Assembly (NCBI GenBank): GCA_965247955.1
Contig: OZ252042.1
Span: 1,968,323 to 2,032,322 of the forward strand
Direction: 5' to 3'
From: Vicinamibacterales bacterium
Lineage (GTDB): Bacteria > Acidobacteriota > Vicinamibacteria > Vicinamibacterales > UBA8438
Length of the DNA: 64,000 bases
In this document: piece by piece, positions 1 to 64,000 of the stretch
Layout of the letters: each line of letters begins with the position of its first letter
Position numbering within the stretch: the first letter of the stretch is position 1
Translations under genes and position numbers: made by a program
Notes under the pieces: generated by a model
The model's database searches: none
The model's input: the letters and a program-made list of their open reading frames with translations, nothing else
Told to the model about the DNA's origin: nothing

Positions 1-19
1 TACATGTTATATTCATGAT

Positions 20-358
20 ATGGCATGGGCGGTTGAGAGCTACCAGACCGAGGGCGGATCAGATGTCCTCGATGTCTTCGTGAATGCCCTTGACCGACCG
101 CAGCAAGCGGAAGCGCTGGCGCTCCTCCAACTCCTGGAGCAGCGTGGCAATCAGCTGCGGTTGCCACACTCGCGCGCCCTTGGCCACGGGCTGCTCGAAC
201 TGCGCGGCCGGAGGTACGGCGTGCGCATGTTCTACGGCTACCTCCCGGGGCGGCGCGCGATCGTGGTCGGCGGCATCGTGAAGAAGCGGGATACGATCCC
301 CGCGCACGTCGTGACGGAGATGCGTGACCGGCTGGCCGATGTCAGGAGGAATCGCTAA
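20..358 (+). CDS. type II toxin, RelE/HigB superfamily (phage Gp49-like)
   Basis: 112-aa ORF typical in size and composition for Gp49/HigB-like toxins. An XRE HTH ORF follows 7 nt later. A TATATT -10 element lies 7 nt upstream of the ATG. Confidence 0.65.
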   Translation: MAWAVESYQTEGGSDVLDVFVNALDRPQQAEALALLQLLEQRGNQLRLPHSRALGHGLLELRGRRYGVRMFYGYLPGRRAIVVGGIVKKRDTIPAHVVTEMRDRLADVRRNR

Positions 359-364
359 GAGGGG

Positions 365-727
365 GTGCACACAATGAGGAAGAAGCGACAGACCACGAAG
401 CCCTGGCGACCGTCCATGAACCGGCGGCTCGCCAACGATCCCGAACTCCACGCGATGGTGGAACGCGAGCTTGAAGGCATGCAGATCGCCCAAGACCTGG
501 TGCGCCTCCGAGAACGGCGCGGCCTCACGCAGCAAGACATGGCGGCCGCGATCGGGCGCAGTCAACCCTTAATTGCGCGTCTCGAGGCGGGGACGGCGAC
601 GAATGTGCAACTCAAAACCCTCATTCGGTATGCGGCCGCGGCGGGTTCGTCCGTACGGCTCTCGTTTGTCGCTCGGCGACCGCGCACCTCCGGCGCGACC
701 AAGGCGCGTCGCGCCTCTGGATCATGA
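365..727 (+). CDS. XRE-family HTH antitoxin partner
   Basis: HTH segment RERRGLTQQDMAAAIGRSQPLIARLEAG. Tightly coupled to the preceding toxin ORF. Confidence 0.65.
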   Translation: MHTMRKKRQTTKPWRPSMNRRLANDPELHAMVERELEGMQIAQDLVRLRERRGLTQQDMAAAIGRSQPLIARLEAGTATNVQLKTLIRYAAAAGSSVRLSFVARRPRTSGATKARRASGS

Positions 728-951
728 TGGGACGGTGACCGTGTCTCTTCAAGAGATGAGGATACGCTGGTGACCGCACAAGAAGTCACCGCCCCGTGGA
801 ATTGGTCGCGTCACGCGGCGAAGATTGGTCGGATTCGCTCGAAGGCGAGGGCATGTAATTGTACTAATGAAAGCGGATTTTGTGATTTTGTCTTGGAGGA
901 ATGGGTAGTGGTCTAGTTTGAAAAGCGCGGCCCCCTGGACAGATCGTCTCG

Positions 952-1185
952 ATGTGCGACAATTGGGTCGTGCCGACTCGGGCGAAAAAGAAACGGCCTC
1001 GCGATCCGAACCAGTTGGGTAAACTCGTCGTCGACATTGCGACGGGCGCAGCCCAGGACTCCGCTCCTCCTGGCCCCCAACGGGCAGGTGGCCTAAAGGG
1101 TGGTCCAGCCAGGGCGAACCGGCTGACGCCGATAGAGCGGACGGAAATCGCGAAGCTGGCTGCCCAGGCACGCTGGAAGAAATAG
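952..1185 (+). CDS. small basic protein (RPRDPNQL / RANRLTPIERTEIAKLAAQARW motifs), passenger gene
   Basis: 77-aa ORF with Lys/Arg-rich ends. The motif pattern resembles a widespread small protein often found near TA loci. Confidence 0.45.
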   Translation: MCDNWVVPTRAKKKRPRDPNQLGKLVVDIATGAAQDSAPPGPQRAGGLKGGPARANRLTPIERTEIAKLAAQARWKK

Positions 1186-1192
1186 CTGCTAA

Positions 1193-1645
1193 CTACTGCT
1201 GGCGTTCTGCAACATCTTCGCTGAAATCCAAGATTATCTGGATTTCGGGCACCTTCTCCTCGTTCATATCGTTGTAGACAATCACGTCGGTATTCAACTG
1301 AGCGCATTCGCCAACGATGTGCTCCCGACGTTGCGCAAAGGCTTTCTCCATGTGCTCATGGGGAGCGAATCCCATGATTGCCCAGAAGGACTGTGGCTTG
1401 CCGTCCTTGGTGGTCCGAACGGCATGGTTGACCCTATAGCGGTGACCCTTATGGGTGTCCAGCTCCTGCGCCAGGGCCTTGGACATTTGGTTCGCGAGAA
1501 CCTCGCACGGATCGATTGGAGGTGGCGTTGCGAGCAAGCCCTGGTTGATGGCCCAGTCAACGGCGTCCCGAGTACGAGATGGTGCATGTTCGTGCTCTGT
1601 CTCGTACAAGTGGAAAATGGCCTGCAGTGTCTCGTTCTTGGTCAT
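1193..1645 (-). CDS. hypothetical protein, third gene of the passenger operon
   Basis: 150 aa with no family recognised. Starts 17 nt after the stop of the XRE-peptidase gene on the same strand. Clean codon usage. Confidence 0.6.
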   Translation of the reverse strand: MTKNETLQAIFHLYETEHEHAPSRTRDAVDWAINQGLLATPPPIDPCEVLANQMSKALAQELDTHKGHRYRVNHAVRTTKDGKPQSFWAIMGFAPHEHMEKAFAQRREHIVGECAQLNTDVIVYNDMNEEKVPEIQIILDFSEDVAERQQ

Positions 1646-1662
1646 TGGTCAAGCCTCTGGAT

Positions 1663-2790
1663 TCATAGCGACACGGGAATGGTCTGCCCCCATCCATCGG
1701 CCATCGCCGAGGGCAGCACGAATTGACGTATTTTGACAAGGTGACGCGTTAGGTAATCCCAGCGGTCCATTCGCTTTTGCATCTGACCAATGATCAGTCC
1801 AGGGTGCCGCTGATGGAGCTTCGCAAAAGCCACAACATCCTTCTCGTAGTAGTACGGCTTCTTTCTCAGTAGGAAAGAAGCAAGCTTGTCTCGCGGGGCA
1901 CAGAAATCTGCCGCAGCCGCATTCGCAGCGATTTCCTCCGGGAGAATCGTGACCCCGGCGCGGGGTGCTCCAGCCAAGTCTTCGTCGATTACTTCCTCGT
2001 CCTGGCCGTCTCTCCGAAGAACGTGCTCGATCTCATGGCGCAGGACAAACCAGAAGTTATCGATGGTGTCTCGCTGCAGCGACATGCCGATGACGGGCGA
2101 GTTGTCGTTGAGCCAAAAACACACTCCGTCGATTCTCGCCTTCGGTAGTTTCTCAACGACGACGAACCGGATGCCGCATTCGGCCATGATTCGCGGTACA
2201 TGGCGTGTCTCTTCAGGAGCCCGAAGCAACGATTCCAGATCGCCGAGGGCCGTCTTCAACGCCTGCTTGGAGTACGCCGGGACCGTGATCGATTTGGCAA
2301 TCTGACGCACGCGAAAGAGCCATGCCAGTTGAGGTGCGGGAATGTGCCGTTCCTCATAGCGGCTCTTCTTCGCCGCGTGCGACAGGTACGGAATCTCGCT
2401 GGCGTCGGCAACCTCAAAGAAGCGCATAAACTGCGACTCCAACAGGGTCGTATCAGACGGTTCGATCCAACCCCGGCGAATCATCTCTCTGACCGGGAAT
2501 GCGCTCTGCATGTTCCGCCGCGCGGGGATGCTCGGGTCCGGGGTCTTGGCCTGCGACAGGTCGTAAGCCTGTTGGAGGTTCGCAAAGAACTCTGCGGACA
2601 CATCGAACGCCTCGCCGAGCGCCCGAGCCATATCGGCGCTGATCCCGCGCTTTCCAGACAGAATCATGTTCACGATCTGTTCCCTACAGCCAAGAATGAA
2701 CGCAAGGTCGCGCTGGAGCCAGCCACGTGTCTCCATCTCCTCCTTGATGTAGGAACCGGGGTGTTCGATCCACTCAGCATTCACAGTCAT
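1663..2790 (-). CDS. XRE HTH fused to an ImmA/IrrE (COG2856) zinc metallopeptidase domain
   Basis: 375 aa. N-terminal HTH (LQRDLAFILGCREQIVNMILSGKRGISADMARAL). HEIEH zinc motif (LRHEIEHVL) in the C-terminal half. Starts 9 nt after the HigB-like ORF. Confidence 0.8.
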   Translation of the reverse strand: MTVNAEWIEHPGSYIKEEMETRGWLQRDLAFILGCREQIVNMILSGKRGISADMARALGEAFDVSAEFFANLQQAYDLSQAKTPDPSIPARRNMQSAFPVREMIRRGWIEPSDTTLLESQFMRFFEVADASEIPYLSHAAKKSRYEERHIPAPQLAWLFRVRQIAKSITVPAYSKQALKTALGDLESLLRAPEETRHVPRIMAECGIRFVVVEKLPKARIDGVCFWLNDNSPVIGMSLQRDTIDNFWFVLRHEIEHVLRRDGQDEEVIDEDLAGAPRAGVTILPEEIAANAAAADFCAPRDKLASFLLRKKPYYYEKDVVAFAKLHQRHPGLIIGQMQKRMDRWDYLTRHLVKIRQFVLPSAMADGWGQTIPVSL

Positions 2791-2799
2791 AAGTCACCC

Positions 2800-3093
2800 T
2801 TAGTGGTAGTCTTCAACTTGTAGGATGGTTACTCTGTTCGGCTTGGATTCTGTGTCGATTGTAAAGACCAATCGCCATTGGTCGTTAATCCGAATCGAAC
2901 GTTCTTCACGTCGTCCTTTCAGCTTCTCGTAGTGCAGGCTCTTCCAGTTCCGCAGCGTTCGCTCGTCAGGTGCCTGTCGAATCACATGTAGTTTTCGCCT
3001 CAACGCTTTGATGACAGCAATCGGCAGTCGGGTCTCGGCGGCACGGTCCGTCTCGACAAGCGCAAGGGACGTGTCGCGGAACTCGATCTCCAT
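2800..3093 (-). CDS. higB: HigB-like (plasmid maintenance system killer) toxin
   Basis: 97 aa. The C-terminal RINDQWRLVF...V.ILQVEDYH pattern is typical of HigB/RelE-fold toxins. First gene of a 3-gene operon. Confidence 0.7.
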   Translation of the reverse strand: MEIEFRDTSLALVETDRAAETRLPIAVIKALRRKLHVIRQAPDERTLRNWKSLHYEKLKGRREERSIRINDQWRLVFTIDTESKPNRVTILQVEDYH

Positions 3094-3159
3094 CCAATCA
3101 CCGAAAACAGTATAGAGAAATACACTACTGAACGCAACTCGTTAAATTATCTTTTATGC

Positions 3160-3188
3160 TTGACATATCAGGTCTGGTTGATTACACT
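3160..3188 (+). promoter_or_regulatory. candidate sigma70-type promoter for the IS transposase (leaderless geometry)
   Basis: TTGACA (3160-3165), 17-nt spacer, TACACT (3183-3188). The ATG at 3196 lies 7 nt after the -10 element and has no SD. Confidence 0.4.
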
Positions 3189-3195
3189 TCGTCTC

Positions 3196-4038
3196 ATGAA
3201 TCGGCTAGACACGAAACGGCGGGCACAAGTCGTCGCCGCCCTAGTCGAAGGCAACAGCCTCCGGGCAACTGCCAGGATGACGGGCGTGGCTCGGATGACC
3301 GTCGAGAAGCTGCTGCGCGACTTGGGCGCAGCTTGTGCCGCGTACCAGGACGAGCATCTGCAGAATCTGCCCTGCCGCCGTATTCAGTGCGACGAGATCT
3401 GGTCGTTCGTGTACGCCAAAGCGAAGAACGTCGAGAGTGCGAAGGACGCGCCCGACGTGGCGGGCGACGTGTGGACTTGGACGGCCATTGATGCCGACAC
3501 CAAGCTGGTGCCATCGTGGCGCATCGGCTCGCGTGACTTGGCGACGGCCTATGACTTCATGCACGACCTTGCTGACCGGCTTCGGCACCGCGTGCAGCTC
3601 ACGACAGACGGCCACAAGCCCTACCTGGAGGCCATCGAGAGCGCGTTCAATTTGGACGTGGATTACGCGGTGCTCCAGAAGATTTACGGCGCGGACCCGC
3701 AGCCGCAGAAGCGGTACAGCCCTGCCAATTGCCTGGGCTACGACGTGAAGACGGTCACCGGCGAGCCGAACCCGAAGCACATCTCAACCAGCTTCGTTGA
3801 ACGGCAGAATCTCACGATGCGGATGAGCATGCGGAGATTCACGAGGCTGACCAACGCCTTCTCAAAGAAGGTCGAGATGCACGCGCACTCGGTGGCGCTG
3901 CATTTCATGCACTACAACTTCGTGAAGATCCACTCGACGCTGAGGACGACCCCGGCGCAGGCCGCTGGCGTGACCGACCGGCTGTGGGAAATTTCGGACC
4001 TCGTGGAATTGCTCGAAAGTACCGAGTCGTCAAACTAG
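3196..4038 (+). CDS. IS1-family DDE transposase (single-ORF type)
   Basis: 280 aa from ATG 3196; the ORF-track start at 3160 is a TTG inside the -35 element. N-terminal HTH. The C-terminal FVERQNLTMRMSMRRFTRLTNAFSKK motif is characteristic of IS1 transposases. The stop codon lies inside the right IR. Confidence 0.85.
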   Translation: MNRLDTKRRAQVVAALVEGNSLRATARMTGVARMTVEKLLRDLGAACAAYQDEHLQNLPCRRIQCDEIWSFVYAKAKNVESAKDAPDVAGDVWTWTAIDADTKLVPSWRIGSRDLATAYDFMHDLADRLRHRVQLTTDGHKPYLEAIESAFNLDVDYAVLQKIYGADPQPQKRYSPANCLGYDVKTVTGEPNPKHISTSFVERQNLTMRMSMRRFTRLTNAFSKKVEMHAHSVALHFMHYNFVKIHSTLRTTPAQAAGVTDRLWEISDLVELLESTESSN

Positions 4039-4054
4039 ACCACTACCAAGGAAT

Positions 4055-4156
4055 CGGCCCCTAATGTAGCGGTTTGACCGAAATACTCCCGTTTGGAATG
4101 TAGCGGTTTGACCGTTGAAAACTCCCACAAATCACATGATTCTGTGGAAATCATCC
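4055..4156. repeat. ori-like region A, proximal part: two iterons plus conserved box
   Basis: AATGTAGCGGTTTGACCG at 4063-4080 and 4097-4114, 34 bp apart. An adjacent ~45-bp box (4115-4156; minus strand GATTTCCACAGAATCATGTGA..GTTTTC) is homologous to boxes at 10243 and 23378. Lies 240-330 bp downstream of the repA stop. Confidence 0.6.
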
Positions 4157-4392
4157 GACCCGTCCTCTGGCCTCTCGGGCGCGAGGACGGGCTAGGAGAG
4201 GCGACCGCGGCCGGGGCACCCCTCTCACAGCCCGTCCCTGGCGCGGTCGACGCGCCTGGAGCCGCTCAGGCGCCGGCTACGGGCCGATGAGGAAGTCGAG
4301 CGCCTTGAGCAGCACGACGAAGGCCGAGCCCGTCACACAGAGCGTGATCGTCAACCTGGTTTCGAGCCTGGCGAGCGTATCGAGCATGACGA

Positions 4393-5367
4393 CTATTCCA
4401 CGAGGCGCAGCTGCGAGGGCGGGATACGAGAGGGTGAGGGAGAGAGCAGCAACGCGCCCTTTGGCGTCGAGTAGTGAAGGTCTGGCCAGGCGCTTTTAAT
4501 TTTCGTCAGCTCCCGAAGGCACTTCGTACGAAAGTCGTTCACGATGTTCGTATCGCTTACGTGGGCCGGGTTCGATCCGAACTGACGGTACAGTCGCGGC
4601 CACGTGAGGCGCAGCGGGCGCTTCAACGTGAACGTCCGGTAGGCGAGCCACATGTAGAGATCGAGGCCCAACGAGGATCGCTTCATAGTCTTCAGGATGT
4701 GCAGGTCGAGCGGCACGGGATGGCGAATGACTTCCTCGAAAAACTTCTCACCAAGTTCGATCTTGCTCTCCCACAGCGTGCGGTCGTCGGGACGCCGCGG
4801 ATGCCACCAAAACTCTGTCCGATCGGCGACCAGCGAATTGACGCTCACTTCGCCGTGCTCGTGTTCATAGACCAACTGGACATAAGCATTAAACAGCCGC
4901 CGCATCTGCTCTTGGAGCCGACTACGCACCGCGCCGCCGCTGTTGTAGACACCCACACTCCGCATGAACGCCGAGAGCGAATCGCCGAGGATGAGCTCGC
5001 GGCTTTGCGTCCGCACCGCTTCGGTGCAGACCCACGCCAGGAGCAGGCGCGGGAAGTTACCGTAGGGCAATTTGTTGTCAACCCCAGCGGTCATGGCTAG
5101 AGTGAGCGGCCCATTGCGCCGGACGTGCTGCAGGCGGTCGCCGGGGTCGGTGCGCGGCAACGAACAGAGCGCGAGCATCCGCGCCATGAAGCCCAGGTCG
5201 GCGTCCACTTCACTGACCGCGACGAGCTGCGTTACCTGGTCGAGTTGGGTGAAGTGGCGGCGAGCCTGGGGCGCGCGTTCTCGGCGCGTGGGCACCAGGA
5301 CGCCGGGCAGGTCGACACCGGCGACCAACTCGCCGAGGGGCACGAACCCGTCTCGTTTACGCGCCAC
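4393..5367 (-). CDS. repA: plasmid replication initiator RepA (RepA_C type), apparently intact
   Basis: 324 aa. Motifs LALCSLPRT, RNGP.TL and LPYGNFPRLLLAWVCTEAVRTQ are shared with three paralogues in the window. Only full-length copy. Confidence 0.8.
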   Translation of the reverse strand: MARKRDGFVPLGELVAGVDLPGVLVPTRRERAPQARRHFTQLDQVTQLVAVSEVDADLGFMARMLALCSLPRTDPGDRLQHVRRNGPLTLAMTAGVDNKLPYGNFPRLLLAWVCTEAVRTQSRELILGDSLSAFMRSVGVYNSGGAVRSRLQEQMRRLFNAYVQLVYEHEHGEVSVNSLVADRTEFWWHPRRPDDRTLWESKIELGEKFFEEVIRHPVPLDLHILKTMKRSSLGLDLYMWLAYRTFTLKRPLRLTWPRLYRQFGSNPAHVSDTNIVNDFRTKCLRELTKIKSAWPDLHYSTPKGALLLSPSPSRIPPSQLRLVE

Positions 5368-5665
5368 GGCTTTGTGTCCTGCCCGCGCCCTCGCGACCGC
5401 TCAGCCAGTCTTCCAAGAGCGCCTGGAGCAAGTCTGACACATCCCGATCGGTCGATTCGTCGAGCAAGGCTCGCATCACGTTCCGGTGCGTGTCTTTCCG
5501 CACGAGCGCGCTGATCTGTTTGTAGTCGGGGTTACTCCGCTTGCCGCGGCGCGGCCGACCAAGGCTGCGCACGGCCCCCCGTTGGTCGTCACGGTCTCCC
5601 TCCGCGACGGCGGTCGCGCCAGTCCTGGCGTCCATCAATCCCGCAAAACGATTGTGCTTACCCAT
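5357..5665 (-). CDS. ParG-like ribbon-helix-helix partition protein
   Basis: 102 aa from ATG 5665, overlapping the parA stop. Basic N-terminal tail, then an RHH-like segment (YKQISALVRKDTHRNVMRALLDES). Position is typical of type Ib par loci. Confidence 0.5.
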   Translation of the reverse strand: MGKHNRFAGLMDARTGATAVAEGDRDDQRGAVRSLGRPRRGKRSNPDYKQISALVRKDTHRNVMRALLDESTDRDVSDLLQALLEDWLSGREGAGRTQSRGA

Positions 5666-6260
5666 GTGCCAGAATCTCCGTTCCCAAAACCTCGTAGGCA
5701 CGCCATGCCCGCCGTGCCCGCCGATCCGTGACGGCATGTACCAAGACACCTTCACTCGCAGCCTTGTCGAAGGCTTTGAGGCGAGGAATTTCAGCCGTAA
5801 AGAGAGGGATCCCCTGCGCCACCAATGCCGCGCGGAGGTCTTGCCCGTCGGTTTCCGGTGGTGGCGGGACTTTCGTGAGCAGCACCCAGTAGTTCTTGGC
5901 CGCCAGGCCATGGAGGGTCTGCAGCGTCCGTTGCAAGGCGCGGGTGTCAAGGGCGGCCGGTACCGTGGGGATGATCAGCACATCACAGCCCTGGGCTAAC
6001 TGGGCCAGGTCCGCAGGGTCCGGCTGCGCGTCTGTATCAATGACGACATGGTCGAACTGCCGCGCTGTGTGGGTGCCTTCCGCGACATCGACAATCGCGA
6101 ACGGGAGCGATCCTCCGGCCGCGCCCCATTCGGTCGCGCTACGGTTGGGGTCTCCATCGATCAGCACGGTCGCCGCGCGCGTCTGGAAATACGCGGCGAG
6201 ATGCACGGCGGTCGTGGTCTTCCCGACGCCGCCCTTGTCCGCGGCGACCGTGATGTACAC
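5658..6260 (-). CDS. parA: ParA partition ATPase (small, type Ib)
   Basis: Deviant Walker A motif KGGVGKTT at the N-terminus. 200 aa. Confidence 0.85.
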   Translation of the reverse strand: MYITVAADKGGVGKTTTAVHLAAYFQTRAATVLIDGDPNRSATEWGAAGGSLPFAIVDVAEGTHTARQFDHVVIDTDAQPDPADLAQLAQGCDVLIIPTVPAALDTRALQRTLQTLHGLAAKNYWVLLTKVPPPPETDGQDLRAALVAQGIPLFTAEIPRLKAFDKAASEGVLVHAVTDRRARRAWRAYEVLGTEILAHG

Positions 6261-6442
6261 GGGGTCCAGCTTACCATTTTATGTACTCACATATCTATAA
6301 TTACGATTTATTTAAAATTATGAATACGTATGTATGCAATTTTTAGTGGCTAGGGGCCAACTACTGGGGATGATCGGCCCGAAGTATTAAATATATACTT
6401 ATTGTATATACTACTGAATCGCCTTTGGGCAGCCAGTGTGTG

Positions 6443-6742
6443 ATGCCGTCGCCGTTTGAGTGGGATGAGGAAAAAGCCCGGGCAAACCGCGCTAAACACG
6501 GCATCGGTTTTGAGGAAGCCACAGGCATCTTCACCAGCCCAATACTCACCGCGCCGGATACCCGTCAGGACTATGGCGAAGAGCGTTGGATCAGCTATGG
6601 ATCACTGGGGCCGCGGGTGGTCCTCGTCGTGGTACACACCCGCCGCCGCGGGCGCATCCGGCTGATTTATGCCCGCAAGGCCAACGTCAAGGAAAGGCAG
6701 GCGTACTATGAGTCTCTTGAGAGATCGGCTCCGAACCATTGA
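6443..6742 (+). CDS. brnT: BrnT (DUF497) toxin
   Basis: FEWDEEKARANRAKHGIGFEEA signature. Start taken at ATG 6443. Confidence 0.75.
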   Translation: MPSPFEWDEEKARANRAKHGIGFEEATGIFTSPILTAPDTRQDYGEERWISYGSLGPRVVLVVVHTRRRGRIRLIYARKANVKERQAYYESLERSAPNH

Positions 6743-6965
6743 GGCGATACCGGACGAGGCCCTCGACTATTCGGACATCCCGGAAGCTGATGCCAACTTC
6801 TGGCGGCGCGCCGAACTCCAGATGCCGCAGCCGAAAAAAGGCATCTATATCCGCTTAGACACCGACGTGCTCACATGGCTGAAGTCGAAGGGGAAGGGAT
6901 ACCAGACCCGCATGAACGCCATCCTCCGGGCGCTCATGGAACGCGATCAGCAGCACCCGCGTTAA
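6708..6965 (+). CDS. brnA: BrnA antitoxin
   Basis: The IYIRLDTDVLTWLKSKGKGYQTRMNAILRALM C-terminal pattern is typical of BrnA. Overlaps the brnT 3' end. Confidence 0.7.
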   Translation: MSLLRDRLRTIEAIPDEALDYSDIPEADANFWRRAELQMPQPKKGIYIRLDTDVLTWLKSKGKGYQTRMNAILRALMERDQQHPR

Positions 6966-7268
6966 CCACCGCGGCGCGTTCGGCACATGGCAACCAACCC
7001 ACGTGCTCGACGTTTGCGAGACAGAGAATCCGACACTGGAAACGACACAACGTGGCGCCCGTCTGACGGCGCCATGGCCCGTGTGTCGCAAACGGCCGTT
7101 TGCGACACGCGGGCGAAAGCGCTCCCAGGCGCGCGCCGGCGCGTGTCGTATCCCGTGTCTGATTCTATGTGTTGCAGACGTCAAGCGCGTGTGCCTGTAC
7201 CGTGCACCGCACGCGCCCTGCGGCGATGTCCCCGCGAATTGAGGAGCACGGTCCCGGCTTGGGTTCCC

Positions 7269-7529
7269 TCACTCACCACGGATTCTGGTGGCCTTTCCAC
7301 GTGACGCGAACAGTCCATCAAGCGCTTCTTCGAGAAGCGCCTGGACAGTGGTGCGTTCTTCGACAGCTAGGAATCGGAGCTGCTGGGCCACCTCGTCATC
7401 AAAGTAGCCTCCGATGTGACGTCGCGCCTTGCGGCCCGCGGTGGCTGGCGTGGACAGCGGTGCGGATTTGGGTGTGGTCTTCAGAGCTGCGGCGAATTTG
7501 TTTTGGTTCGTCATGCTGTGACCTTGCAT
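7269..7529 (-). CDS. ParG-like RHH partition protein
   Basis: 86 aa, overlapping the parA stop. RHH-like segment IGGYFDDEVAQQLRFLAVEERTTVQALLEEAL. Confidence 0.5.
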   Translation of the reverse strand: MQGHSMTNQNKFAAALKTTPKSAPLSTPATAGRKARRHIGGYFDDEVAQQLRFLAVEERTTVQALLEEALDGLFASRGKATRIRGE

Positions 7530-8146
7530 AGTTGCAGGTGTGCAGTTATGAAGTCGTGCAACTGTTCTATCTCAGTGGCAGCCTTGCCGTTGGGCTCAAT
7601 CTCTTGGGCGGCTTGGCCGGTGATGAGCGCTCGGGCCAGCGCCACGCGCTGGCCGAGACGTACAGGACAGACCTCAATAGCTAGATCGGTCAAGGTTGCC
7701 GCGGCATGATCGGCGTCGTGTCCAGCTGGCGCGACGGCATTCAGCACCACAAAGGTCGGCGTGCCAGTGGTGCGGACCAATCGCAGGGTGGATTGGATCG
7801 CCTCAAGGTCCATGATCGCGGTCCGACAAGGGATAAGCACGAGATCGGCGGCGTCAGCGACCTTCAGTGTGGCGTCGTTGTCATGAGGCGCCGTGTCCAG
7901 GTAGAGCATGTCACCCTCGGTTTGTCGCACACGGGCAATCTCCGGGGTGAGTCGGCTGGCGTGAGCCGAGAGGACGACAGGGAGCGCGGCCTCGCGGCGG
8001 TCCCTCCAACTCGCGGCGCTGGCTTGCGGGTCCAAGTCGATGATGGCGGTGTTCCGTCCCGCGCGGGTGGACGACACGGCCAGGTGCAAGGCGACGGTCG
8101 TCTTTCCGGCGCCCCCTTTCTGACTAATGATGGCAATGGTGTTCAT
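7511..8146 (-). CDS. parA: ParA partition ATPase
   Basis: MNTIAIISQKGGAGKTT Walker A motif. Start moved to ATG 8146 (ORF-track start is 8233). Confidence 0.85.
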   Translation of the reverse strand: MNTIAIISQKGGAGKTTVALHLAVSSTRAGRNTAIIDLDPQASAASWRDRREAALPVVLSAHASRLTPEIARVRQTEGDMLYLDTAPHDNDATLKVADAADLVLIPCRTAIMDLEAIQSTLRLVRTTGTPTFVVLNAVAPAGHDADHAAATLTDLAIEVCPVRLGQRVALARALITGQAAQEIEPNGKAATEIEQLHDFITAHLQLCKVTA

Positions 8147-8273
8147 CAGCGCAAGAAAGAATACCTGCACGGCTGCATGCCTGCAATAGTGAAGGTATTC
8201 CATCCTGCACGGAGGATATGTGCAGGTGTGCAAGATTGCATGTGTGCATGACTGTACCTGGGTGACCGCCGGG

Positions 8274-8561
8274 TCACGACGCCTCGCGCTGGGCGCTGGC
8301 GGCGTGCCAGAGGTCGTACTGGGCCTGGAGGTTCATCCAGATCTCGGCGTCGGTTTTCAAGAGCTTCGCTAGCCGCAGCGCGGTATCAGCGGTCATGCCG
8401 CGCTTCCCCTGGATGAGTTCGTTCAACCGGTTCCTCGATATTCCCATCTGCGCGGCTGCGTCGACCTGGGTGAGTTCGCCCGGTTGCAGGAAGTCCTTCA
8501 GCAGAATCTCCCCGGGGTGGGTCGGTGCCCGATGCTTGGGTCGCATGGTCTTCTCCCTCAC
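8274..8561 (-). CDS. higA: HigA antitoxin (HTH)
   Basis: PGEILLKDFLQP..LTQVDAAAQMGISRNRLNELIQGKRGMTADTALRLAKLL matches the canonical HigA layout. Confidence 0.8.
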   Translation of the reverse strand: MREKTMRPKHRAPTHPGEILLKDFLQPGELTQVDAAAQMGISRNRLNELIQGKRGMTADTALRLAKLLKTDAEIWMNLQAQYDLWHAASAQREAS

Positions 8562-8567
8562 TCTCTC

Positions 8568-8873
8568 CTAGTGGTAGTCCTCACAGTGAACCTCGTTGGC
8601 GTGGCCCGCGTCGAAGCGGAAGGTGATCCGATACTGCCGGTTCACGCGGATGCTGTAGCGGCCCCGCTGGTTGCCCTTGAGGGCTTCCAGGCGATGGACC
8701 ACCAACTGGTCGAGTCGAGACGCGGCGTGGAGATAGTCCAGTCGCCGACGGATGACCGGCCAGAGGTTCCGAGGGAGCCGCCGAGCCGCGGTCGTATTCA
8801 TGCCCTCGAATACGTCCTCGGTCGCGGCATCCCGAAACGACCGAATCACGAATACAGTGTACCACGGTATCAA
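8568..8873 (-). CDS. higB: HigB toxin
   Basis: IRSFRDAATEDVF ... RYSIRVNRQYRITFRF ... V.CEDYH. The true start may be the GTG at about 8846. Confidence 0.8.
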   Translation of the reverse strand: MIPWYTVFVIRSFRDAATEDVFEGMNTTAARRLPRNLWPVIRRRLDYLHAASRLDQLVVHRLEALKGNQRGRYSIRVNRQYRITFRFDAGHANEVHCEDYH

Positions 8874-9037
8874 GGTATGTTATAGGTAGGACAGAGAGGG
8901 TAGGACTACCCAAATCCCGCCCAATCACCCGTGACCAGGCCCGGCGTATGATGACTGGGATCTACGCAATATTTAACTGCACGGTCGCTGCCTCGGGATC
9001 GATCATGCTGACAAAGCAGTAGGGGCGGGCTGGTTCG

Positions 9038-9970
9038 ATGAGCACAGACGAACAGCAGAAACGTGGCGGGTTCATTCCGGTCGGCCAGATGGCGGCGCGG
9101 CTGCCGGGCATCGACGGGCGGACCCGGTCAATGTCGGCAAACACCCGGAACCATTTCACTGTCCTGAAACAGATCGATCAACTCATTGAAGCGTCGGACG
9201 CGGAGCCGGATCTTGGCTTCCTGGCGCGTCTGATGGCGCTATGTAGCCTGCCGCGGACGAATCCGCGCCAGCGGACGCAGTACGTCCGGCGCAACGGGCC
9301 GTACACGCTCTACCTGACGGCGGGCGGCGGAAACAAACTGCCGTACGGGAACATCCCGCGCCTGCTCCTGGCATGGGCCTGTACGGAGGCGGTGCGAACG
9401 CAGCGCCGCGAGCTGGTCCTCGGTCGGTCGTTGTACGAGTTCATGCGCCGCCTCGGCATGGAGGATAGAAGCGGGGGCGTCAACGGGCAGCGGACACGGC
9501 TCCGTAATCAGATGACGCGGCTCTTTCGTTGCACGGTACAGCTCGTGCGGAGCGACGGCGATCACGAAGTCACGGTGTCGTCGCTGATCGCGGACAAGTC
9601 GGAATACTGGTGGCACGCGGCAGAAGGTCCTGATCGGCCGGGGCTGTTCGATTCCACGATCCGCCTCGGGGAAGAATTTTTCAACGAGGTCATCGCGCAC
9701 CCGATCCCGATCGACATGAACACCCTGCGCGCGCCGCTCTGCCTCTCCTGGCGTCAAGTCCTGCGCCAGTTCGGGGCCGATCCGGCGAAAGAGAGCTGTA
9801 AAGAGTCGGCGAAAGACTTCCGCCGGCAATGTCTGCGCGAAATGAAAAAAATTAAACGCGCATGGCCGGACCTGGAATACCGGACGGTCCGGGGTGGACT
9901 CGTCATCGAGCCCTGTCCGCCTCGCATCCCGCCCTCTACTCAGCTCCGTCTCATCGGGGACGGGGAGTAG
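9038..9970 (+). CDS. repA: RepA paralogue with an internal in-frame deletion
   Basis: 310 aa with the same motifs as 4393-5367. It lacks about 23 residues (MKRSSLGLDLYMWLAYRTFTLKR equivalent) between IDMNTLRA and PLCLSW, near nt 9730. Confidence 0.7.
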   Translation: MSTDEQQKRGGFIPVGQMAARLPGIDGRTRSMSANTRNHFTVLKQIDQLIEASDAEPDLGFLARLMALCSLPRTNPRQRTQYVRRNGPYTLYLTAGGGNKLPYGNIPRLLLAWACTEAVRTQRRELVLGRSLYEFMRRLGMEDRSGGVNGQRTRLRNQMTRLFRCTVQLVRSDGDHEVTVSSLIADKSEYWWHAAEGPDRPGLFDSTIRLGEEFFNEVIAHPIPIDMNTLRAPLCLSWRQVLRQFGADPAKESCKESAKDFRRQCLREMKKIKRAWPDLEYRTVRGGLVIEPCPPRIPPSTQLRLIGDGE

Positions 9971-10242
9971 GTCAAGGCAGCTCGTCGACCGCCGCGTCGA
10001 GCGCGCCGGCCGGAATCACCGGCCGGCCATAACTGCCAGCCCAAGCCGCCACGGAAAGCGCCGCTCACCCGAAGGGGCGCCGCGAAGCGGAGCACGGCGC
10101 AGCCGTTGACGGGCGCTGTGAATGGAGGCTCGTCCGGGTCTGAAACACGGCGCTGGCGCGCCGTTCGGCCGTGGGGTGGGTATGTTTGGCCGTCCGGCGC
10201 GCGGTCACCGCTCCTGTGGCCGCGTAGCGGCTCGGATGGGGA

Positions 10243-10350
10243 TTTTCCACAGATCACCTGTGAATCGAGGGGTTTTCCGTCGGTTAAACATCTCCCCCTT
10301 ACGAGGCCGATCTATCGGTTAAACATCTCCCCCTTACGAGGCCGATCTAT
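10243..10350. repeat. ori-like region B: conserved box plus a perfect 35-bp tandem duplication
   Basis: Box TTTTCCACAGATCACCTGTGAATCGAGGGGTTTTCC (10243-10278). Then CGGTTAAACATCTCCCCCTTACGAGGCCGATCTAT twice (10281-10315 and 10316-10350). The repeat core CGGTYAAAC is shared with region A iterons read on the minus strand. Confidence 0.6.
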
Positions 10351-10375
10351 CCATCACGGTCCAGAGCGCTCCGAT

Positions 10376-10560
10376 TCACCGGGCGAGAACCTTCTCGCCT
10401 TGCTCGCGCAACTGGCCCTGCGGCCCGACGTGCCTGTAGAGCGCGTCACGGGGTTGATCCGAGTTCGACGACAGAGATCGGACACGGAAGTGTCGCGGTG
10501 CGCCATCGCGGCCTGGGCCAGCCGCACCTGGGCTTTCGATAGCGCGAACTTCCTGCCGCC
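10376..10560 (-). pseudogene. remnant of a serine resolvase C-terminal HTH, frameshifted
   Basis: Two frames together read GRKFALSKAQVRLAQAAMAHRDTSVSDLCR and ALYRHVGPQGQLREQGEKVL. No catalytic domain is present. Confidence 0.5.
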
Positions 10561-10686
10561 GTGGCGTCCGTGCGCCCGCAACGCCGACGCGCATGAATTC
10601 CTGACAGCACGCCATCAAACCTAGCCATGGCCCGGGGTCCCGCAGCCGCCACTGACCTGCCCTCGGGGCAGGATCAGCGTGCCACG

Positions 10687-11094
10687 TCAATCTCGCCGTT
10701 GGCTAAAGACATAGTCCTGAGCCTCTTGGGGCTGGTGGCAGGAAAAGCAGGCGGTTTCGGCATTCGCACCCACCACCCGAGTGCCGGCGTCACCACCTCC
10801 GAATCCCTCGAAGCCCCAGCCACCCGTCGCCGGATAACGCTCCGAGTCCTTGTGCATCACGCCCAGCACCTTGCGTGCGCCCTCGGTGACCGCGTTGTCC
10901 GCGCGCACCGCCTCCAAGAGGTCGAAGGCAATCACAGCGCCGTCTGGGAAGCGTCCGGCTTGATAGCCGGTGACGGCTTCGTCATTGGCGTAAATGTGGT
11001 GAATGCCGCCGAAGGCCTCGAAGAGGGGATGCCCCTCCTCAATCACCATGCTCTTGATGTGCGACCAGTCACGGTACCCCGTCGGGTAGGGCAC
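10687..11094 (-). CDS. cytochrome P460-family protein
   Basis: CFSCH heme-attachment motif near the C-terminus and overall P460-like sequence. A hydrophobic signal-like segment continues in frame upstream of the first ATG, so the start is uncertain. Confidence 0.7.
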   Translation of the reverse strand: MPYPTGYRDWSHIKSMVIEEGHPLFEAFGGIHHIYANDEAVTGYQAGRFPDGAVIAFDLLEAVRADNAVTEGARKVLGVMHKDSERYPATGGWGFEGFGGGDAGTRVVGANAETACFSCHQPQEAQDYVFSQRRD

Positions 11095-11467
11095 TTCGGA
11101 CTGCCCTTCAACGACAGCGATGGCAGCCGTGACACTGATGGCGGTGAGCAGACGTGCGGCTGGTTTGTAGGTCGCCGCGCAAGGTGGCGATCGCGGTGGT
11201 GAGGTCGCCGCGCACTTTCATTGATACGCTCCTTCCGAGGCTTCGGTTTACCGTCAATCGGCCAACTCGCGTGATCCCCCCTACCCGAACACAACTCACG
11301 CGGGATGTGTTGCAACTTTCGACAAGCGGCAAGAGAGCGCTTGGGACAGCCTGCTCGCGGCGCTCCGTGCCGGTTGAAACCTGCCGCCATTTTCGTGCTC
11401 GTACGTGGCGTGGCTCGACCGCCCTTGACCGACCAAGTTTATCGGATATATACTTCATAGTTAATAA

Positions 11468-11482
11468 TGAGACTCAGTCTCA
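11468..11482. promoter_or_regulatory. palindromic operator candidate (Fur-box-like context)
   Basis: TGAGACT-C-AGTCTCA, a perfect 7-bp inverted repeat embedded in AATAATGAGACTCAGTCTCAATAATA. This is the only AT-rich patch between the divergent P460 and TonB-dependent receptor genes. Confidence 0.3.
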
Positions 11483-11739
11483 ATAATACACGCTCGCTGT
11501 CGCAGTGTGATGCCGTGCACACCTCCCTGCAGAGACGTCGCCTGTCACACACGGTGGAAAGGCTGATGTAGTGATTGAGGCCTGACTGAGGCAAGAAGAC
11601 GCTCGCCGGATGTGGTAGCACCCGGCGAGCTTGAACGAACGCACGGTCCACAGACCTGTCACACGCAACACGCGCGACGACGCTCGTCTTCCGCATTGTA
11701 CCGGCGAGTGGGTGTGGCGCGCAAACCAAGAGGAGCGCC

Positions 11740-14700
11740 ATGACTCACATCGCTCGGCTTCTGCTGTGCTCGACCTTCCTGCTCTCACCCGTCGGATCGA
11801 CGCTCGTGGCGGCGGCTGATGAGCCACTCGGCGTATTGGTCGTGGCCCACGGCTCGACGGCGGCGTGGAACGCCACAGTCGAGGCCGCCGTGACGATCAT
11901 GCAACAACACACGCCATCCCAAGCGGCGTACCTGATGGGGGCAAAGAACCGCACCCCGCAGGAGGCGTACGACGACTTGCTCGCGGCTGGCGTCCAGCGG
12001 GTGGTGATCGTGCCGCTCCTGGTGTCTTCCTATAGCTCCCACTACGAGCAGGTCCGCTTCATTGGGCGCCTGCGCGACGATTACCCGGGCTCCGACTGGA
12101 TGAACCTCACGCCGCTGCACGGGCCGGCTGACGTGGTCGGCGTCACGCCAGCGCTGGATGCCCATCCGATCCTCGCGGACATCCTGTCAGACCGAGCGCG
12201 GGCGCTCAGTCGCGATCCATCCACGGAAAGCCTCGTCATCGTGGCACACGGGCCGAACGGTGACGCGGACGCAGACCGGTGGATGGGCGTGATCCGAGAC
12301 CTTGGCGTCCAGATCCGGTCCCGTGTGCCGTTTCGGGAGATCGACGTCCGCCTCTTGCGGGACGATGCGCCAACACCGGTCAAAGACCAGGCGCTCGCGG
12401 AGTTCAGAGACTCGGTGGCCAGCCGTGCCGCGTCAGGACGCGTCGTTGTCGTGCCGCTCCTGCTCGGGCCGGGCCGCGTCGTCGACCAGATACCCAACGT
12501 ACTCACGGGATTGGAGTACCTCTGGGACGGTCGCCCCGTGCTCCCGGACAGCCGGATCGCTGACTGGGTCATGTCTCAGGTCGAGCGTGTCTCGGCGCAG
12601 CAGGCGGCGACCAGCCAGCAGTCGTCCGAACAGCGGGGGGGCATCCCTCCGGACGCCGCCCTCGTACCCGATACCGCGCAGCCGACTGACGATCCGCTGA
12701 CATTTTTCGAGTCCGTGACCGTCACGGCGACGCTCCGGCCGACACCGGTGCGGGATACCCCAGGCACGGTGACGGTCATCGACAGCGACGTCATACAGCG
12801 GAGGCAGTTCGAGACCTTCGCCGACCTCGTCAAGTACGAACCGGGGGTGTACGTCGAGAACAACGTGACCCGTCTGGGCCTCAACGGCTTCAATATCCGC
12901 GGCATCGGCGGGAATCGTGTCATGACACAGGTGGACGGCGTGCAGACGTCGGAGCAGTTCGACTTCGGCCCGTTCAACGCCCATCAAGTCGGACTCGATC
13001 TCGACGCGTTGCAATCCGTCGAGATCGTGCGGAGCGCGAACTCGGCGCTCTACGGGAGTGATGCCCTCGGCGGCGTCGTGTCGCTGTTCACGAAGGATCC
13101 CACTGACTACCTCCGCGGTCAGCGGTTCCACATCGGCGCCAAGACGACGTGGGATGGTCGCGCGGGCGATATCAGTGGGAACCTCACGCTGGCCGGGGGC
13201 ACCGAGCGGCTCCAAGCGTCGCTCTTTGCCAGCGTCAACCGCGGAAACGAAATCCGCAACAAAGGAACCGTCAAAACCACGGATGCCACCCGGACCGCGG
13301 CGAATCCACAAGACGTCCACAGCCAGCAATTCCTGGGCAAGGTCGTCTTGACAGCCACGCCCGGCAATATATGGCGCGTGGCCGCGGAGGTCTATGACAC
13401 TCGCGTCGACACGGAATGGTTCTCCGACATGGGCGTGACGCGCCTCGGCCCGTTTACCTATCACACGTTGGATTCGAGGGCGGTCGACACGCAGGCCCGC
13501 CTGCGTCTGTCGCTCGATCACACGCTGGTCGACCGGGCCGGCCTCGATCAGTTGTCGTGGCGTGTCTACGGTCAGCGTAACGACACGTCACAGGTCGTCG
13601 ACCGGGAGCGCATGACGTTCGCCTTCGGCCCGCCGACGCACTCGACGCGCCACGAGACGGTCGACTACGCGCAGTCTGGCTACGGCGGCTCGGCCCAGGG
13701 TCAGACGTGGTTGGGCGATCCGGACAACGGCGTGCTGGTCACGTTCGGTGCGAGCCACAAGGCCGACAGATTTGACATCCTGCGCGACCGGAGCGAGGTC
13801 AACCTGCAAACCGGGGCGCCTGTGCCAACGAGCTTGATCTTCCCGACCAAGTACTTCCCCGAGAGCGACGTGGCCGAAGCCGGCTCGTACGTCCAGGCGG
13901 AGATCCGGTTCGGCCGTGTCACGCTCGTGCCCGGGGTGCGGTATGACCACTTCACGCTCGACGCCAACCAGCGTGATCCAGTCTTCATCGCAAGCCTCAA
14001 CCCGGAGCCAGTCGACTTCTCCAACAGCGCCGTCTCGCCGAAGGTGGGCCTGGCGGCGCGGGTGACGGACGTTGTGACCATCCATGCCCAGTACGCGGGC
14101 GGATTTCGGGCGCCGGCCTACAGCGCCATCAACACCGGCTTCACCAATCCGCGCGGCGGCTACACGACGCTGCCGAATGCGCATCTCAGGGCCGAGACCA
14201 GCGACAACATCGAGGTCGGCGTGCGCACCGCGTTCGACCGCGCAAGCATCGGCGTGACCGCCTTCTCGAATCGGTACGATGACTTCATCGAGTCGACCCG
14301 CATCGGACTCAATCCGCGTACCCGGCTGCTTGAATTCCAGAGCCAGAACCTCCAAGAGGCGGAGATCAAGGGCGTTGAGCTGCGCGGTGAAGCGTACCTG
14401 ACCGACAGCGTGATGATTCGCGGGAGCTACGCGCGCATCGACGGCGTCGAGATCTTGAAGGACGCCACCGTCCCGCCACTCGCCGCCGAGACCCCGCTTG
14501 CGTCTATCGCTCCGAATGAAGGCGTGCTCGGCATCCGGTACGCCCACCCCTCCGGCCGCTGGGGCAGCGAGCTGTCGCTCCGGTTGGTCGAGTCGTACCA
14601 GGGTGCCCCTGATGAAGACCAGTTCGCGCCGACCGCCTACCAGGTCGTCGACCTCGTGAGCCACGTCTCGCTCGCGGAGGCGCTCACGTGGCGGTTTGGC

Positions 14701-14832
14701 CTGCTCAACCTGACGGACGCGACGTACTTCGAGTGGTGGAACGTGCGGGGACGTCAGGCGAACGACCCGGTGATCGACCGGTACTCAAGCCCCGGGATCG
14801 GCCTCGTCACCTCCCTGGGGTACGACTGGTAG
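11740..14832 (+). CDS. CbiX/SirB-like chelatase domain fused to a TonB-dependent receptor
   Basis: 1030 aa. Signal peptide. Two CbiX-type halves (GVLVVAHGS...VIVPLLVSS and SLVIVAHGP...VVVVPLLLGPG) in residues about 30-290. Ser/Gln linker. Plug (ESVTVTATLRPT...TVIDSDVIQRRQ). Beta-barrel ending in the aromatic terminus SLGYDW. Confidence 0.85.
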   Translation: MTHIARLLLCSTFLLSPVGSTLVAAADEPLGVLVVAHGSTAAWNATVEAAVTIMQQHTPSQAAYLMGAKNRTPQEAYDDLLAAGVQRVVIVPLLVSSYSSHYEQVRFIGRLRDDYPGSDWMNLTPLHGPADVVGVTPALDAHPILADILSDRARALSRDPSTESLVIVAHGPNGDADADRWMGVIRDLGVQIRSRVPFREIDVRLLRDDAPTPVKDQALAEFRDSVASRAASGRVVVVPLLLGPGRVVDQIPNVLTGLEYLWDGRPVLPDSRIADWVMSQVERVSAQQAATSQQSSEQRGGIPPDAALVPDTAQPTDDPLTFFESVTVTATLRPTPVRDTPGTVTVIDSDVIQRRQFETFADLVKYEPGVYVENNVTRLGLNGFNIRGIGGNRVMTQVDGVQTSEQFDFGPFNAHQVGLDLDALQSVEIVRSANSALYGSDALGGVVSLFTKDPTDYLRGQRFHIGAKTTWDGRAGDISGNLTLAGGTERLQASLFASVNRGNEIRNKGTVKTTDATRTAANPQDVHSQQFLGKVVLTATPGNIWRVAAEVYDTRVDTEWFSDMGVTRLGPFTYHTLDSRAVDTQARLRLSLDHTLVDRAGLDQLSWRVYGQRNDTSQVVDRERMTFAFGPPTHSTRHETVDYAQSGYGGSAQGQTWLGDPDNGVLVTFGASHKADRFDILRDRSEVNLQTGAPVPTSLIFPTKYFPESDVAEAGSYVQAEIRFGRVTLVPGVRYDHFTLDANQRDPVFIASLNPEPVDFSNSAVSPKVGLAARVTDVVTIHAQYAGGFRAPAYSAINTGFTNPRGGYTTLPNAHLRAETSDNIEVGVRTAFDRASIGVTAFSNRYDDFIESTRIGLNPRTRLLEFQSQNLQEAEIKGVELRGEAYLTDSVMIRGSYARIDGVEILKDATVPPLAAETPLASIAPNEGVLGIRYAHPSGRWGSELSLRLVESYQGAPDEDQFAPTAYQVVDLVSHVSLAEALTWRFGLLNLTDATYFEWWNVRGRQANDPVIDRYSSPGIGLVTSLGYDW

Positions 14833-15079
14833 TGGCGGCCAACGAACCAGGTCGGACCGTGAAACGCCTGTCTGACCATCGTCACGAAGGAGAGGCGTGG
14901 GCCAAAGGGTCGGCGCGGGCCGCGTGCGCGCGGCGGCGGCGAGAGAACTGGCGGCTGAAGCTGAAGCGTGAGATCTCGTCAAAAGCCGCGGCCGGGTTCG
15001 AGCATGACCGCAACCGAGACAAGAGCAGTCATGGTGAAACTCTTCGCCGCGCGCGGACGGCTCCGATGATCTCCAGAGG

Positions 15080-15885
15080 GGCATTGTCAAGTTGACGAAA
15101 AGAAGGCGTGACGATCCCGGGACAGCTCGTTCTGCGTCATGGTCTAGCAGGCACACGTCACCTCATTCCAGACGCGAAACGAGCGCGTTCTGAGTGAGCG
15201 ATGGTGAACCGCCCGGAGCAGATGGCGGCCGACACGAAAGAGATTCTGTACGACGCCGTGTACCGATGCGAACCGTTGCAGTTGGGCGGCCGACTTGAAC
15301 CGACGCATCTGGCGCTCCCGGTGGCGGGTCGGCTGATGCGAGACCTCTGCTCGATTGTTTTCGTACTGCCGGGTACTGTGGATCACGGAGGGCATCTCGG
15401 TGCGGTGCGCCGCCGAGTAGCTGCGTAGCTTGTCCGTGATCAGCCGGCGAGGCTCGCGCCCCTGTCCTTTCAATAGCTTGCGGAAGAACCGTGTGGCCGC
15501 TCGCCGATTGCGGCCGGACTGGACGAGGATGTCGATGACATCGCCGTCCTCGTCCACGGCTCGCCAGAGATACTGCTGCTGACCCTGAATCTTCACGAAG
15601 ACTTCGTCGAGATACCAGGTGTCGCCCATGCGGCCCCGGTTGCGGCGCAATCGCCGCGCGTAGTCGAGGCCGAACGTCCGACACCACTGCCGAATCGCCT
15701 CATACGTCACGGTGATCCCCCGTTCGGCGAGGAGATCCTCGACATCCCGGAAACTCAGGGCGAACCGGTAGTAGAGCCAGACGGCGTGACTGATGATTTC
15801 AGGGGGAAAGCGGTACCGGCGGTAGCTGGGCGGCTGGCTCGTCATCCACCTACTCTGCCATCCGCCGCTTCAACTTGACAGCGCC
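15080..15885. mobile_element. IS6-family insertion sequence
   Basis: 806 bp. Terminal inverted repeats GGCATTGTCAAGTTGA (15080-15095) and TCAACTTGACAGCGCC (15870-15885), 14/16 matched. Single transposase ORF. No flanking 8-bp duplication. Confidence 0.85.
15144..15845 (-). CDS. IS6-family transposase
   Basis: 233 aa. YRRYRFPPEIISHAVWLYYRF.LSFRDVEDLLAERGI and DKLRSY motifs are typical of IS26/IS6 transposases. Confidence 0.9.
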   Translation of the reverse strand: MTSQPPSYRRYRFPPEIISHAVWLYYRFALSFRDVEDLLAERGITVTYEAIRQWCRTFGLDYARRLRRNRGRMGDTWYLDEVFVKIQGQQQYLWRAVDEDGDVIDILVQSGRNRRAATRFFRKLLKGQGREPRRLITDKLRSYSAAHRTEMPSVIHSTRQYENNRAEVSHQPTRHRERQMRRFKSAAQLQRFASVHGVVQNLFRVGRHLLRAVHHRSLRTRSFRVWNEVTCAC

Positions 15886-16070
15886 TGCACCAGTGTTATC
15901 GAGCGGTCGGACCCTCCCGTGCGTTCGGCTAGTAGTTCCCGCGTGCCGTCCGTCGATCCGTCATCGACCACGACGATCTGCGCATCAGGATCGATGGCAC
16001 CGACACGATCCAACACCTCCAGGACGGTCGCACGTTCGTTGAAGACCGGAATAATGATTGTCAGCTGCAT
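15886..16070 (-). pseudogene. family-2 glycosyltransferase, N-terminal about 60 aa only, truncated by IS6
   Basis: MQLTIIIPVFNE...IVVVDDGSTDGT, then the reading frame runs into the IS6 inverted repeat. No continuation is found on the other side of the IS. Confidence 0.7.
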
Positions 16071-16086
16071 GTAAGTCCAATGCTGG

Positions 16087-18051
16087 TCACGCGACTCCAG
16101 CCAGCACAGAGAGCCCGTCGGTGTGCTGTAGGGCTACCAGATCTCCCAACGCCGTTGCCCAGTGGAGGACGTTCAGCGTATCCAGACCGCTGATGATCGT
16201 CAGGTTACCCAGAACGAAGACCGGCCAGAACCAGCGATTACGCGGAAGTACAGCGTTGAACGCCACGGTCATGGGCAAAAGTACGCGCGTCGCCGCGTAA
16301 GGGTATCCGACCCATACTGCCGGTCCGAGGACGACCATCAGAGCACACGATGCAATCCCGACGCGCCACCACGCGTTGGTCCAGGCACGCGATACGACCA
16401 GCACGACGGCCTGCGTCCCCAGACTGATCAGCGCAAGCAGGTTGAACCACGCAAGAGACGAGGGTTCTTCTCGCAACTCGGATAACGCCGCGCCCCACTC
16501 CGTGAAATATCCAGTGAAGGGTAGGCCGAAGTTCCTGGTTCCCGTGGTGCTCCCGGATACGGCGTCCCCACTCCACACATATAACATCCATAGCGCCAGC
16601 GGCCCGGCGATCAGAAACGTACCAACGCACAGTTCGCGCCAACTATGCCGGCGAAAGGCGTCAGGACTGCAGAGCACCGCACTCCATAACAGGTTGGTCT
16701 CCTTGGCAAGACCGGCGAGCCCGACAAGAGCCGCGGCGCGGCCGGTTCGCCCGCGTTCGACGGCGAGTACGGTCAGCACAAGCAACAGCAGGCTCGGCGC
16801 ATCCGGCACCGCTCTGACGACCGAGAAGATGGCGCCTTGACTGAACAGGCATCCAAACCAGAGACAGAAGCTCTTGAAGTCCAGCGGCGGAAACCACCGC
16901 ATCAGCAGCAGGGCTACCACGAGCCAGAACACGGCGTTCTGAATCGCGTAGGCATGAACGATCCAGTGCGGCTGCCCGAGACCGAACAGGAAGGCCGTCC
17001 AGGAAAAAAGAATCCGCCGCGCCCGATAGGATGGGTTGTCGAGCGCCTCGACGGTGGCGGGGTCGAGCAGGAGAGGGTCAACCGCCAACTGTGCGTAGAA
17101 CTGGCCATCGTAGCCGCCCGGCGAGAAATGAAGCGGAACATCGCGGAGAGCCGGGACCAACCGGTCCTGCAAGTCGGCGTTGAAGTAGATGAAGCGTGTA
17201 AAGCCAGTCTCGGGATCGTGAAACATCGCAATCCCGGCGACGAACAGCACCACCGACGCCACATAGAGCAGCGGGACGCGGCGTGCCCACACATGGAGCA
17301 GCGCTAGCTGGGACTTCCAGAACCAAACCTCGAGTGTCGGGCAGTACAGCAGGATAAGAAGCACAACAAACGTATGACCAGCCAGGAGAACTCCGAAGTC
17401 GGAAACCCATGGAGCCACGATGGCCGCGGCCAGGAACAGGCAGACCAGCGCCGCGACGACAACGTAGGTGACACGGCGGACAGTGTTCCTGACGGTGCGC
17501 GTTGGGTCGCCGGGAAACAGGAGCATGAGCACCAACAGCGCCACGCTAAGCAGATTTGGCACGGGAGGGGCGGGCGCAACACCGATCGGGACGATCATGA
17601 ACTCGAACAGTCCACGCGAGAATCCGTGGACGTTGGCGACTTCTAGGAACGTGAGCGACCATCCGTCGCCATCGCTGGTGATCTCAACTAGATCACCAGC
17701 GCTCAGTACGGCGCCATCGGGAAGGCTGAGATCGACCCGAGTTTCCCGGCCGGTCACGAGCGGAACATCGGCAAGCGGGCTGCCGTCAACGACGATCCGC
17801 GCAGTCCGCGACACCGATCCATCTAGAGCCAGTCGGAGGACCACGGCGACCGGTTGACCCGACAAGGAGAACAAATCAGGCAACTGAACGGCAACAGCGC
17901 CGTCTGACGCTTCCAGTTCCGCATGTACGATGCCGAAGCGCAGGCGCTCGAAGGTCGTGTAGACCCGAGTGTGAAGGACGCCGGCGCAGACGCACGCGAG
18001 CAGAAGCGCGACGACCCGGCGCCGCGGTCCGCTTGTTTCCAGCAATGCCAT
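16087..18051 (-). CDS. polytopic membrane protein, possible GT-C-type glycosyltransferase
   Basis: Many hydrophobic helices. The GGYDGQFYAQLA motif is reminiscent of PMT_2/DUF2029-type enzymes. Lies directly upstream of the GT2 remnant. Start uncertain because the ORF track extends to 18099 over an integrase remnant. Confidence 0.45.
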   Translation of the reverse strand: MALLETSGPRRRVVALLLACVCAGVLHTRVYTTFERLRFGIVHAELEASDGAVAVQLPDLFSLSGQPVAVVLRLALDGSVSRTARIVVDGSPLADVPLVTGRETRVDLSLPDGAVLSAGDLVEITSDGDGWSLTFLEVANVHGFSRGLFEFMIVPIGVAPAPPVPNLLSVALLVLMLLFPGDPTRTVRNTVRRVTYVVVAALVCLFLAAAIVAPWVSDFGVLLAGHTFVVLLILLYCPTLEVWFWKSQLALLHVWARRVPLLYVASVVLFVAGIAMFHDPETGFTRFIYFNADLQDRLVPALRDVPLHFSPGGYDGQFYAQLAVDPLLLDPATVEALDNPSYRARRILFSWTAFLFGLGQPHWIVHAYAIQNAVFWLVVALLLMRWFPPLDFKSFCLWFGCLFSQGAIFSVVRAVPDAPSLLLLVLTVLAVERGRTGRAAALVGLAGLAKETNLLWSAVLCSPDAFRRHSWRELCVGTFLIAGPLALWMLYVWSGDAVSGSTTGTRNFGLPFTGYFTEWGAALSELREEPSSLAWFNLLALISLGTQAVVLVVSRAWTNAWWRVGIASCALMVVLGPAVWVGYPYAATRVLLPMTVAFNAVLPRNRWFWPVFVLGNLTIISGLDTLNVLHWATALGDLVALQHTDGLSVLAGVA

Positions 18052-18070
18052 GACGGTGCGGAGGAGAGAT

Positions 18071-18478
18071 CTAGCTCGCGGTGCGGAATCGTAGGTCACG
18101 ACGGACGCGGATCATGCGACACTCAGCTCCGGGCGGCTTTGGTAAAGGCGGGAACGCCCTCCGCTTGTCGGCGAGGGGGTCTCCGCCCGAACGGGCTAGC
18201 TTGCGGTTGGCGAGGGCTAGCTCGCGGGCTTCGGCCAAGGAGACGAGCCCGGCGGCGCCAAGTCCCATCTCGCGGCGGCGTCCGCGGATGACGAGCCGCT
18301 GGATCCAGCTTCTCGTGCCGGTGGGCTGCACGAACAGGTACAACCCGTTGCCGTCGGCGTGCCGTCCTGGCGGCGCGGAGCGGACGAAGGCGGCAGTGAG
18401 CGCCTTGTCGGAATGGCGTCCTCGGCGCTTGGTTCGTGGGGGTCTGGCGGCGGAATAGACTACAACATTCATTCCCAC
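18071..18478 (-). pseudogene. tyrosine integrase remnant (DUF4102 arm-binding domain only)
   Basis: GNGLYLFVQPTGTRSWIQRLVIRGRRREMGLG...SLAEARELA. The catalytic domain is absent. Confidence 0.65.
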
Positions 18479-18700
18479 ATTATATACGGGATTGGGCTGG
18501 ATTTCGCCATATGTCCTGACCGGCTCAGTCCGCGATGACTGATTATAAATAATTATAAATAAAAGACTTATGTATATTAAGACACGAATCTTGACACTGC
18601 TGGAACACTAGCAGGTGTTAAGGCAGGGGAAACGCTACTTCGTCGAAGGGCTCGGCGAGCAGGCCTTGCACGATCAAACGCCACCGTCATCCTCCGCGCA

Positions 18701-18719
18701 TACAGGGTTATACGCGTAT
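18701..18719. repeat. 19-mer TACAGGGTTATACGCGTAT, copy 1 (candidate centromere site)
   Basis: Contains the 14-bp palindrome TTATACGCGTATAA. Lies 63 nt upstream of the parA ATG. An identical 19-mer lies exactly 1000 bp downstream. Confidence 0.55.
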
Positions 18720-18781
18720 AAGCGCATATTGTTATCAGCGTATTGCTTTATACAATTACACTGCGTTACGATTACGCTTGT

Positions 18782-19426
18782 ATGAGCGTAATCACCTTTG
18801 TCACCCAAAAAGGCGGCAGCGGTAAGACCACTCTCGTCCTGTCCTGTGCGGTGGCCGCCGACGAACTCGGCGTCCGGGTCCTTATCCTGGACATGGACCC
18901 GCAAAAGACCGCCGAGTCCTGGTATCAAGCGCGTGAATCGTCGACGCCGAAGCTGGCAGCCGTCACGGCCGCCGAACTCCAGACTGCCATCAGGGGCGGT
19001 CGCGAGCGCTTTGACGTGATCCTGATCGACACTCCCGGCCGCGATGAACCAAGCACGGCTGCGGCAATCCGCCATGCAGATTTGTGCCTGATCCCCTGCC
19101 GGCCGACATCGGCTGACATGCAGGCCACGCCACCAACTGTGGCCACCATTAATTGCCTTGGCAAGGTGAGCGCGTTCGTTTTGAATCAGACGCCGCCACG
19201 AGGTTACCGAATCCACGAAGCGGCCAGAGGCTTAAGTGTCCTGGGGCTGGTCGCCCCGGTGCACGTCGTTGCGCGTAGCGCTTTTCAGGACACTCACGGG
19301 ATGGGCCTCACAGTCACCGAGTCCGAACCCGATGGGAAAGCAGCCTCCGAAATCAGGAAACTGTGGCTCTGGATCGCCAAGAAATTGGAGAAAGTGAACG
19401 ATGTCCCCAAAACGCACGTCTCTTGA
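18782..19426 (+). CDS. parA: ParA partition ATPase
   Basis: MSVITFVTQKGGSGKTT Walker A motif. Start moved to ATG 18782. Confidence 0.85.
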   Translation: MSVITFVTQKGGSGKTTLVLSCAVAADELGVRVLILDMDPQKTAESWYQARESSTPKLAAVTAAELQTAIRGGRERFDVILIDTPGRDEPSTAAAIRHADLCLIPCRPTSADMQATPPTVATINCLGKVSAFVLNQTPPRGYRIHEAARGLSVLGLVAPVHVVARSAFQDTHGMGLTVTESEPDGKAASEIRKLWLWIAKKLEKVNDVPKTHVS

Positions 19427-19685
19427 AGCGGTGCTGAACCCTGCCGCTGTCGCGCCTGATGCCGTAGCTCCGGAAGACGCCCGCGGCCTACGCAAGCCAA
19501 TCGGCAAGCGGCGACGAGTGACGCAGCAGACCGCCTATCTTCCGGTGCCGGTCTATGAACAGATTCGCCGGTTGGCTTTTGAAGAAAACACTAAAATGCA
19601 TTCTCTTTTGATGGAAGGGCTTGACCGTGTGTTCAAAGATCGGGGCCTACCCTCAATAGCAGAGCTCACCAACACCGATCGCTGA
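19401..19685 (+). CDS. ParG-like RHH partition protein
   Basis: 94 aa, overlapping the parA end. RHH-like segment QQTAYLPVPVYEQIRRLAFEENTKMHSLLMEGLDRVF. Confidence 0.5.
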   Translation: MSPKRTSLEAVLNPAAVAPDAVAPEDARGLRKPIGKRRRVTQQTAYLPVPVYEQIRRLAFEENTKMHSLLMEGLDRVFKDRGLPSIAELTNTDR

Positions 19686-19700
19686 TTCATGGCATAAAAC

Positions 19701-19719
19701 TACAGGGTTATACGCGTAT
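19701..19719. repeat. 19-mer TACAGGGTTATACGCGTAT, copy 2
   Basis: Identical to 18701-18719. Lies 16 nt after the parG-like stop. Confidence 0.55.
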
Positions 19720-20017
19720 CATTGTATACAGTCGTAATGTGTTGGAATCGAGCTGAATGTGAAGCTTAAACGGGCGCTGGTATGGTTGGGACTTTAATGA
19801 GCAAAGACGACGAGTATCGCCAAGGGTGAAGGCATGAGCGAGACACTCGTACATCTTCAATGGGGTCTGCGTTCCGGCTTCAGCTTCTGCGAGCTGGTGG
19901 GCGTCTCGACGATTGCCGAGTCCGATCCCACGCTGAGCTGGCGCCTTGCCGATCGGCACAGCGAGGCTTGGTGTCCTCGGTGCCGAGATCGGGCGCTAAA
20001 TCCCTCTAGTTGCTCGG

Positions 20018-20299
20018 ATGAACTGGACGCAAGGAAGGTGCTCCTTGAAAAGCTACGTTTTTAAAATCGTCGTCGAAGATGACAAGCACGAGGACGGCCG
20101 TCACGCATTCCGGGCGTACTGTCCCGCGCTCGAATCCATCGGCGCCGCAACGTGGGGTGAGACCAGAGAAGAAGCGGTCAAGCACATCGGCGAGGTGCTG
20201 CACATGATTGTGGATGAACTCGCCGAGGAAGGGAAAGACATCCCGCCGGACGCGCTCATTGCGTCCACCGACTCTTCCGCTGTGTTGGTGAGCGTTTGA
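20018..20299 (+). CDS. hicB: HicB-like antitoxin (UPF0150 fold)
   Basis: YVFKIVVEDDKHEDGRHAFRAYCPALESIGAATWGETREEAVKHIGEVLHMIVDEL. The true start may be an internal TTG. Confidence 0.65.
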   Translation: MNWTQGRCSLKSYVFKIVVEDDKHEDGRHAFRAYCPALESIGAATWGETREEAVKHIGEVLHMIVDELAEEGKDIPPDALIASTDSSAVLVSV

Positions 20300-20532
20300 A
20301 ACTGCCGCGGGGCGTTTCCGCCCGCGAACTCATCCGCGCACTCAAAGCCGATGGATTCGTTCATGTCCGAACGAGAGGAAGCCACCGCAGATTTCATCAC
20401 CCTGATGGTCGCCGCGCTTCTGTGTCCTACCATCAGGAATCCGCACCCCTTCCCATGAACACCCTGCGGAGCGTTATCGTGCTCCAAGCCCGATGGGAAG
20501 AGGACGATCTTCGACGACTGAGACTTCGATGA
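20296..20532 (+). CDS. hicA: HicA toxin
   Basis: SARELIRALKADGFVHVRTRGSHRRFHHPDGR is typical of HicA/YcfA. Confidence 0.75.
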   Translation: MKLPRGVSARELIRALKADGFVHVRTRGSHRRFHHPDGRRASVSYHQESAPLPMNTLRSVIVLQARWEEDDLRRLRLR

Positions 20533-21752
20533 GTAAAGACGACGAGCACTGCGGCGGGTTCGTGCCCCTCGGCGATATGGCCGGGGCGGTCGACCTGTCC
20601 CCCGCCACGCCCCAAGCCCGGCACCACTTCACCCGTCTCGACCAGATCGACCAGCTTGTTGGCGCGAGCGAAGCGGAACCAGATATCGGCTTCATGGCGC
20701 GGCTGCTCGCGCTGTGCAGTCTACCGCGCACCAATCCAGGGGACCGGAAAGAGTACGTCCGGCGCAACGGGCCATACACCCTGATCATGAGTGCCGGCGG
20801 CCACCCGGCGCGACTGCCCTACGGTATCCTTCCGCGGCTGCTGCTGGCATGGGTGTGCTCAGAGGCGGTACGGACGCAGCGCCGCCAACTGGTCCTCGGG
20901 CGGTCGCTGTATGAGTTCATGCGCAAGCTCGGCATGGAGAATCGAAGCGGGGGCATCAACGGCGAGCGGACGTGCCTCAAGAATCAAATGCGCCGGCTCT
21001 TTCGGTGTTCGGTCCAGCTCGTCTACGTCGAGGCGCAGCATGAAGTAATCGTACAGTCCTTCATTGCAGACCGCGCCGAGTTCTGGTGGGACGCGACGCG
21101 AGACTCCGGGCCGTCGTTGTGGGACAGCACGATCGAGCTTGGCGAGAAATTCTTTCACGAAATCATCGCGCACCCTGTACCGATCGATCTGCACATCCTT
21201 AAGGCGATAAAGCGGTCGCCCCTCGGCCTCGACCTGTACCTCTGGCTCACGTACCGGACGTTCAATCTTAAGACGCCGCTGTGCCTGTCCTGGCGGCAGC
21301 TCTACCGGCAATTTGGCGCGGACCCGGCGCGCGTGACGGCCGGACGCGTGTTCGACGCGAGCCGGGTCCGCGTGATTGACGGAGACACGATCGAGGTCGA
21401 GGGCACGACGGCGACGGTTCGGCTGATGGGGATTGACACGCCGGAGACAAAGCATCCGACGCGGCCGGTCGAGTACTACGGCGCGGAGGCGGCGGCACTC
21501 GCGGAGACGGTGCTATCAGGGATGACGGTAGACCTGACGACAGACCGGACCGGGGACCGGGAGGATGTGTACGGTCGGTGGCTGCGGTACGTCGTGGTGC
21601 GGGGCGTTGATTTCAACGCGGCGCTCGTGCGGGGAGGGTACGCGCGAGCGGTCCGGGGATTTGCGTATGCCCGTCGGGCGGAGTTCATCGGGCTTGAAAA
21701 TGAGGCGCGATCGCGCGGCGTGGGTTTGTGGGAGGCACGAGGGCCGGAGTAG
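20529..21752 (+). CDS. chimeric RepA (C-terminally truncated) fused to a staphylococcal-nuclease (SNase) domain
   Basis: RepA motifs run up to RQFGADPARVT (about aa 270-280). Then VIDGDTIEV...VRLMGIDTPETKHP...YGRWLRYV...GLWE, typical of the thermonuclease fold. Start at ATG 20529 overlaps the hicA stop. Confidence 0.7.
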   Translation: MSKDDEHCGGFVPLGDMAGAVDLSPATPQARHHFTRLDQIDQLVGASEAEPDIGFMARLLALCSLPRTNPGDRKEYVRRNGPYTLIMSAGGHPARLPYGILPRLLLAWVCSEAVRTQRRQLVLGRSLYEFMRKLGMENRSGGINGERTCLKNQMRRLFRCSVQLVYVEAQHEVIVQSFIADRAEFWWDATRDSGPSLWDSTIELGEKFFHEIIAHPVPIDLHILKAIKRSPLGLDLYLWLTYRTFNLKTPLCLSWRQLYRQFGADPARVTAGRVFDASRVRVIDGDTIEVEGTTATVRLMGIDTPETKHPTRPVEYYGAEAAALAETVLSGMTVDLTTDRTGDREDVYGRWLRYVVVRGVDFNAALVRGGYARAVRGFAYARRAEFIGLENEARSRGVGLWEARGPE

Positions 21753-21854
21753 GTTCTCGGGTGTCCGGTCGGGCGGTCGTACAGAGGAAGCGACCCGCGT
21801 TGCAGGCGGGCCGCTTTGTGGTGATCCGGTCCAGGTGTACGAGGCACCTAAACC

Positions 21855-22418
21855 ATGCGACAACGAAAAGCTATTCTAGCGTTCTCTCACCCTGAGTCAC
21901 AACCGGCGACGTTGCCGGGATTTGAACACCGGGCGGCGGTCCGGCGCGAGCGGAAGGAAGCGGAGGCCCGCGCAATCGAGGACAGCCGCGCGTACCTCGG
22001 GCCGACGCCGATGCGCCCGCGCTCGGCACAGTCGATATTTCATTTCAATCAAGCGGATCAAGTCGTGTCGCTGGTCACGGCGCGGCAGAACGCGCCGGAC
22101 ATTGGTTTCATGGCGCGGCTCCTGGCGCTCTGCTCGTTGCCGCGTACGAATCCCGGCAAGCGGGTGCAATACATGCGGGTCAACGGACCGTACACGCTCG
22201 TGATGAGTTGTACGGGCCGGGCGCGGTTGCCGTACGGGATTCTGCCGCGCTTGGTGTTGGCGTGGGTGTGTTCGGAGGCGGTGCGAACACAGAACCGGGT
22301 GCTCACGCTCGGGGCGTCGCTGTCGGCGTTCATGCGGAAAGTCGGGATAGAGAATTACGGCGGCGGGCCGCGTCCAGTGATCGCGTCATCCTCGCGTGCG
22401 AGGTCTGCCCGCGCATGA
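21855..22418 (+). pseudogene. RepA N-terminal half only
   Basis: DIGFMARLLALCSLPRTNPGKR...LPYGILPRLVLAWVCSEAVRTQNR, then loss of similarity and a stop. Confidence 0.7.
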
Positions 22419-22621
22419 CGCGATCGAAGCGCGTAGCGCCTCGATGGTCGGTCATTGCGGCGGCCGTGGCGGCGGCAGTCGGGGCGCGGCCGGAGGAAGT
22501 CCGGGAAGCTCTGGCGGTGGCGTTGGCGGCGGAGTGTCAACGAGGGGCGAGCAAAAGGGAACGCCGTACAAACGAAAGCGGCGAAGCGGCGTAACCCGCT
22601 CCGCCGTTCTCCGCGCGGCGG

Positions 22622-22883
22622 TTACTCGCCGTCGTCCTCGCCTTTGGACTCCTGGGGGAGCTGTAGGACGCGGGTATGTGCGAGGTCGGCCACCTTGGCG
22701 AGTAGCAACAGGTCGTTCCGCCCGAAGCTCTGGGTTGACTGCCACGTATCGCCGTCTTTGTAGAGGCGGGAGAACACCACCATTGTACCGGGGCCTGCCG
22801 TCCTCGGTTTGGTTGCGCCAGATGGTGGCTTTGACGCGGCCGATCCGAACTTCGTCAACGGGCTTGTGCGTGGTTTCGGTCAT
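22622..22883 (-). pseudogene. small conserved plasmid/phage protein split by a 1-nt frame break
   Basis: Frame 1 reads MTETTHKPVDEVRIGRVKATIWRNQTEDGRPRYN. Frame 2 reads VVFSRLYKDGDTWQSTQSFGRNDLLLLAKVADLAH. The break lies near 22780-22790. Confidence 0.45.
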
Positions 22884-23377
22884 CGTGTTTCCTTCCTGAG
22901 TTAAGGGTTGCCGGTTCCGCTTTCACAAGTCGAAGCGGACCGGCGAACCCCTGGTGCGAGGGACAGCGCCGCCGCGTCGGGACCGGGCAGCCTCGGATAC
23001 GAGGGGACCGTGACAAGCGCCGGCGGCGAGCGCGAGCGGCTTGGCACGCGGGCCGTGCGCCGATGCAACCGGGGGCCCGGTGCGGCAAGCGGAGAAGATG
23101 GCCGACAGACGCAAGCTCATGAGGTTCGGATCGGGCGCGCAAAGCATCAGGCGACGTGGAAGAGACCAGGCAAGGCTCGCGTGGTGTTCGGCCGGGCTCG
23201 GCGGCGAGTGGCGCTGTCGAGCGGTGGAAGGTTGCTGTGGTATTCACGGTGGGCGGCTGTGTCGAGCGTCGCGGGTGCACGCTCCTGGGGTTCGGTGGGC
23301 GCTGGCGGGCGGCGGGAGGGCCGCAGGCGGCGGCAGCGGCAGTCGGCGCGGCGGAGGGCTCTTACCGGCCGGGCCAG

Positions 23378-23482
23378 TTTTCCACAGTCGAAGGTGAATA
23401 CGGGTGGTTTTCCTCGCTGAAAAGGTACACATTCACAGTACAAGTACGTACGTACAAATACTACGTACGTACAAGTACGAGC
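23378..23482. repeat. ori-like region C: conserved box plus GTAC-rich repeats
   Basis: TTTTCCACAGTCGAAGGTGAATACGGGTGGTTTTCC is homologous to boxes A and B. It is followed by TACGTACGTACAA twice and GTACAAGTACG twice (23438-23480). Confidence 0.45.
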
Positions 23483-23507
23483 GGCACGCCGCAGTGTTAA
23501 GGGTCGG

Positions 23508-24644
23508 TTATTGAGGACGAGCGACGGCCGGAAGCCTGGGGCTCGGCCGTTGTGGGGCGTTCGTGCGACCGGTCGCGTGGTCGCTCGGTCGTGTGACGGG
23601 GTCGGCCTGGGCCGGGGCGGTCCTGGCCGTGGTACGACGCTCGTGCGGCCATTCGCCGGATGGCTCGGCCGTGGCAAAGTGTGCGGCCGGTCGCGTGGTC
23701 GAGGGGTGCGCGTGGCCGGCGAGATATTGCACGTCGTCGAGGGGTACGCCCTGGATGAGCAGGTCGGTCACCACCATGACGCGGAACGAATGCGGCGTGA
23801 TGAGGGGGGGGAGACCGGCATCTTTGAGCCGCCGCTGCAGCATCGCCCGGATGGTCCAGGGACCGATGCCGGCGCGGCTCAAGCCGCTCGGCGCGGTGGC
23901 GGACGCGGCACGGAACAAGGGCGCGTCCTTGGCGTCGCCGTTCACGTCCGCGGCGACCAAGTATGCCGTCAGCCAGCGGTCGAGGTCGAGGCGCACGGGA
24001 ATGTCGCGGTCTTTGCCGCGTTTCTCCCGGAACCGCAGGGTCCGGCTCTCGCCGTAGTCGCACAGGTCTTGGAGCCGCAACTTCGCCAGGGCGCCCACGC
24101 GCGCGCCGGTGTAGGTGAGCGTGCCGATGACGGCGCGGTCGCGCAAGCCGACGGGCCGCGCACAGTCGATCGAGGCCAGGAGCCGTCGCGCCTGCGCGAC
24201 GGTGATTTCCGGCGTCCGGCCGCTGCCGGGGCCGCGGGCCTGTCGCGGGCCGGTGACGGAGAGGAACGGGTTGAGCGCGAGCGCGTGGCGCGTCACCAGC
24301 AGATTGCCGAATTGGCGCATGGCGGCCAGGGCGACCTTTTGGGTGGACGCGGCGCCGCCCACGCCGTCCATGTATTGCCCGGCCAGGAGCGGGGTGACGG
24401 CGCGGAGCTCGATGTGCTGGGCCTCGCACCAGTCGAGGAAGTGGCGGATGGCGCGGCCGTAGGCCCGCCGGGTGTGCGGGTTCCGGTGGCGCGCGCCCAA
24501 AAACTCGCCGGCGGCGAAGCACGCGCCCGCGCCGGCGCGCTCGAGCATGGCCGGGTACCGGCCCTCCAGGGCCGCCGGCGCGGGCGGCAGCGGTACAAGT
24601 GACGAGCCAGGGGTCTCGGACGCTGCCATGCTGTGATAACCCAC
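23508..24644 (-). CDS. tyrosine recombinase, apparently lacking the catalytic Tyr
   Basis: Phage-integrase fold motifs are present (TGARVGAL, HSFRVMVVT, LAGHAHPSTT). After STT the sequence becomes low-complexity (RPAAHFATAEPSGEW...) with no Tyr in the expected position. Confidence 0.65.
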   Translation of the reverse strand: MGYHSMAASETPGSSLVPLPPAPAALEGRYPAMLERAGAGACFAAGEFLGARHRNPHTRRAYGRAIRHFLDWCEAQHIELRAVTPLLAGQYMDGVGGAASTQKVALAAMRQFGNLLVTRHALALNPFLSVTGPRQARGPGSGRTPEITVAQARRLLASIDCARPVGLRDRAVIGTLTYTGARVGALAKLRLQDLCDYGESRTLRFREKRGKDRDIPVRLDLDRWLTAYLVAADVNGDAKDAPLFRAASATAPSGLSRAGIGPWTIRAMLQRRLKDAGLPPLITPHSFRVMVVTDLLIQGVPLDDVQYLAGHAHPSTTRPAAHFATAEPSGEWPHERRTTARTAPAQADPVTRPSDHATGRTNAPQRPSPRLPAVARPQ

Positions 24645-24802
24645 TTTATCACACAGCGTTTAGGGCAACACTCGCGTGAGCTCGTGCGCCTCGGCGCGGG
24701 GCTGAGCGTCCATGTCCTTCAACGCCTTGTCCATCACCCGCCGCAACACGTGTCTGTTCTGCATACCCTCGGCAATCGATTCACGCAAGGTGACGTTGCT
24801 GT

Positions 24803-25134
24803 CTATCCATTCCTCGAACCAACGCCGAATCTCCGTGACGCGGCGGCCTGGATGCCGTTGTACAGCATGAGTCCTGGACTGAGATGACACCCGCCGCCGA
24901 ACGGACACCAATCAACGTGCGCGGAGATTGAGCGAAGTGTCAGTTGCGCGTCGAGCGCGATGCCATCGTTGTCGAACTGACGACTGAGACCGAACACGCT
25001 GAATCCACCGCGGAGGTTCACCTGTTCGCCAATCGGGACGGCGATGTCGGCGCCGCCGGTGCCTGACCGGCCGCGGTACGTGCCGCGGCCGCGACCATGA
25101 GACACACGAGCGAGAGAGTAAAGAACGTTTTCAT
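24803..25134 (-). pseudogene. secreted/outer-membrane-type protein fragment with a frame break
   Basis: Signal peptide MKTFFTLSLVCLMVAAAA starts at 25134 in one frame. The beta-rich continuation (GADIAVPIGEQVNLRGGFSVFGLSRQFDNDGIALDAQL) is in another frame. Confidence 0.3.
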
Positions 25135-25186
25135 CAGGACCTCCAGTGTCGCCATGCATCACCGCCCGGCGACAGGTGTAAGGGGG

Positions 25187-25342
25187 TCACACACCGTCGA
25201 GGTCACGAACGTTCGGATCGGCGCCAGCATGAAGCGACTGGTAAACATCAAGCAGCGATCCTTTTTCGGCCGCGCGATGTAACGGGGTCACACCGTTAGC
25301 ATCGACAGCGGTGAGGTCGTTATCAGCCAGAAGTGGAATTAT
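25187..25342 (-). pseudogene. ankyrin-repeat fragment
   Basis: DANGVTPLHRAAEKGSLLDVYQSLHAGADPNVRD is a single ankyrin-like repeat with no credible N-terminus. Confidence 0.3.
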
Positions 25343-25706
25343 GGATCGTGATGGCGGCGGGGGGTTTCGGCGGCGAGGCGCGTCCCTGGACGAGGCGCGG
25401 GCGCGTGGGGTCTCCCCCTTCCCGGAGGGAGAAATCAGACCAGAGCGACCCCTCGCCGCGTGCTCGCCCTGGTTCATGCTCTGGCCTACCCCTGGCCGGT
25501 CGTTGCGGAGCGCGGCGCGGAGCGTCTTGGCGGTGGTCTTGGGTGGGTTTTCGGCTTGGCGTTACTATCGAGGTAACAGTATTTTCTAAAAACCTAAGGG
25601 AAACGGTTGGTGTGGTGTTGCTCCCACCACTCCTCCCCTTAATTACACGTCGAGTTAAGCCATTTTTTAATTTCTCTGAACCGAACGATTAACAGGCCAC
25701 CGGCCT

Positions 25707-25768
25707 GTACGTACTTGTCGGATTGTACTACTTGATCTGTACTACTTGTACGTGTAGCGGTTTGACCG
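25707..25768. repeat. ori-like region A, distal part: GTAC-rich repeats plus third iteron
   Basis: GTACGTACTTGT, then GTACTACTTG twice (inverse orientation of the 23438-23480 cluster), then TGTAGCGGTTTGACCG (25753-25768), immediately before the AAGGAAT/IS junction. Confidence 0.55.
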
Positions 25769-25824
25769 AAGGAATGGGTAGTGGTCTAGTTTGAAAAGCG
25801 CGGCCCCCTGGACAGATCGTCTCG

Positions 25825-26058
25825 ATGTGCGACAATTGGGTCGTGCCGACTCGGGCGAAAAAGAAACGGCCTCGCGATCCGAACCAGTTGGGTAAACTCG
25901 TCGTCGACATTGCGACGGGCGCAGCCCAGGACTCCGCTCCTCCTGGCCCCCAACGGGCAGGTGGCCTAAAGGGTGGTCCAGCCAGGGCGAACCGGCTGAC
26001 GCCGATAGAGCGGACGGAAATCGCGAAGCTGGCTGCCCAGGCACGCTGGAAGAAATAG
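25825..26058 (+). CDS. small basic protein (copy 2)
   Basis: Translation identical to 952-1185. Confidence 0.45.
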   Translation: MCDNWVVPTRAKKKRPRDPNQLGKLVVDIATGAAQDSAPPGPQRAGGLKGGPARANRLTPIERTEIAKLAAQARWKK

Positions 26059-26065
26059 CTGCTAA

Positions 26066-26518
26066 CTACTGCTGGCGTTCTGCAACATCTTCGCTGAAAT
26101 CCAAGATTATCTGGATTTCGGGCACCTTCTCCTCGTTCATATCGTTGTAGACAATCACGTCGGTATTCAACTGAGCGCATTCGCCAACGATGTGCTCCCG
26201 ACGTTGCGCAAAGGCTTTCTCCATGTGCTCATGGGGAGCGAATCCCATGATTGCCCAGAAGGACTGTGGCTTGCCGTCCTTGGTGGTCCGAACGGCATGG
26301 TTGACCCTATAGCGGTGACCCTTATGGGTGTCCAGCTCCTGCGCCAGGGCCTTGGACATTTGGTTCGCGAGAACCTCGCACGGATCGATTGGAGGTGGCG
26401 TTGCGAGCAAGCCCTGGTTGATGGCCCAGTCAACGGCGTCCCGAGTACGAGATGGTGCATGTTCGTGCTCTGTCTCGTACAAGTGGAAAATGGCCTGCAG
26501 TGTCTCGTTCTTGGTCAT
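26066..26518 (-). CDS. hypothetical 150-aa passenger protein (copy 2)
   Basis: Translation identical to 1193-1645. Confidence 0.6.
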   Translation of the reverse strand: MTKNETLQAIFHLYETEHEHAPSRTRDAVDWAINQGLLATPPPIDPCEVLANQMSKALAQELDTHKGHRYRVNHAVRTTKDGKPQSFWAIMGFAPHEHMEKAFAQRREHIVGECAQLNTDVIVYNDMNEEKVPEIQIILDFSEDVAERQQ

Positions 26519-26535
26519 TGGTCAAGCCTCTGGAT

Positions 26536-27663
26536 TCATAGCGACACGGGAATGGTCTGCCCCCATCCATCGGCCATCGCCGAGGGCAGCACGAATTGAC
26601 GTATTTTGACAAGGTGACGCGTTAGGTAATCCCAGCGGTCCATTCGCTTTTGCATCTGACCAATGATCAGTCCAGGGTGCCGCTGATGGAGCTTCGCAAA
26701 AGCCACAACATCCTTCTCGTAGTAGTACGGCTTCTTTCTCAGTAGGAAAGAAGCAAGCTTGTCTCGCGGGGCACAGAAATCTGCCGCAGCCGCATTCGCA
26801 GCGATTTCCTCCGGGAGAATCGTGACCCCGGCGCGGGGTGCTCCAGCCAAGTCTTCGTCGATTACTTCCTCGTCCTGGCCGTCTCTCCGAAGAACGTGCT
26901 CGATCTCATGGCGCAGGACAAACCAGAAGTTATCGATGGTGTCTCGCTGCAGCGACATGCCGATGACGGGCGAGTTGTCGTTGAGCCAAAAACACACTCC
27001 GTCGATTCTCGCCTTCGGTAGTTTCTCAACGACGACGAACCGGATGCCGCATTCGGCCATGATTCGCGGTACATGGCGTGTCTCTTCAGGAGCCCGAAGC
27101 AACGATTCCAGATCGCCGAGGGCCGTCTTCAACGCCTGCTTGGAGTACGCCGGGACCGTGATCGATTTGGCAATCTGACGCACGCGAAAGAGCCATGCCA
27201 GTTGAGGTGCGGGAATGTGCCGTTCCTCATAGCGGCTCTTCTTCGCCGCGTGCGACAGGTACGGAATCTCGCTGGCGTCGGCAACCTCAAAGAAGCGCAT
27301 AAACTGCGACTCCAACAGGGTCGTATCAGACGGTTCGATCCAACCCCGGCGAATCATCTCTCTGACCGGGAATGCGCTCTGCATGTTCCGCCGCGCGGGG
27401 ATGCTCGGGTCCGGGGTCTTGGCCTGCGACAGGTCGTAAGCCTGTTGGAGGTTCGCAAAGAACTCTGCGGACACATCGAACGCCTCGCCGAGCGCCCGAG
27501 CCATATCGGCGCTGATCCCGCGCTTTCCAGACAGAATCATGTTCACGATCTGTTCCCTACAGCCAAGAATGAACGCAAGGTCGCGCTGGAGCCAGCCACG
27601 TGTCTCCATCTCCTCCTTGATGTAGGAACCGGGGTGTTCGATCCACTCAGCATTCACAGTCAT
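26536..27663 (-). CDS. XRE HTH-ImmA/IrrE metallopeptidase fusion (copy 2)
   Basis: Translation identical to 1663-2790. Confidence 0.8.
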   Translation of the reverse strand: MTVNAEWIEHPGSYIKEEMETRGWLQRDLAFILGCREQIVNMILSGKRGISADMARALGEAFDVSAEFFANLQQAYDLSQAKTPDPSIPARRNMQSAFPVREMIRRGWIEPSDTTLLESQFMRFFEVADASEIPYLSHAAKKSRYEERHIPAPQLAWLFRVRQIAKSITVPAYSKQALKTALGDLESLLRAPEETRHVPRIMAECGIRFVVVEKLPKARIDGVCFWLNDNSPVIGMSLQRDTIDNFWFVLRHEIEHVLRRDGQDEEVIDEDLAGAPRAGVTILPEEIAANAAAADFCAPRDKLASFLLRKKPYYYEKDVVAFAKLHQRHPGLIIGQMQKRMDRWDYLTRHLVKIRQFVLPSAMADGWGQTIPVSL

Positions 27664-27672
27664 AAGTCACCC

Positions 27673-27966
27673 TTAGTGGTAGTCTTCAACTTGTAGGATG
27701 GTTACTCTGTTCGGCTTGGATTCTGTGTCGATTGTAAAGACCAATCGCCATTGGTCGTTAATCCGAATCGAACGTTCTTCACGTCGTCCTTTCAGCTTCT
27801 CGTAGTGCAGGCTCTTCCAGTTCCGCAGCGTTCGCTCGTCAGGTGCCTGTCGAATCACATGTAGTTTTCGCCTCAACGCTTTGATGACAGCAATCGGCAG
27901 TCGGGTCTCGGCGGCACGGTCCGTCTCGACAAGCGCAAGGGACGTGTCGCGGAACTCGATCTCCAT
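27673..27966 (-). CDS. higB: HigB-like toxin (copy 2)
   Basis: Translation identical to 2800-3093. Confidence 0.7.
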   Translation of the reverse strand: MEIEFRDTSLALVETDRAAETRLPIAVIKALRRKLHVIRQAPDERTLRNWKSLHYEKLKGRREERSIRINDQWRLVFTIDTESKPNRVTILQVEDYH

Positions 27967-28068
27967 CCAATCACCGAAAACAGTATAGAGAAATACACTA
28001 CTGAACGCAACTCGTTAAATTATCTTTTATGCTTGACATATCAGGTCTGGTTGATTACACTTCGTCTC

Positions 28069-28911
28069 ATGAATCGGCTAGACACGAAACGGCGGGCACA
28101 AGTCGTCGCCGCCCTAGTCGAAGGCAACAGCCTCCGGGCAACTGCCAGGATGACGGGCGTGGCTCGGATGACCGTCGAGAAGCTGCTGCGCGACTTGGGC
28201 GCAGCTTGTGCCGCGTACCAGGACGAGCATCTGCAGAATCTGCCCTGCCGCCGTATTCAGTGCGACGAGATCTGGTCGTTCGTGTACGCCAAAGCGAAGA
28301 ACGTCGAGAGTGCGAAGGACGCGCCCGACGTGGCGGGCGACGTGTGGACTTGGACGGCCATTGATGCCGACACCAAGCTGGTGCCATCGTGGCGCATCGG
28401 CTCGCGTGACTTGGCGACGGCCTATGACTTCATGCACGACCTTGCTGACCGGCTTCGGCACCGCGTGCAGCTCACGACAGACGGCCACAAGCCCTACCTG
28501 GAGGCCATCGAGAGCGCGTTCAATTTGGACGTGGATTACGCGGTGCTCCAGAAGATTTACGGCGCGGACCCGCAGCCGCAGAAGCGGTACAGCCCTGCCA
28601 ATTGCCTGGGCTACGACGTGAAGACGGTCACCGGCGAGCCGAACCCGAAGCACATCTCAACCAGCTTCGTTGAACGGCAGAATCTCACGATGCGGATGAG
28701 CATGCGGAGATTCACGAGGCTGACCAACGCCTTCTCAAAGAAGGTCGAGATGCACGCGCACTCGGTGGCGCTGCATTTCATGCACTACAACTTCGTGAAG
28801 ATCCACTCGACGCTGAGGACGACCCCGGCGCAGGCCGCTGGCGTGACCGACCGGCTGTGGGAAATTTCGGACCTCGTGGAATTGCTCGAAAGTACCGAGT
28901 CGTCAAACTAG
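28069..28911 (+). CDS. IS1-family transposase (copy 2)
   Basis: Translation identical to 3196-4038. Confidence 0.85.
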   Translation: MNRLDTKRRAQVVAALVEGNSLRATARMTGVARMTVEKLLRDLGAACAAYQDEHLQNLPCRRIQCDEIWSFVYAKAKNVESAKDAPDVAGDVWTWTAIDADTKLVPSWRIGSRDLATAYDFMHDLADRLRHRVQLTTDGHKPYLEAIESAFNLDVDYAVLQKIYGADPQPQKRYSPANCLGYDVKTVTGEPNPKHISTSFVERQNLTMRMSMRRFTRLTNAFSKKVEMHAHSVALHFMHYNFVKIHSTLRTTPAQAAGVTDRLWEISDLVELLESTESSN

Positions 28912-28973
28912 ACCACTACCGAAAACCCTAGGTCTCCCGTGTTCGCAACGTCTCTGGTGACAGCCGATTTGTG

Positions 28974-29003
28974 TTGATAATAATCCAACCGCTTAGATAT
29001 AAT
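28974..29003 (+). promoter_or_regulatory. candidate promoter of hicAB (leaderless geometry)
   Basis: TTGATA (28974-28979), 18-nt spacer, perfect TATAAT (28998-29003). The ATG at 29011 lies 7 nt downstream and has no SD. Confidence 0.45.
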
Positions 29004-29010
29004 ACTCCTT

Positions 29011-29232
29011 ATGAAGGTCAGGGAGCTCATCAAATACCTGGAAGCCCACGGCTGGTATCTCCACCGTCAGGGCAAGGGGGACCACCGGATCTATCGTCAT
29101 CCGACCAACCCGGACCCCATTACCATCGACGGGGGCGCGAATCACGAGATCCCACGCGGCACCCTCCGGAACGGTATCCTGAAGCCAGCCGGGCTGCCTG
29201 ACCCTCGGTGGCCGAAGAAGAAGGAGTCATAA
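29011..29232 (+). CDS. hicA: HicA toxin
   Basis: MKVRELIKYLEAHGWYLHRQGKGDHRIYRHP is the canonical HicA N-terminus. Confidence 0.8.
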   Translation: MKVRELIKYLEAHGWYLHRQGKGDHRIYRHPTNPDPITIDGGANHEIPRGTLRNGILKPAGLPDPRWPKKKES

Positions 29233-29233
29233 A

Positions 29234-29449
29234 ATGGACGTCATGCGCTACGCGGTCATCCTCGAACGCGGCCCCTCCAGCTGGGGCGCCCACGTGCCCG
29301 ACTTGCCCGGATGTGTGGCCGTGGGGGAGTCGGAGGCCGATGTGCTCGAGCGCATCCGGCGCTCGGTGCCCGAACACATCAAGGCGCTGCAGGAGGCCGG
29401 CCAACCGGTCCCGGATCCGGTGACCTACGTGGACTACGCGGAGGTCTGA
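29234..29449 (+). CDS. hicB: HicB antitoxin
   Basis: RYAVILERGPSSWGAHVPDLPGCVAVGESEADVLERIRRSVPEHI. Confidence 0.8.
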   Translation: MDVMRYAVILERGPSSWGAHVPDLPGCVAVGESEADVLERIRRSVPEHIKALQEAGQPVPDPVTYVDYAEV

Positions 29450-29679
29450 TGGCGCGGAAGAATCCGGCCGCGGTGGCGCTCGGGCGTCGCGGCGGGCGCA
29501 CGTCCACTGACGCGACGCAGCGGGCGGCCAAGCAGAACGCCAAGCGGGCCGGGCGGCCCCCCCGTCACGTCTCAGCGGATCTCTGGCGAAGGGTGCGCGC
29601 CCGTGTCGAGGCCGACGGCCTGACGCTCGACCAGGTCGTGCCCGCCCTCTACGAGCGGTTCATTCGGGAGGGGCTGTAA
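29449..29679 (+). CDS. small basic protein ([12 protein letters not shown] motif)
   Basis: 76 aa from ATG 29449, overlapping the hicB stop. Motif is related to the small IS passenger protein. Confidence 0.4.
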
Positions 29680-30278
29680 TGGCGAGCTTGTAGGCCGTGG
29701 CACTTCTTGTATTTCTTACCGCTTCCGCATGGGCATGGATCATTCCGGCCAACTTTCGCGCGTGGTTCGCCTGGGTTTGAAGCCGCGACAGGCCTACGCG
29801 CATCTAGGGGTAAGAAGTCAATTTGTTCTTGTGAAGGCATGCGAAAGGTGAACGTCGTTCTATTTTGGTAGTTGCTTACCGCAAAGTCACCTGCACCGAT
29901 AACATCCATGCCGATCAAAACCTGTGCGCCGTCATCTTCGACAGCTAATCTGTCTGCCTCGCTTACGTGCAAGTTAATGATTTCTACTTTATTCGGTAGT
30001 CTGAGGTTGATCAAGTACACATTGACGCGGGCGGTACCATGGACGCCTCGAACCTGAGCCATCCCAGTAGCTTTGAGACCGCATTCCTGGGAGAGCTGTT
30101 TGGTAATTACAGTTGTCGTCGCACCCGTATCCCAAATCGCCACACACTTCTTACGGAAGATGGGTAAAGACTTACCCGTCGAAGGATCGTAAGCAGCACT
30201 AACTTCGACTTCATTGGTGAGGACATTCCGTCGGGCTGGTGAATATGTTGTGAAAGCAGGAACGACGCCTTTAGGCAA
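29649..30278 (-). CDS. retropepsin-like aspartic protease with a C-terminal SEC-C motif
   Basis: [12 protein letters not shown] active-site motif, LIGMDVIG flap-like motif, C-terminal [14 protein letters not shown]. Visibly lower GC than the surroundings. Confidence 0.7.
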
Positions 30279-30510
30279 AGTGCGCCCTTGAATGATACGT
30301 TTGCACGGTGCTGTCTGGATCTGGGGTACATCTTTGCACTAGAAACGTTCCTAGTTCATGATTTTTTGAGGTCGCTTTAATCGCCTTCACTTCATCATCA
30401 TAGGCTCCGAGCACCTGCTGGTTCTTGATCACGATATACTTTCCTTCGTATTTCTTGGCCAGTTCGATTTGATGATCGAGGTAATACTGAAACTCAGCAT
30501 TTAGGGCCAT
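30271..30510 (-). CDS. small DUF5678-like protein, partner of the protease
   Basis: 79 aa ([26 protein letters not shown]...GTFLVQRC). Overlaps the protease start by 8 nt. A paralogue lies at 60104-60322. Confidence 0.5.
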
Positions 30511-30608
30511 TTTTCTCTCCGTAGACGGGTACCGTTAAAGGCCCTTTTGCCGACTAGGACTAAAAGGGCCAACTAATTGTAGCACGGCTGAATCTTCGAT
30601 TCCGTACG

Positions 30609-30744
30609 GCCCACCACGGCGCGATCGACCGCTGCGAACATTAAACCCTTTATTTCGTAGAGTCTACGCCGATCCATGTGCGACACGGTCGCCCCGTTCG
30701 GCTACACTGGTCGTAGCGACATACAGCCCACCACGGCGCGATCG
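30609..30744. repeat. two identical 19-mers GCCCACCACGGCGCGATCG in direct orientation
   Basis: Copies at 30609-30627 and 30726-30744, 117 bp apart, 120-260 bp upstream of the terminase small-subunit gene. Confidence 0.6.
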
Positions 30745-30867
30745 GGTGCTCCCCCCTAAAACTCCCCGGTCGGACGGGCGTTCGGTGCTCTCTGGGGCAC
30801 CCTATGCGTCCCTGGACACCCTATGGCATTGATCCACATGGCGCTGATCCACGGAGGCATGCGCTGA

Positions 30868-31587
30868 GTGGCGGCCGGCAGCTCGACCCCGATGGCTGGC
30901 CGCTGTGGCGCGACACTGCGCCGGAAGCCCGGCCGGTTCTGCATGGCGTATCCGCTGACGAGGAAGACCCGGTGCGCGCTCCACGGCGGGAAGAGCTTGG
31001 CCGGCCCGGCGAACGGGAACTGGAAGCACGGCATGTACTCGACCGTGCTGCCCGGGGCGCTCGGGGCCCACTATGCCACGGCCCGGCAGAACCCGGCGCT
31101 GGTGGCGCTGACCGAACAGATTGCCCTGGTCGACGCGAAGGTCTTCGAGCTGTTCGAGCAGGTACAGCGCGGCGAGTCGCCGGCCGCCTGGACGCGCGTG
31201 CTCGAGCTCGCGGCGACACAGCGGGCCGCGTTGGATGCGTTCGCCACGGCGCGGCGCTCGGCGAATGGCCCAGCCATGTCGCAGGCGCTCCGCGCCCTGA
31301 CCGAGGCGGTGACCACCCTCGGCACGGTGGCCCGGCAGGGCGCGGAGCAGGGGAAGGCGTGGGGGGTGATCAGCGACCAGCTCCACCTGCGGCGCCGGTT
31401 GGTGGACAGTGAGGTGCGACGCCAGAAGGCCGCGCACGACACGCTGACGCAGGACCGGGCGCTGGCGATGCTGGCCTACATCGCGCAGTCGGTCGCCCGG
31501 CACGTGGCGGACCCGAAAGCCAAGCAAGCCGTGGTCGATGACATGCGCAAGCTGATCGGCCCCGTCTCAGAGGTGGGGAACGGGTGA
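30868..31587 (+). CDS. terminase small subunit (putative)
   Basis: Lies directly upstream of and overlapping the large terminase. N-terminal Cys/His-rich motif (CGA...C...RCALHGGKSLAGP), then a helical region. The start may be ATG 30892. Confidence 0.5.
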   Translation: MAAGSSTPMAGRCGATLRRKPGRFCMAYPLTRKTRCALHGGKSLAGPANGNWKHGMYSTVLPGALGAHYATARQNPALVALTEQIALVDAKVFELFEQVQRGESPAAWTRVLELAATQRAALDAFATARRSANGPAMSQALRALTEAVTTLGTVARQGAEQGKAWGVISDQLHLRRRLVDSEVRRQKAAHDTLTQDRALAMLAYIAQSVARHVADPKAKQAVVDDMRKLIGPVSEVGNG

Positions 31588-33155
31588 CGGTCGCGCTCAC
31601 TGGACCGTCGTTGGAGGACCGGGCGCTCGCGGTGTTCTGCGACGACCTCGAAGCCTCGATCCGGGCGGCCGGGGACCAGCCCTCGGAACCGCTCAGCGCG
31701 GTCCGCGCCCGCTGCCAGTCCAGCTTGCGGGCATTCATCGAAGAAGTCTGGCCGGTGGTGGAGTCCCAGACCCCGTTTGTGGGCAACTGGCACATCGACG
31801 CGATCTGCGCGCACCTGGAAGCGGTGACGCGGGGCGAGCTCCGCAACCTGCTGATCAACATTCCGCCGGGGTGCATGAAGTCCTACATCGTCTCGGTCAT
31901 GTGGCCGGCGTGGGAGTGGACGCAGCATCCGCACTATCGCTACCTGTGCGTGAGCTACGACCAGAACCTGAGCACGCGCGACAACTTGCGCTGCCGCCGC
32001 ATCGTGGAGTCCGACCGCTACCGTGCGCTGTTCCCGCAGGTGGTGCTGGCCGCCGACCAGAACCAGAAGACCCGGTACGACACGCAACAGGGCGGGTGGC
32101 GCATCGGCGCCTCGGTGGGCGCGGGCCGCGTGACGGGCGAGCACCCGCACCGCAAGATCATCGACGATCCCATTAGCGTGGACGATGCCCGGTCAGACGT
32201 CGAACGGCAGCGCGTGATCGATCACTTCGACGAGACGCTGAGTTCCCGGGGCAAGGCCCTCCATGCCGCGACGGTCATCATCATGCAGCGGCTCCACCAG
32301 CACGACCTCTCCGCGCACGTGCTGGAGCGACACCGGGCGACCTACACGCACCTCTGCCTGCCGATGCAGTACGAACCGCCCCAGCCGCCCACGCCCGGAG
32401 CGCCGCCGGTGCCCCGGATGCCGGTGACGCCGCTCGGCTGGCAAGACCCGCGCACGGAGCCGGGCGAGCTGCTGTGGCCGGCCCTCTTCGACGAGGCGAC
32501 GGTGCGCGAGCTGACCCTGGAGCTGCGCGAGTATGGGGCGGCGGGCCAGTTGCAGCAGCGCCCGGTCCCGCCCGGTGGGGCGCAGTTCAAGCGAGACTGG
32601 TTTCGGATCGTCGACGCGCTGCCGGCGCAGGGCCGACTCCGGACAGCCCGAGGGTGGGACTGCGCGGCGACGGAGCCGACGTCCGGCCACGACCCCGACT
32701 ACACGGTCGGGACGAAGATCGCGCACTTCAGCGATGGTTTGTATTACGTCGAGGACGTGATTCGAGGGCGCTGGTCGCCGGGCGTCGTCGACCAGACGAT
32801 TCGGCAGACGGCCGAGCTGGACGGTCCGCGGGTGCGGATTCGGGAAGAGCAAGAAGGCGGGCACAGCGGGAAGAACGTGATTGCCAGCCATACCCGGATG
32901 CTGGCCGGCTACGACTATCAAGGCCAGCCAGCGACCGGGGCCAAGACGACGCGGTGGCGGCCGTTCGCCGTGCAGGCCGAGGCGGGGAACGTGCGGCTGC
33001 TCACGGGCGCGTGGAATCAGGCGTGGCTCGAGGAGCTGACCAGCGTGCCGGTGGCGCGGCACGACGACCAGGCGGACTCGGCGGCGCTGGCGTTCGAGGC
33101 CGTCGCGCTGGGGTACCGCGCGGCCTCGGTCGCGCGGACCCGAGAGGGCGGATGA
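31584..33155 (+). CDS. terL: terminase large subunit
   Basis: 523 aa. ATPase-like N-terminal half and a C-terminal nuclease region ending in HDDQADSAALAF, typical of phage TerL. Confidence 0.8.
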   Translation: MTVALTGPSLEDRALAVFCDDLEASIRAAGDQPSEPLSAVRARCQSSLRAFIEEVWPVVESQTPFVGNWHIDAICAHLEAVTRGELRNLLINIPPGCMKSYIVSVMWPAWEWTQHPHYRYLCVSYDQNLSTRDNLRCRRIVESDRYRALFPQVVLAADQNQKTRYDTQQGGWRIGASVGAGRVTGEHPHRKIIDDPISVDDARSDVERQRVIDHFDETLSSRGKALHAATVIIMQRLHQHDLSAHVLERHRATYTHLCLPMQYEPPQPPTPGAPPVPRMPVTPLGWQDPRTEPGELLWPALFDEATVRELTLELREYGAAGQLQQRPVPPGGAQFKRDWFRIVDALPAQGRLRTARGWDCAATEPTSGHDPDYTVGTKIAHFSDGLYYVEDVIRGRWSPGVVDQTIRQTAELDGPRVRIREEQEGGHSGKNVIASHTRMLAGYDYQGQPATGAKTTRWRPFAVQAEAGNVRLLTGAWNQAWLEELTSVPVARHDDQADSAALAFEAVALGYRAASVARTREGG

Positions 33156-33412
33156 CGATCCGCGACTTGGCGACGCATGACGCGCCGTTCGTCACGGTGG
33201 CGGAGCTGGCTGCGTATCTCCGGCTCACGACACGCATGATCTACAAGGAGATCGACGCCGGCGAATTGCGGGTCCGGCGGTTCGGGCTCCGGGGCACCAT
33301 CCGCATTCCGATGGCCGAAGCGAGGCGGTATGCCGGAGAAGCGCCGTATCCGCCCGCGACCCCCGCCCACGGCAAGGTCTCTCCTGCGCGTCACCCGCCG
33401 TCGAATCGGTGA
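33152..33412 (+). CDS. excisionase-family (MerR-like) HTH protein
   Basis: FVTVAELAAYLRLTTRMIYKEIDAGELRVRRFG..IRIPMAEARRY. Start at ATG 33152 overlaps the terL stop. Confidence 0.5.
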   Translation: MTIRDLATHDAPFVTVAELAAYLRLTTRMIYKEIDAGELRVRRFGLRGTIRIPMAEARRYAGEAPYPPATPAHGKVSPARHPPSNR

Positions 33413-33564
33413 CGCCGGTCTCGACGGCCCCAGGGGTTCTTGAGAATCATGACCCAACGCCATCCACAGCCAGGCGCGTGAAGCGCTCAGGCTCCGTCAC
33501 AGCAGACTCCCACCTGTCTCTTCAGTCCTTCGGAGGTGCCACGGTCTGGCGCCAGGTATTCAAA

Positions 33565-33593
33565 TTGACGACATATTCCTTACGTGTTATATT
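33565..33593 (+). promoter_or_regulatory. candidate promoter of the TA moron (leaderless geometry)
   Basis: TTGACG (33565-33570), 17-nt spacer, TATATT (33588-33593). The ATG at 33600 lies 7 nt downstream. Confidence 0.45.
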
Positions 33594-33599
33594 CCTTTT

Positions 33600-33965
33600 A
33601 TGGCATGGGAGGTCGAGGTCACGGACGAGTTCACAGCCTGGTGGGATGGCCTCGACGAAACCGAGCAGGAGTCGGTAACCGCGTCGGTCCAGCTGTTAGA
33701 GGCCCGTGGGCCGGTCCTGCCGATGCCGCACTCGTCGGGTATCACGACCTCCCGACACAGCCACATGCGAGAGTTGAGAATCCAGCACGCCGGACGACCC
33801 TATCGGGTGTTGTATGCGTTCGACCCACGTCGCGTCGCCCTGCTCCTGCTCGGCGGCGACAAGGTTGGCGACGACCGATGGTACGAGGTCCAGGTGCCCA
33901 GGGCTGATGCACTCTACGACGAACACCTTGCCACACTCCGAAAGGAAGGACTCCTCGATGGCTAG
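33600..33965 (+). CDS. RelE/HigB-family toxin
   Basis: 121 aa (FTAWWDGLDETEQESV...LLEARGP.LPMPHS...MRELRIQHAGRPYRVLYAFDPRR.ALLLLGGDK). Confidence 0.7.
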   Translation: MAWEVEVTDEFTAWWDGLDETEQESVTASVQLLEARGPVLPMPHSSGITTSRHSHMRELRIQHAGRPYRVLYAFDPRRVALLLLGGDKVGDDRWYEVQVPRADALYDEHLATLRKEGLLDG

Positions 33966-34266
33966 AAAGTTTTCCGAACTCCGCGCCAAGATGTCGCCGG
34001 CCGCGCAGAAGCGCGCTCGGGCCCGTACCGATCAACTCCTGGTCGAGATGCCCTTGCAGGAGCTCCGCGCGGCACGCGCCCAGACCCAGGAGCAGCTCGC
34101 GAAGGTGCTCGAGGTCAACCAAGCTGCGGTCTCGAAGCTCGAGCATCGGACGGACATGTACGTCAGCACTCTCCGGTCCTACATTGAAGCGATGGGGGGG
34201 CAGCTCGACATCGTCGCGCGGTTTCCGGACGGTCAGGTCCGTGTTGTCGGCTTCGAGGACGCCTAG
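33958..34266 (+). CDS. XRE HTH antitoxin
   Basis: 102 aa from ATG 33958, overlapping the toxin stop (LQELRAARAQTQEQLAKVLEVNQAAVSKLEHRTDMYVSTLRSYIEAMGG). Confidence 0.7.
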   Translation: MARKFSELRAKMSPAAQKRARARTDQLLVEMPLQELRAARAQTQEQLAKVLEVNQAAVSKLEHRTDMYVSTLRSYIEAMGGQLDIVARFPDGQVRVVGFEDA

Positions 34267-34269
34267 CTC

Positions 34270-34476
34270 TCAGTCATCGTCGCGCCGCGCGCCGCGTCGA
34301 TTCGCGCGCGCCGCCGCGAAGTGGTCAAGATCCTCGCGCCGGAACGCGCGCCACCCTCCCGAGAGAGTCACCGCTGGTAGTTGGCCGGTGCGTGCCCAGA
34401 GCCGGATCGCGGCAGCCGAGCAGCCCAACACCCGCGCGGCCGCCGATGGAAGCAGAAGCTCGTCGCGTTTCTCCAT
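34270..34476 (-). CDS. excisionase-family HTH protein
   Basis: LLLPSAAARVLGCSAAAIRLWARTGQLPAV.LSGGWRAFRREDLDHF. Confidence 0.45.
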   Translation of the reverse strand: MEKRDELLLPSAAARVLGCSAAAIRLWARTGQLPAVTLSGGWRAFRREDLDHFAAARANRRGARRDDD

Positions 34477-34616
34477 GAGTCACGATGGTGACAGATGAAC
34501 TGCGTGACAGAGCATGTCTCGCTACATAGCATGTGAAACCATGACTCCAAGACGCCGGCAAACCCCGCACCTCCCGTGCACCTTCACGAAATTGGTCACG
34601 CCTCGACGTGAACAGG

Positions 34617-34655
34617 GCGAATGGAGCGAATGGAGCGAATGGGGCGAATGGAGCG
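34617..34655. repeat. 9-bp tandem repeat GCGAATGGA, 4.3 copies
   Basis: Units at 34617, 34626, 34635 (GCGAATGGG) and 34644, plus a partial unit. Intergenic, 75 nt upstream of the portal ATG. Confidence 0.8.
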
Positions 34656-34729
34656 CCTTTGGTGCTAGCCAATTCCCCCCCTGTCTCCCACACTAGCGAT
34701 CGTGCCCTCCTGAGGAGGTGCGGTCCGCC

Positions 34730-36157
34730 ATGCCCGTCGATACGCCCAGCCCGGAGTATGAGGCGGCGCTGCCGCGCTGGCAGCGGTGTCGAGATTGCTT
34801 TGAAGGCAGCGATGCCGTCAAGGCGAGAGCGACAGCCTACCTTCCCGCGCTCGAGGGACACCAAGGGTCGTCGCAGAAGTACGACGCGTACAAGACGCGG
34901 GCGGTGTTCTACAACGCGACCGCCCGGACGGTGGCCGGTCTGCTCGGCAGCGTGTTTCGGGCGCCGCCGAGCTGGACGTTCCCGGCCACGATCGAAGACG
35001 ACCTCAAGGACGTGACGCTGATGGGGCGGCCGCTGGTGTCGTTCGCGTTGATGGGCTTCCAGGAACTCCTGGTCACGGGGCGTGTCGGCGTGCAGGTGGA
35101 TATGCCCAAGCAGTCGGAGGACGGGGCGAAGACCCGACCGTATTGGGTGCTCCGGCGGGCGGAGGACATCCTGTCGTGGCGGACGGTCGTGCGGGACGGG
35201 CAGGAGATCTTGACGCGCGTGGTCCTGTCCGAAGTCGTCGAGGAAGACAACCCGGAGGACGAATGGTCGCCGACACTGGTTGATCAGATTCGCGTGCTCG
35301 AGCTCGTGAGCCAAGCGAGCAACGCTGCGACGTACCAGATTCGCCGGTTTCGCAAGAAGCAAGCCTCCAAAAAGACAGAAGACCAATGGGAACAGCATGA
35401 CGAGGTGATCGTGCCGCTGAAGCACGGCGACCCGCTCACCTTCATTCCGTTCCAATTCATCGGGCCAACGAGCGTGACGCCCGCGATTGAGAAGTCCCCA
35501 ATGGTGGACATTGTGGACGTGAACCTGAGCCACTACCGCACGAGTGCGGACTTTGAGCATGGGGCGCATGTGACGGCGTTGCCGACGCCGTGGGTGAGCG
35601 GCGTCGATCCAGAGCTCGTGGACACCTTTCCGATCGGGTCCGACACGGCCTGGGTCCTCCAGGACCCGCAGGCGCAGGCTGGCATGTTGGAGTTTCGCGG
35701 CGAGGGGCTCAAGACGCTGGAACGGTCGTTGTCGGTCAAGCAGGAGCAGATGGCGTCGCTCGGGGCGCGGCTGATCGAGTCGCGCAAAGCGGCGGCCGAG
35801 ACGGCCGAGGCGCTGCGCTTGGCGATGAGCGGCGATCACTCGGTGCTGGCCTCGATGGCGTCGACGTTCGACCAGGCGATGACCAAGGTCCTGCGATGGC
35901 ACGCGGACTGGTCGGGCGCGGACACCACGGCGATCACCTTCGCCGTCAACAAGGATTTCTTTGAGGCCCGCCTGACGGCGCAGGAGGCCCAGGCGTTGGT
36001 GGGCACGTGGCAGGCCGGCGGGATCAGTTTCGAGACGCTGTTCTGGAACTTGCAGGCCGGGGAGTGGATTGAGCCGGGCCGCACGATCGAGCAGGAACGC
36101 GCGTTGATTGCGGCCGGCGAGGAGAATCCCGGCCAGGCGGCCAGCACCACCGAGTAG
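34730..36157 (+). CDS. portal protein
   Basis: 475 aa from ATG 34730 with a GAGGAGG SD upstream. Position after terL. The N-terminal PEYEAALPRWQRCRDCFEGSDAVKA pattern resembles DUF4055-type portals. Confidence 0.7.
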   Translation: MPVDTPSPEYEAALPRWQRCRDCFEGSDAVKARATAYLPALEGHQGSSQKYDAYKTRAVFYNATARTVAGLLGSVFRAPPSWTFPATIEDDLKDVTLMGRPLVSFALMGFQELLVTGRVGVQVDMPKQSEDGAKTRPYWVLRRAEDILSWRTVVRDGQEILTRVVLSEVVEEDNPEDEWSPTLVDQIRVLELVSQASNAATYQIRRFRKKQASKKTEDQWEQHDEVIVPLKHGDPLTFIPFQFIGPTSVTPAIEKSPMVDIVDVNLSHYRTSADFEHGAHVTALPTPWVSGVDPELVDTFPIGSDTAWVLQDPQAQAGMLEFRGEGLKTLERSLSVKQEQMASLGARLIESRKAAAETAEALRLAMSGDHSVLASMASTFDQAMTKVLRWHADWSGADTTAITFAVNKDFFEARLTAQEAQALVGTWQAGGISFETLFWNLQAGEWIEPGRTIEQERALIAAGEENPGQAASTTE

Positions 36158-36166
36158 GACAGCCAT

Positions 36167-37105
36167 ATGCCAGAACGCTTTACCGGCACGGATCGCCCGT
36201 CGTGGGTGACGGACTGGCGGACGCTGCACCGGGTGGCGGACCGGCAGGCCCCGACCGTGGAGCAGGCGTTTGTGGCGCTGGTGGCGGCGGCGCGCGGCGG
36301 GCGGACGCGACGACGGATTCAGCGGGCGCTCCAGCGTGGGAACCGCCGACGGGCGTTGACGATCGCGGTGGAGGCGTGGCAGTCGGCGAGTGAGACGTGG
36401 CGGGCCTCGCTGGTGACCGCGCTCAGGGACACGGTGCTGGCGGCCGCGACGGCGGTGGGGACCCGGATGAGCCAGGACCCCCGGATCGCGTTTCGGATCG
36501 CGTTTTCCGTGACGAACCCCGCCGCGACGCGCTGGGCGGAGACACAAGCCGGCCGGCTGATTCGCCAGATCACGGCGGACCAGCGGCAGTCAATCCGGCG
36601 CGTGATCGTGCAGGCCTTCTCGGAAGACCTGACCACGCGCCAGGTGGCGATCCGCCTGACGGATCAGATCGGGTTGCAGTCGCGGCAGGCTGCCGCCCTA
36701 GAGCGGTTCCGGGCGGACCTGGTTGAGAAGGGGCTGCGCACGGACCGCGTGTCGGTCCTGACGCGCCGCGCCCGTGATCGCATGGTCCGGCGCCGCGCGC
36801 GGTCGATTGCGCGCACGGAGGTCCTGCGGGCATCGAATATGGGCCAGCAACTGTTCTGGGAAGCGGCCGTGGACGCGGGCGAATGGCGAGCTCAGGACGT
36901 GCGGCGGGTCTTCATCGTGACGCCGGACGATCGCTTGTGTCCGATCTGCGCGCCGCTCGACGGGATGATGGTCGGTCTTGATGACGAGTTTGTGTCCCCG
37001 ACGAACGGAGCCTCGGCGGTCGTGCCGCCGATCCATCCGCAATGTCGGTGCGCCCTCGGGATCGTGGAAGCAGAACGGCTGGTGCAGCCGCCGGTGGCGG
37101 CCTGA
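36167..37105 (+). CDS. head morphogenesis protein (Mu F / SPP1 gp7 family)
   Basis: IARTEVLRASNMGQQ ... DDRLCPICAPLDGMMV ... PPIHPQCRCAL. Confidence 0.8.
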   Translation: MPERFTGTDRPSWVTDWRTLHRVADRQAPTVEQAFVALVAAARGGRTRRRIQRALQRGNRRRALTIAVEAWQSASETWRASLVTALRDTVLAAATAVGTRMSQDPRIAFRIAFSVTNPAATRWAETQAGRLIRQITADQRQSIRRVIVQAFSEDLTTRQVAIRLTDQIGLQSRQAAALERFRADLVEKGLRTDRVSVLTRRARDRMVRRRARSIARTEVLRASNMGQQLFWEAAVDAGEWRAQDVRRVFIVTPDDRLCPICAPLDGMMVGLDDEFVSPTNGASAVVPPIHPQCRCALGIVEAERLVQPPVAA

Positions 37106-37127
37106 TCTGACAGACGGAGGAGGACGA

Positions 37128-37940
37128 ATGGCGCTCAAAGCGGTGCTGACGAGCCAGGACGAGTTCAACGCGTTGCCGGAGGCGATGCGCGAACACTACA
37201 CGGAACAGGACGGCACGTGGGGGCTCGCCCTGGACGGACCGACGCGCCAAGAAGCGGCGCTCGGGGCGAAGGTGAACGAGTTCCGAGACACGAATATTGT
37301 GTTGTCGCGCGAACGTGACGAGGCGACACGCGCGGCGGAGGAGACGAAGCAGCAGCTCGCGGCGGTGGATCTCGAGGAGTTCGAGCGCTTGAAGAAGGCG
37401 CACGCGACCTTGGACAAGAAGGGCGTGACGAAGCCTGAGGACATTGACCATCTTGTGCAGCAGGCGGTCGCGTCGGCGGTGAAGCCGATGCAGGACCAGT
37501 TGCAGGCGGCCGCCGAGCGGGAGCAGGCGGCGCACGCGCGCCTCGCGCAGGAATCGTTCACGCGGCTGGTGACGGAGCAGGCGTCTCGAGCGGGGGTCCG
37601 GCCCGAGGCCCTGCCGGACGTGATTGGCCGGGCCGGACAGCACGGGTTTGTGATGCAGGAGGGCCAGGCGGTCGTGCTCGGGGAGCACGGCGTCCCGAAG
37701 GCCAGCACGGAGCACCCCGGCGAGTCGTTCTCGCTGGGCGAGTGGCTCGTGGGGCTCAAGCGCGACGGGGGTGCGCATTTGTTTAAGCCGTCGGTCGGAT
37801 CGGGGGACCAGGGCCAGCCTGGGACGCCGGGTCCGGGGCCGCGGGAGGTACTGCGCGATCCGTCGCCCGTCGAGTTTGGGAAAAACTTGGAGGAGATTGC
37901 GAAGGGCAAGGTCGCCGTCGACCGGACCGCGACAGGGTAG
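37128..37940 (+). CDS. scaffolding protein (putative)
   Basis: 271 aa from ATG 37128. Ala/Glu/Gln-rich helical sequence located between the MuF-like and capsid genes. Confidence 0.55.
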   Translation: MALKAVLTSQDEFNALPEAMREHYTEQDGTWGLALDGPTRQEAALGAKVNEFRDTNIVLSRERDEATRAAEETKQQLAAVDLEEFERLKKAHATLDKKGVTKPEDIDHLVQQAVASAVKPMQDQLQAAAEREQAAHARLAQESFTRLVTEQASRAGVRPEALPDVIGRAGQHGFVMQEGQAVVLGEHGVPKASTEHPGESFSLGEWLVGLKRDGGAHLFKPSVGSGDQGQPGTPGPGPREVLRDPSPVEFGKNLEEIAKGKVAVDRTATG

Positions 37941-38137
37941 CGGGTCGGGTGACGGGCGAAGGAGGGCATCCGCGGGGCGGATGCTCCGGGTACAAGACCG
38001 CGACGGGGTCGCGGGTCGGACGACGGGCCAGGCAGGGAACCTGCGGGGCAGGTTCCCCGGGTTATACCCCGCGACGGGGTCGCGGGTCGGTCGTGCAGCT
38101 CGTGGAGAAGCGTGGAAACCGCGGTGCGGATTCCCGG
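37925..38137 (+). repeat. three tandem 71-nt units, each with two GC-rich hairpins
   Basis: 25-nt heads at 37925, 37996 and 38067 (GACCGCGACGGGGTCGCGGGTCGG). The second hairpins differ in sequence but keep their pairing. See finding. Confidence 0.7.
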
Positions 38138-38188
38138 TCCCCGGGGGGGATACGAAGACAGGACTGGTAATCACACGAAGGAGGCATT

Positions 38189-39307
38189 GTGGCCAATACG
38201 TGGACCGAAGTTGTTCCGAAGTTGCTGGCGCAGGGCTTGATGGCGCTGCGCGAGCAGATCGTCCTGCCGCAGCTGGTCAACCGCGCGTACGAAGCGCTGG
38301 CCGGGCAGCGTGGCTCGACCATCGACGTGCCGATCCCGTCGGCGATCACCGCCACGGAGGTCATCCCGTCCAACACGCCGCCGCCGAACGTCGACAGCGC
38401 CCCGACGAGCGTCCCGATTCCACTGAACCAGTGGTATGAGGCGACGTTCCATCTGACCGACAAGGAAGAGCTGGAGGTCATGCAGGGGGTGATCCCCATG
38501 CAGGCGTCCGAGGCGGTCAAGGCGATCGCGAACACGGTGGAAACGCATCTCTTCGGGTTCTACACGGGCGTGTATGGGTTCGTGGGCACGCCGGGGACAC
38601 CGCCGTTCGCCTCGGACCTGACGGCGTTCACGAACGCGCGGAAGACGCTGCACGAACAGTTGGCGCCGTTTGATCCGCGGTACTGCGTCATCGACCCGGA
38701 CGCCGAAGCGAACGCGCTGAACCTCCGGGCGTTTCAGGATGCCTCGTATCGCGGCGACGCGGCAGGGATCGTAGCGGGCCAGATCGGCCAGAAGCTCGGC
38801 TCGCTGTGGGTGATGAGCCAGCACGTGCCGACGCACACGGCCGGAACCGGCACGAACCACGTCGTCAACAAGGCCGAGGGGTATGCGCCCGGAGCCACGA
38901 CGATCGAGGTGGATGGCGGGACCGGCACGATCCTGGTCGGCGACATCGTGACGTTCGCGGGGCACGACCAGCCGTATGTGGTGACGGCGGCGCTGGCGAG
39001 CGACCAGTTCCGCATCGCGCCGGGGCTGAAGGCGGCGGTCGCGGACGATGCGGCCGTGACGCTCAAGGCGACCCACGTCGTCAATCTCGTGTTCCACCGG
39101 GACGCCATCGCGTTTGCCACGCGGCCATTGGAGGGGACGGTGCGGCCAGGGCTGGGCAGTGTCGTGGAAACGGCTGTCGACCCGACGTCGGGGCTGACGT
39201 TGCGGCTCGAGGTCACGCGGCAGCACAAGCTGACTCGCTACGCGTTCGACATCTTGTGGGGCGCGGCGCTCGTGCGGCCGGAGCTGGCCGTGCGGCTGGC
39301 GGGCTAG
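38189..39307 (+). CDS. major capsid protein
   Basis: 372 aa with a GTG start after GAAGGAGG. Position after the scaffold gene. Sequence has a P22-coat/HK97-fold-like character. Confidence 0.75.
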   Translation: MANTWTEVVPKLLAQGLMALREQIVLPQLVNRAYEALAGQRGSTIDVPIPSAITATEVIPSNTPPPNVDSAPTSVPIPLNQWYEATFHLTDKEELEVMQGVIPMQASEAVKAIANTVETHLFGFYTGVYGFVGTPGTPPFASDLTAFTNARKTLHEQLAPFDPRYCVIDPDAEANALNLRAFQDASYRGDAAGIVAGQIGQKLGSLWVMSQHVPTHTAGTGTNHVVNKAEGYAPGATTIEVDGGTGTILVGDIVTFAGHDQPYVVTAALASDQFRIAPGLKAAVADDAAVTLKATHVVNLVFHRDAIAFATRPLEGTVRPGLGSVVETAVDPTSGLTLRLEVTRQHKLTRYAFDILWGAALVRPELAVRLAG

Positions 39308-39343
39308 CGGGCGCGTCGGAGAAAACCAGCAAGGAGGACGGGC

Positions 39344-39559
39344 ATGCGACAGTTGCCGACGGTACGGATTGCGGATGGGTCCGGCGGGGTGAGGGTGATC
39401 AACGAAACCGACTTCGATCCGGCCGTGCACCAACGGGTGGACGATCCGCCGGGCATGCTCGCCCCTGAACCCGCCGGGCCCGAGCCTCGGCGGGCGGCGG
39501 AGGGGGTGGCTGGAACACCCCCACGCCGCCGACGGCGGCGGGCGAGGAGCACGGGCTAA
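39344..39559 (+). CDS. hypothetical small head-region protein
   Basis: 71-aa ORF with an SD-like AAGGAGG upstream. Arg-rich tail. Confidence 0.3.
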   Translation: MRQLPTVRIADGSGGVRVINETDFDPAVHQRVDDPPGMLAPEPAGPEPRRAAEGVAGTPPRRRRRRARSTG

Positions 39560-40098
39560 TGGCCGTCAGTGATCTCGTGGCGACGCCGGGGGCGTCGGAC
39601 GCCAATACCTACTGCACGGTCGCGGCCGCGGACCAGTACCACGAGAACCATCCGCAGGGTGAGGTGGCGTGGACGGCGTCCGAGGCGGAGCAGAAGCGGC
39701 GCGCGTTGCTGCAGGCCACCCGTCTGCTCGACGCCCATGTGGTCTGGACGGGGTACGCCGCGAGCACCGGGCAAGCCTTGTCCTGGCCCCGGGACGGCAT
39801 GTACGACCGGAACGACTATGGGCTGGACGCGGGGGTCATCCCGCCCGCCCTGCGAGACGCCACGGCCGAGTTCGCGCGACACCTGTTGGATGCGGCCAGC
39901 GACCGCACCGCGGACTCTTCGGTGGTGTCGAGTGGGATCCGCGAGCTCGTGGCGGGACCGGTGGAGCTGACGTTCACGGGCGATCGCCCGGACGTCATCC
40001 CGGATGCGGTGTGGTTTCTGCTCGTGCCGAGTTGGATGGCGCGGGTCCGTCAGCGGTCGAAGCGGACGGCGGCGGTGGTGCCGGTGGTGCGGACATGA
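39559..40098 (+). CDS. head-tail adaptor (gp6/DnaT-like family)
   Basis: SDANTYCTVAAADQYH...AWTASEAEQKRRALLQATRLLD...LSWPR pattern and position. Confidence 0.55.
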   Translation: MAVSDLVATPGASDANTYCTVAAADQYHENHPQGEVAWTASEAEQKRRALLQATRLLDAHVVWTGYAASTGQALSWPRDGMYDRNDYGLDAGVIPPALRDATAEFARHLLDAASDRTADSSVVSSGIRELVAGPVELTFTGDRPDVIPDAVWFLLVPSWMARVRQRSKRTAAVVPVVRT

Positions 40099-40457
40099 GT
40101 CTCGCGGACGTCATCCATAACGGCGTGGCCGTGGCGAACCGGCTCACGCAGTCCGAAGGGATGCAGGTGACGGTCCAGCACGCGGCGGCGACGGAGGAGC
40201 GAGACGACAACGGACGGCCCGTGTTTGCGGCGGCGGTCGACCGAACCGGCCTGTTTCACGCGAAGCCGCGGCGGGTGCTCGACCGCACAGGGGCCGAACG
40301 GATGTCGCACGCGCAGGTGGTGGTGCTCGGGCCGGTGGTCTTCAACACCGAGGACCGGGTGACGCTCCCGGTTGAGGGGACGCGGCCGATTCTCCAGGTC
40401 GAGGCGTTGCTGGATGCGGCCGAGCAGCCGTATCTGACGACCCTGTATTTCGGGTGA
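40095..40457 (+). CDS. head-closure / neck protein (putative)
   Basis: 120 aa from ATG 40095, translationally coupled within the neck gene block. Confidence 0.4.
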   Translation: MSLADVIHNGVAVANRLTQSEGMQVTVQHAAATEERDDNGRPVFAAAVDRTGLFHAKPRRVLDRTGAERMSHAQVVVLGPVVFNTEDRVTLPVEGTRPILQVEALLDAAEQPYLTTLYFG

Positions 40458-40460
40458 GGG

Positions 40461-40859
40461 ATGGCCACGATTGTCGAGATTACGGACTACCTGGTCACCG
40501 AAAGCGTGGCGACGGCCGTCGGGACGGATCTCTTCCGGGATGCGTTGCCGGAAACGTCGCCGGACACGGCGCTGGCGGTGGTCATGACGTCGGGCCCGCC
40601 GTCGGAGCAGGAGTTCGGGCAGGCGGAGCCGTGGCGGGAGTTCCCGCGGATGCAACTGCTCTCGCGGGCGGTGGCGTATGCCGATGCGCGGACGAACTGC
40701 CAAGCCGCGCACGACGCGCTGGGCAAGGTCCAGGCGACGACCCTGGGGACCACCTTCTACGAGTCCATTGCGCCGAACGCGCCGTTTCTGCTCAAGGTCG
40801 ACGCCACGGGGCGGGCGATCTATGCGCTGAACGCGCAGATTACGAAGGAGCTGTCATGA
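40461..40859 (+). CDS. tail completion / neck protein (putative)
   Basis: 132 aa. Position is the only evidence. Confidence 0.4.
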   Translation: MATIVEITDYLVTESVATAVGTDLFRDALPETSPDTALAVVMTSGPPSEQEFGQAEPWREFPRMQLLSRAVAYADARTNCQAAHDALGKVQATTLGTTFYESIAPNAPFLLKVDATGRAIYALNAQITKELS

Positions 40860-41086
40860 GCCGGATTCATCTGACCGACCCGCCGCCGGTGCGCACGAGC
40901 CGGACGCGGCGCAGGACGGACGACCGCTGTCCGCAGTGCCACGCCCCGCCCACGCGGCGGGAGACGTTCGAGGGATTCGGCGGACATCGGACCGTGTGCT
41001 GTCAGGAGTGTGGGTATGACTTCCAAGCAACCGGCGCAGTACCGAGTCCTGGTGGACGGGCTGCGCTATCCCGATCCGGCGGATGA
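40856..41086 (+). CDS. small zinc-ribbon protein
   Basis: CPQC...CCQEC pairs. Overlapping start/stop (ATGA). Confidence 0.3.
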   Translation: MSRIHLTDPPPVRTSRTRRRTDDRCPQCHAPPTRRETFEGFGGHRTVCCQECGYDFQATGAVPSPGGRAALSRSGG

Positions 41087-41306
41087 GCCGTCGGTGCGTG
41101 AGGCGGGTGGCCTATCGGCCTTCGCGGCCCAGGTCTCGGCCGAGGTGTTCGCGGCGGTCGAGGGGCGCCTGCGTCGCCGGACGCGGGGCGAGGTGGTCGA
41201 CGACCTGCCTCCAGAGAGCGTGCCGGCGCTGCTGGCGGACGGGTGGGTGGAAGCGGTCGCGCGCCCACGCCGGACGCGCTGCACCCCTCGACGACAGGAG
41301 GACTGA
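41010..41306 (+). CDS. hypothetical protein
   Basis: 98-aa ORF that overlaps the previous ORF by 77 nt, so at most one of the two starts is right. Confidence 0.25.
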   Translation: MGMTSKQPAQYRVLVDGLRYPDPADEPSVREAGGLSAFAAQVSAEVFAAVEGRLRRRTRGEVVDDLPPESVPALLADGWVEAVARPRRTRCTPRRQED

Positions 41307-41309
41307 CCG

Positions 41310-42038
41310 ATGGGACGCTACGGACCAGGCAGTGTCGGGTTTCTGCTCATTGGGGGCATGAACGTGCGGTCGCGGGTTGCGACGGTCCGGATCAAGACGA
41401 TGACCGAGACCGAGGAGACGCGGCCGTTGGGCGAGTTGTGGGAGCAGCACACGCCGATTGGTATCCACAGCGGCGAGTTGGAGCAGACTGGCTGGTACGA
41501 CGACGCGCTGCGCGGGCTCAACCAGGGCCTGATCGCCCTCGAAGGCACGCCGCAGGTGGTGTGCGTGGCTCCGGCGGGCAACGTGGCGCTGGCGCAGGTG
41601 GTCGGCTACGAGGGCGTGTTCGCGGCGACCTGGGAGCGCGTGGTCGAGCATCAGGGGCTGACGAAAGCCAATGTCACCTACGCCATTGATGGACAGATCG
41701 ACGAAGGCCGCATCGTGCAGCCGCTGACCGCGGTCGACGGGAGCGCGTCGGCGGCGGTCGACTTCGGCGCGGGTTCGACGCAGGGCGGCGCGGTGTATGC
41801 GCAGCTCGAGGCGCTGACGCTCGGCGGCTACACGGATGTCGGGCTGACGGTCGAGCACAGCGTGGACGACGTGACGTATGCAGACCTGGTGACGTGGACG
41901 GGCCAGACGGCGGCGCCGACGGCGGTACGGCTCCCGGTCACGGGAACGATCAACCGGTACGTGAAGACGACCTGGGCCTTCACGGGCACCGGCTCAGGCC
42001 AGAGCCTCACGGCGATGGTGGCACTTGCACGCGGCTAG
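41310..42038 (+). CDS. tail tube-like structural protein
   Basis: 242 aa, beta-rich, located in the tail block upstream of the chaperone and tape-measure genes. Confidence 0.45.
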   Translation: MGRYGPGSVGFLLIGGMNVRSRVATVRIKTMTETEETRPLGELWEQHTPIGIHSGELEQTGWYDDALRGLNQGLIALEGTPQVVCVAPAGNVALAQVVGYEGVFAATWERVVEHQGLTKANVTYAIDGQIDEGRIVQPLTAVDGSASAAVDFGAGSTQGGAVYAQLEALTLGGYTDVGLTVEHSVDDVTYADLVTWTGQTAAPTAVRLPVTGTINRYVKTTWAFTGTGSGQSLTAMVALARG

Positions 42039-42071
42039 GCTGCGGGCGTCAGGACTGGAAGGGAGCAATCA

Positions 42072-42491
42072 ATGGCGAGACGTGGACCCAAGGATGTCAA
42101 GGTCGAGGCGGATAACAGCTCCGGCACACTGAAAGATCTGTCGGTGAACATTCGGAGCATTGGCGGCATCAAGCGGACGTCGACGATGGTCGACGAGGCG
42201 CAAGGCTTCGGCGAAGCGTGGATGAAGACGATCGCGACGGGTGTCCAGAAGGGCGAGGACATCGCGATCGAGGCGTGGTACGACGACGCCAGTGACGGGA
42301 CCCACGAGGTGCTGAGTCAGGCACCGGACGGTCCCGACGCGGCCACGCGGACGCTCAAGGTGACGTTAGGCGGCAGCAAGTCGTCGTCGTGGGAGGGGTA
42401 TTTCGTCGATTACGAGCGGGTGCTGGATCGCGGCACGAACCACATCTGCCGGGCGACGTTCCGGCCGACGGGCGCGCCGACCGAGGTGTAG
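42072..42491 (+). CDS. major tail protein (putative)
   Basis: 139 aa, beta-rich. Position is the main evidence. Confidence 0.45.
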   Translation: MARRGPKDVKVEADNSSGTLKDLSVNIRSIGGIKRTSTMVDEAQGFGEAWMKTIATGVQKGEDIAIEAWYDDASDGTHEVLSQAPDGPDAATRTLKVTLGGSKSSSWEGYFVDYERVLDRGTNHICRATFRPTGAPTEV

Positions 42492-42494
42492 CGG

Positions 42495-42878
42495 GTGGCC
42501 TTCCTCGACTTTCAGCTCAAGGGGATCACGGCGACCGCGCGTGGGATCTCGGCCATCGGCCCGCGGGTCGAGACCCGCATGCGAGGTGTGATGCGGGCCG
42601 TGGCGGAATCGCGGCTGACGGAGATGAAGCGGCGGACGCCGGTCAAGGATGGTCCGCTGCGGAGCTCGCTGCACGTGACGAGGCCGCGTCGGACGTTCAG
42701 CGGCCAGGAGGTCGGGTGGGCGGCCGGTGGACCGAGCGCGCCGTATGCGGCGGTCCAGCATGAAGACACGACGCTCCGGCATACCACCGGGCAGGCGAAG
42801 TTCATTGAGAGTGTGGTGTTTGAACAGTCGACCGCGATGGTCTCGGAGATCGCGGCGGCCATTAGAAAGGTGATCTAG
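42495..42878 (+). CDS. HK97 gp10-family tail component
   Basis: RTPVKDGPLRSSL...YAAVQHEDTTLRHTTGQAKFIE pattern. Confidence 0.6.
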   Translation: MAFLDFQLKGITATARGISAIGPRVETRMRGVMRAVAESRLTEMKRRTPVKDGPLRSSLHVTRPRRTFSGQEVGWAAGGPSAPYAAVQHEDTTLRHTTGQAKFIESVVFEQSTAMVSEIAAAIRKVI

Positions 42879-42883
42879 GAGCC

Positions 42884-43327
42884 ATGTTAGTCACGAAGGA
42901 CACAACCGAGCAGATCCAGATTCCGCATGAGGACGGCCAGTCGATGCAGTTCCGGCGGCTGTCGTGGCTCGAGATGGTCGAGGCCGCGGAGACGGCGGAG
43001 CGTCGCAGCATCAAGAAGATGAACCAGTTTGGCAGCGAGGTGATCGCGGAGATCCTCGCGAGCCACGAAAAGAATGCGGCGGCCACGGCAGATACCGATG
43101 GCGAGGGCGATGGCGACGGCGACGCGACGACGACGACGAAGGGGGCAACGATCGGCAGCTATGACCGCGAGACGCTCCTGGTCAACGGCATCACGGCCTG
43201 GTCGTACGCGGAGAAGCCGTCGCCGAAGACGATCAGACAGCTCGACGCCAAGACCGCGCGGTGGGCGGCTGAGCAGATCTTCGAGCTGAGCCGGGAAGAG
43301 ACCGAGGATGAACGAAAAAATGCCTGA
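42884..43327 (+). CDS. tail assembly chaperone (gpG-like)
   Basis: 147 aa, acidic, immediately upstream of the tape-measure gene. Ends 2 codons after a slippery heptamer. Confidence 0.65.
   Translation: MLVTKDTTEQIQIPHEDGQSMQFRRLSWLEMVEAAETAERRSIKKMNQFGSEVIAEILASHEKNAAATADTDGEGDGDGDATTTTKGATIGSYDRETLLVNGITAWSYAEKPSPKTIRQLDAKTARWAAEQIFELSREETEDERKNA
43315..43321 (+). promoter_or_regulatory. programmed -1 ribosomal frameshift site A_AAA_AAT
   Basis: The zero-frame codons are cgA AAA AAT gcc tga. The -1 frame is open from here to 43638. Confidence 0.6.
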
Positions 43328-43638
43328 TCGCGCTCCACGCCGCGCTGAGCGGCGTGCCGGGCACGGTCCCGCCGTTCACGTGGATCGTCTCGCGGATCTG
43401 CGAGGAGTTTCACTGCCGGCCAACACAGGCCATGCAGGAACTGCGCGACGACCGGTGGCGGATGACGTTTGCCATTCTCGAGATGCGGGCCTACGCCTAC
43501 GCCAAGCATCGGCTGGACACGGCGAAGCCCGGCGACGTACTTGATGAGGTTCCGCTGATGGATGAGGTGCTCGACAACGAGATCGCCCTCGCAAAACAGA
43601 TCTTCGACGAGGACGACGACGAGAACGAGGACGAGTAA
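43321..43638 (+). CDS. -1 frame extension of the tail chaperone (gpT-like part)
   Basis: No stop in the -1 frame from the slip site to TAA 43636-43638. Contains a WIVSRICEEFHCRPTQA motif and an acidic tail. Confidence 0.55.
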   Translation, partial: CLIALHAALSGVPGTVPPFTWIVSRICEEFHCRPTQAMQELRDDRWRMTFAILEMRAYAYAKHRLDTAKPGDVLDEVPLMDEVLDNEIALAKQIFDEDDDENEDE

Positions 43639-43769
43639 TGGCTGACGTGTCGCCCAGAGTTGCGTGGATCGTCTCGCGGCTCTGTGAGGAGTTCCACTGC
43701 TTGCCGACGCAGGCGCTTCGTCTGCGAGAGCTGATAGGCGACGACGACGAACACGACACCGAGGAGTAA
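43638..43769 (+). CDS. 43-aa mini-ORF paralogous to the gpT-like segment
   Basis: MADVSPRVAWIVSRLCEEFHCLPTQALRLRELIGDDDEHDTEE. Both ends overlap neighbours as taATG. Confidence 0.35.
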   Translation: MADVSPRVAWIVSRLCEEFHCLPTQALRLRELIGDDDEHDTEE

Positions 43770-46700
43770 TGGCAGCCTTCGACGCCGGCACGATTGAAGC
43801 GATTCTGCGGCTCCGTGACGAGTTCACGGGCGTGGCGAAGCGTGTCGCGACGCAGGCGAAGACGCTCGGCGATCGGATCGAACGGTCCGGGGCCGCTATG
43901 GGCCGCGCGGGCAGCGCGCTCGCGCCGCTGTCGCTGGGCGTGGCGGCGCTCGGCGTCGGCGCCCTCAAAGCGGCGATTGATTTCGAGTCGTCGTTCGCGG
44001 GCGTCATCAAGACGGTCGACGATGCGACAGACAGCATGGGACGGCTCACGCCCGTGGGCGAGGAACTCAAACAGAGTTTCCGCGATCTCGCCCTCGAAAT
44101 TCCCATATCGGCCAACGAATTGGCTGGGATCGGCGAAGTCGCCGGACAGCTCGGTATTGAAACCCAGAACATCGCCGGCTTTACCGAGACGATGGCAAAG
44201 CTCGGCGTCACGACGAACCTGAGCGCCGAGGAAGCGGCGACATCGCTCGCGCGACTGGCCAACGTCACGGGGCTCCCACAAACGGAGTTTGAACGGCTTG
44301 GGTCCACGGTGGTCGCCTTGGGCAACAACCTGGCGACGACGGAATCCGAGATCGTGATGTTCGGGCAGCGGATCGCGGGTGCCGGGGCGATTGCGGGGCT
44401 GAGAGAGCCCCAGATTCTCGCCATCGGCGGGGCGATGTCGTCGGTCGGCATTGAGGCGGAAGCGGGCGGCACGGCGGTCCAAAAAGTCTTGTTGACGATG
44501 AATGACGCGGTCGCCGCCGGTGGAGCGGAACTGGTCCGGTTCGCGGACCTGTCCGGGCAGTCCGTGGAGCAATTCGCGGCGGGCTGGCGGGACAACGCCG
44601 GCGCGCAGTTCACGGCCTTTGTCGAGGGATTGGCCGCGCAAGGTGATCAGGCTAGCGCGGTCCTTAAAGATCTGATCGGGACCGACCAGCGGCTCCAACG
44701 CGCGTTTCTCTCACTGGCCCAGTCGGGGGACACGCTGCGGAACGCGATGTCGCTGGCGAACGTTGCGTGGGTCGAAAATACGGCCCTCGCCACGGAGGCG
44801 GAGATCCGGTTTCAGACGACCAGTGCAGAGCTCACGATTCTCTGGAACAACGTCAAGGACGTGGCGATTTCGCTCGGGGACGCGCTGTTGCCCACCCTGA
44901 AAGATGCCGTCGGGTTCCTGCAGGAGTCGGTCGTGCCAGTGCTGCGTGATGCGGCCAAGTGGTTCGAAGATCTCTCCCCGGCCTCGAAACGCCTGGCAGC
45001 CGGATTCGCGGCACTCATCGTCGTGGCCACGCCCGTGTTGTTCACGCTCAGTACGATGGCGCCCCTGCTTTCGGTGATCGCGCGCGGCTTTGCCGCCATC
45101 GTGCCAAGGGCGGCGGCCGCGGGCGTCGCAGTCGGAGCCAGCGATGCGGCGGCGGGAGCCTCGGTCGGGCCTATGGTGGCGGCCAAGATTGCGGCGCGCC
45201 TCATGTGGAGGGCGATTTCCGGACCGGTCGGGATCGCGATTACCGTGATTACCGCGGCGGTCGGGGCCTTCAAGCTGCTCAAGCGCCACATCGATGAGGG
45301 ATCGACGGCGGCGGCCAACTTCGCACGGAGCCAGGCGTCCGTTGATTCTATGACGGCAGCGATTGCGAAGCTGGAATCGGAGGGGAAGGAGGTCTCGCAA
45401 AGTCTCCGCGATGTCCTGACGCACGCTGAACAGGTTCGCGACCGGATGAAAGAGATGGCGGAGTCCGTCGACGAGACGTCCGAATCGTTCACGGCCATGC
45501 GCGATGAGCTGAAAGCACTGGCGGCGAAGGAGATGGCCACGTGGGCCAACGCGTCCAAGGAGGCCAAGGAGCGGGCCAAGGAACTGGCTGACGCCCTACC
45601 CCAGGCGGAAGTTGCCATTGAAGGCTTGCGCCTGAGTGTGGAGCAGTTGCAGAGCGAAGGCGAGCTGACCCCAGTCGTCCTGCGCAATATTGCCAAGCAA
45701 GCGCTGGCCCTGGGCATCGCCGTCGAGGATCTCCCGCCGGAAATCAAGAACATCGTCGTCTCGTTTGACAACACGGCGCGGGCGGGGCGGGAGGCGGCCG
45801 AAGAAGAAGCCCGTCTAGCGCGCGAATCGACGCGGCTGAAGGAATCGATTCAAGCGCTCGTCGATCAATTCCAAGGCCGGGGCCTCATCCAATCGGCGCT
45901 CGAGGCAGCCGAGGCCGTCAGACATGCTGGCGGCGTCTCGAAACTGACCGCTGACGATCACGATCAATTGCGGGAAACGGTGAACGGGGCCATTGACGCC
46001 TATCAGCGCATGGAGCAGGCCGTGCCGCCCGTCATGCGCGGTCTCGCTGATCAGCTCAACGCCCTGCATGACGTGCGTGACGCCGCCCGCGAATCGGCGG
46101 AGGCGATGGAGGCGCTCCGACAGGCCGAAGAGAGCTTGCTCGTGACGGCTCCACAAGTGACGCTGTCGTGGGATGAGATGCTGTCGGTGGGTCAGAAACT
46201 CGGTCCCGAGATCCATGGCTTGACGATGGGCACCGTCGAAGCGGAACAAGCAACCTTTGACGCGAACCAAGCGTTTGGACACCTCGACACCACGGTCGTC
46301 GAGAGCATCAAGACGACGTCACAGTATGAGGTGGCGTTGGCGTCGTTGGCGGGACAGCTGGGCGGCGCGGCGGGCCAGTCGTTGAACCTCGCCATCTCGA
46401 TGCGTGAGGCCAACAAGAATCTCAAAGACGGCGAACAGGGCTTTTCGACGATCCGCATTAACGCCGCCAAAGCGAGCGCGGTGTTTCACACGCTGGGCGA
46501 CGCGATTGGCGGGACGGCGGGGAAGATTCTGTCGGAGGTGGGGAACATCGCGCAAGCCTTTGCCTCCGGGGGCCTCGTCGGCGGCATCATCGCGGGGGTC
46601 GGCGCGGCGATCAAGGGGATCAAGAGTCTCTTCGGCGTCTCGGAGGCAGAGAAGAAGGCGCGGGCCTTTGCTGACACCTATGCCGACACCATCATCAAGA

Positions 46701-48019
46701 CGCTTAATGACGCCCAGCTGGCCGAAGCCGTCGACGCGGCGCTCGGGGCGTGGCGAGGGAACGAACGTGGGGCGCAGTTCCTCATCGGTGTTCGGGACGG
46801 CTTTGTGGCCGCCGGACGTTCCGCCGCCGAGGCGGAGCAGCTCGTCGGGCGCTACTGGAAGGCCGTCCGCGACGGCAGTCCCGACGCGGTCAAGGCGATC
46901 GAAGCCCAGATCGACGCGGTCGTGAAGGTCGGGCAGGCCGTTCAAGAACTCCAAACGTTCGACTCGGCCACGGACCAGCTCCAACAGCTCACGAGTGCCG
47001 CCACGTTCTTTGGCGTCGCCGCCGACGAGATGGGCGAGCGGCTGGGGAACGCCTTTAAGGCGGTCGAGCAGGCCGCCACAGCGGAGGACATCGCGCAGCA
47101 CTTCCACACGCTGCTGGCGTCCGGCGTTGACCTGGGCACGGCGCTCGACCTGGCGAAGGACAAGGTGCAGGGCGTGATCACCGCGAGCGTGCAGATGGGC
47201 ACCGAGATTCCGGCCTCGATGCAGCCGATCGCCGCGCAGCTCATCGCACAGGGCCAGCTCCTCGACGCCAGCGGGAAGAAGATCACCGACATCAATCAGC
47301 TCGAGTTCGGCACGTCAATGACCGAAGGGTTGCAGATCCTCGTGCTGTCAATGAATCAGCTCGTGGAGACGATGGGCGGCGAGATCCCGGCCGCGGCCAA
47401 GCAGTTTGCCCAAGGCGTCGGCAACGGGGCGCGTCAGGCAGAGCAGGCGTTGCGCGAGGACGTGCTCGTACAGATCGAGCACATTGGCCTCGCGGTCCAC
47501 GACCTCTCGGTGAAGGATTTGGCGACGATGGCGGCGACCTTCGAGTCGACCGCGCAGGCAGCGGGGCTGTCGCTCGAAGGCGTGCTCGGAGAGAAGCTCG
47601 ACGCGCTCACGACGGGACTCGGGTCAATGAGCCGCGACGCGCTGCCCGAACTCGTGCGGAGCTTCCAGCAGACGGCGACGGACGCGGTGCAGGCGTTCGA
47701 CCGTATTCCCCGGACGCTCACGTTTGATCATCACACGCGCTACTCGTCCTCAGGGTCGCGCGGGGAGTTTGATGGCGACTCCCCTGGCTTCCAGGGGGGT
47801 ACGCACGGGCGCTTTGTGGACTTTGGCGTCTCGACGCCGGTCTTCCTACATGGTCGCGAGCGGGTCATCACGGAGGCGGAAGGCCGCCGTGAGGCGGCGG
47901 ATCTCTCGGGGCTGCGTCGCGAGGTCGCGGACCTGAAGCGGATCATGGAACGCGGCCAGGACGAACTCCCGTTCCGCATGAGCCGGGCCATACGCGATGC
48001 CGTCGTGGAGGGCCGGTAA
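43769..48019 (+). CDS. tail tape measure protein
   Basis: 1416 aa. Ala-rich and helical, with hydrophobic central segments. Position after the chaperone pair. Confidence 0.9.
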   Translation: MAAFDAGTIEAILRLRDEFTGVAKRVATQAKTLGDRIERSGAAMGRAGSALAPLSLGVAALGVGALKAAIDFESSFAGVIKTVDDATDSMGRLTPVGEELKQSFRDLALEIPISANELAGIGEVAGQLGIETQNIAGFTETMAKLGVTTNLSAEEAATSLARLANVTGLPQTEFERLGSTVVALGNNLATTESEIVMFGQRIAGAGAIAGLREPQILAIGGAMSSVGIEAEAGGTAVQKVLLTMNDAVAAGGAELVRFADLSGQSVEQFAAGWRDNAGAQFTAFVEGLAAQGDQASAVLKDLIGTDQRLQRAFLSLAQSGDTLRNAMSLANVAWVENTALATEAEIRFQTTSAELTILWNNVKDVAISLGDALLPTLKDAVGFLQESVVPVLRDAAKWFEDLSPASKRLAAGFAALIVVATPVLFTLSTMAPLLSVIARGFAAIVPRAAAAGVAVGASDAAAGASVGPMVAAKIAARLMWRAISGPVGIAITVITAAVGAFKLLKRHIDEGSTAAANFARSQASVDSMTAAIAKLESEGKEVSQSLRDVLTHAEQVRDRMKEMAESVDETSESFTAMRDELKALAAKEMATWANASKEAKERAKELADALPQAEVAIEGLRLSVEQLQSEGELTPVVLRNIAKQALALGIAVEDLPPEIKNIVVSFDNTARAGREAAEEEARLARESTRLKESIQALVDQFQGRGLIQSALEAAEAVRHAGGVSKLTADDHDQLRETVNGAIDAYQRMEQAVPPVMRGLADQLNALHDVRDAARESAEAMEALRQAEESLLVTAPQVTLSWDEMLSVGQKLGPEIHGLTMGTVEAEQATFDANQAFGHLDTTVVESIKTTSQYEVALASLAGQLGGAAGQSLNLAISMREANKNLKDGEQGFSTIRINAAKASAVFHTLGDAIGGTAGKILSEVGNIAQAFASGGLVGGIIAGVGAAIKGIKSLFGVSEAEKKARAFADTYADTIIKTLNDAQLAEAVDAALGAWRGNERGAQFLIGVRDGFVAAGRSAAEAEQLVGRYWKAVRDGSPDAVKAIEAQIDAVVKVGQAVQELQTFDSATDQLQQLTSAATFFGVAADEMGERLGNAFKAVEQAATAEDIAQHFHTLLASGVDLGTALDLAKDKVQGVITASVQMGTEIPASMQPIAAQLIAQGQLLDASGKKITDINQLEFGTSMTEGLQILVLSMNQLVETMGGEIPAAAKQFAQGVGNGARQAEQALREDVLVQIEHIGLAVHDLSVKDLATMAATFESTAQAAGLSLEGVLGEKLDALTTGLGSMSRDALPELVRSFQQTATDAVQAFDRIPRTLTFDHHTRYSSSGSRGEFDGDSPGFQGGTHGRFVDFGVSTPVFLHGRERVITEAEGRREAADLSGLRREVADLKRIMERGQDELPFRMSRAIRDAVVEGR

Positions 48020-48023
48020 GCCG

Positions 48024-49568
48024 ATGGGGGCGAGCCCGATCGTGATACAGCCGCAGTTGGCCTTGACACCGGACGTGTGGACGGACGTCAGCACGGACGT
48101 CGTGCAGGCGGATCAGATCCGCGTGAGCTACGGGATTCGGGGCAGTGGGCCGCTCGCCCGCGTGGCGCAGACCGGGGTGGGGCTGTTCTCGATGCGCAAC
48201 GATGCGGGGAACGCGGCCGGGGTGCAGGGCACCTACTCGCCGAATCACCCGGCCGCGCGCGCCGGCTTCGGCTATGGCACCGGATTCCGCCTGGCCGTGA
48301 CGTATGACGGGACGACCTACTACAAGTTTCGCGGCCGGATCGTCGAGATCGATCCGGTGGCGGGCCAGTACGGCCTGCAGCGCACGCGGTGCCGCGCGGT
48401 GGACTGGCTGGAGGACCTGGCCGCGTTTCAGGTGCGGCGCGTCGCGGCGCAACGCGACCAGCGGGCGGACGACCTGCTGACGACGCTCATCACCGCCATG
48501 CCGAGCACGGCGCGCCCCGCCGCGCAGATTTTGGACCGCGGCACGGAGCCCTATCCGTACGCGTTCTACGACCTCGGCGGCGGGACGTCTGGGCGGGCGG
48601 TCGCGCAGAAGCTGATGCAGAGCGAGTTGGGACACCTTGCCGTCATCGGGGATACGACGCAGGGTGGGACCCTGCGGTTCTTTAATCGCCACCACCGCGC
48701 CACGGCCGACAGTGCCGTCACGGTGTCCAACACCATGCACGGCCTGCGGGTGCCGTCGGCGATCGATCAGGCCTTCAACGACGTACGCGTGACGATCAAT
48801 CCCGTCCGGGTCGACCAGGCGGCCACGACCGTGTTGTGGGCCTTGACGACCGAGCCGGCGAGCAGCCGGCCGGTGATTCCGGCGGGCCAGTCGCGGACGT
48901 TCTGGGGGGACTATCACGACCCCGACCGCGAGGCCCAGCTGATCGGCGGCACGGACCAAGTCGCCCCGGTGGCCACGACCGATTACGCGGCGAACGCCGC
49001 GCAGGACGGCACCGGGGCCGACCTGACCGCGTCGTTCACCGTGGCGGCGTCGTTCTTTGGCGGCAGCGTGCAATTCGTTGTCACGAACACGGCGGCCGTC
49101 GACGGCACGCTCACGAAGCTCCAGTGTCGGGGGAAGGCCATCGAGGCGGTGGCGTCGCTCACGTTCGAGGCGTCGAGTGCGCAACCGTACGGCGAGCGCA
49201 GCCTGCGGCTGAACATGCCTTATCAGGTCGACCCCGAGGTCGGCCAAGGGGCGGCCACGTATCTGGAGGCGGTCTACCACGCCTTAGGGCAGCAGGTGAC
49301 GTCGCTCACGATCCTCGCGAACGCCTCCGACACGCTGCTGACGCAGGCGCTCGCCCGCGAGCCGGGCGACCGGATCACCATTACGGAGACCGTGACGGGG
49401 CTGGCGATGGTGGACGCCTTCATTCAGGGCGTGGATTTGACGGTGGGCCCGGGCGATCTGGTGCGGTGCACGTGGCACCTGGCGCCGGCCGTGGACGGCG
49501 AGTTCTGGATTCTCGATGACCCGGTGGCCTCGGTGCTCGGGGTGTCGACGGTGTTGGGGTACGCGTGA
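48024..49568 (+). CDS. distal tail protein (putative)
   Basis: 514 aa from ATG 48024, directly after the tape measure. Confidence 0.5.
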   Translation: MGASPIVIQPQLALTPDVWTDVSTDVVQADQIRVSYGIRGSGPLARVAQTGVGLFSMRNDAGNAAGVQGTYSPNHPAARAGFGYGTGFRLAVTYDGTTYYKFRGRIVEIDPVAGQYGLQRTRCRAVDWLEDLAAFQVRRVAAQRDQRADDLLTTLITAMPSTARPAAQILDRGTEPYPYAFYDLGGGTSGRAVAQKLMQSELGHLAVIGDTTQGGTLRFFNRHHRATADSAVTVSNTMHGLRVPSAIDQAFNDVRVTINPVRVDQAATTVLWALTTEPASSRPVIPAGQSRTFWGDYHDPDREAQLIGGTDQVAPVATTDYAANAAQDGTGADLTASFTVAASFFGGSVQFVVTNTAAVDGTLTKLQCRGKAIEAVASLTFEASSAQPYGERSLRLNMPYQVDPEVGQGAATYLEAVYHALGQQVTSLTILANASDTLLTQALAREPGDRITITETVTGLAMVDAFIQGVDLTVGPGDLVRCTWHLAPAVDGEFWILDDPVASVLGVSTVLGYA

Positions 49569-49969
49569 GGGGGCTGCCGCGCTGGACCTATCGTGATGGG
49601 CATCTCGTGCGGGACAGCGCGGCGTACGCGGCGGCGCAGGCGCGCGCGATCGGCACACTCCGGGCACGGGGCCGCGATGTCGCGGTGTCCACGTCGCTCG
49701 ATCCGATCGTGGCGCGGATCAATGAGAACCGGTGGATCGTCGACTGCGGGTGTGGCTCAGGCTGCTACGTCGATCTCGACGCCGGGACGCCGGTCGTCGC
49801 GCGCTGCTTTTACTGCGGGGCGATCCATACGCAGGTCGTGCTGCCCGCGAACCGCACGGCCCTCGAAGCCGCGCTCCTCAGACGCCCGCGCGCCGCGACC
49901 CGGCACTGGCGGCCAGGCGAGACGGTCGCGGCGCTCGAGGCGGAGAATGCCGCACATGGGTGTGCCTGA
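49565..49969 (+). CDS. hypothetical tail-region protein with a Cys cluster
   Basis: CGCGSGC ... CFYC motif. GTG start overlapping the upstream stop. Confidence 0.35.
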   Translation: MRGLPRWTYRDGHLVRDSAAYAAAQARAIGTLRARGRDVAVSTSLDPIVARINENRWIVDCGCGSGCYVDLDAGTPVVARCFYCGAIHTQVVLPANRTALEAALLRRPRAATRHWRPGETVAALEAENAAHGCA

Positions 49970-50550
49970 TGGCGTGGACGCAACCGCGCACGTGGGTGGC
50001 CGGGGAGCTGGTGACCGCCGCCAGCATGAATACCCACGTGCGCGACCAGCTGCTGGCGATCGCGGAGGGCACCGCGACCCTGGACCACGTCACCCTGGAC
50101 GGGCAGACGACGGCGCCAGCCGTCGCGCCGAGTGGCGACGGGCGGATCTATTTCGACGCCGGGGCGGACCTGCTCAAAGCCTCGGTCGATGGCGGGGCGT
50201 ATCGCCCGCTGGGCGGAGGCACGGTGTGGCCGCTGGGGGGGCATCCGGACTTCCAACAGACCAGCGGCGCCTTCGAGGGCCTCTACGGGGCGGAAGTCCT
50301 CCAGCCGAGCTATGCGCGCACCGGGACCGTGCATGCGATGGCGCGGGTCGACGGCGGCACCGGGCAGCTCCGCGTCTACAACGTGACGGACGCGGCCCTC
50401 GTCGGCACGGCGTGGGACGTGACGAACACGACCGTCGCCCTGGTCATCAGTGGGGAGCTGACGCTCGCGGCCGACACGCAGTATCGCGTCGAGGCGAAGC
50501 GGGGGACGACGTGGATCAAGGTCTGGGGCGCAAAGTTCGTGGAGAGCTAA
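49969..50550 (+). CDS. tail fibre / receptor-binding-region protein (putative)
   Basis: 193 aa from ATG 49969. The N-terminal WTQPRTWVAGELVTAASMNTHVRDQL motif is common at tail-fibre N-termini. Confidence 0.45.
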   Translation: MAWTQPRTWVAGELVTAASMNTHVRDQLLAIAEGTATLDHVTLDGQTTAPAVAPSGDGRIYFDAGADLLKASVDGGAYRPLGGGTVWPLGGHPDFQQTSGAFEGLYGAEVLQPSYARTGTVHAMARVDGGTGQLRVYNVTDAALVGTAWDVTNTTVALVISGELTLAADTQYRVEAKRGTTWIKVWGAKFVES

Positions 50551-50563
50551 GGAGGAAAACACG

Positions 50564-51280
50564 ATGCCAGCAGCTCGTATCGCGCGCAGTGCACTGATCG
50601 CCGCGGTCGCCGGCCTGATCGGCGGCCTGGGGGGCGCGCTCATCGCGCAGCCCGCCGGGCGGTTCATCCACCCGACCGCCGTCACGATTGCGAACACCGC
50701 GGCCGACGCGCTCGATGTCTCGGGCGGGGCGCAGTTCGGGAGCGGCGACGTCGCGCTGGTCGGCACGGACGGCAAGATCAACGGGCCGCTGTCCACCACG
50801 ATCCTCGACGACCTCGACGGCGCCAACCTGACGGACCTGGATGCGTCGAATCTCGACAGCGGCACGATGCCGATGGCGCGGATGCCGGACAATGTCCTCG
50901 TCGACGCCGTGTTCGACACCGACGTGACGATAACGAGCGTCACGACGAGCACCTGGGTCGATACCGGGCTCAGCCTCACGATCACCGTCGACAACGCGAC
51001 CAATGACGTGGTGCTGATGGCCTGGCAGCACATCTCCTCGTCGGGCGCCAGTACGAACTGCCAGCTCCGATTCATGCGGGGCACGACGGCGCTGACCACC
51101 ACCGCCACGAAGGCCAATGGCGACCACTTTAAAGCCATGCATATCGAGGAAGACGCCAACCCCGGCAGTGGCGCTCACACCTATAAGACGCAGCTCAACC
51201 ACACCGGCACCACCGGCACGTGCTATACCGAGGAGAACTCCAAGCAGTCCGTCCTGTGGGCCTATGAGATGCAGGACTAA
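50564..51280 (+). CDS. tail fibre protein (putative)
   Basis: LDGANLTDLDASNLDSGTMPMARMP motif and a beta-rich C-terminus. Confidence 0.5.
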   Translation: MPAARIARSALIAAVAGLIGGLGGALIAQPAGRFIHPTAVTIANTAADALDVSGGAQFGSGDVALVGTDGKINGPLSTTILDDLDGANLTDLDASNLDSGTMPMARMPDNVLVDAVFDTDVTITSVTTSTWVDTGLSLTITVDNATNDVVLMAWQHISSSGASTNCQLRFMRGTTALTTTATKANGDHFKAMHIEEDANPGSGAHTYKTQLNHTGTTGTCYTEENSKQSVLWAYEMQD

Positions 51281-51291
51281 GGGGGCGCGCG

Positions 51292-51525
51292 ATGACGGAA
51301 GTGCAGCACGCGCTCACGGCGGCGCTCGGATCCATCGAGCGGCGGCTTGACGGCATCGAGCGGCGGCAGATTGCGCAGGGCGAGCTGATCGCCCGGCTCG
51401 ATGAGCGGTTCCCGAAGCCGCGGTGGAACGGGCACGCGAAGCCGGCCGTCTCGGGGGCGGCGCTGATGGGGGTGATCTGGACGCTGGTCGAGGTCATCAA
51501 GACGATGGCTGCTGCCACGCCGTAG
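51292..51525 (+). CDS. small protein with a C-terminal TM helix
   Basis: 77 aa with a coiled N-terminal half. GAALMGVIWTLVEVI is a hydrophobic segment. Confidence 0.3.
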   Translation: MTEVQHALTAALGSIERRLDGIERRQIAQGELIARLDERFPKPRWNGHAKPAVSGAALMGVIWTLVEVIKTMAAATP

Positions 51526-51721
51526 CAGAGGGATGAGTCGGACACGAGATGTCATAACGAACCCCGGTCGTTTCTAGGGTAGCGCCCGAAGCCGCCTGGC
51601 CAGGCGGGGAACGACCAGTCACAGGGCCACGAGAGCGAGGCCGTCTCTCTGAGGGTACCAGTTCACCCTCGGGGGGGCGGCCTTTGCTCGTGTGGAGACA
51701 GACTGAGGAAAGGAAGACCCG

Positions 51722-52478
51722 ATGCACGAACGACACGGAGGACACCGGCGCTCACGACGCGTGATCGCGGGGCTGGAGGCGGCCCTGCTGGCGCTGTGGC
51801 TTGGCGGGGTGCGAGTGGCCCACGCAGCCGACGCCGCCCGGCATCACCATCACGAACGAGAACACGAATACGGTCGACTTCCCGACTGGGACCGCGAACC
51901 AGGCGCCCCGGTTCTCGCAGACCGACTACAGGTTCACCCTGGAGGCGGGCCGCGCGGGCCCCATCGTGGTCGGCACCGTGCAGGCGACGGACCCCGACCG
52001 GGACGCGGTCACGTATGCCCTGGACGGGGCGGGCGCGTTCGTGCTGCGCGAGGCCCAGAGCGGGGCGATCACCTACGTCGGCCCGGGCGTCGATCCGGCG
52101 CGCGTCTCGATGGCGTACCGGCTGACGGTCACGGCGACCGACCCCCAGGCTGCGACCGCGCAGGCGGCTGTCACGGTCGAGATCGTCGCGGTCGACGCCA
52201 CGAATGCGCCCCCGGTGGTGGTGGTGCCGATCCCGGATCAGCGGCTCACAATCGGCCAGGTGGCGGTCATCGAGCTGGAGACACATGTGGTGGACCCGGA
52301 CGGCGACCCGTTGACCTACCAGGCGATCGTCTCCGCGCCAGCGATCGTCACGGCGGCGGTCGCGGCCGGCGTGCTCCTGCTGACGCCGCAGGCCCCGGGC
52401 GAGGCGGCGGTCACGATCATCGCGAGCGACGGTGAGGCCCGCGTGACCACCACGGTGGGGGTGGAGGTGGAGGCATGA
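51722..52478 (+). CDS. cadherin-like / Ig-like repeat lipoprotein (needs a 1-nt frame correction near 51800)
   Basis: The signal peptide MHERHGGHRRSRRVIAGLEAALLALW is in frame 51722. A lipobox LAGC and the mature domains (TVQATDPDRDAVTYAL; VVDPDGDPLTYQA) are in frame 51801. Confidence 0.5.
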
Positions 52479-52795
52479 GGGCCCGGGGACTGCTCGTCGC
52501 CCTGCTGCTCACGACGGGCTGTACGACGACCCTGTCACTGACCGTCGCCAAGGTGGCCGAGAATCGCCCGCCACGGGCCGTGGCGATCGGGACCCGGACG
52601 CTCGCCGTGGGCACGCGCGTGACGATCGACCTGGGGGTCGTGTTCGCCGATCCGGACGGCGACGCGCTGGCCTTTCGAGCCGTGGCCGATGACCCGGCCA
52701 TCGTCGCGGTCACCGTGGACGGCAGCACGTTACAGGTGACCGGCCTCGCGGCGGGTGAGACCCGGGCCGTGGTCACGCCACGACGGCGACCGTGA
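52475..52795 (+). CDS. Ig-like domain lipoprotein
   Basis: MRARGLLVALLLTTGC signal/lipobox. VFADPDGDALAFRAVADDPAIVAVTVDGSTLQVTGLAAGE is paralogous to the second domain of the preceding gene. The 3' end may be frame-shifted. Confidence 0.5.
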   Translation: MRARGLLVALLLTTGCTTTLSLTVAKVAENRPPRAVAIGTRTLAVGTRVTIDLGVVFADPDGDALAFRAVADDPAIVAVTVDGSTLQVTGLAAGETRAVVTPRRRP

Positions 52796-52845
52796 CCCTC
52801 ACCGTCACTCCCTAGAGTGGACGACACAGACACAGGAGAACACTG

Positions 52846-52995
52846 ATGCCACGACAGACCGACACGACGTTCGAACAGCGGGCCGACTCGCTGCTGTTCA
52901 CCCTCGCCAACAAGGGTTACACAGGGCGAGCGGTCCTCATCTTCACGGGTGTCGTCTTCGCCCTGGGCGTCCTCGTCGGCGCGCGGGTGTTTTGA
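52846..52995 (+). CDS. 49-aa single-TM protein (lysis-cassette accessory?)
   Basis: AGGAGA SD 7 nt upstream. TM segment AVLIFTGVVFALGVLVGA. Its stop overlaps the holin ATG. Confidence 0.35.
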   Translation: MPRQTDTTFEQRADSLLFTLANKGYTGRAVLIFTGVVFALGVLVGARVF

Positions 52996-53387
52996 TGGCG
53001 GTCTTCGGCGCGATCACGGCGCTGCTGCCCCTCATCGAGCGCTTGATCCCGGACAAAGACGCACGCGAGAAAGCGACCGCCGAGCTCAATCGGCTCGATC
53101 AGGCCGGCGAGCTCCAGGTGATGCTCGCGCAGATCGCGGCGAACCGAGCGGAGGGTCAGCATGCCTCCCCCTTCGTCGCGGGGTGGCGCCCGATGATCGG
53201 GTGGATTTGCGCGTTGGGACTCGGCAACAACTTCCTGCTCGTGCCCTACATCGGGGCCTTGACCGACAAGGTGCAACCGCTCGACATGGCCATGATGATG
53301 CCGATCCTCATGGGCATGCTCGGACTGGGCACGATGCGCACGGTAGAACGCCTCAGGGGGAAAGAGCGGAATCGAGTCAAGGAATGA
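52995..53387 (+). CDS. holin (3-TM type)
   Basis: 130 aa from ATG 52995. ...NRAEGQHASPFVAGWRPMIGWICALGLGNNFLL... resembles the 3-TM holin family seen in GTA/phage lysis cassettes. Confidence 0.55.
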   Translation: MAVFGAITALLPLIERLIPDKDAREKATAELNRLDQAGELQVMLAQIAANRAEGQHASPFVAGWRPMIGWICALGLGNNFLLVPYIGALTDKVQPLDMAMMMPILMGMLGLGTMRTVERLRGKERNRVKE

Positions 53388-53452
53388 GTGCCGACAGACC
53401 GACGCCGACGCGCATGGCGCGCCGTCTGGTGTCCAGTTGATCGGCTGCCACC

Positions 53453-53911
53453 ATGACGAGTGACCAGAGGCTCGACGCAGGTCCCTCGACACACCTGACG
53501 TGGGCGGAGCTCGCCTGCCACGATGTGGCCCGAACACCGTACCCGGCTCGCTGGAGACAGAGCCGGGCGGGTCAGCTGACTCGCGTGTTCGAGGCCATCC
53601 GGCATGCCGGCGGCGGTCATCCGCTGCGGGTGCTGAGCGGCTACCGGACACCGGCGCACAACCGAACGGTGGGCGGAGCCCGCCACTCGCGGCATGTGCA
53701 AGGCCGGGCAATTGATCTGGCCCCACCACGCGGGTTGACCGTGACGGGATTCCACGCGGTCGTGCGGGCGGTGGCTCGGGAAAACCCACGGATCGGGGCG
53801 ATCGGCTATTACCGCTGGGGCGTCCACATGGACACCCGGCCACGCAGGAAAGGTCGGCTCGTCGCGTGGTCGGCAGTACCACAAGGAACGCCCTTACGCG
53901 ATGTAGCATGA
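53453..53911 (+). CDS. peptidase M15A-type endolysin
   Basis: LRVLSGYRTPAHNRTVGGARHSRHVQGRAIDL (zinc-ligand H..D..H pattern). Confidence 0.8.
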   Translation: MTSDQRLDAGPSTHLTWAELACHDVARTPYPARWRQSRAGQLTRVFEAIRHAGGGHPLRVLSGYRTPAHNRTVGGARHSRHVQGRAIDLAPPRGLTVTGFHAVVRAVARENPRIGAIGYYRWGVHMDTRPRRKGRLVAWSAVPQGTPLRDVA

Positions 53912-54106
53912 TACTCCGTGCGGTGATGGAATAAAGCCGGCCCAACAGCATAGAACACCTGCCAGGAATCAAAACGACAAGGGGGTGCTCCCTTGTTTAT
54001 GTGATGATGCTGGAATCACAGGATCGGAGAGAGAGGAATGATGAATCGACGCAAGGCCGTAAGTGAAATCTTAGAGATTCGGAAGCCGCTGTGAGATATT
54101 GTCAAG

Positions 54107-55500
54107 AGTTGTGGATCCGCGATTAGCGTGATCAGGCGGCTTCCTTCCGATCCTCCTCGGTGTTTGGTTCCTGCTGCACTCCGTCGATGAAGACCACACC
54201 AGCCCGCACGAGCGGCAGCAGGTGTGCGGCATTGAGTCGCCGCCACCGCCGCTGGGCCATGTCGAGCAACTTGTAAGCCATCAGTAGGCCCTTGGTGCGA
54301 GAGCCGGCCCCCTTGGTGACCCGTTGCCGCAAGCGGACCGTGGCGAACGGCGATTCGATGACGTTCGTGGTCCGGAGATGAATCCCGTGTTCGGCTGGAA
54401 AGGCGAAGAAGGTCAGGAGCGCCTCCCGGTCGGTCGCCAGGCACGCGGCCGCTTTCGGATACTTCGCCTCGTACTCCGCGACGAAGGTGTCGAGATGTTC
54501 CTCGGCCTGCTCGCGCGTCTCCGCCGCCAGGATGTCGTGCAGCGCGCGCTTGGCCTTGGGCTGGAGACGTTTCGGGAGCTTGTCCAGGACATTTTCCAGC
54601 TTGTGGAACCAGTCGCGTTGCTCGGCCGTCTGGGGCCACACGTCCCGGACGGCGCTCCAGAACCCCAGGGCCCCATCGCCAACCGCGACCACGGGCGCCT
54701 CGAGCCCGCGGCGCTGCAGCCCTCGCAACAGCTCCGCCCAGCTCTCGGCACTTTCGCGGTACCCGTCCTCGAGCGCGACGAGCTCCTTCGTCCCGTCGGC
54801 GCGCGCGCCGATGACCACCAGCGTGCACAGGCGGTCGTCCTCCAGCCGGATGTTGAAGTGAATCCCGTCGACCCAGACATAGACGTAGTCCCGATCGGCC
54901 AGGTCGCGCTGCCGGAACTGCCGATACTCGTCTTCCCAGACCGCGGTCAGCCGCGCGATGTTGGTCGCGCTCAGCCCGGCCGCGTCGTCTCCCAGCAGCA
55001 CGGGCAGCGCTTCGCGGAAGTCGCCCGTGGACAACCCGCGGAGATAGAGAATCGGCAGCACCTCGGCCACCTTGGGGGACCGGCGCATGTAGGGCGGAAG
55101 GATCCGGCTGGTGAACCGCTCGCGCTGGCCCGTGGCATCGACCCGCTTGTCGTTCACCCGCGGCGCTCGCACCTCCACTGTGCCCGCCCCACACGTGACC
55201 TTCCGGGCCTCGGCCTGACCGTGGCGGACCACCAGTCGCCGCCCGCTCGCGTCGCGAGCCTCCTGGTAGGCGTCCACATACTGGGCCACCTCGACCTGCA
55301 GGGCTGCCATCAGCATCCGCCGAGCACCCTCCCGGGCCAAGTCGTCCAGCGGCGGAGTCGCGGGCGTTTCTTCCGTTTCCGTCGTCGTGTCGAGTACCTT
55401 CAGCATGGGTGGCGTCTCCTTTCACCGGCCTGCCAGCCGGCGTCTCACGTTGATTACGCGAAAGGATACGCCGCCTTCTTCACGCTCCCGATCCACAACT
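54107..55500. mobile_element. IS256-family insertion sequence
   Basis: About 1.39 kb. Imperfect terminal inverted repeats start AGTTGTGGATC (54107-54117) and, reverse-complemented, 55490-55500, with further shared blocks AGCGTGA and AGGCGGC. No obvious target duplication. Confidence 0.65.
54132..55406 (-). CDS. IS256-family (Mutator-type) transposase
   Basis: 424 aa. YLRGLSTGDF, VWVDGIHFNIR, VGDGALGFW, FFAFPAEH and RTTNVIES motifs. Confidence 0.9.
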   Translation of the reverse strand: MLKVLDTTTETEETPATPPLDDLAREGARRMLMAALQVEVAQYVDAYQEARDASGRRLVVRHGQAEARKVTCGAGTVEVRAPRVNDKRVDATGQRERFTSRILPPYMRRSPKVAEVLPILYLRGLSTGDFREALPVLLGDDAAGLSATNIARLTAVWEDEYRQFRQRDLADRDYVYVWVDGIHFNIRLEDDRLCTLVVIGARADGTKELVALEDGYRESAESWAELLRGLQRRGLEAPVVAVGDGALGFWSAVRDVWPQTAEQRDWFHKLENVLDKLPKRLQPKAKRALHDILAAETREQAEEHLDTFVAEYEAKYPKAAACLATDREALLTFFAFPAEHGIHLRTTNVIESPFATVRLRQRVTKGAGSRTKGLLMAYKLLDMAQRRWRRLNAAHLLPLVRAGVVFIDGVQQEPNTEEDRKEAA

Positions 55501-55505
55501 TTGGG

Positions 55506-55982
55506 TTATATCTCTTCCACGTACGGATTCGAAGGTATCTTACCCAACAACCTGGCGTACACCGTTAGTGCCCCTCGGTGGTGCGCCGTGTGATCGGCGA
55601 TGCCTCCGAATATCGCAGTTCGAGGAAGGCCCCCCATGATTGGACCCTCGGGCAGCGGTTGCCCCCACTCGTCCTCGGTTCTGCTGGCGATGACCTTTGT
55701 ACCGTTCTCTATGGCTCGCTTGAGCCAGGCGCGGGCTTGTGCGAGCGAGCGAACGGCCCGAACCTCACGTTCATGGGCCTCGAAGTTCATATCAAACCCA
55801 TCCAGGCTGAATGCACCTTCGATGAACCAATCGATGGTTTGTGCTGCATGGGCCACTTGGTTGGCAGCCGTGAACACACCCTCAGCAGGCGCGAATCCAG
55901 AGTCGTCCTCGGTGAGACTTCGAGTACTGCGGTCAAAGAACTCGTACGCGGCGTTTAGCTGACCGATTAGGGCATTCTTCAT
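55506..55982 (-). CDS. DinB-family (DinB_2) protein
   Basis: 158 aa. AHAAQTIDWF ... ADHTAHHRGALTVYARLLG His triad pattern. Confidence 0.75.
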   Translation of the reverse strand: MKNALIGQLNAAYEFFDRSTRSLTEDDSGFAPAEGVFTAANQVAHAAQTIDWFIEGAFSLDGFDMNFEAHEREVRAVRSLAQARAWLKRAIENGTKVIASRTEDEWGQPLPEGPIMGGLPRTAIFGGIADHTAHHRGALTVYARLLGKIPSNPYVEEI

Positions 55983-56390
55983 TTCTCCACTCCTTAAAGC
56001 TTCATTGCAAACAGTGTCGCGATTGTTCTGGCCGGAGCGTGTGGACGAACAGATATTCTCCTCTCCCAGGGAGAAGGATCCGGCCCAAGCGGCTATCCAT
56101 AAACAGCCCGTATGAGCGCCGTGCGCCCCAGCCGCCGGTTTTCATCTCTCAGAGGCTGAGCTCTTTTTCCGGCTGCTTGTTGTAGAAGATGCATTCAGAG
56201 AGTCCGACCCAGAAAACAAGGAGCTGTTTCGGTACTTTCGGCGATCAAAACACATGGTGCGCTCAAAGGGAAACCCGCCCGCATATGACCCGTATAGACA
56301 GAGGACACCCGTAATATTAACCGTATTCCACAAGCTTTCAGTCCCCGTAATAGTAAAGCTATCATCCTGCTAAGTGATTGATTTAAAAGG

Positions 56391-56448
56391 TGGTGCGGAA
56401 GGGGGGATTTGAACCCCCACGGTGTTGCCACCGCCAGCCCCTCAAGCC
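56391..56448 (-). other. 3' half of a tRNA-Leu(GAG) gene (anticodon loop to CCA); candidate att core
   Basis: The minus strand reads GGC-TTGAGGG-GCTGG, variable arm CGGTGGCAACACCGT, T arm GGGGGTTCAAATCCCCC, acceptor CTTCCGC-A-CCA. No matching 5' acceptor strand or D arm lies upstream. Confidence 0.7.
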
Positions 56449-56513
56449 ACTGCGATCTCGCAATAATCCCTATGGATATTGGCCCATTTCGGTTTCTGGC
56501 CTGAACGTGTCCG

Positions 56514-57737
56514 TCAACTCACACCCGTGTTTGGAGGGGTTTTCCTTCTCGCGCTCTGAGCACTCCCCATATTTTTCACAGACGCTGGAGGGCTGGCCTT
56601 GACCGGCGCCATGACGATGTCCGCCAAGGGCAGCCGGGCCGATAGGCGCTCGACGGCGTCGATCAGGTGTCGAGGGCGCAGGTGGGTGTACTTGCGCGTG
56701 GTCGCAGCGTCGGTGTGGCCCATGAGGGCACTGCGCTTACTCTCCGAGATCTCCAGGTCCGCCATCTCCGTCTGCGCTATATGGCGGAGCGAGTGAAACG
56801 TGACCCCGTTCCTGGTGAGCCCATAGACGAGGTCGGCCTTCTCCGCCGCGCGTCGGACGCCATGCCGGATGTCGTGCACCGGCTGTCCTCGGTAGGTCAC
56901 CACATACGGGCTCCCGCTGCCCCGGTGCTGGCGCTCCTCGAGGATCGTCCGGAGCTGCGCGGAGATGGGGTGCACCAGTGGGCGCCGAATCTTCCGCACC
57001 GTCTTGTGTCCCGGAATCGTGATGAACTCCAACCCGGGATCGAGGTGCTCATCAAAGCGGAGTTGCAGAATGTTGCGGAGCCGGAGGGTTGGGGCAAGAG
57101 CGCCAATCGCGACGGCCAACCGGATATGATACGGGGCCTCCGCGATCCAGGCCCGGAGCTGCGCGGGTGTCACCGTGACGTCGCGTGAGACCGTCTGATC
57201 GCGCTCGATCGCGAGGAACGGGTTCATCGTGATGCCCGTGACCTTGCGATACTTCGGCAGCATGGCCACCCGGTACATCCGACTCATCACCGACCGATAG
57301 TGGTTCCGTGTTTGGGGGGAACAGCGCGGTCGGTGGGCCATCCACGCCTCGAAGCGTTCGATCCAATCAGGATCGACAATGGGGTCGGCCAAGGTCAGGT
57401 TGTGGTACGGATCGCGCTCGGACAGGACCGCGCCGGGATCACTCGGCCGGGCACCCCAAAACCGAAGGACCACACGCAGGACAGCTTCGACATGATCGGG
57501 GCGCGCGAGCCGCGCGGCGGCGTGCGTGTAATACACCTCGGCCCCCTCACTGAACCGCGGCGCGTCCTGCTCACGAGGAATCCCCGCCCAGGCGCGGCGC
57601 ACACGCTGCTTCATGGCGTCTTCGGCGCGACGGGCGTCGGTCAGCGTGAGCTGGCCGGTCGTGCCGCGGTAGCGCTTCCCTCGGAACACGAAGTCATAGG
57701 AATACGAGCGGCCCTTCTTCTGGCGGTAGACCGTCAT
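56514..57737 (-). CDS. int: tyrosine integrase (intact)
   Basis: 407 aa. HSLRHIAQTEM and MGHTDAATTRKYTHL contain the HxxR, H and catalytic Y. Confidence 0.9.
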   Translation of the reverse strand: MTVYRQKKGRSYSYDFVFRGKRYRGTTGQLTLTDARRAEDAMKQRVRRAWAGIPREQDAPRFSEGAEVYYTHAAARLARPDHVEAVLRVVLRFWGARPSDPGAVLSERDPYHNLTLADPIVDPDWIERFEAWMAHRPRCSPQTRNHYRSVMSRMYRVAMLPKYRKVTGITMNPFLAIERDQTVSRDVTVTPAQLRAWIAEAPYHIRLAVAIGALAPTLRLRNILQLRFDEHLDPGLEFITIPGHKTVRKIRRPLVHPISAQLRTILEERQHRGSGSPYVVTYRGQPVHDIRHGVRRAAEKADLVYGLTRNGVTFHSLRHIAQTEMADLEISESKRSALMGHTDAATTRKYTHLRPRHLIDAVERLSARLPLADIVMAPVKASPPASVKNMGSAQSARRKTPPNTGVS

Positions 57738-57762
57738 GGCCTGTCCGATCTGACGAACGTGC

Positions 57763-57993
57763 TCACGGCGGCGGCTTCCCCCGGTTGATCTGTTGTCCGC
57801 ATTGCTTCCTCGGGCGCCAGATTAGGAACAGAGCTGGCACTACGAGTACAAGCATTACTAGCGAGACCACGCCATGACGCGCTGAACCCGTCACGAACTC
57901 GATACCAGCAGCAGCCACCAGGGTGGCGACGACCCACGCGACGACGTTGAGCGCGATGCCTCTAACTCCCACGCGACTGTCCGCGCCGCCCAC
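57763..57993 (-). CDS. small membrane protein (2 TM)
   Basis: IALNVVAWVVATLVAAAGI and VVSLVMLVLVVPALFLI are hydrophobic segments. The start overlaps repressor remnant R1. Confidence 0.35.
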   Translation of the reverse strand: MGGADSRVGVRGIALNVVAWVVATLVAAAGIEFVTGSARHGVVSLVMLVLVVPALFLIWRPRKQCGQQINRGKPPP

Positions 57994-58073
57994 GTCACCT
58001 CGCCGATGATCACGGCGTCCGCAGGCCAGGGCCGCATCGGCCAGTCCTGTTTGTCCGGGTTGTCGCTCACGAG
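57977..58073 (-). pseudogene. repressor 3'-end remnant R1 (most divergent)
   Basis: The minus strand reads LVSDNPDKQDWPMRPWPADAVIIGEVTWAART. Compare the full copy: LVSDNKAYKPVPWPRDGQVIGQVMWTGRTL. Confidence 0.55.
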
Positions 58074-58149
58074 CATGCCTTCGGCGACGCGACCCTTGGC
58101 TATCCCAGTGTGTCTCTCCTCATAGCGCCCGCCCCTGCGTTGCGCTACG

Positions 58150-58872
58150 ATGGAGGGCGAAAGAGGCGGCATCATAGACGCAGGCGAACGGCACGAGATG
58201 CAGCAAGGACTCGCGGGGACGGCCCTCAATGCGATTGTTCGCCCGGATCTGATCACCGTGGTGACAGACACCCTCGCCGTAGACCTCCACGCCCGGACTC
58301 CGACCAAGTTCTCATCGAAGGTCGTGCTGCTCCCACACCTCCAGGGGGTTGTCTGCGGCACGGGATCTTTCAATCTCCTAATGGATTGGTTTCGGATCGT
58401 CGAACAACAGATCGTCGCGCGGGACCTCCCTCATGCGGGCCGCTACGCGCCCCCCCTCTTACGACAACTGGCCAGCGCCTTGGTGTCGACGCACAAGACG
58501 CCTGACGCGGGCATGGGTGTCGTGTATCACTTCGGCGTGTGTTCTCGGACGAATAGCTGTCGCGCCTTCGGGTTCGACTCAGAGCGAGCGTTCGAACCGC
58601 GAGAGTACACGAATTGCCTGATTCTGCGGCCAGCATTCGACTCACTCCCACCACCGCCGACAGGTGACGAGGATGCGCGTAATTGGTTCATTCGAATGGT
58701 AGACGCACAGCGAGCGCTCGGTGGGAATGAGACGACGCGCACGCCCCGAATTGGTGGCGAACTACCCCTCACGACCATTGGAAAGCACGGCCTGTCAGTG
58801 CAGACGATTCATCGGTTTGATGACTACGAATCCGACTACGCGGCCATGCTCGCCGGGATGGCGCCGGCGTAG
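58150..58872 (+). CDS. hypothetical protein
   Basis: 240-aa ORF with no family recognised. Only plus-strand gene inside the cassette array. Confidence 0.4.
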   Translation: MEGERGGIIDAGERHEMQQGLAGTALNAIVRPDLITVVTDTLAVDLHARTPTKFSSKVVLLPHLQGVVCGTGSFNLLMDWFRIVEQQIVARDLPHAGRYAPPLLRQLASALVSTHKTPDAGMGVVYHFGVCSRTNSCRAFGFDSERAFEPREYTNCLILRPAFDSLPPPPTGDEDARNWFIRMVDAQRALGGNETTRTPRIGGELPLTTIGKHGLSVQTIHRFDDYESDYAAMLAGMAPA

Positions 58873-58916
58873 CGCATCACCTGCCCCAGAACAGCCGTCG
58901 CTCGCCTCTGCCTGGC

Positions 58917-58946
58917 TCACAGCGTCCGCCCCGTCCACATCACCTG
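58917..58946 (-). pseudogene. repressor 3'-end remnant R2 (30 nt)
   Basis: The minus strand reads QVMWTGRTL-stop, preceded by an in-frame TAG. Confidence 0.6.
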
Positions 58947-59041
58947 CTACGGCTCCCGCGGGTGCGCCGTGTCCCACTCGCGCGCGCGGCGCCGCGCCTC
59001 GGCGGTCTGCTCGCGGGTCATCTGCGCGGCCAGGGCAGCGC

Positions 59042-59497
59042 TCAGTCTTCAATCATAGTCTCGACCTCGAACCCTGCCGCGCCCAACGCCGCCCGGAGCT
59101 GCCGCTGGTTCTTCTTGTCCAACCGCATGTAGGCATAGCCGCCGTCCCACTCGATCGTGAGCCAGTGCTTCTTGCCGGGGGAGAACAAAGCCAACGGCGA
59201 GAGGAAGATGGCGCTCTTCAGCCGTGGCGACTTCGCCCGCTCGTAGCGGACGCTGGTGACATCGGCGAACGGCACCACGGCGTAGGTGGCCTTCTCTGCG
59301 CCCTTCTTCTCGTCCACGATCGCGATCGTCTGGGCCTCGCGGTCGAGCTCCAGGCGGGCGTCGCGTTTCTTTTCGTCTTGTTCGCCGTTGTCCTTGGTCA
59401 CGACTTCAAAGTAGTCGACCTTCCGAAACTCCACCACGTCCGCGGCCAGCACCGGTACGGACACCAGCACCAGGCCGCTCCACATCATGCGTGTCAT
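59042..59497 (-). CDS. secreted protein, unknown function
   Basis: Signal peptide MTRMMWSGLVLVSVPVLAA. 151 aa. Confidence 0.5.
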   Translation of the reverse strand: MTRMMWSGLVLVSVPVLAADVVEFRKVDYFEVVTKDNGEQDEKKRDARLELDREAQTIAIVDEKKGAEKATYAVVPFADVTSVRYERAKSPRLKSAIFLSPLALFSPGKKHWLTIEWDGGYAYMRLDKKNQRQLRAALGAAGFEVETMIED

Positions 59498-59507
59498 GTT
59501 CTCCTCC

Positions 59508-60100
59508 TTAGAGATCCAGCTTCAGTCGGTGGCACTTCTTGAACTTCTTCCCGCTGCCGCAGGGACAGGGGGCGTTGGGCCGCACGCCAGCGAAGTTGGC
59601 TCGGTGTATTTCATCCACGTAGTCGATGCGAACGGATGAGGGCGTGCGGAACGACATCCAGGTCTGCCCATCAAGTTGGTGATGGAGAAATCGCCAAGGC
59701 AGATGACGTCCATGCCAAGAATGACGTCGAACCCGTTACGTGTCGGGAATTCAGTAACAAGTGCGCCGGCGATCCTAACCTCGTTCGGAAGCGTGAAGTT
59801 GACAAGGTAGAGTAACCGGTTGCTTGAGCCGTCCGCGTGGTGAACGGTCGTCTAACCAACCGGGATGAGGTCGAGTTGCTGCACGAGGTCGGTGGCAATC
59901 ACGCTCTTCGTTGCACCGGTGTCCCACAGTGCTCGGGTCGTGATGAGGAGCGGGAGTACCGCCGGCGGCGTCAGGGGCTCGTAGGCCGCGCAGACTTTGA
60001 CGTCACTGATGATGCGGTCGAGTCGTCCGGGTCCCCTTTACCGTGAGCGCACTCGGCCTGTGTGCTGGCCTCGGGTCAGACACGCACCAATCCCGGCGGC
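59508..60100 (-). pseudogene. retropepsin-like protease with SEC-C motif, disrupted paralogue of 29649-30278
   Basis: ALWDTGAT active site and C-terminal [13 protein letters not shown] are present. Interrupted by an in-frame TAA near 60048, a TAG at 59852-59854 and a frame break near 59650-59670. Confidence 0.6.
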
Positions 60101-60103
60101 CGT

Positions 60104-60322
60104 TCAGTTAATGGTGACCGTATACGCACCTGAGCCAGGTTCACACGGCTGGAGCATGAAGGTGCCGAGCGGAAACTGCTTTCCTGCGGACACGTAGGCA
60201 GCCAACGCGGAGTCGTACGCGCCCTCGATGCGCTCGCCGCGGATCACAAGCACCTTCCCGCGATGCTTGGCGACGAGCTCGTCCTGGTAGGCAACGAAGA
60301 ACGCGAGTTCCTTGTCGAACAT
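60104..60322 (-). CDS. small DUF5678-like protein, paralogue of 30271-30510
   Basis: HRGKVLVIRGERIEGAYDSALAAYVSA...GTFMLQPC has the same layout as the 79-aa partner protein. Confidence 0.5.
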   Translation of the reverse strand: MFDKELAFFVAYQDELVAKHRGKVLVIRGERIEGAYDSALAAYVSAGKQFPLGTFMLQPCEPGSGAYTVTIN

Positions 60323-60461
60323 TAGCCCCTCCTCTTCAGATTCCAGAGGCTCCTTGATTCTACGTCCAGCGTCGGGGTCTCAGCAAACGCGGGATGCTCA
60401 AGCGTCGTCGCCCTGGACCTCCTTCGCCAGCGACGGACATCGGGGCTCGACGTGCAGGGCG

Positions 60462-60554
60462 TCACAGCGTCCACCCCGTCCACATGACCTGCCCGAGCAC
60501 CTGACCGTCGCGCGGCCACGGCACTGGCGTATACGCCGGGTTGTCGCTCACGAG
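60462..60554 (-). pseudogene. repressor 3'-end remnant R3
   Basis: LVSDNPAYTPVPWPRDGQVLGQVMWTGWTL-stop, preceded by an in-frame TAG. Confidence 0.65.
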
Positions 60555-61021
60555 CTACTAGCGGCGGCGGCGCCCGTTGGGGTGTCGGGTCTCTTTTGCG
60601 CAAAGGTGGACAGTAGAACCAGACTCGCGAGCACGATGATCGCGATGCCCCACGACAGCGACACGCTCGCTAGAGCCATTTCACTGATTTCTTGAGCCAG
60701 ACCCGCGAATGGATTGTCGGCAGACAGCTCATCTTCTGCGAGGCTGCTGGCCAATTCAGCCCGGCGAACAAAGTAGTAGATCACGCCAGCCGCGACGTAG
60801 AGCGCACTCACAATACCCGTCAGACCAACTGCGCGCGGCTTCTCGGTTAGCCCGGCAACAACGGCAGCCACCCCGAAGACAAGCAGGGCAACCCCAGCGG
60901 CCCAGTGCAACGCGAAGGGGGACAAGGTCCCGACAATCGGAAGAGACACTACTGGAGCGAACGCCGCCACTATCAGCCCAGCGCCGCCGATCATTCCACA
61001 GAGTTGTGCGTTGATAGTCAC
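60548..61021 (-). CDS. 4-TM membrane protein
   Basis: 157 aa with four long hydrophobic segments. GTG start. Confidence 0.5.
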   Translation of the reverse strand: MTINAQLCGMIGGAGLIVAAFAPVVSLPIVGTLSPFALHWAAGVALLVFGVAAVVAGLTEKPRAVGLTGIVSALYVAAGVIYYFVRRAELASSLAEDELSADNPFAGLAQEISEMALASVSLSWGIAIIVLASLVLLSTFAQKRPDTPTGAAAASSS

Positions 61022-61078
61022 TGTGTTCTCCTCAGAATGTCCTTGGAGTTGATCGGAGGTTCGTCGTCCGGACGCCCC

Positions 61079-61218
61079 TCACAACGTTCTCCCCGTCCAC
61101 ATGACTTGCCCCAGCACCACAGCGTCACGTGGCCACGGCACCGGCTTGTACGCCTTGTGGTCGCTCACCAATTGCCAGCCGTCCTCGGTGCGCTGAAGCC
61201 CCTTGACCACCGGGCCGT
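61079..61218 (-). pseudogene. repressor 3'-end remnant R4
   Basis: GPVVKGLQRTEDGWQLVSDHKAYKPVPWPRDAVVLGQVMWTGRTL-stop. Nucleotide similarity to the full copy ends at 61218. Confidence 0.7.
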
Positions 61219-61226
61219 CTGTTCTC

Positions 61227-61685
61227 TCAACGAGGGATCGTCTTCGTCTCGGCCGCCCCTGGCACAAGAACTTCAAAGCGATCATCCCAAACGGACAGCA
61301 GTACGGTGTCTCGCGCACAGCCGTTAGGACACAGATCGCTCGTGACCGGTACGTCAATAAGAATCTCTGGCTCGTTGCGGCCAAGCGGGTAGAAGTAAAG
61401 CTGTTGGGTTGTGCCGACAGCTAGGCTCTCGTAGTCGCGGAAGTCACCACCAGACTCTAAGTTCGGAAACCAAGAACCTTCTCCCATGAGCCAAATCTCT
61501 GTCCTTTGTCCCTCAACGGGAATCTGATCCGTCTCGTCGCTCACAGACACGCGTAGCGTGATTGCGGATGCGACTTCCTGGGTGACGGGGCCGTCTTCCG
61601 GCACAGAATTACCAGGCGCGCCGCACGCCGCCGAGGTTAGGATGCTCACTGCGAGCGTCCCAACCCATGCGTGATTCCTGTTCAT
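61227..61685 (-). CDS. lipoprotein, unknown function
   Basis: MNRNHAWVGTLAVSILTSAAC signal/lipobox. The start ATG overlaps the stop of remnant R5 (ATGA). Confidence 0.55.
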   Translation of the reverse strand: MNRNHAWVGTLAVSILTSAACGAPGNSVPEDGPVTQEVASAITLRVSVSDETDQIPVEGQRTEIWLMGEGSWFPNLESGGDFRDYESLAVGTTQQLYFYPLGRNEPEILIDVPVTSDLCPNGCARDTVLLSVWDDRFEVLVPGAAETKTIPR

Positions 61686-61945
61686 AACGTTCTCCCCGTC
61701 CACATCACTTGCCCCAACACGACCGCCCCGTCCGGCCACGGCACCGGCTTGTAGGCTTTGTTGTCGCTGACAAGCTGCCAGCCGTCCTCGGTGCGCTGAA
61801 GCCGCTTGACCACCGGGCCGTTTTCGGTGCGCACCGCGAAGATCTTGTCCCGCCGCCGCACGGTGCGCTGAAAGTCCACGAGGATCATCGCGCGGTTCTC
61901 GAGCGTCGGCTCTATCGAATCGCCGGTGACTTCGATGACGCGGCA
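61682..61945 (-). pseudogene. repressor 3'-end remnant R5 (S24 peptidase domain only)
   Basis: CRVIEVTGDSIEPTL...WQLVSDNKAYKPVPWPDGAVVLGQVMWTGRTL-stop. A stretch of about 95 nt is identical to the full copy. Confidence 0.75.
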
Positions 61946-61959
61946 CGGCGTCTCGCGGC

Positions 61960-62046
61960 CAGCCCTGAACGAGCTCGTCAACCCTTTTCGACGACATTCC
62001 CATCTTCACCGCCGCGTCAACGTGACTGAGCTCGCGTGGCTTCAGG
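61960..62046 (-). pseudogene. HigA-like HTH fragment
   Basis: LKPRELSHVDAAVKMGMSSKRVDELVQG. Compare HigA at 8274-8561: LQPGELTQVDAAAQMGISRNRLNELIQG. Out of frame with R5. Confidence 0.45.
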
Positions 62047-62472
62047 CTTCGGGCTTCTGCAGCCGTCGATGCTGCACATCCCGGGGCCGCGCGTCGCGAT
62101 GTACAGAAACGCGAAGGAGTACAACGCAGCGAGCTCACCGGCGTTCTGAATCGGCCACAGTCCGCGAGGCTGATGGCTCAGGAAGTAGGCCGCCGCCATT
62201 TCACCGCTGCAGATGAATGCCGTCGGTACGGTAAAAAAACCGAACATGATGAGCGGGCCGCCGATGCCCTCGAGGACACCAGCCACCCATCTGAGCGTTC
62301 CGAACTCCACGGCAGTGCCGCCAAGCAACCCCCACTTTTGGAGCCCATGAAACATGAAGAGAAAACCGATGACGATGCGCACGGCGGCATACGCGTGGGG
62401 TTCGAACGGCCTCAACATCCGGAACATAATGCCTCCTGCAAGACTGGGAAAGAGAACCTTGAACTCATGCAC
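62017..62472 (-). CDS. DoxX-family membrane protein
   Basis: RIVIGFLFMFHGLQKW ... GPLIMFGFFT ... GEMAAAYF pattern. The C-terminal tail reads into the HigA fragment. Confidence 0.7.
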   Translation of the reverse strand: MHEFKVLFPSLAGGIMFRMLRPFEPHAYAAVRIVIGFLFMFHGLQKWGLLGGTAVEFGTLRWVAGVLEGIGGPLIMFGFFTVPTAFICSGEMAAAYFLSHQPRGLWPIQNAGELAALYSFAFLYIATRGPGMCSIDGCRSPKPEATRAQSR

Positions 62473-62496
62473 AGGACGGCCTTGCTGGTGTATCCC

Positions 62497-62605
62497 TCAC
62501 AGCGTCCGTCCCGCCCACATCACCTGCCCGAGCACCTGAGCGTTTCGCGGCCACGGCGCGGGCTTATACGCCGGGTTGTCGCTGACGAGCTGCCAGCCGT
62601 CCTCG
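62497..62605 (-). pseudogene. repressor 3'-end remnant R6
   Basis: EDGWQLVSDNPAYKPAPWPRNAQVLGQVMWAGRTL-stop. Lies 25 nt upstream of the DoxX start. Confidence 0.7.
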
Positions 62606-62794
62606 TCACCAAGTAATGTTCCTGGCGAAAGCGACCTTGGCCCCTACAGCAATCTGCCGTTCGTCTGGCGTGTACACGCCAATCGTGTAGTCGTACTCGC
62701 CTGGGCCGATTTCCCTCTGTGGTGGAGTATCTGCGTATGATTTCACCATTCTACGAAGTTGTCGCCAAGCTCTTGTGCACGAGCCTGCGGGGTG

Positions 62795-63055
62795 TTAGCC
62801 GGGACTAATGAGTGCGAGACGAAAGTCTTGGCCATCTTGCGAGATCGCCGCGTCTAGCATTTCGGGGTAGTTCTTGATAGTCTCAATGGCGAGCATTTCC
62901 TGCAGTGCGCGATCCGCATCGTCGCCGGGCGTGCTCTCCTCGACGTCTGCCGAAGGCGCGGGTTCCTCCTCGGGTGCCTCGGTGCATCCGATCCCAACCA
63001 CAACACAGAGCGCCGCAATTACGATGACCTCTTGTCGGCCGCAATTCCTGTTCAC
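62795..63055 (-). CDS. small lipoprotein, unknown function
   Basis: VNRNCGRQEVIVIAALCVVVGIGC signal/lipobox. The GTG start overlaps the repressor stop (GTGA). Confidence 0.45.
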   Translation of the reverse strand: MNRNCGRQEVIVIAALCVVVGIGCTEAPEEEPAPSADVEESTPGDDADRALQEMLAIETIKNYPEMLDAAISQDGQDFRLALISPG

Positions 63056-63759
63056 AATGTCCTCCCCGTCCACATCACCTGCCCGATCACCTGACCGTCG
63101 CGGGGCCACGGCACCGGCTTGTACGCCTTGTTGTCGCTCACTAATTGCCAGCCGTCCTCGGTGCGCTGAAGCCGCTTGACCACCGGGCCGTTTTCGGTGC
63201 GCACCGCGAAGATCTTGTCCCGCCGCCGCACGGTGCGCTGGAAATCCACGAGGATCATCGCGCGGTGCTGCAGCGTCGGCTCCATCGAATCGCCCGTGAC
63301 TTCGATGACGCGGCAGCGTTTCGGATTCAGGCTGTGCCGTCGTAGCCAGTCGTCCCGGAAGGCGAGGCTACCCAACACGCGCTCGTCGTCGGGGTTGGCT
63401 CCCGGGCCAGCGGCGATCCCCATCCCCGTGGTGAGCAGCACGGGCCTGAACTCGCGGCTGTCGGCAGGCGCCAGCGCCCCGGCGTCGTCCAGCTCGCGCA
63501 CCACGTTGGCCCGCTCCTGGGCGAGTTCGGCGGCAAGTGTGGCGGCGGGCTCGGGGTTGTCCGTGAGGCCCGCCAGGTAGTCGAGCGAAATATTGAGTTC
63601 ACGAGCGGCCTTCGTCGCGCCGTCGAACAGCAAAGACGAACGGCCGTTCTCAACGTGCGAGATCATCTGCTGGTTGTAGCGATCACCAAGCGCTACAGCT
63701 AGCTCAACCTGCTTCAGTCCCACGCGCCTTCTCGCCTCGGCCAAGCGCTCTCCGAGCAT
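63052..63759 (-). CDS. CI/LexA-type repressor: XRE HTH plus S24 peptidase domain, intact
   Basis: 235 aa. HTH segment LKQVELAVALGDRYNQQMISHVENGRS. S24 domain with GDSMEPTL (Ser) and VVKRL (Lys). Confidence 0.85.
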   Translation of the reverse strand: MLGERLAEARRRVGLKQVELAVALGDRYNQQMISHVENGRSSLLFDGATKAARELNISLDYLAGLTDNPEPAATLAAELAQERANVVRELDDAGALAPADSREFRPVLLTTGMGIAAGPGANPDDERVLGSLAFRDDWLRRHSLNPKRCRVIEVTGDSMEPTLQHRAMILVDFQRTVRRRDKIFAVRTENGPVVKRLQRTEDGWQLVSDNKAYKPVPWPRDGQVIGQVMWTGRTL

Positions 63760-63770
63760 CGGCTGACTCT

Positions 63771-63816
63771 ACCAACGGAGTTGGTGTTGACATACTAACT
63801 GAATGAGTGTTATCTT
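63771..63816. promoter_or_regulatory. switch region: palindrome plus candidate rightward promoter
   Basis: ACCAAC-GGA-GTTGGT (63771-63785). TTGACA (63787-63792), 17-18 nt spacer, TTATCT/TATCTT. CTGAAT...ATTCAG inverted pair. Confidence 0.35.
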
Positions 63817-63842
63817 TCAAAACTAATTCAGATGGTGTCCAA

Positions 63843-64000
63843 ATGAGCGAAGACATTAGGCGTCGGATGGCCCTGTTGAGTGTGAGCCAAGAGCGGATCG
63901 CACTGGCCGCCGGCTACGAACCCTCGCTATTCAGCCGCATCCTCAATGGCCTGCGGCGCGAGCCTGCCGACTTCGAGCGGCGCGTCACGGCCGTGCTGGA
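63843..64000 (+). CDS. Cro-like HTH protein (partial, runs off the window)
   Basis: MSEDIRRRMALLSVSQERIALAAGYEPSLFSRILNG. Divergent from the repressor. Confidence 0.5.
   Translation, partial: MSEDIRRRMALLSVSQERIALAAGYEPSLFSRILNGLRREPADFERRVTAVL

Follow-up and report, generated by a model that had tools for sequence, protein, structure and literature searches.

A chelatase-fold CbiX-type domain tethered to a heme-type TonB-dependent receptor: a probable periplasmic catcher or dechelatase of imported heme

In the stretch of DNA analysed here, from a soil acidobacterium of the Vicinamibacterales (64,000 nucleotides, hereafter the window), a single open reading frame joins an exported CbiX-type chelatase-fold domain to a complete TonB-dependent receptor of the heme type, and as heme comes into the cell the tethered domain probably catches it or takes out its iron. 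We put the probability of the whole chain, in which a tetrapyrrole is handled in the periplasm where it leaves the barrel and dechelation is the preferred activity, at about 0.5. The architecture (signal peptide, CbiX domain, linker, TonB box, plug and heme-receptor barrel, Table 1) can be regarded as highly secure, while three points are inferred: that the domain binds a tetrapyrrole, which way it would catalyse, and that the gene responds to iron.

Table 1. Features of the fusion gene and its upstream region (window positions), and variants of the fusion in other Acidobacteriota (loci)
Feature	Position or locus	Strand	Basis
Sigma-70-like promoter, TTGACC-18 nt-TATACT	11425..11454	+	Consensus scan, 10/12 matches
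AT-rich palindrome TAATAATGAGACTCAGTCTCAATAATA, candidate operator	11462..11488	.	Ortholog conservation
Conserved 5' leader, ~250 nt	11489..11739	+	Ortholog upstream alignment
Fusion protein CDS	11740..14832	+	1030 aa, intact; ATG start, terminus ...SLGYDW
Predicted Sec-type signal peptide (MTHIARLLLCSTFLLSPVGSTLVAAA, residues 1-~26)	11740..11817	+	Sequence reading, hydropathy, low pLDDT
CbiX N-lobe (residues ~29-160; His37, Met66, Ser96-Ser97, His101)	11824..12219	+	Pfam CbiX, model, CfbA profile alignment, conservation
CbiX C-lobe (residues ~161-290; His170-Gly171-Pro172, LRDDAP 206-211)	12220..12609	+	Pfam, conservation, AlphaFold2 model, Foldseek
Low-complexity Ser/Gln/Pro linker (residues ~291-316)	12610..12687	+	pLDDT <50
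Conserved DDPLTFFESVTVTAT segment including TonB box ESVTVTAT (residues 324-331)	12688..12732	+	Kept in fused and unfused relatives
Plug domain (residues 337-446)	12748..13077	+	Pfam PF07715, E 2.3e-24
Beta-barrel (residues ~460-1030), aromatic C-terminus YDW	13117..14829	+	Pfam PF00593, PhuR alignment, strand prediction
Heme-receptor signature loop: FRAP (789-792), Tyr808, PNAHL (812-816)	14104..14187	+	PhuR alignment, motif search
Fusion variant with CarboxypepD_reg spacer	L025-L027, P0220, P0259		
Fusion variant, short direct	L023, P0219, P0229		
Fusion variant, Thermoanaerobaculia version	L028		

The signal peptide, Ser/Gln linker, plug and full barrel that a sequence-only reading of this DNA had described were all recovered in the ORF and by Pfam, together with the motifs it quoted (AHGS, residues 36-39; SSYSSH, 96-101; AHGP, 169-172). 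As read from its sequence, the signal peptide has no lipobox or twin-arginine motif; the protein has its hydropathy maximum at the N-terminus only, and residues 1-26 have low pLDDT in the AlphaFold2 model. A flexible linker of 16-36 residues across orthologs, including a 20-aa length polymorphism, ends directly upstream of ESVTVTAT, which fits the TonB-box pattern of BtuB, FhuA and FepA and which we assign by this pattern, N-terminal to the plug, as the TonB box. The PF00593 barrel match spans residues 567-991 (E 7.5e-51), and beta strands are predicted throughout 460-1028 in a full-length model of low confidence. N-terminal extensions of TonB-dependent receptors (FecA/FpvA, SusC) are periplasmic, and because of this established topology the CbiX domain is placed in the periplasm, in agreement with the location first claimed for it.

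The CbiX/SirB-like, two-lobed fold proposed earlier for residues of about 30-290 is borne out, at residues ~29-290, by Pfam, AlphaFold2 and Foldseek. CbiX (PF01903) matches in two stretches with 40.4 bits against a cutoff of 22, the best stretch being 37-150, and the model of residues 1-300 (pLDDT 90, pTM 0.84) consists of two Rossmann-like lobes and a central cleft. The best PDB matches of this model are all class II chelatases, with SirB at the top (E 3.6e-10, TM 0.72) and DR2241, CpfC/HemH, periplasmic CbiK, FetB and CbiK also present. The domain scores far below the cutoff of every NCBIfam chelatase model (34 bits vs 120), and instead of the cytoplasmic siroheme/B12/F430 context we found a signal peptide with a receptor fusion or a receptor operon.

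Known enzymes of this class have a metal-binding His pair (SirB His10/His76, CfbA His9/His75) and a Glu ligand (SirB Glu43, CfbA Glu42), the latter not being strictly conserved even among CfbA enzymes (PMC11301274). Profile alignment puts His37 on CfbA His9 and His101 within one residue of CfbA His75, indicating that the His pair is kept in the window domain; Met66 aligns with CfbA Glu42, and the canonical supporting Glu is absent from this domain. The window domain also keeps His170, a second-lobe His that is lost in SirB, and in the AlphaFold2 model it lies with Met66 in the inter-lobe cleft. Across 150 representatives, 91% keep His37 and 89% keep His170; the second His of the pair stands at position 101 in 49% and at position 98 in 35%, and at the position aligned with Glu 61% have Met and 23% have Glu. 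LRDDAP is a family motif of the C-lobe.

The receptor half is assigned to the heme/hemoglobin type of TonB-dependent transporter, with heme as the predicted cargo, because: (i), it passes the cutoff of TIGR01786 (354.5 bits vs 323.75); (ii), it carries the FRAP/Tyr/PNxxL loop; (iii), BtuB models give 102.8 bits, far below their cutoff of 599.7; and (iv), no cobalamin riboswitch precedes the gene. TIGR01785 is just under its cutoff (313 bits vs 316.85), and PhuR (8the) aligns with residues 326-1028 (E 2.6e-81). PNAHL is a variant of PNPNL. In the cryo-EM structure of PhuR, the heme has Tyr529 as its axial ligand (PMC10418163), and Tyr808 is the residue aligned with it. Of the "heme/corrinoid-type transporter" that the sequence-only reading had named, the heme part stands and the corrinoid part has to be dropped. 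The CbiX-partnered receptors of other lineages have equal BtuB-like and heme-like scores, all below the cutoffs.

The fusion is recurrent. It was found intact in ten GTDB species-representative loci (9 MAG records) of the Vicinamibacterales / 'Ca. Marinacidobacterales' as well as in 16 protein clusters (90% identity; one of them has 193 member sequences), all with the same read-through junction, and the reading frame in the window is that of all intact orthologs. At the junction (12.55-12.75 kb) the ORF contains no stop, frameshift or second signal peptide; no separate signal peptide precedes the receptor half, and none is encoded in the +1 frame, which is interrupted by stops. The three further variants in other Acidobacteriota join the same CbiX clade, independently, to receptor backbones of very different kinds, and those in L025-L027, L023 and L028 come from short-read MAGs. 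The CbiX and receptor halves are under equal purifying selection, with dN/dS around 0.2: 0.17-0.30 for the CbiX domain, 0.19-0.31 for the barrel and 0.15-0.30 for the plug where divergence suffices, which leaves aside the 97%-identical L022 pair (dS 0.009) as uninformative. The linker, with values up to ~1.5, is the sole part with relaxed selection. In long-read assemblies of low coverage, the genes of relatives are broken up by frameshifts, as in L009, a 4x contig.

The same pairing exists as separate, adjacent genes. The exported CbiX family comprises about 535 representatives at E <= 1e-30, and in 51 of 80 GTDB loci its members are linked to a TonB-dependent receptor. The arrangements include a receptor-orf68-CbiX operon within the same order, whose unfused receptors are 70-79% identical to that of the window, and, in Gemmatimonadota, HmuY-receptor-CbiX or CbiX-HmuY-receptor arrangements. 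HmuY is found in 13 of the 80 related loci and in L001-L003, there with a separate CbiX gene, and an HbpS-like haem-degrading protein adjoins one stand-alone CbiX member. The functional precedent in separate proteins to which the sequence-only reading appealed has thus become stronger, exported CbiX homologs adjoining receptors, often with HmuY, in Gemmatimonadota and Acidobacteriota. The loci with examined gene tables contain no heme ABC importer or heme oxygenase, and Gram-positive-type relatives are fused to the metal-handling domains ZinT, NosD and FmdE.

We propose that the gene would be transcribed from the sigma-70-like promoter with its palindromic, Fur-box-like operator, probably under iron control, and that the product would be exported by Sec, after which barrel and plug would sit in the outer membrane with the CbiX domain on its periplasmic side, as in established transporter topology. 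By homology, extracellular heme would bind at the FRAP-Tyr808-PNxxL loop, and the pull of TonB on the TonB box would open the plug. At the periplasmic exit of the barrel, the tethered domain would take the tetrapyrrole into a cleft lined by His37, His101, His170 and Met66 and most likely remove the iron, after which only Fe2+ would cross the inner membrane and protoporphyrin would stay behind. Dechelation of ferric heme requires a periplasmic reductant, and none is encoded near the window gene. The domain would then correspond, within class II, to HmuS (hmuYRS), the class I dechelatase of the Bacteroidota periplasm, which strips iron from heme after its import by HmuR (PMC12583661), and to the role proposed for IhtB/FetB; a dechelatase, analogous to these proteins, is the most likely function, a non-catalytic heme catcher being its main rival. 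More tentatively, and at clearly less than even odds, we suggest that this transporter would be the first of the TonB-dependent kind to carry a cargo-processing enzyme, a reverse class II chelatase that de-irons heme at the barrel exit, in its periplasmic N-terminal extension. If true, aerobic soil Acidobacteriota and, in a two-gene version, Gemmatimonadota would possess a compact one- or two-gene heme-iron route able to do without heme ABC importer and heme oxygenase, HmuS, a recent discovery, would have its class II equivalent, and the whole exported CbiX family would be periplasmic or cell-surface dechelatases and not biosynthetic enzymes.

The domain could instead hold heme by His/Met axial ligation without any catalysis, blocking its back-diffusion and toxicity and handing it over intact to a periplasmic binding protein or an inner-membrane transporter encoded elsewhere, a possibility that we take seriously but consider rather unlikely. 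In its favour, Met-His ligation typifies heme binding rather than metal extraction, and Met66 replaces the Glu ligand in the cleft that also contains His170. HmuS binds heme by Met and His (Met79/His254) in a class II-like head/neck module (PMC12583661), the periplasmic CbiK of Desulfovibrio vulgaris and FetB bind heme or metalloporphyrin, and FetB, a forward Co/Mn chelatase and the nearest analogue to have been studied, did not act in reverse on hemin in vitro (PMC13065792). Against this, both chelatase His and the third His are kept across phyla, a conservation that pure binding does not call for, no examined locus has a linked heme oxygenase or heme ABC transporter, and a tethered 1:1 binder would saturate after a single transport cycle unless heme was handed off fast.

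The forward activity of FetB, a protein needed for Mn-PPIX production, also speaks for the idea that the receptor imports metal-free or non-iron porphyrins (e.g. soil coproporphyrin or PPIX) and that the domain inserts or exchanges the metal in the periplasm, as FetB does in making Mn-PPIX. While the conserved His pair and the fusions of Gram-positive-type relatives to metal-handling domains would fit such a metal swapper, we find it improbable: the receptor carries the axial Tyr ligand for heme iron, the HmuY and HbpS-like neighbours indicate heme itself, and a heme prototroph would have no obvious gain from metalating porphyrins in the periplasm.

In transducer-type receptors (FecA/FpvA), the signalling domain is located N-terminal to the TonB box, and the CbiX domain occupies this very spot, down to 16 residues from the box; once loaded with ligand it might mask or expose the TonB box, or signal to an inner-membrane partner like the STN domain of FecA. 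There is, however, no STN domain (Pfam) and no sigma/anti-sigma pair near the window gene, and purely intramolecular regulation fits badly because the same domain is a free periplasmic protein in most lineages, so that a sensor or regulator has very little probability in our view. We hold just as little hope for a corrinoid or cobalt system importing cobalamin or a precursor, with CbiX as cobaltochelatase or cobalt-binding module: CbiX enzymes are classically sirohydrochlorin cobaltochelatases and the partner receptors of other lineages match the BtuB model as well as the heme models, but the BtuB score of the window protein is far too low where a heme-family model passes its cutoff, the heme loop is present, HmuY is linked in relatives, and the conserved leader contains no cobalamin riboswitch. 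Finally, a merger of two genes by chimeric assembly or by a sequencing frameshift in the G7 homopolymer of the linker (12635-12641), suggested by this run and by the fragmented genes of many close relatives, is effectively refuted by the junction shared among ten loci and 16 clusters, the short-read variants, the lack of a signal peptide in the receptor half and in the stop-containing +1 frame, and the purifying selection on both halves.

The dechelatase that we favour has a parallel in the Iht system of Porphyromonas gingivalis, in which IhtB/FetB is the CbiK-like partner of the receptor IhtA (PMC12094164) and where an extracytoplasmic class II chelatase-fold protein is likewise paired genetically with a TonB-dependent receptor for heme/iron acquisition. 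FetB (PDB 9B86) matches the modelled domain (Foldseek E 2.6e-5, profile E 1.6e-4). However, FetB, of the CbiK (PF06180) branch, is a lipoprotein in the outer membrane that is separate from its receptor and thought to be surface-exposed, and its operon includes an ABC transporter (PMC12094164), whereas the window domain is of the CbiX branch according to Pfam, has no lipobox and is fused to its receptor on the periplasmic side; no ihtCDE-like ABC transporter is linked to it in the window flanks, nor to its homologs in the examined stand-alone operons. The hmuYRSTUV system of Bacteroidota combines the hemophore HmuY, a TonB-dependent heme receptor and periplasmic iron release by a chelatase-superfamily protein, and the Gemmatimonadota relatives share this pairing in their HmuY-receptor-CbiX operons. 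HmuS is a CobN/ChlH-like class I protein of ~1400 aa on a separate polypeptide, whereas the window domain is a class II domain of ~260 aa fused to the receptor; the fusion protein and its neighbours contain no CobN/ChlH domain, and no HmuT/U/V homologs are linked.

Among the structural matches, CbiK(P) of D. vulgaris (PDB 2XVX) is likewise a secreted class II chelatase; it reportedly binds heme, and a part in heme/iron transport, not in B12 synthesis, has been suggested for it. In contrast to the fused, CbiX-branch domain of the window, it belongs to the CbiK branch and forms a stand-alone tetramer, and we know of no receptor fusion for it. Pseudomonas aeruginosa PhuR (PDB 8THE), the best solved homolog of residues 326-1028, has the FRAP...Tyr...PNPNL loop in common with the window protein but nothing that matches the CbiX part, and works with the PhuTUV ABC importer and a cytoplasmic heme oxygenase. 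The CbiX, SirB and CfbA proteins are of the same Pfam family as the window domain and have its two-lobed fold and His pair; they are cytoplasmic, biosynthetic sirohydrochlorin chelatases with a His-Glu-His site, whereas the window domain is exported and has Met for Glu, the extra second-lobe His and the family-specific LRDDAP.

Against the proposed mechanism, the window copy stands alone among IS and plasmid genes, with neither orf68 nor an inner-membrane partner beside it and no HmuY in the window. A cytochrome P460 ORF (10687-11094, minus strand), which has no canonical start for its signal peptide, does lie divergently upstream as the earlier reading stated, but relatives do not share it as a neighbour, their homology with the window beginning only at ~11412, just upstream of the promoter. 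In L016, an ABC-type exporter ORF lies ~3.8 kb upstream, beyond an IS transposase; it is not conserved in L011 or the window. The promoter element is kept in 8/10 aligned ortholog upstream regions. The leader contains a 12-bp stem-loop (11601-11630) and the RBS GAGGAG (11730-11735), and an Rfam search of it returned no family. The palindrome lies directly downstream of the -10 element, is kept in orthologs and occurs once in the window against 0.12 expected by chance. Its outer arms resemble those of a Fur box (ATAATGA / TCATTAT) with wider spacing, suggesting a Fur-box-like operator that probably confers iron control, the regulator being assigned from this resemblance; in L011 the palindrome is a perfect 13-1-13.

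In the product of the window gene, a heme-type receptor carries a secreted domain of class II chelatase fold, covalently attached ahead of its TonB box. The single unbroken ORF has a Sec-type signal peptide lacking a lipobox, a CbiX domain recognised by Pfam in two stretches (PF01903, 40.4 bits, gathering score 22), a Plug domain (residues 337-446) and a TonB-dependent receptor barrel (residues 567-991). A conserved segment, DDPLTFFESVTVTAT, precedes the plug and contains ESVTVTAT (residues 324-331), a motif of TonB-box form; neither a second hydrophobic segment nor an alternative-frame start was found at the junction of the two halves. An AlphaFold2 model of residues 1-300, built from 25 homologs, is confident (pLDDT 90, pTM 0.84), and the PDB structures nearest to it are all class II chelatases, namely SirB (E 3.6e-10, TM 0.72), DR2241, CpfC/HemH, Desulfovibrio periplasmic CbiK, Porphyromonas FetB and CbiK. 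The whole architecture proposed by the sequence-only reading, a CbiX-type domain followed by a plug and a full barrel, is thus present in the sequence, as judged from Pfam, NCBIfam, a solved homolog, a signature loop (see below) and the model. N-terminal extensions that precede the TonB box, such as the signalling domains of FecA and FpvA or the SusC-type NTE, are periplasmic, which puts the CbiX domain at the barrel's periplasmic exit, where that reading had placed it. The full-length model is uninformative on how the domain docks under the barrel because its mean pLDDT is 58, with 20-25 in the plug region.

The transporter had been described as heme/corrinoid-type, and only the first half of this description holds for the window gene. 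Residues 325-1019 match the NCBIfam model of hemoglobin/transferrin/lactoferrin-type receptors (TIGR01786, 354.5 against a curated cutoff of 323.75) and the BtuB models of the same collection score far under their cutoffs. The best solved homolog is PhuR, the Pseudomonas heme receptor (8THE, E 2.6e-81, aligned over residues 326-1028). The signature loop of heme receptors is present (FRAP 789-792, Tyr808, PNAHL 812-816), Tyr808 being aligned with PhuR Tyr529, the axial heme ligand by cryo-EM (PMC10418163). A heme-type receptor is supported for the window gene and for its unfused parent. Among related genomic loci (L numbers; P numbers denote representative proteins), two Gemmatimonadota partner receptors (L001, L037) and three receptor halves of other fusions (L023, L026, L028) score below every curated cutoff, with heme models ahead of B12 models for L028 and the two about equal for the other four; 'tetrapyrrole-type receptor' is the safe description family-wide.

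The fusion design is recurrent and under selection. The GTDB species-representative genomes were scanned with a CbiX-domain profile, which gave 191 relatives, and 80 loci were kept. An artefactual fusion, the worry being a chimeric assembly, is less likely and we dismiss it because: (i), the same junction occurs in an intact ORF of 1009-1030 aa at ten loci (L010-L012, L015-L020 and L022), which come from nine MAG records of species representatives because one chromosome carries both L018 and L019 as two copies; (ii), a full-length protein search recovered the CbiX, Plug and barrel architecture in 16 clusters at 90% identity, one of which holds 193 member sequences; and (iii), both halves are under purifying selection. 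Between the window and its orthologs, dN/dS is 0.17-0.30 in the CbiX domain, 0.19-0.31 in the barrel and, at informative divergence, 0.15-0.30 in the plug (the plug value of the 97%-identical L022 pair, with a dS of 0.009, is uninformative); the linker alone, whose coding sequence includes a G7 run (12635-12641), is relaxed, with dN/dS up to ~1.5 and a 20-residue length polymorphism. Both halves are therefore kept by selection in the fused state. The fragmented relatives, whose tails match alternative frames, are frameshift errors, and the sole fragment whose contig was checked (L009) comes from a 4x-coverage long-read contig. The window itself comes from a Vicinamibacterales genome (Acidobacteriota), and one ortholog, L022, is 99% identical in its CbiX-domain protein and ~97% identical in nucleotides across the fusion gene. 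L012 is a mosaic: in nucleotides it shares 91.6% identity with the window over the CbiX part (dS 0.19) and 79.8% over the barrel (dS 0.74), which indicates recombination, the sequences pointing to exchange between the fusion gene and paralogous receptors.

Other fusion forms exist. Proteins of ~1007-1069 aa (L025-L027, L006/P0013, P0220, P0259) have CbiX, linker, CarboxypepD_reg, TonB box, plug and barrel, direct fusions are ~900-910 aa long (L023, P0219, P0229), and a Thermoanaerobaculia version (L028) has 979 aa. Their CbiX parts are 55-58% identical to the window domain in L023 and L025-L027 and 40% in L028, but the receptor parts of these loci are merely 25-35% identical to the window receptor, so a single CbiX clade has been combined with widely differing barrels. 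Some genomes have, ~1 kb downstream of the fusion gene, a second CbiX paralog that has diverged to 27-31% identity with the fused domain (Table); a free CbiX beside a tethered one suggests non-redundant roles.

The same pairing exists as separate genes. Receptors of ~774 aa that share 70-79% identity with the receptor half of the window protein occur commonly in the lineage of the window. In both examples examined, the receptor forms an operon with orf68, a conserved ORF of 68 aa, and a secreted stand-alone CbiX (299-300 aa). Simple read-through of adjacent genes in this lineage is rejected as the origin of the fusion, given this receptor-orf68-CbiX order and an operon CbiX just 36-37% identical to the fused domain. 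The latter belongs to a different clade, its nearest members (55-61% identity) being stand-alone or differently fused; one of the former, P0014 (57%), is located 48 bp after a receptor. Gene orders are CbiX-HmuY-receptor in Gemmatimonadaceae, where HmuY was confirmed at E 3.6e-21, and HmuY-receptor-CbiX in other Gemmatimonadota. Cultivable carriers of the two-gene version include Gemmatimonas aurantiaca-type loci (L045/L051) and Luteitalea (L054). In 17 of the 80 GTDB loci the receptor is fused to CbiX or comes immediately after it, and in 32 it is directly upstream on the same strand, 13 of these also having HmuY; a receptor lies downstream in 2, none was detected in 21 and a contig end cuts the locus in 8. 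CbiX and receptor are thus genetically coupled across two phyla, often with a hemophore. An HbpS-like haem-degrading protein follows one stand-alone CbiX member, and at L012 a separate CbiX gene of the operon-partner type is found 4 kb upstream as well.

These proteins belong to a large unnamed family of secreted CbiX domains found in Acidobacteriota, Gemmatimonadota and Gram-positive-type lineages, which the fusion serves to define. An exhaustive profile search of 1.84 billion representatives returned 2208 proteins at E <= 1e-3, of which 535 reach E <= 1e-30: stand-alone forms of ~300 aa, receptor fusions, tandem CbiX-CbiX proteins and large multidomain proteins. In the last, one or two CbiX units (P0211-P0216, P0306, P0329, P0334, P0344) accompany SLH, dockerin, Cu-amine-oxidase-N, cadherin-like, GLUG, FmdE, NosD or ZinT domains, apparently cell-surface chelatase-like versions in Gram-positive-type organisms. 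An N-terminal signal peptide is present in each of the 25 aligned members, and in most of them it lacks a lipobox cysteine. None of the NCBIfam models covers the family, and the labels carried by members in the sources ('sirohydrochlorin cobalto/ferrochelatase', 'sirohydrochlorin chelatase') probably assign these exported genes wrongly to B12 or siroheme biosynthesis.

The putative active site was mapped by profile alignment, a single-sequence PDB search with the N-lobe giving only spurious DARPin matches. In this alignment His37 corresponds to CfbA His9, Met66, within a nearly invariant L-M-G motif, to CfbA Glu42, and His101 falls within one residue of CfbA His75; the SirB equivalents are His10, Glu43 and His76, SirB has Arg134 and Leu200 at the second-lobe positions, and the Glu is not kept in all CfbA enzymes (PMC11301274). 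Across 150 representatives, His37 is His in 91%, position 66 is Met in 61% and Glu in 23%, the second His is at 101 in 49% and at 98 in 35%, and in the second lobe His170 is His in 89% and Gly171 Gly in 99%; a LRDDAP motif (206-211) is specific to the exported family. The fused domain thus retains the metal-binding His pair, together with an opposite-lobe His that SirB has lost and a thioether ligand in place of the carboxylate. This pattern fits a metalloporphyrin-handling site and is compatible both with catalysis and with His/Met heme binding like that which HmuS shows in its class II-like head/neck module (Met79/His254, PMC12583661).

We propose that the tethered domain would receive the imported tetrapyrrole and remove iron from heme. 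Such dechelation is the most likely activity because: (i), the chelatase His set is conserved; (ii), in the gene tables that were examined, no locus has a linked heme ABC importer or heme oxygenase; and (iii), the HmuY-receptor-CbiX order of Gemmatimonadota mirrors HmuY-HmuR-HmuS of Bacteroidota, in which HmuS strips iron from heme after import (PMC12583661). IhtB/FetB has likewise been proposed to remove heme iron beside IhtA (PMC12094164). A serious rival to dechelation is a domain that catches heme or hands it on without catalysing a reaction, since FetB showed only forward chelatase activity, with Co and Mn, and no reverse activity with hemin (PMC13065792), and since the Glu-to-Met change favours simple heme ligation. 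Metal-swap chelation, corrinoid handling and a regulatory role of the domain are less likely.

Partnerships between a TonB-dependent receptor and a chelatase-superfamily protein outside the cytoplasm are already known from the Iht and Hmu systems. What appears new relative to the literature found is the covalent fusion of CbiX to the receptor, its periplasmic placement as an N-terminal extension, a CbiX-branch family with a His/Met/His site, and the spread in Acidobacteriota and Gemmatimonadota; no description of a CbiX-receptor fusion was found in the literature searched, coverage of which was incomplete. To our knowledge, N-terminal extensions of TonB-dependent transporters have so far been signalling or carboxypeptidase-regulatory-like domains and not enzyme folds, and the fusion adds a domain type to them. 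It also bears on an active question, how bacteria release iron from heme without heme oxygenase: HmuS was reportedly not established as a dechelatase until 2024-2025, and debate continues over what IhtB/FetB does. The fusion is Rosetta-stone evidence that an exported class II chelatase-fold protein and a heme receptor act together physically at the periplasmic face, and a small soluble domain of ~260 aa provides a handle for tests of reverse chelatase chemistry.

Nucleotide homology with all relatives is confined to ~11412-14861 (to 15077 for L009), that is, to promoter, leader and gene. The stringent palindrome pattern matches solely the window and L011 promoters, diverged versions occur in the other aligned fusion-gene promoters, and the palindrome was not found upstream of the unfused operon in L090/L091. 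A riboswitch reading of the leader was rejected, as no Rfam family and no cobalamin riboswitch matched. The unfused operon has a different conserved leader, GAGACGGGCGTCCCCGCA...GGGAGTATAGGCAATG, and either leader could be an unrecognised regulatory RNA.

Coordinates of features in the window and in related loci
Feature	Locus	Position (strand)	Remarks
Fusion gene	window	11740-14832 (+)	1030 aa
Sigma-70-like promoter	window	11425-11454	within conserved upstream region
AT-rich palindrome	window	11462-11488	after promoter; perfect 13-1-13 in L011; outer arms resemble Fur-box arms
Conserved leader	window	11489-11739	250 nt; strong stem-loop, 12-bp GC-rich stem 11601-11630
Cytochrome P460 ORF	window	10687-11094 (-)	GTG start
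RepA_C (plasmid-type)	window	4393-5367 (-), 9038-9970 (+), 20493-21752 (+)	
ParA-like	window	5658-6260 (-), 7511-8233 (-), 18743-19426 (+)	
Direct repeat	window	897-4047, 25770-28920	3151 bp, 100% identical
Multi-pass membrane protein	window	16087-18099 (-)	670 aa, no Pfam family
Homologous ORF position	L011	328-2286	652 aa, likewise no family
Terminase large subunit, C-terminal domain	window	31584-33155	
Tape-measure-like protein	window	43769-48019	1416 aa
Second CbiX paralog	L016, L018, L019	~10082-10819	
Second CbiX paralog	L020	10206-10943	
Second CbiX paralog	L028	10333-10782	
orf68	L091	10352-10558	
orf68	L090	10430-10636	
orf68	L022	9066-9242	
orf68	L023	4876-5058	
orf68	L065/L066		
Leader of unfused operon	L090/L091	~7880-8000	
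P460 gene (Pfam)	L007	6841-7455	2 kb from stand-alone CbiX homolog
TonB-dependent receptor, then PepSY_TM protein	L091/L092	4346-7350	just upstream of unfused operon

The divergently upstream cytochrome P460 gene reported from the sequence is indeed there, but it is not part of a conserved unit: a functional link is rejected, since homology with the relatives starts at ~11412 and no related fusion locus has a P460 gene. The ORF spans the whole Pfam model and lacks a signal peptide; a signal-peptide-like PAARLLTAISVTAAIAV lies in frame upstream but lacks a canonical start codon, and a stop is reached 41 codons upstream. The gene may be damaged or use an unusual start. The P460 gene near a stand-alone CbiX homolog in L007/L008 is treated as coincidence until seen again.

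The window flanks are mobile DNA, with RepA_C and ParA-like genes, IS1- and IS6-type transposases, an integrase and phage genes. Relatives of the fusion gene are likewise flanked by transposases, and some genomes have two copies of it (L013/L014, L018/L019). Three RepA_C genes, one fused to a staphylococcal-nuclease domain, and three ParA-like genes within 17 kb look like stacked plasmid or integrative-element remnants. The copies of the perfect repeat, each with an HTH_3 gene and an IS1-like transposase, bracket a 21.7-kb segment containing the fusion gene, the three RepA/ParA modules and the integrase. This arrangement may reflect either a structure like a composite transposon or a duplication made in assembly. 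The terminase and tape-measure-like genes therefore mark a prophage or phage-plasmid region at roughly 30-50 kb of the window.

The product of orf68 is cytoplasmic-looking (...LAVYQCGHGLLHLRVNRVTLTL...) and has no match in Pfam or NCBIfam. In several lineages orf68 comes immediately after the receptor or fusion gene, as it does after the fusion genes of L022 and L023; it is absent from the window, where the fusion gene is followed by an IS6 element. The PepSY_TM protein paired with a receptor in L091/L092 would be built like FoxB-like periplasmic siderophore reductases; with this pair upstream and further receptors downstream, the operon looks like part of an iron-acquisition island.

Follow-up and report, generated by a model that had tools for sequence, protein, structure and literature searches.

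The window analysed in this study is the whole DNA stretch of 64,000 nt, and the work concerns the 248-nt spacer that separates the scaffold gene from the P22-type coat gene of a Vicinamibacterales prophage. The following features were located in this region.

37087..37101, + strand: scaffold-leader hairpin GCCGCC-GGT-GGCGGC (-10.4 kcal/mol), within the final codons of the MuF-like gene
37128..37940, + strand: head scaffolding protein gene (phrog_206 head scaffolding protein, E 4.8e-23)
37925..37995, + strand: repeat unit 1, with the degenerate head A1' (37927-37943) and hairpin B1
37964-37986, + strand: hairpin B1, GGGCATCCGC-GGG-GCGGATGCTC (-16.3 kcal/mol)
37996..38066, + strand: repeat unit 2 (the extra unit), with head hairpin A2 and hairpin B2
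37998-38014, + strand: head hairpin A2 (-10.7 kcal/mol)
38035-38057, + strand: hairpin B2, GGGAACCTGC-GGG-GCAGGTTCCC (-17.6 kcal/mol)
38067..38090, + strand: third head, which holds hairpin A3
38068-38086, + strand: hairpin A3, CCCGCGAC-GGG-GTCGCGGG (-14.0 kcal/mol)
38114..38134, + strand: hairpin C, GGAAACCGC-GGT-GCGGATTCC, with an A.A mismatch; its 5' arm and loop are complementary to the coat start region
38137..38151, + strand: proximal hairpin D, GTCCCC-GGG-GGGGAT, with the loop 46 nt before the coat start
38177..38191, + strand: coat translation initiation region, with the Shine-Dalgarno sequence GAAGGAGG at 38177-38184 and the GTG start codon at 38189-38191
38189..39307, + strand: major capsid (coat) protein gene of the P22-coat type (PF11651, E 8.5e-23; phrog_283 major head protein, E 4.2e-81)

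The start of the scaffold gene was revised to the ATG at 37128, with GGAGGAGG just before it. The start at 36978, which belongs to the longest ORF, was discarded as an artefact, because the tblastn matches of the relatives begin at residue 51 of this long ORF. The loop of the scaffold-leader hairpin is located 35 nt 5' of the revised ATG, and the orthologous hairpin in G084 has compensatory arms (GTGCAGCC/GGCTGCGT). The N-terminus of the coat protein, MANTW, is kept in all relatives.

The 71-nt repeat and its hairpins

Tandem Repeats Finder reported a repeat with a period of 71, 2.3 copies and 80% matches at 37925-38090. The sequence-only reading had described this region as three tandem 71-nt units of paired GC-rich hairpins. 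The three heads were recovered as claimed: the 22-nt head CCGCGACGGGGTCGCGGGTCGG occurs at 37927, 37998 and 38069 (spacings 71 + 71), three copies within the window as compared with 0.01 expected by chance. Two real units, identical at 54/71 positions, follow from them, but the third consists of the head only and agrees with unit 2 at 36/71 positions. Unit 1 is partly coding, because the scaffold stop codon TAG (37938-37940) sits inside it. The 24-mer that was said to open every unit is present in unit 2 only. Unit 1 opens with GACCGCGACAGGGTAGCGGGTCGG, which has two mismatches to the 24-mer and forms a weak hairpin (-5.0 kcal/mol), and unit 3 opens with CCCCGCG. The linkers GACGGGC and CCGGGT, thought to be common to all units, are indeed found in units 1 and 2, but not in unit 3.

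The GC-rich hairpins fold as earlier described, and B1, A2, B2 and A3 were each computed to be stable. The second hairpins of the units had been regarded as fully paired throughout; this applies to B1 and B2, which differ from each other by three double (compensatory) changes and one single change, but not to the third, hairpin C, with its A.A mismatch. Hairpin D, which belongs to the family-typical YCC-GGN-GGR type, and the hairpin 5' of the scaffold start are additional to those listed in that reading. The spacer contains five C-GGN-G hairpins with stems of at least 6 bp, as compared with a mean of 0.059 and a maximum of 2 in 2000 dinucleotide shuffles.

An Rfam scan of positions 36500-39500 of the window (E<=10) gave chance-level matches only. 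No terminator-like sites were found in 37925-38188, so that an intrinsic (Rho-independent) terminator is not indicated there, and the promoter scan of the window placed no promoter within the element. The ORF at 37949-38170 had no Pfam match. A protein-coding repeat or small ORF was rejected: the period of 71 shifts the frame with each unit, and the length differences among close relatives are not multiples of 3.

Conservation of the C-GGN-G hairpin in related phages and confinement of the head motif to prophage sites

A set of 57 non-redundant scaffold-to-coat spacers was collected from soil, marine and Vibrio phages whose coat homologues share 46-85% identity. The comparison with homologous phages, suggested earlier as a check, showed the same C-GGN-G loop on unrelated, covarying stems at the same place in most of them: C-GGN-G hairpins are present in 44 spacers and missing from 13. 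They account for 82 of the 182 triloop hairpins in the 57 spacers, and no other strong recurrent loop class was seen in the leaders. Arms of at least 5 bp accompany 82/146 CGGNG pentamers in the spacers versus 61/1000 in the neighbouring coding sequence (odds ratio 19.7, p 9e-46). At the third loop position U or G prevails, with A the least frequent base (6/82). Among coat homologues of 42% identity or less, the motif is missing or the loop differs (C-GGAU-G). P22 itself was set aside as a model, since its genes 8 and 5 abut without a spacer and the element is therefore missing there.

The loop is usually found 30-90 nt before the coat start, with a sharp peak. The bin from -100 to -1 contains 78 hairpins over 87 loci (about 9/kb), whereas bins outside both leader regions contain 0-0.7/kb nearly everywhere and at most 1.04/kb. 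Measured from the scaffold stop, the hairpins lie anywhere between 21 and 199 nt away. Because this distance is variable and the distance to the coat start is peaked, the coat start, not the scaffold stop, serves as the anchor of the element. A second peak of hairpins lies 5' of the scaffold start, and a copy before the scaffold gene was found in the window and in 14 of the 45 relatives' loci examined. The hairpin is the common building block of the leaders of coat genes, and of some scaffold genes, throughout a large phage family whose coat is of the P22 type and whose scaffold is of the phrog_206 type. The sequence-only reading had proposed an element that sets the scaffold:coat ratio; from the anchoring to the coat start together with the copy before the scaffold gene, a mark of the two high-copy genes fits better.

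Twenty relatives' loci gave no Rfam match at the gathering threshold. The motif was not found described in the literature, where a 2023 survey gives only unnamed candidates upstream of a T7-type capsid gene. Terminator-like sites were detected in 11/47 relatives' spacers, and most of them are not CGGNG hairpins. The consensus promoter search of the same 47 spacers returned three promoter-like sites, so that an arrangement of promoter plus leader is not general.

The earlier proposal that structure rather than sequence is selected holds well beyond the window, with the loop fixed and the stems covarying in homologues. When 11 marine relatives were aligned by MAFFT without guidance and folded by RNAalifold, two hairpins were recovered. 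Double changes occurred in 10 of 13 pairs, and 95% of the cells were paired versus 81% in shuffles, none of 500 of which reached 95%. Compensatory changes also distinguish B1 from its orthologue in G084. In the spacer hairpins, G.U pairs far exceed A.C (42 vs 6), which indicates that the coding-sense strand folds, and 82 hairpins were counted on the sense strand versus 56 on the antisense strand. A conserved position relative to the gene start, covarying stems and strand-specific pairing were all found, as in the class of cis-regulatory leader RNAs; the effect on downstream gene expression that also marks this class is predicted here.

A dispersed REP-type repeat had been named as the finding that would speak against such an element. 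In the 2.49-Mb host genome, the head motif occurs five times, all at two homologous prophage sites, the second being the same position in a sibling prophage; a REP/BIME-type host repeat is thereby ruled out. Among 401 genomes of the order, exact copies of the head were found in G000 and G011 only, and one-mismatch copies in the other genomes of the order were absent except for the G011 prophage. Single two-mismatch matches were about as frequent as those to a reversed-pattern control. CGGNG hairpins in the host genome at large occur at 0.06/kb per strand and form 2% of the triloop hairpins. Eleven exact copies of the 17-mer of hairpin A were found in viral contigs; all of them stand in unrelated surroundings that lack a neighbouring coat or scaffold homologue, and they are uninformative.

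Copy number and origin of the expansion

The 71-nt repeat is a lineage-specific expansion that gives five to six hairpins in place of the usual one to three. Unit 2 is missing in the sibling prophage, in G084 and in related phages from three other samples, the DNA runs from other samples being informative for copy-number variants only. The spacer of the sibling prophage is 171 nt long versus 248 nt in the window. Close relatives differ by unit-sized blocks, including one whole 71-nt unit, and the G011 prophage has a different arrangement. Recombination at the 22-24-nt head hairpin, either unequal or between phages, probably gave rise to the expansion.

The added unit might be a recent neutral product of duplication or recombination, with only the ancestral hairpins conserved. 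We regard this as possible but doubtful. The absence of the middle unit from the sibling prophage, G084 and the phages of the three other samples agrees with it, as does the arrangement in G011. On the other hand, unit 2 retains both hairpins perfectly paired through the three compensatory changes relative to unit 1, and because these changes keep the pairing, the structure of unit 2 should be under selection now or have been so recently. Moreover, neutrality would cover the expansion only and not the element.

Possible role of the leader hairpins

Leader/start-region duplexes were stronger than those with shuffled start regions (mean z -2.0, 56 loci), and own start regions gave -19.1 kcal/mol versus -16.1 kcal/mol for foreign ones, with 14/56 loci in the top tenth; these duplex scores are inflated by GC-rich arms and by arms like the Shine-Dalgarno and anti-Shine-Dalgarno sequences. 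The best partner of the start region fell inside CGGNG hairpins in 58% versus 23% expected, and it contained the pentamer at 25/36 loci versus 13.5 expected. In the consensus fold of four close relatives, hairpin C was paired with the start region. In the window, the complementarity between its own start region and the leader was not significant (z -0.46), and hairpins A and B showed no complementarity to the start region. Since hairpins A and B lack it, competition alone cannot account for the conserved loop. An alternative helix between hairpin 1 and the start codon in the marine subgroup (89% paired, two double changes, matched by 56/500 shuffles) was rejected because its covariation was not significant.

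An mRNA-level role in coat expression, as proposed earlier, is plausible, for processing or stability and for protein binding alike. Our leading interpretation, to which we would give about an even chance, is that of a cis-acting leader RNA module that tunes the translation or the mRNA fate of coat, and also of scaffold. The stretch would be the untranslated leader of the coat message, possibly within late mRNA read through from the scaffold gene; it is made of short hairpins with free stems and the fixed C-GGN-G loop. When the local hairpins are formed, the Shine-Dalgarno sequence and the start codon would stay free; when they are unformed, some of their parts could pair with the start region and close the start site. 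Two parts would do the closing: the 5' arm together with the GGN loop, and, in the proximal hairpin, the YCC arm that resembles an anti-Shine-Dalgarno sequence. A putative reader, whether a protein or some component of the translation or transcription apparatus, would favour one of the two states, or would protect or process the RNA. Action at the RNA level, the switch at the start region and the reader are all points that we infer, the last because the loop is invariant. The element moves with the head module across host phyla, and the reader should therefore belong either to host machinery that is universal or to the head module itself (for instance scaffold or coat protein). A small Cys4 ORF (47-49 aa) between scaffold and coat was rejected as the general reader, as it is confined to five marine relatives; neither the window nor the host genome nor any of the other loci has it, and no family was assigned to it.

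The hairpins might, as a rather unlikely special case, be operators for free scaffold or coat protein that couple the translation of coat and scaffold to capsid assembly. If so, dsDNA phages would have their own equivalent of the coat-protein operators known from RNA phages, scaffold autoregulation of the P22 kind would gain a molecular site, and the hairpin copy number would be an evolvable gain control. Scaffold autoregulation in P22 is said to be long known, from Wyckoff and Casjens in 1985.

The problem that such a leader module would address is the production, in tailed phages, of hundreds of coat and scaffold copies versus a dozen portals from one late operon, which is mostly ascribed vaguely to ribosome-binding sites. 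A simple RNA signal about 50 nt before the start would mark the coat gene and often the scaffold gene too. The C-GGN-G motif spans phages of soil Acidobacteria, marine bacteria and cultivable Vibrio phages, is absent from Rfam, and offers a low-cost way to recognise coat genes when phage contigs from metagenomes are annotated. Its function is testable in cultivable members such as the SSP002/MAR10 group, which includes a phage of the laboratory strain Vibrio natriegens, and the natural variation in copy number is a ready dose series.

A known system that invites comparison with the leader module is the com-mom translational operator of phage Mu, reportedly the work of Hattman and of Wulczyn and Kahmann in 1991. 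Binding at a hairpin there decides whether the start site is open. Both concern leaders of phage late genes, with a small hairpin just 5' of a start region that pairing can close. However, Mu has one site for one gene and the zinc-finger reader Com, whereas the family of the window has one to six hairpins with another loop, spread across hundreds of phages, and its reader is putative.

The genome of Vibrio phage SSP002 has a separate canonical terminator 5' of its two hairpins, with TTGACG-19 nt-TATAAT coming after the terminator. The latter is a promoter by our own reading, the tool having given no call because of the 19-nt spacer. The hairpins are hence neither this terminator nor the promoter. 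The two hairpins are the sole intergenic tandem CGGNG hairpins in this 76-kb genome. A separate small RNA, which had been suggested as a possibility, is unlikely, as no terminator follows the hairpins and the SSP002 leader runs directly into the coat gene. Metatranscriptome contigs of two marine relatives contain RNA of coat and leader, and in one of them of scaffold, with little from farther upstream; these are assembled low-depth contigs without 5' ends, whose depth is a poor measure of expression.

It seems unlikely to us that the hairpins act purely in mRNA processing or stability, as ribonuclease barriers or endonucleolytic sites with no effect on initiation and no dedicated reader. They would then let coat (and scaffold) mRNA reach levels independent of those of the low-copy genes farther 5', portal and MuF. 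The hairpins are stable and GC-rich and precede the two highest-copy head genes, and the marine contigs, which span coat and leader but not the genes farther upstream, also agree with this. Precedents are the T7 RNase III sites and the REP/BIME hairpins between malE and malF, the latter reportedly described by Newbury et al. in 1987; in both, GC-rich hairpins between operon genes give differential expression through mRNA stability or processing. REP sequences, however, are dispersed in the host and protect the upstream gene, whereas the C-GGN-G element is phage-specific and anchored to the downstream start, and the T7 sites are long irregular duplexes as opposed to short hairpins with a fixed triloop. 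A plain barrier needs no invariant C-GGN-G loop. Because the hairpins are anchored to the coat start and not to the scaffold 3' end, they are not 3' protectors of the upstream message. The ompA 5' UTR stem-loop, a stabiliser reportedly characterised by Emory, Bouvet and Belasco in 1992, resembles the element in that leader hairpins belong to a very highly expressed gene; it has to lie at the extreme 5' end and its loop is not fixed, whereas the present element has a fixed loop and mostly lies within the transcript. In SSP002, the first hairpin is an estimated 25 nt or so past the likely transcript start; without processing of the RNA, this is too internal for a stabiliser of the classical 5'-terminal kind.

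A signal at the level of transcription is quite improbable. Under this view, the long structural operon would open with hairpins of the nascent RNA, or with a non-template strand, that alter RNA polymerase or recruit an elongation factor, giving anti-termination or pause control like that of the HK022 put RNA, the LoaP leader hairpin or ops/RfaH. The ops consensus is the 12-nt GGCGGTAGnnTG on the non-template strand of an operon leader, and LoaP binds a small leader RNA hairpin. The likeness consists of a short signal with a C-GGT core in the leader of a long operon: the hairpins head a long run of structural genes, lie just past the likely promoter in SSP002 and L069, and share CGGT with ops, and the host has a second gene with a NusG domain. 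Nevertheless, CGGT is all that is common to them; the full ops consensus is missing, and no hairpin with GGCGGTAG was found in the window or the listed relatives. Stems of 5-10 bp are too long to form within the transcription bubble. The element is usually operon-internal, with a recognisable spacer promoter in only 3/47 relatives, and it is repeated before scaffold and coat, where the copy 1 kb upstream would be redundant for anti-termination. The NusG paralogue is unlinked to either prophage, and no Rfam anti-terminator family matched.

CsrB/RsmZ-type arrays consist of GGA-loop hairpins that bind CsrA, and they share with the present element the tandem short hairpins with GG in the loop. Here the loops are triloops and GGA is the rarest, unlike in those arrays. 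A CsrA sponge was therefore rejected, with GGA in 6/82 hairpins and PF02599 absent from the host genome, while control genomes give matches.

That the hairpins act as DNA, whether as an extruded N4-type hairpin promoter, as a recombination hot spot or as a selfish palindromic repeat, is very improbable: the 22-nt head clearly mediates the gain and loss of units, but the repeat is not dispersed (five host copies, all at the two homologous prophage sites), and the stems vary between phages and are thus unfit as family-wide recombination homology. The promoters of the N4 virion RNA polymerase are hairpins of the template strand with a 5-7-bp stem, a C-G[A/G]A-G loop (for instance 5'-C-GGA-G-3') and +1 about 11 nt from the loop centre, and the third loop base A is needed for a sheared G.A pair (PMC4496689). 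They resemble the leader hairpins in the free-sequence stem of 5-7 bp, the 3-nt loop starting with GG and the C-G closing pair. In N4, however, the signal is DNA of the template strand read by a giant virion polymerase, whereas here it is the sense strand of a temperate prophage of ordinary size, and an N4-type promoter is ruled out by the folding strand and by the third loop base, which is mostly U or G.

The hairpin repeat and its unit changes

The hairpin array lies in a prophage in which the head genes are arranged in the order portal (DUF4055), MuF-like head morphogenesis protein, scaffold and P22-type coat, as follows.

37128-37940: scaffold gene (phrog_206, E 4.8e-23)
37925-38137: tandem repeat
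38189-39307: P22-type coat gene (PF11651, E 8.5e-23; phrog_283, E 4.2e-81)

The true start of the scaffold gene is the ATG at 37128, which has a strong Shine-Dalgarno sequence, and not 36978; the longest open reading frame, from 36978, overlaps the MuF gene by 128 nt, and automatic annotation would be likely to extend the gene too far. A 71-aa ORF at 39344-39559, downstream of the coat gene and ahead of the head-tail adaptor gene (phrog_477), has a good Shine-Dalgarno sequence (AAGGAGG) and no PHROG match. A hairpin, CGACGCC-GGG-GGCGTCG (39581-39597), lies within the beginning of the adaptor gene.

For the repeat at 37925-38137, Tandem Repeats Finder gave a period of 71, 2.3 copies and 80% matches, and the 22-nt head CCGCGACGGGGTCGCGGGTCGG was found at 37927, 37998 and 38069 (chance expectation in the window, 0.01), which confirmed the tandem repeat noticed in the sequence-only reading. 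The three equal units described there were retained in part: the heads recur three times and units 1 and 2 are identical at 54 of 71 positions, but unit 1 has a degenerate head (GACCGCGACAGGGTAGCGGGTCGG), with the stop codon of the upstream gene inside it, and the third unit has the head alone in common with the others. Likewise, the second hairpins had been regarded as fully paired despite their differences. This is true of the first two, B1 and B2, which differ by three double changes, but the third has an A.A mismatch. An additional hairpin, GTCCCC-GGG-GGGGAT, was located at 38137-38151. In total, the 248-nt spacer contains five perfect C-GGN-G triloop hairpins with stems of at least 6 bp, as compared with a mean of 0.059 in 2000 dinucleotide-preserving shuffles.

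The window's genome is a single contig of 2.49 Mb, and its relatives are labelled as Vicinamibacterales (Acidobacteriota) MAGs. The head motif occurs five times in this genome, three times in the window's element and twice at the equivalent scaffold-to-coat site of a sibling prophage (C1:1.45 Mb); dispersal as a REP-type host repeat, raised earlier as an alternative, was not seen. Across the order (401 genomes), exact copies were confined to this genome and G011, the prophage of which is nearly identical to the window's. The leaders were composed as follows (A, head hairpin; A1', that of unit 1; B, second hairpin; C and D, hairpins after the units).

Window: A1'-B1-A-B2-A-C-D
Sibling prophage and G084 (a related genome): A1'-B1-A-C-D
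G011: A1'-A-B1-A-C-D

The leaders of these four close relatives differ by whole units, and the middle unit is also absent from related phages in three other samples. Gains and losses involve unit-sized blocks with lengths not divisible by three, and therefore, the stretch is noncoding. Unit gain and loss likely occur by recombination at the repeated head.

The sibling prophage (L006; C1:1442000-1458000), with a two-head leader, has the same portal-MuF-scaffold-coat order, and its coat and scaffold are 87% and 92% identical to those of the window. The host genome of the G011 prophage (L008/L013; OZ252219.1) is 6.1 Mb and carries the label of another genus; the scaffold 3' end of this prophage matches the window's letter for letter, and its coat is 93% identical. 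From the sequences, this match suggests that a single phage lineage has recently crossed between genera, or that genus boundaries are loose for these MAGs.

A family-wide triloop motif

With the coat protein as the sole bait, genomes, metagenomes and viral contigs yielded about 100 loci encoding coat homologues (46-93% identity). Nearly all had a long scaffold-to-coat spacer (60-290 nt). C-GGN-G accounted for 82 of 182 triloop hairpins (GGU 42, GGG 26, GGC 8 and GGA 6) in a non-redundant set of 57 spacers (8.2 kb), of which 44 had at least one. A test on CGGNG pentamers, which does not presuppose pairing, agreed with this count: complementary arms of at least 5 bp flanked 82 of 146 pentamers in spacers and 61 of 1000 in flanking coding sequence (odds ratio 19.7, p 9e-46). 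CGGNG makes up 2% of triloop hairpins in the host genome, and no other loop class of 3 to 8 nt was strongly recurrent in the leaders. Thus, the 71-nt repeat of the window is an expansion of a family-wide motif, for which no matching Rfam family and no description in the literature searched were found.

The stems show no sequence relationship across the family (for example, GCCCC/GGGGC, TCTCC/GGAGA and CAGCTAC/GTAGCTG), while the loop and the C-G pair that closes it do not change. The usual form of the proximal hairpin is YCC-GGN-GGR, in which an anti-Shine-Dalgarno-like arm is held by a Shine-Dalgarno-like arm. In four leaders (L019, L020, L021 and L072) its place and YCC/GGR arms are kept with a UGU or UGA loop in place of GGN (e.g., GAGTCC-TGT-GGACTT); these natural loop variants are possible controls.

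For covariation, 11 marine relatives were aligned with MAFFT, unguided, and the alignment was folded with RNAalifold. The consensus recovered two hairpins with double changes at 10 of 13 pairs, and 95.1% of cells were paired, as compared with 80.8% in shuffles (none of 500 was as high). Pairing fell to 43-65% when the partner was slid by 1-3 columns. Together with the fixed loop on unrelated stems, the double changes support the selection on structure proposed for the window and extend it to the family.

Position, strand and transcript context

The loops are concentrated 30-90 nt upstream of the coat start. Across 87 loci, the -100 to -1 bin held 78 hairpins (~9/kb), no C-GGN-G hairpins fell within the coat gene's first 100 nt, and outside the two leader regions almost all bins had 0-0.7/kb (maximum 1.04/kb). 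Relative to the scaffold stop, the position ranges from 21 to 199 nt, and the element is therefore tied to the coat start. A minor second peak is seen immediately upstream of the scaffold start, both in the window and in 14 of the 45 loci of relatives that were examined; there, the window's hairpin is GCCGCC-GGT-GGCGGC (37087-37101), and its G084 counterpart has compensatory arms. G.U pairs greatly outnumber A.C (42 vs 6), and the hairpin count drops from 82 on the sense strand to 56 on the antisense strand, indicating that the coding-sense strand is the one that folds.

In the cultivable Vibrio phage SSP002, the coat of which is 50% identical to the window's, the spacer contains a canonical terminator, TTGACG-19 nt-TATAAT, AGCGGC-GGG-GTCGCT, GGTTTC-GGG-GAAACC and the coat start, in this order. 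The hairpins, the only intergenic tandem CGGNG pair in the 76-kb genome, are therefore neither terminator nor promoter, but part of the coat leader. A consensus promoter was present in the spacer of just 3 of 47 relatives, and therefore, the element is usually inside a polycistronic RNA. In metatranscriptome contigs of two marine relatives, the coat and leader were covered, and the scaffold too in one, while genes farther upstream were uncovered except for two small low-depth pieces in one run. This is weakly consistent with high coat and scaffold RNA levels.

Known systems and the proposed action

In its predicted action, the element most resembles a translational operator beside a closable start site, as in Mu com-mom, or an intercistronic stability element; it differs from both in its fixed triloop, multiplicity and breadth. 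CsrA-binding arrays were ruled out (GGA is the rarest loop, and the host is without CsrA), as were intrinsic terminators (no U-run, and a separate terminator in SSP002), N4 hairpin promoters (wrong strand and third loop base), REP/BIME (repeat not dispersed) and ops (consensus absent). In P22, gene 5 follows gene 8 without a spacer. In more distant coat homologues the spacer is missing, or C-GGAU-G tetraloop hairpins, which may be a sister form of the motif, precede the scaffold or coat; examples are GGTC-GGAT-GACC and GAGCC-GGAT-GGCTC. The carriers, with coats 27-31% identical, were as follows.

L116 (HK639): 1660-1700
L152 (Klebsiella phage ST405-OXA48phi1.3): 590-640, 1414-1500
L153 (Caulobacter phage DMCA): 1400-1420

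The element is read as a cis-acting leader RNA of phage structural genes, the function of which is a well-constrained hypothesis. Because complementarity between the start region (-16 to +8) and its own leader exceeds expectation, we infer from sequence a putative start-site switch with a loop reader. The local hairpins, when formed, would leave the coat start site open, an alternative leader/start pairing would close it, and some factor reading the fixed loop would shift this balance or protect the RNA. The duplex was stronger than with shuffled start regions (mean z of -2.0, with 54% of the 56 loci below -1.64), and a locus's own start region gave -19.1 kcal/mol vs -16.1 for those of other loci (top tenth, 14 of 56; expected 5.6). 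The best partner lay inside CGGNG hairpins in 58% (expected 23%) and included the pentamer in 25 of 36 loci (expected 13.5). For the marine subgroup, a helix is possible between ACGGUGU in hairpin 1 and ACACCGU at the GUG start (89% paired, weak covariation), and in the consensus fold of the window's subgroup CCGCGGUGC of hairpin C pairs with GCAUUGUGG or GCACCGUGG at the start. The window's own complementarity was not significant (z -0.46), and its hairpins A and B showed none to the start region. No candidate reader was found in this analysis. The element travels with the head module among hosts of different phyla and phages of different lifestyle, and therefore, the reader should be universal machinery or a head-module protein.

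Five marine loci (L022, L023, L025, L026 and L027) carry a conserved 47-49-aa ORF between scaffold and coat, immediately before the leader hairpins (e.g., L025:2177-2326, L027:2758-2901). It has four cysteines and a basic tail (MPCMKC..GGCNF..C..); no family matched it above threshold, and the window lacks a homologue. Besides the housekeeping copy at 2185344, the window's genome has a second NusG-domain gene (L155; C1:1569521-1569796, 250-aa open frame), which is possibly a specialised NusG paralogue and is unlinked to either prophage.

Follow-up and report, generated by a model that had tools for sequence, protein, structure and literature searches.

In a 64,000-nt stretch of Vicinamibacterales DNA (the window), one full-length HTH-S24 repressor gene and six 3'-anchored repressor fragments (R1-R6) lie on the minus strand, with the fragments placed between the resident repressor and a tyrosine integrase (Table 1). 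The anatomy of this array, its recurrence among related loci and the reassortment of its segments point to the conserved 3' end of the repressor gene, termed the handle, as a likely recombination point for swapping and stacking genes that would be expressed in the lysogen.

The array lies at the predicted integrase-proximal end of a prophage

The window appears to cover the int-proximal end of a lambdoid-type prophage from a Vicinamibacterales (Acidobacteriota) host, the remainder of which lies outside it, with a predicted transcription order of cro, switch region, repressor, cargo, integrase and attL in a tRNA gene. The source prophage is from soil Acidobacteriota. The integrase is the sole integrase match in the region and adjoins the tRNA remnant; neither ARAGORN nor Rfam found a complete tRNA, and a complete tRNA gene was located just past the integrase in six of the nine related loci checked. 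The resident repressor matched Peptidase_S24 (6e-20) and HTH_3 (6e-8) in Pfam and phrog_4, transcriptional repressor, in PHROG (4e-42), and was matched at 63052-63201 by nhmmer profiles built from the full-length repressors of relatives (E 2e-38). Across homologues, Ser157 and Lys194 show no variation, and at the Ala-Gly site (116-117), which is kept, G117 is invariant and A116 conserved in at least 90%. The Cro-like gene, whose translation begins MSEDIRRRMALLSVSQERIALAAGYEPSLFSRILNGL..., has a small HTH counterpart in the same position in relatives, and the switch region contains divergent promoter-like hexamers at 63787-63816 (+) and 63820-63792 (-), identified by a scan that, like the terminator scan, used an E. 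coli-type consensus that may not apply to Acidobacteriota.

Table 1. Features of the array and its surroundings, in window positions
Feature	Position	Strand	Evidence
Cro-like HTH gene, 5' part, divergent from repressor	63843..64000	+	runs off window
AT-rich putative switch region	63760..63842		consensus scan only, function inferred
Intact HTH-S24 (CI/LexA-like) repressor, type A C-terminus	63052..63759	-	Pfam, PHROG
Lipoprotein A cargo, 86 aa	62795..63055	-	ORF, lipobox-like VVGIGC
R6, type A 3' fragment with stop codon, 112 nt	62497..62608	-	nhmmer E 7e-25
DoxX-family membrane protein cargo	62017..62472	-	Pfam DoxX 4e-8; likely start ATG 62427
R5, type A fragment, ~264-274 nt	61682..61955	-	nhmmer E 4e-36 and alignment
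Lipoprotein B cargo, 152 aa	61227..61685	-	ORF, lipobox LTSAAC
R4, type A fragment, 141-148 nt	61079..61226	-	nhmmer E 1e-34
4-TM membrane protein cargo	60548..61021	-	ORF, 4 hydrophobic segments
R3, type A fragment with stop codon, ~93-103 nt	60462..60564	-	nhmmer E 5e-23
72-aa cargo protein	60104..60322	-	ORF
Retropepsin-like aspartic protease pseudogene with SEC-C tail	59508..60040	-	sequence reading
Secreted cargo protein, 151 aa	59042..59497	-	ORF
Sel1-repeat gene 3' remnant, ~100 nt	58947..59044	-	blastn
R2, minimal type A fragment with stop codon, 31 nt	58917..58947	-	nhmmer E 8e-5
Convergent 240-aa ORF, phage family annotated terminase large subunit	58150..58872	+	phrog_13702 3e-27
R1, type B 3' fragment without canonical stop, ~100 nt	57972..58076	-	nhmmer
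2-TM small ORF between R1 and integrase	57763..57993	-	2 hydrophobic segments
Tyrosine integrase	56514..57737	-	Pfam Phage_integrase 1e-14
tRNA gene 3' part (..GGTTCAAATCCCCCCTTCCGCACCA), presumed attL prophage end	56390..56445	-	read from sequence

Six repressor fragments share a 3' end and derive from two allele types

The original prediction had proposed six partial repressor copies on the minus strand, and nhmmer, alignment and a repeat search of the window, which recovers the repressor-fragment family, agree on them at close to the proposed positions. Stop-anchored, in-register alignment revealed that the C-terminal ..LVSDN..PWP....G.VMWTGRTL* is common to the copies, confirming a nested, 3'-anchored set, and the 21-mer GGGCAGGTGATGTGGACGGGG with up to three mismatches gave six matches, all on the minus strand, versus 0.01 expected from shuffles. 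R5 spans almost the entire S24 core, its nhmmer match covering 61682-61831 and beyond and blastn stretching it to 61955, while R4, matched by nhmmer at 61079-61219, directly adjoins the stop codon of lipoprotein B. R1 had been read as a divergent copy; it is a genuine fragment, but of type B rather than a decayed copy of the same allele. Its nhmmer match to type B, at 57978-58074 (E 2e-19), exceeds that to type A (E 9e-8), it is 85-87% identical to type B fragments in related loci L065, L014 and L004, and the type B C-terminus (..GEVKWAARTF) is found on full-length repressors in relatives. A further 18-nt mini-copy may lie at 58875-58892 (repeat family D5), a length too small to judge.

R1, R2, R3 and R6 resemble foreign repressors more closely than they do the resident repressor: R6 shares 91% identity with the full repressors of L005 and L010 versus 84% with the resident repressor, R3 shares 92.6% with that of L010 versus 89%, and all 31 nt of R2 match fragments in L053, L063 and L064 at 100% identity. 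R4 shares 90.8% identity with the full repressor of L006 and 90.0% with the resident gene. R5 is 95.9% identical to the resident repressor over its first 170 nt and 76.6% over its last 94 nt (breakpoint p 4.5e-6), and its tail together with the next 60 nt downstream matches L062 at 96-100% identity, marking a crossover breakpoint within R5. The resident gene is itself mosaic: the 5' 263 nt, its HTH part, match at 96% identity the repressors of L022 and L024, whose C-terminus is type B.

These relationships bear on whether the fragments are the ends of independent, decayed prophages or internal tandem duplications of the resident repressor 3' end. Polylysogeny is extreme in the MAGs sampled, where a MAG carries 9-10 repressor or handle loci, as an origin from decayed prophages would lead one to expect; however, the array has a single integrase and a single att remnant, the cassettes are 0.5-1.5 kb, and the stretches between fragments contain no phage structural or att sequences. 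Independent prophage decay, named in the original prediction as the case that would overturn it, therefore fails, and the mixture of two allele types with fragments closer to foreign repressors means that these are not internal duplicates. Contradicted by the single integrase and att remnant and by the foreign alleles, this origin is scarcely credible.

Cargo genes are tightly packed behind the repressor fragments

As predicted, the GTG start of lipoprotein A overlaps the repressor stop (GTGA) and the ATG start of lipoprotein B overlaps the R5 stop (ATGA). The first 100-160 nt of lipoprotein A are common to L003, where they follow a full repressor, and L065, where they follow a 105-nt fragment; the signal-peptide region of lipoprotein B is also present in L003 and L062, where it follows fragments of 57 and 72 nt. 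The DoxX assignment was borne out by Pfam, and no handle was found near the DoxX homologues among the best 80 metagenome homologues listed (≤66% identity). The 4-TM protein matches phrog_38854 (unknown function; 7e-12), and the TGA stop of its gene falls within the R3 handle motif CTCGTGAGCGAC. The 72-aa cargo protein, whose start is coupled (TAATG) to a 46-codon ORF upstream and whose counterpart in L029 has 97% amino acid identity, had been labelled DUF5678-like, a label for which Pfam gave no match at E≤0.01; PHROG and NCBIfam likewise gave no match. The protease pseudogene was correctly recognized, with a retropepsin-like DTGA motif (DTGATKSVI), an in-frame TAG, a frameshift and a SEC-C tail that matches only zinc-motif models (NCBIfam, PADLOC). 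The gene for the 151-aa secreted protein has the top GC3 of the array, and the protein has 90-91% amino acid identity to counterparts in L029, L039 and L066, where the array contexts differ. The Sel1 remnant, absent from the original prediction, is joined at its own TAG stop to R2 in the junction alignment and matches by blastn the Sel1 gene 3' ends in more than ten loci, the Pfam assignment having been made in L002 and L154. The convergent 240-aa ORF has no Pfam match and a homologue in L011 (79% nucleotide identity), and it is uncertain whether the 2-TM ORF, for which no homologue was found among the related loci examined, is a real gene.

Because the cargo is co-oriented and tightly packed, with some stop/start overlaps and no convincing terminators, the repressor promoter probably drives its expression in the lysogen. 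Terminator-like sites occur at chance level, as judged by an E. coli-type consensus that may not suit Acidobacteriota, and all called genes of the repressor-integrase interval are co-oriented in L001, L002 and L157. The gene at 58150-58872, on the opposite strand, is a poor fit to a single operon. The cargo had been put forward as candidate superinfection-exclusion factors, but no window cargo gene matched a defence family in PADLOC; at the same position, the cargo of relatives includes AbiJ-like, restriction-modification, PIN and ParE/antitoxin domains.

The overlaps raise the question of whether repressor tails are kept for the translation start region that they provide to the following gene, with selection acting on cargo expression rather than on recombination. 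Consistent with this, the tail contains a Shine-Dalgarno-like GGAGG (..GGGAGGAC..) and its stop codon overlaps a GTG or ATG start, both lipoprotein genes begin at an xTGA overlap 5 nt past GGGAGGA or GGGAGAA, and a coupled ORF of ≥50 aa follows 33% of full repressors. However, of 179 handles, 118 of them fragments, only 37 and 18 respectively have such a coupled ORF, the gene behind four of the six window fragments has a start of its own 24-140 nt further downstream, and fragments far longer than 30 nt are left unexplained, making this reading very unlikely.

Arrays recur in relatives and are reassorted through the handle

The handle accompanies other cargo in relatives: 50 of the 70 related Vicinamibacterales and Bryobacterales loci sampled carry one to eight repressor fragments (129 in total, 31-279 nt). 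Handle matches in these loci number 191, all on the strand of the repressor, and 176 of them reach the gene 3' end. Arrays with both ends inside the fetched DNA have the order repressor, cargo, integrase, tRNA and are closed by a tyrosine integrase.

Flank analysis revealed that the 5' boundary of a fragment travels with the upstream cargo and its 3' end with the downstream cargo. Upstream-flank clusters hold a constant 5' boundary (e.g., 82-86 nt in seven loci and 63-66 nt in five), and the downstream flank differs in 47 of 53 pairs that share upstream flank and boundary, although some of these pairs may reflect intragenomic copying rather than phage exchange because the sample draws heavily on a few MAGs (~19 loci come from two of them). 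Among 27 downstream-flank clusters, nine lie behind both full repressors and fragments, ten behind fragments whose lengths are >10 nt apart, and two behind both A and B types; the same cargo thus stands behind a full repressor in one prophage and behind fragments of differing length in others. The downstream flank of R3 recurs behind an 86-nt fragment in L010 and a 39-nt fragment in L029, and an identical Sel1|handle junction runs on into type A and also type B tails. Crossovers inside the handle are needed because the same 5' junctions pair with different downstream cargo and vice versa. No near-identical arrays differing by one cassette were found, the closest repressor being 87% identical, so no single gain or loss event was caught.

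Could the fragments nevertheless be passive scars, debris that illegitimate recombination and progressive deletion left in a hotspot, with no role in later exchange? Their 3' anchoring would then follow from additions on the repressor side and the need for a working repressor to stay. The range of 5' boundaries does require non-homologous events, an IS element lies directly upstream of the truncated repressor in L065, and the Sel1 cargo gene is likewise present as nested 3'-anchored fragments. In 15 of 21 arrays the first fragment also exceeds the last in length (p 0.046), a trend suggestive of erosion over time, and the synonymous sites of the handle lack excess conservation. Debris alone, however, fits poorly with the exchange of downstream cargo behind shared 5' junctions, the same downstream cargo behind different 5' extents, the R5 breakpoint and the single Sel1|handle junction continued by tails of both types, and we consider it unlikely.

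Alternatively, the handle could belong to a site-specific cassette system, either as an integron-like att site or through insertion into the repressor 3' end by the adjacent integrase or another recombinase, with a replacement 3' end carried in. Phage 21 and e14 integrate at icd in this way, carrying a replacement gene end, and serial integrations into a gene 3' end can leave displaced 3' copies, as at icd and tRNA genes. A tyrosine integrase ends every array, and the last 30 nt of the handle are the best conserved, R2 consisting of these alone. Yet handles are the same despite array-adjoining integrases of different families (~31-50% identity) and five tRNA types past them (Glu, Arg, Asp, Ala and Lys) in six of the nine loci checked, the att remnant of the prophage bears no relation to the handle, and the cassettes have no recombinase of their own. 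Neither a fixed 5' boundary nor an inverted-repeat architecture is present, and synonymous conservation over the last 12 codons (0.91 bits) is close to that elsewhere (0.89 bits). With no signs of site-specific recombination found in the arrays, this reading is highly improbable.

A proposed two-process model for the growth of the array

In the explanation that we regard as probable, the fragments are scars and reusable homology alike, arising from relaxed homologous recombination plus occasional illegitimate truncation, with incoming segments of repressor and cargo placed ahead of older cargo in the immunity operon. They would be the 5'-truncated remains of older repressor genes of C-terminal types A and B, each recording a past joining of a new repressor and its trailing cargo upstream of resident cargo. 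In one, occasional process, illegitimate recombination or deletion, perhaps between co-resident or tandem related prophages, would yield a truncated repressor gene joined onto the end of the cargo gene upstream; in one relative an IS adjoins such a truncated repressor. In the other, far more frequent process, homologous recombination within the conserved S24 C-terminal coding sequence, probably of the relaxed type that Erf and other phage single-strand annealing proteins perform, would reassort the upstream cargo and 5' junction with the handle 3' end and downstream cargo, allowing cassettes to be gained, lost and exchanged among related phages. Erf and a YqaJ exonuclease, candidates for the enzymes involved, are encoded in one related prophage, and Rad52-like recombinases including Erf are efficient on short sequences down to 78% identity (PMC3945230). 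The handle would provide portable homology because the protein sequence ..GQVMWTGRTL is almost invariant, leaving the DNA 80-100% identical across diverged phages. The proposal that modules are stacked through the handle and displace older cargo downstream is thus supported by the reassorted pairs, the foreign alleles and the R5 breakpoint, but the handle is not the whole mechanism, because the 5' truncations need illegitimate recombination or deletion and each would have originated outside homologous recombination.

Comparison with known systems

Cargo expressed from the repressor promoter in the lysogen would be akin to rexAB in lambda. The nested 3'-anchored fragments resemble orphan-module arrays, a likeness to CDI and Rhs loci that had been suggested and that holds for structure; whereas the variable part in CDI/Rhs arrays is a swapped domain of the handle protein, here it consists of separate genes past the stop codon. 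We see the handle-bounded array as a variation on phage mosaicism and orphan-module arrays, both of which are known.

Repressor 3' ends form a nested array between repressor and integrase

The intact HTH-S24 (CI-like) repressor of the window, hereafter the resident repressor, conserves the Ser/Lys dyad and the Ala-Gly site and lies divergently to an HTH ORF, the arrangement expected of a lambdoid phage. A direct-repeat search recovered six partial repressor 3' ends, R1 to R6, in the same minus-strand orientation as the intact gene, with R6 nearest the resident repressor and R1 nearest the integrase. An alignment anchored at the stop codon gave a C-terminal peptide common to the fragments, and profiles built from full-length relatives matched this conserved 3' coding end, here termed the handle, with E values of 2e-38 to 8e-5 in the window; a 21-mer of the handle had 6 matches versus 0.01 expected from shuffling. 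The nested, 3'-anchored set described in the original prediction was thus recovered by repeat search, alignment and profiles alike. Its fragment coordinates were right to within a few bases, with two points to correct: R1 is no decayed copy but carries the second of two repressor C-terminal types (type B, the resident repressor being type A), which is present as full-length repressors in other loci, and R2 (31 nt) is joined to the TAG stop of an overlooked Sel1-repeat gene remnant, which comprises the 3' end of that gene. Among arrays in which a full repressor is still present, this one is one of the largest, its six fragments spanning 5.1 kb. R5 lies inside a short ORF that keeps the S24 Ser and Lys catalytic residues and has neither the HTH nor the cleavage site; a stand-alone C-terminal domain of this kind, if produced, might interfere with repressor oligomers.

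Positions and strands of the features discussed in the text
Feature	Position	Strand	Remarks
Direct repeat, two copies	897-4038 and 25770-28911		spacing 24,873 nt
ORF resembling IS256-family transposase	54132-55406	-	424 aa; resemblance by eye; 1 kb from prophage end
3' part of tRNA gene	56390-56445		5' half missing; adjoins integrase stop
Tyrosine integrase	56514-57737		far end of array from repressor
R1	57972-58076	-	type B fragment, ..GEVKWAARTF
Convergent ORF	58150-58872	+	240 aa; phrog_13702 (annotated terminase large subunit), E 3e-27; no Pfam match
3' remnant of Sel1-repeat gene	58947-59044	-	about 100 nt; fused to R2
4-TM protein gene	60548-61021	-	
Lipoprotein B gene	61227-61685	-	
ORF containing R5	61682-61981	-	99 aa; TTG start
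Lipoprotein A gene	62795-63055	-	
Resident repressor	63052-63759	-	Pfam Peptidase_S24 6e-20, HTH_3 6e-8
cro-like HTH gene	starts at 63843		divergent from repressor

The cro-like gene is separated from the repressor by an AT-rich stretch with divergent promoter-like hexamers. These two genes at one end, and the integrase and part of a tRNA gene at the other, mark the region as the int-proximal end of a lambdoid prophage that is integrated at a tRNA gene and extends past the window. The tRNA part was identified by reading the sequence; between 54 and 64 kb, ARAGORN reported no tRNA and Rfam no RNA family. It is presumably the attL copy, in which case the intact tRNA would stand at the far end of the prophage, beyond the window. 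Upstream of the repressor, relatives with longer sequence encode a Cro-like HTH protein, CP76, DnaB and methyltransferases and, in one of them (L156), Erf with YqaJ; the same check for a single-strand annealing protein and exonuclease gave a faint PDDEXK match in L002, and the window itself ends 240 nt past the repressor. Co-orientation, gene overlaps and a number of terminators not above chance are compatible with co-transcription of the accessory genes, or cargo, with the repressor in the lysogen. Two further features lie elsewhere in the window: the transposase-like ORF, and a direct repeat that is 100% identical over at least 300 nt, has the same ORF layout over about 3 kb and probably represents two insertion sequence copies or a duplicated segment.

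Repressor fragments recur with other cargo in related prophages

Homologues of the repressor number in the hundreds, frequently several in one genome, and they assign the host to the order Vicinamibacterales of the Acidobacteriota. A look-up with the exact sequence of the resident repressor gave no record. We fetched 71 genome loci and scanned them with two handle profiles, one for each C-terminal type, which revealed 191 handle matches in 70 loci, all on the strand of the anchoring repressor and 176 of them extending to the 3' end of the model. Fragments account for 129 of these matches, with lengths of 31-279 nt (median 78), and at least one occurs in 50 of the 70 loci, with a maximum of eight. 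The original prediction had suggested searching related genomes for the same handle with other cargo, and the differing cargo flanks of these fragments show such cases. Wherever both ends were within reach the order was always repressor, cargo and fragments, integrase. A tRNA gene follows the integrase in 6 of 9 loci checked, with differing tRNA types, and the array-adjacent integrases belong to several phage families that share 31-50% identity. Repressor matches in an IMG/VR scan were all distant (at most 41% identity) and were left out of the analysis.

Two single genomes hold 9-10 separate repressor/handle loci each, namely MAG CBDFLL (L003-L006, L009, L016, L059, L064 and L065) and OZ252219 (L010, L022, L023, L030, L057, L058, L061-L063 and L071). 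In several arrays, among them L059 with seven fragments, a full repressor is absent from the 10 kb around. These loci represent extreme polylysogeny or prophage remnants, and cassettes might be drawn from them as from a reservoir.

Fragments derive from different alleles and reassort their flanks

R6 and R3 are 91-93% identical to the full repressors of other genomes versus 84-89% to the resident repressor, and R2 is 100% identical to fragments in other loci. Because R3 and R6 are nearer to foreign repressors, R2 matches foreign fragments and R1 is of type B, the fragments are remains of differing repressor alleles rather than internal duplications of the resident gene. Nor are they the ends of separate, decayed prophages, the alternative that the original prediction had set against its own reading, since the region has a single integrase and a single att remnant.

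To compare the surroundings of the handles, 200 nt upstream of each 5' boundary and 200 nt downstream of each stop codon were clustered at the DNA level; this was used in place of GC3-based gene calling, which did not tell real cargo ORFs apart from shadow ORFs. In 9 of 27 downstream-flank clusters the same cargo stands behind full repressors and, in other loci, behind fragments, and in 10 of 27 it follows fragments of widely differing length. Lipoprotein A, for example, follows a full repressor in the window and in L003, and in L065 a fragment of 105 nt. The fragments that precede lipoprotein B measure 264, 72 and 57 nt, and those that precede the cargo of R3 measure 103, 86 and 39 nt. A given upstream flank goes with a constant 5' boundary, such as 82-86 nt in seven loci or 63-66 nt in five, and the downstream flanks differ in 47 of the 53 pairs that share an upstream flank and boundary. 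One junction between a Sel1 gene and the handle (..CCGTAG|CGACA.., at the 'SDN' codons) is found with both type A and type B tails and is followed by at least nine cargo flanks. The 5' boundary thus travels with the upstream gene and the 3' end with the downstream gene, the two being freely recombined, which is what crossovers inside the handle predict.

Traces of such crossovers lie within the repressor sequences themselves. The first 170 nt of R5, with a stretch of 95 identical bases among them, share 95.9% identity with the resident repressor versus 76.6% for the last 94 nt (p 4.5e-6), and the tail of R5 together with the 60 nt that follow it matches L062 at 96-100% identity. The resident repressor is a recent, domain-level mosaic: window positions 63541-63803, comprising the HTH and operator-proximal part, are 95-96% identical to the type B repressors of L022, L023 and L024 (at 9954-10216), and the remainder resembles type A genes at about 80-87%. 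Modules bordered by short diverged homology, with breakpoints inside it, are found in the 47 of 53 flank pairs, in R5 and in the resident repressor.

The handle is conserved as protein and the 5' truncations probably arise separately

The C-terminal peptide GQVMWTGRTL is nearly invariant and contains many single-codon residues, so that its DNA conservation follows from protein constraint. Synonymous sites in the last 12 codons carry 0.91 versus 0.89 bits elsewhere, and this lack of excess argues against a recombinase site or RNA element; on the same grounds we rejected the idea that the final codons contain a signal acting as DNA or RNA. A second candidate explanation was that handles are kept as the start region of the next gene. 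Both lipoprotein genes show such stop/start coupling (GTGA and ATGA, with a GGAGG-like motif 5 nt upstream), and it extends to 37 of 179 handles, about one fifth of cases, so that it cannot be the main reason for the persistence of the tails.

Homologous recombination can relocate and recombine fragments that already exist, but making a new 5' truncation is beyond its reach and requires illegitimate joins or deletions. In a simple route, related prophages or co-infecting phages would undergo a deletion or an unequal exchange that links the cargo of an incoming phage to some position within the old repressor, whose tail and cargo would then remain downstream; the two genomes above contain 9-10 such loci each. 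In L065 a repressor stub of 105 nt has an IS element immediately upstream. Nested pieces anchored at the 3' end are also known for Sel1 cargo; they comprise the last 25 to 77 of 140 residues (L004, L010, L016, L059, L062, L064, L065 and the window). The 3' end of Sel1 is joined time and again to a repressor handle at one point (TAG|CGACA), and the Sel1 tail behaves as a second recurring linker.

Junctions often coincide exactly with the stop of the preceding gene, as in two mutually unrelated cargo genes. The TGA of the 4-TM gene (60548-60556) lies out of frame within GT(G/A)AGCGAC, the handle motif at the 'LVSDN' codons, and the Sel1 TAG occupies the same position of the motif in several relatives; in the window the Sel1 TAG (58944-58949) is joined further 3', in the shorter R2, directly to CAGGTGATG. 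The upstream gene thus has its stop codon provided by the fragment or immediately next to it, suggesting trimming under genome-size constraint. The proximal fragment is longer than the distal one in 15 of 21 arrays, a weak tendency (paired test p 0.046), and length declines with distance as a weak trend (Spearman -0.17, p 0.14). This tendency fits ongoing erosion.

Cargo of the array

The cargo of the window comprises two lipoproteins, a DoxX protein, a 4-TM protein, a 72-aa protein, a retropepsin-like pseudogene, a secreted protein, a convergent phage-family ORF and a doubtful 2-TM ORF. None of it matched a known defence family in Pfam, PADLOC, PHROGs or NCBIfam, and for most of it the last three databases yielded no function. 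The convergent ORF has a homologue in the related locus L011. Across loci, 32% of first ORFs after a handle contain a hydrophobic segment versus 14% of early-region ORFs. A metagenome scan returned at least 535 relatives of DoxX; among the best 80, all at most 66% identical, none adjoins a handle. DoxX belongs to a common family and was probably captured once. The similarity of the lipoprotein genes to relatives (61608-61720 and 62893-63055) ends 70-160 nt in, after the signal peptide, and the mature parts differ, lipoprotein A having about 180 aa in L065 versus 86 aa in the window. The cargo genes, too, are mosaics.

At the same position, relatives carry AbiJ_NTD4, HSDR_N_2 with RAMA, a D12 methyltransferase with a SacI-type endonuclease, PIN domains, a ParE toxin with an HTH antitoxin, and Sel1 and pentapeptide proteins. 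Given this abortive-infection, restriction-modification, PIN and toxin-antitoxin cargo, the interval between repressor and integrase appears to behave as a lysogenic-conversion and defence hotspot.

Discussion

Isolated mosaic borders are the usual basis for inferring how temperate phages acquire and exchange accessory genes expressed in the lysogen, such as morons and genes for exclusion or defence. In the present arrays the history is recorded as an ordered row of repressor stubs that recurs over dozens of prophages in two acidobacterial orders, which makes the long-argued idea that short conserved 'linker' sequences guide module exchange directly testable. The repressor-to-integrase interval of these uncultured soil phages is also rich in candidate genes for lysogenic conversion and phage defence that are easy to locate, as it suffices to search for the handle and read the sequence downstream. 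A bolder reading, which we regard as speculative and on balance improbable, is that the S24 C-terminal coding sequence goes beyond a scar and is the universal recombination linker of a phage-borne cassette platform, a functional integron analogue working through relaxed homologous recombination in place of a site-specific integrase, by which polylysogenic soil Acidobacteriota and their temperate phages capture, stack, reorder and shed lysogen-expressed envelope and defence genes downstream of the repressor promoter, the arrays being kept by second-order selection for evolvability.

A full-text literature search, with subscription journals outside its coverage, found no description of repressor-fragment arrays. 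In layout they resemble orphan cdiA-CT/cdiI and Rhs-CT/immunity arrays, in which a full gene is followed by co-oriented, 5'-truncated copies that keep a handle and carry differing modules, and for which growth by displacement and recombination at the handle have been proposed. The layout drawn on in the original prediction is indeed shared, with one full gene and six co-oriented truncated copies here and fragments in 50 of 70 loci, but the likeness does not extend to the variable unit. In CDI and Rhs systems this is the C-terminal toxin domain of the same protein with its immunity gene, and recombination alters the expressed toxin, whereas here the handle runs to the stop codon, the variable units are separate ORFs, and recombination would swap the cargo after the repressor and leave the repressor itself unchanged. 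For a switch between the main gene and a truncated copy, the crossovers seen within handles would be indirect evidence. No toxin/immunity pair was detected in the window, and its cargo ORFs matched no toxin or immunity family.

The arrays share with integrons a promoter-proximal row of small, co-oriented, promoterless-looking cassettes with a recurring separator and a tyrosine recombinase gene alongside. Unlike integron cassettes, their 5' boundaries vary from 31 to 279 nt with no fixed crossover point, and the adjacent integrases are not of the IntI type but belong to various phage families, most of those checked lying beside tRNA genes. On reading, the handle is ordinary coding sequence without the dyad symmetry of attC-type sites; the repeat search of the array region covered direct repeats, and the whole-window inverted-repeat search had a 300-nt minimum. 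Repeated integration into the 3' end of a gene with a replacement end, as at tRNA genes or icd, would place between displaced 3' copies an element with its own integrase and a fixed att core. The array differs from this as well, since there is a single integrase, no recombinase is encoded in the cassettes of 0.5-1.5 kb, and the tRNA remnant that forms the att of the prophage has no relation to the handle.

In the immunity operon of lambda, cI is followed by rexA and rexB, and temperate phages have moron and defence hotspots between integrase and repressor. The operon logic of the arrays would match cI-rexAB: a CI-like repressor, with cro diverging from it, is followed immediately and in the same orientation by accessory genes, and the integrase is nearby. 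To our knowledge, nested repressor 3' fragments have not been described in lambda-type immunity loci or moron hotspots; here they punctuate the array, and expression of the cargo is predicted.

That linker sequences underlie modular phage evolution is an older idea. Relaxed homologous recombination at short diverged homologies, carried out by Rad52-like recombinases, underlies phage mosaicism (PMC3945230). The mechanism of the arrays best matches this process: sequences of 30-270 nt and 77-100% identity border the exchanged modules, traces of homology lie at the mosaic borders, and an Erf-type recombinase with an exonuclease is encoded in one related prophage. What sets the arrays apart is that a single coding segment is reused in tandem within one genome and across two Acidobacteriota orders, giving ordered arrays rather than isolated mosaic borders. 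Accretion guided by a linker, here of genes predicted to be expressed in the lysogen, is unusually explicit in these arrays and unusually widespread.
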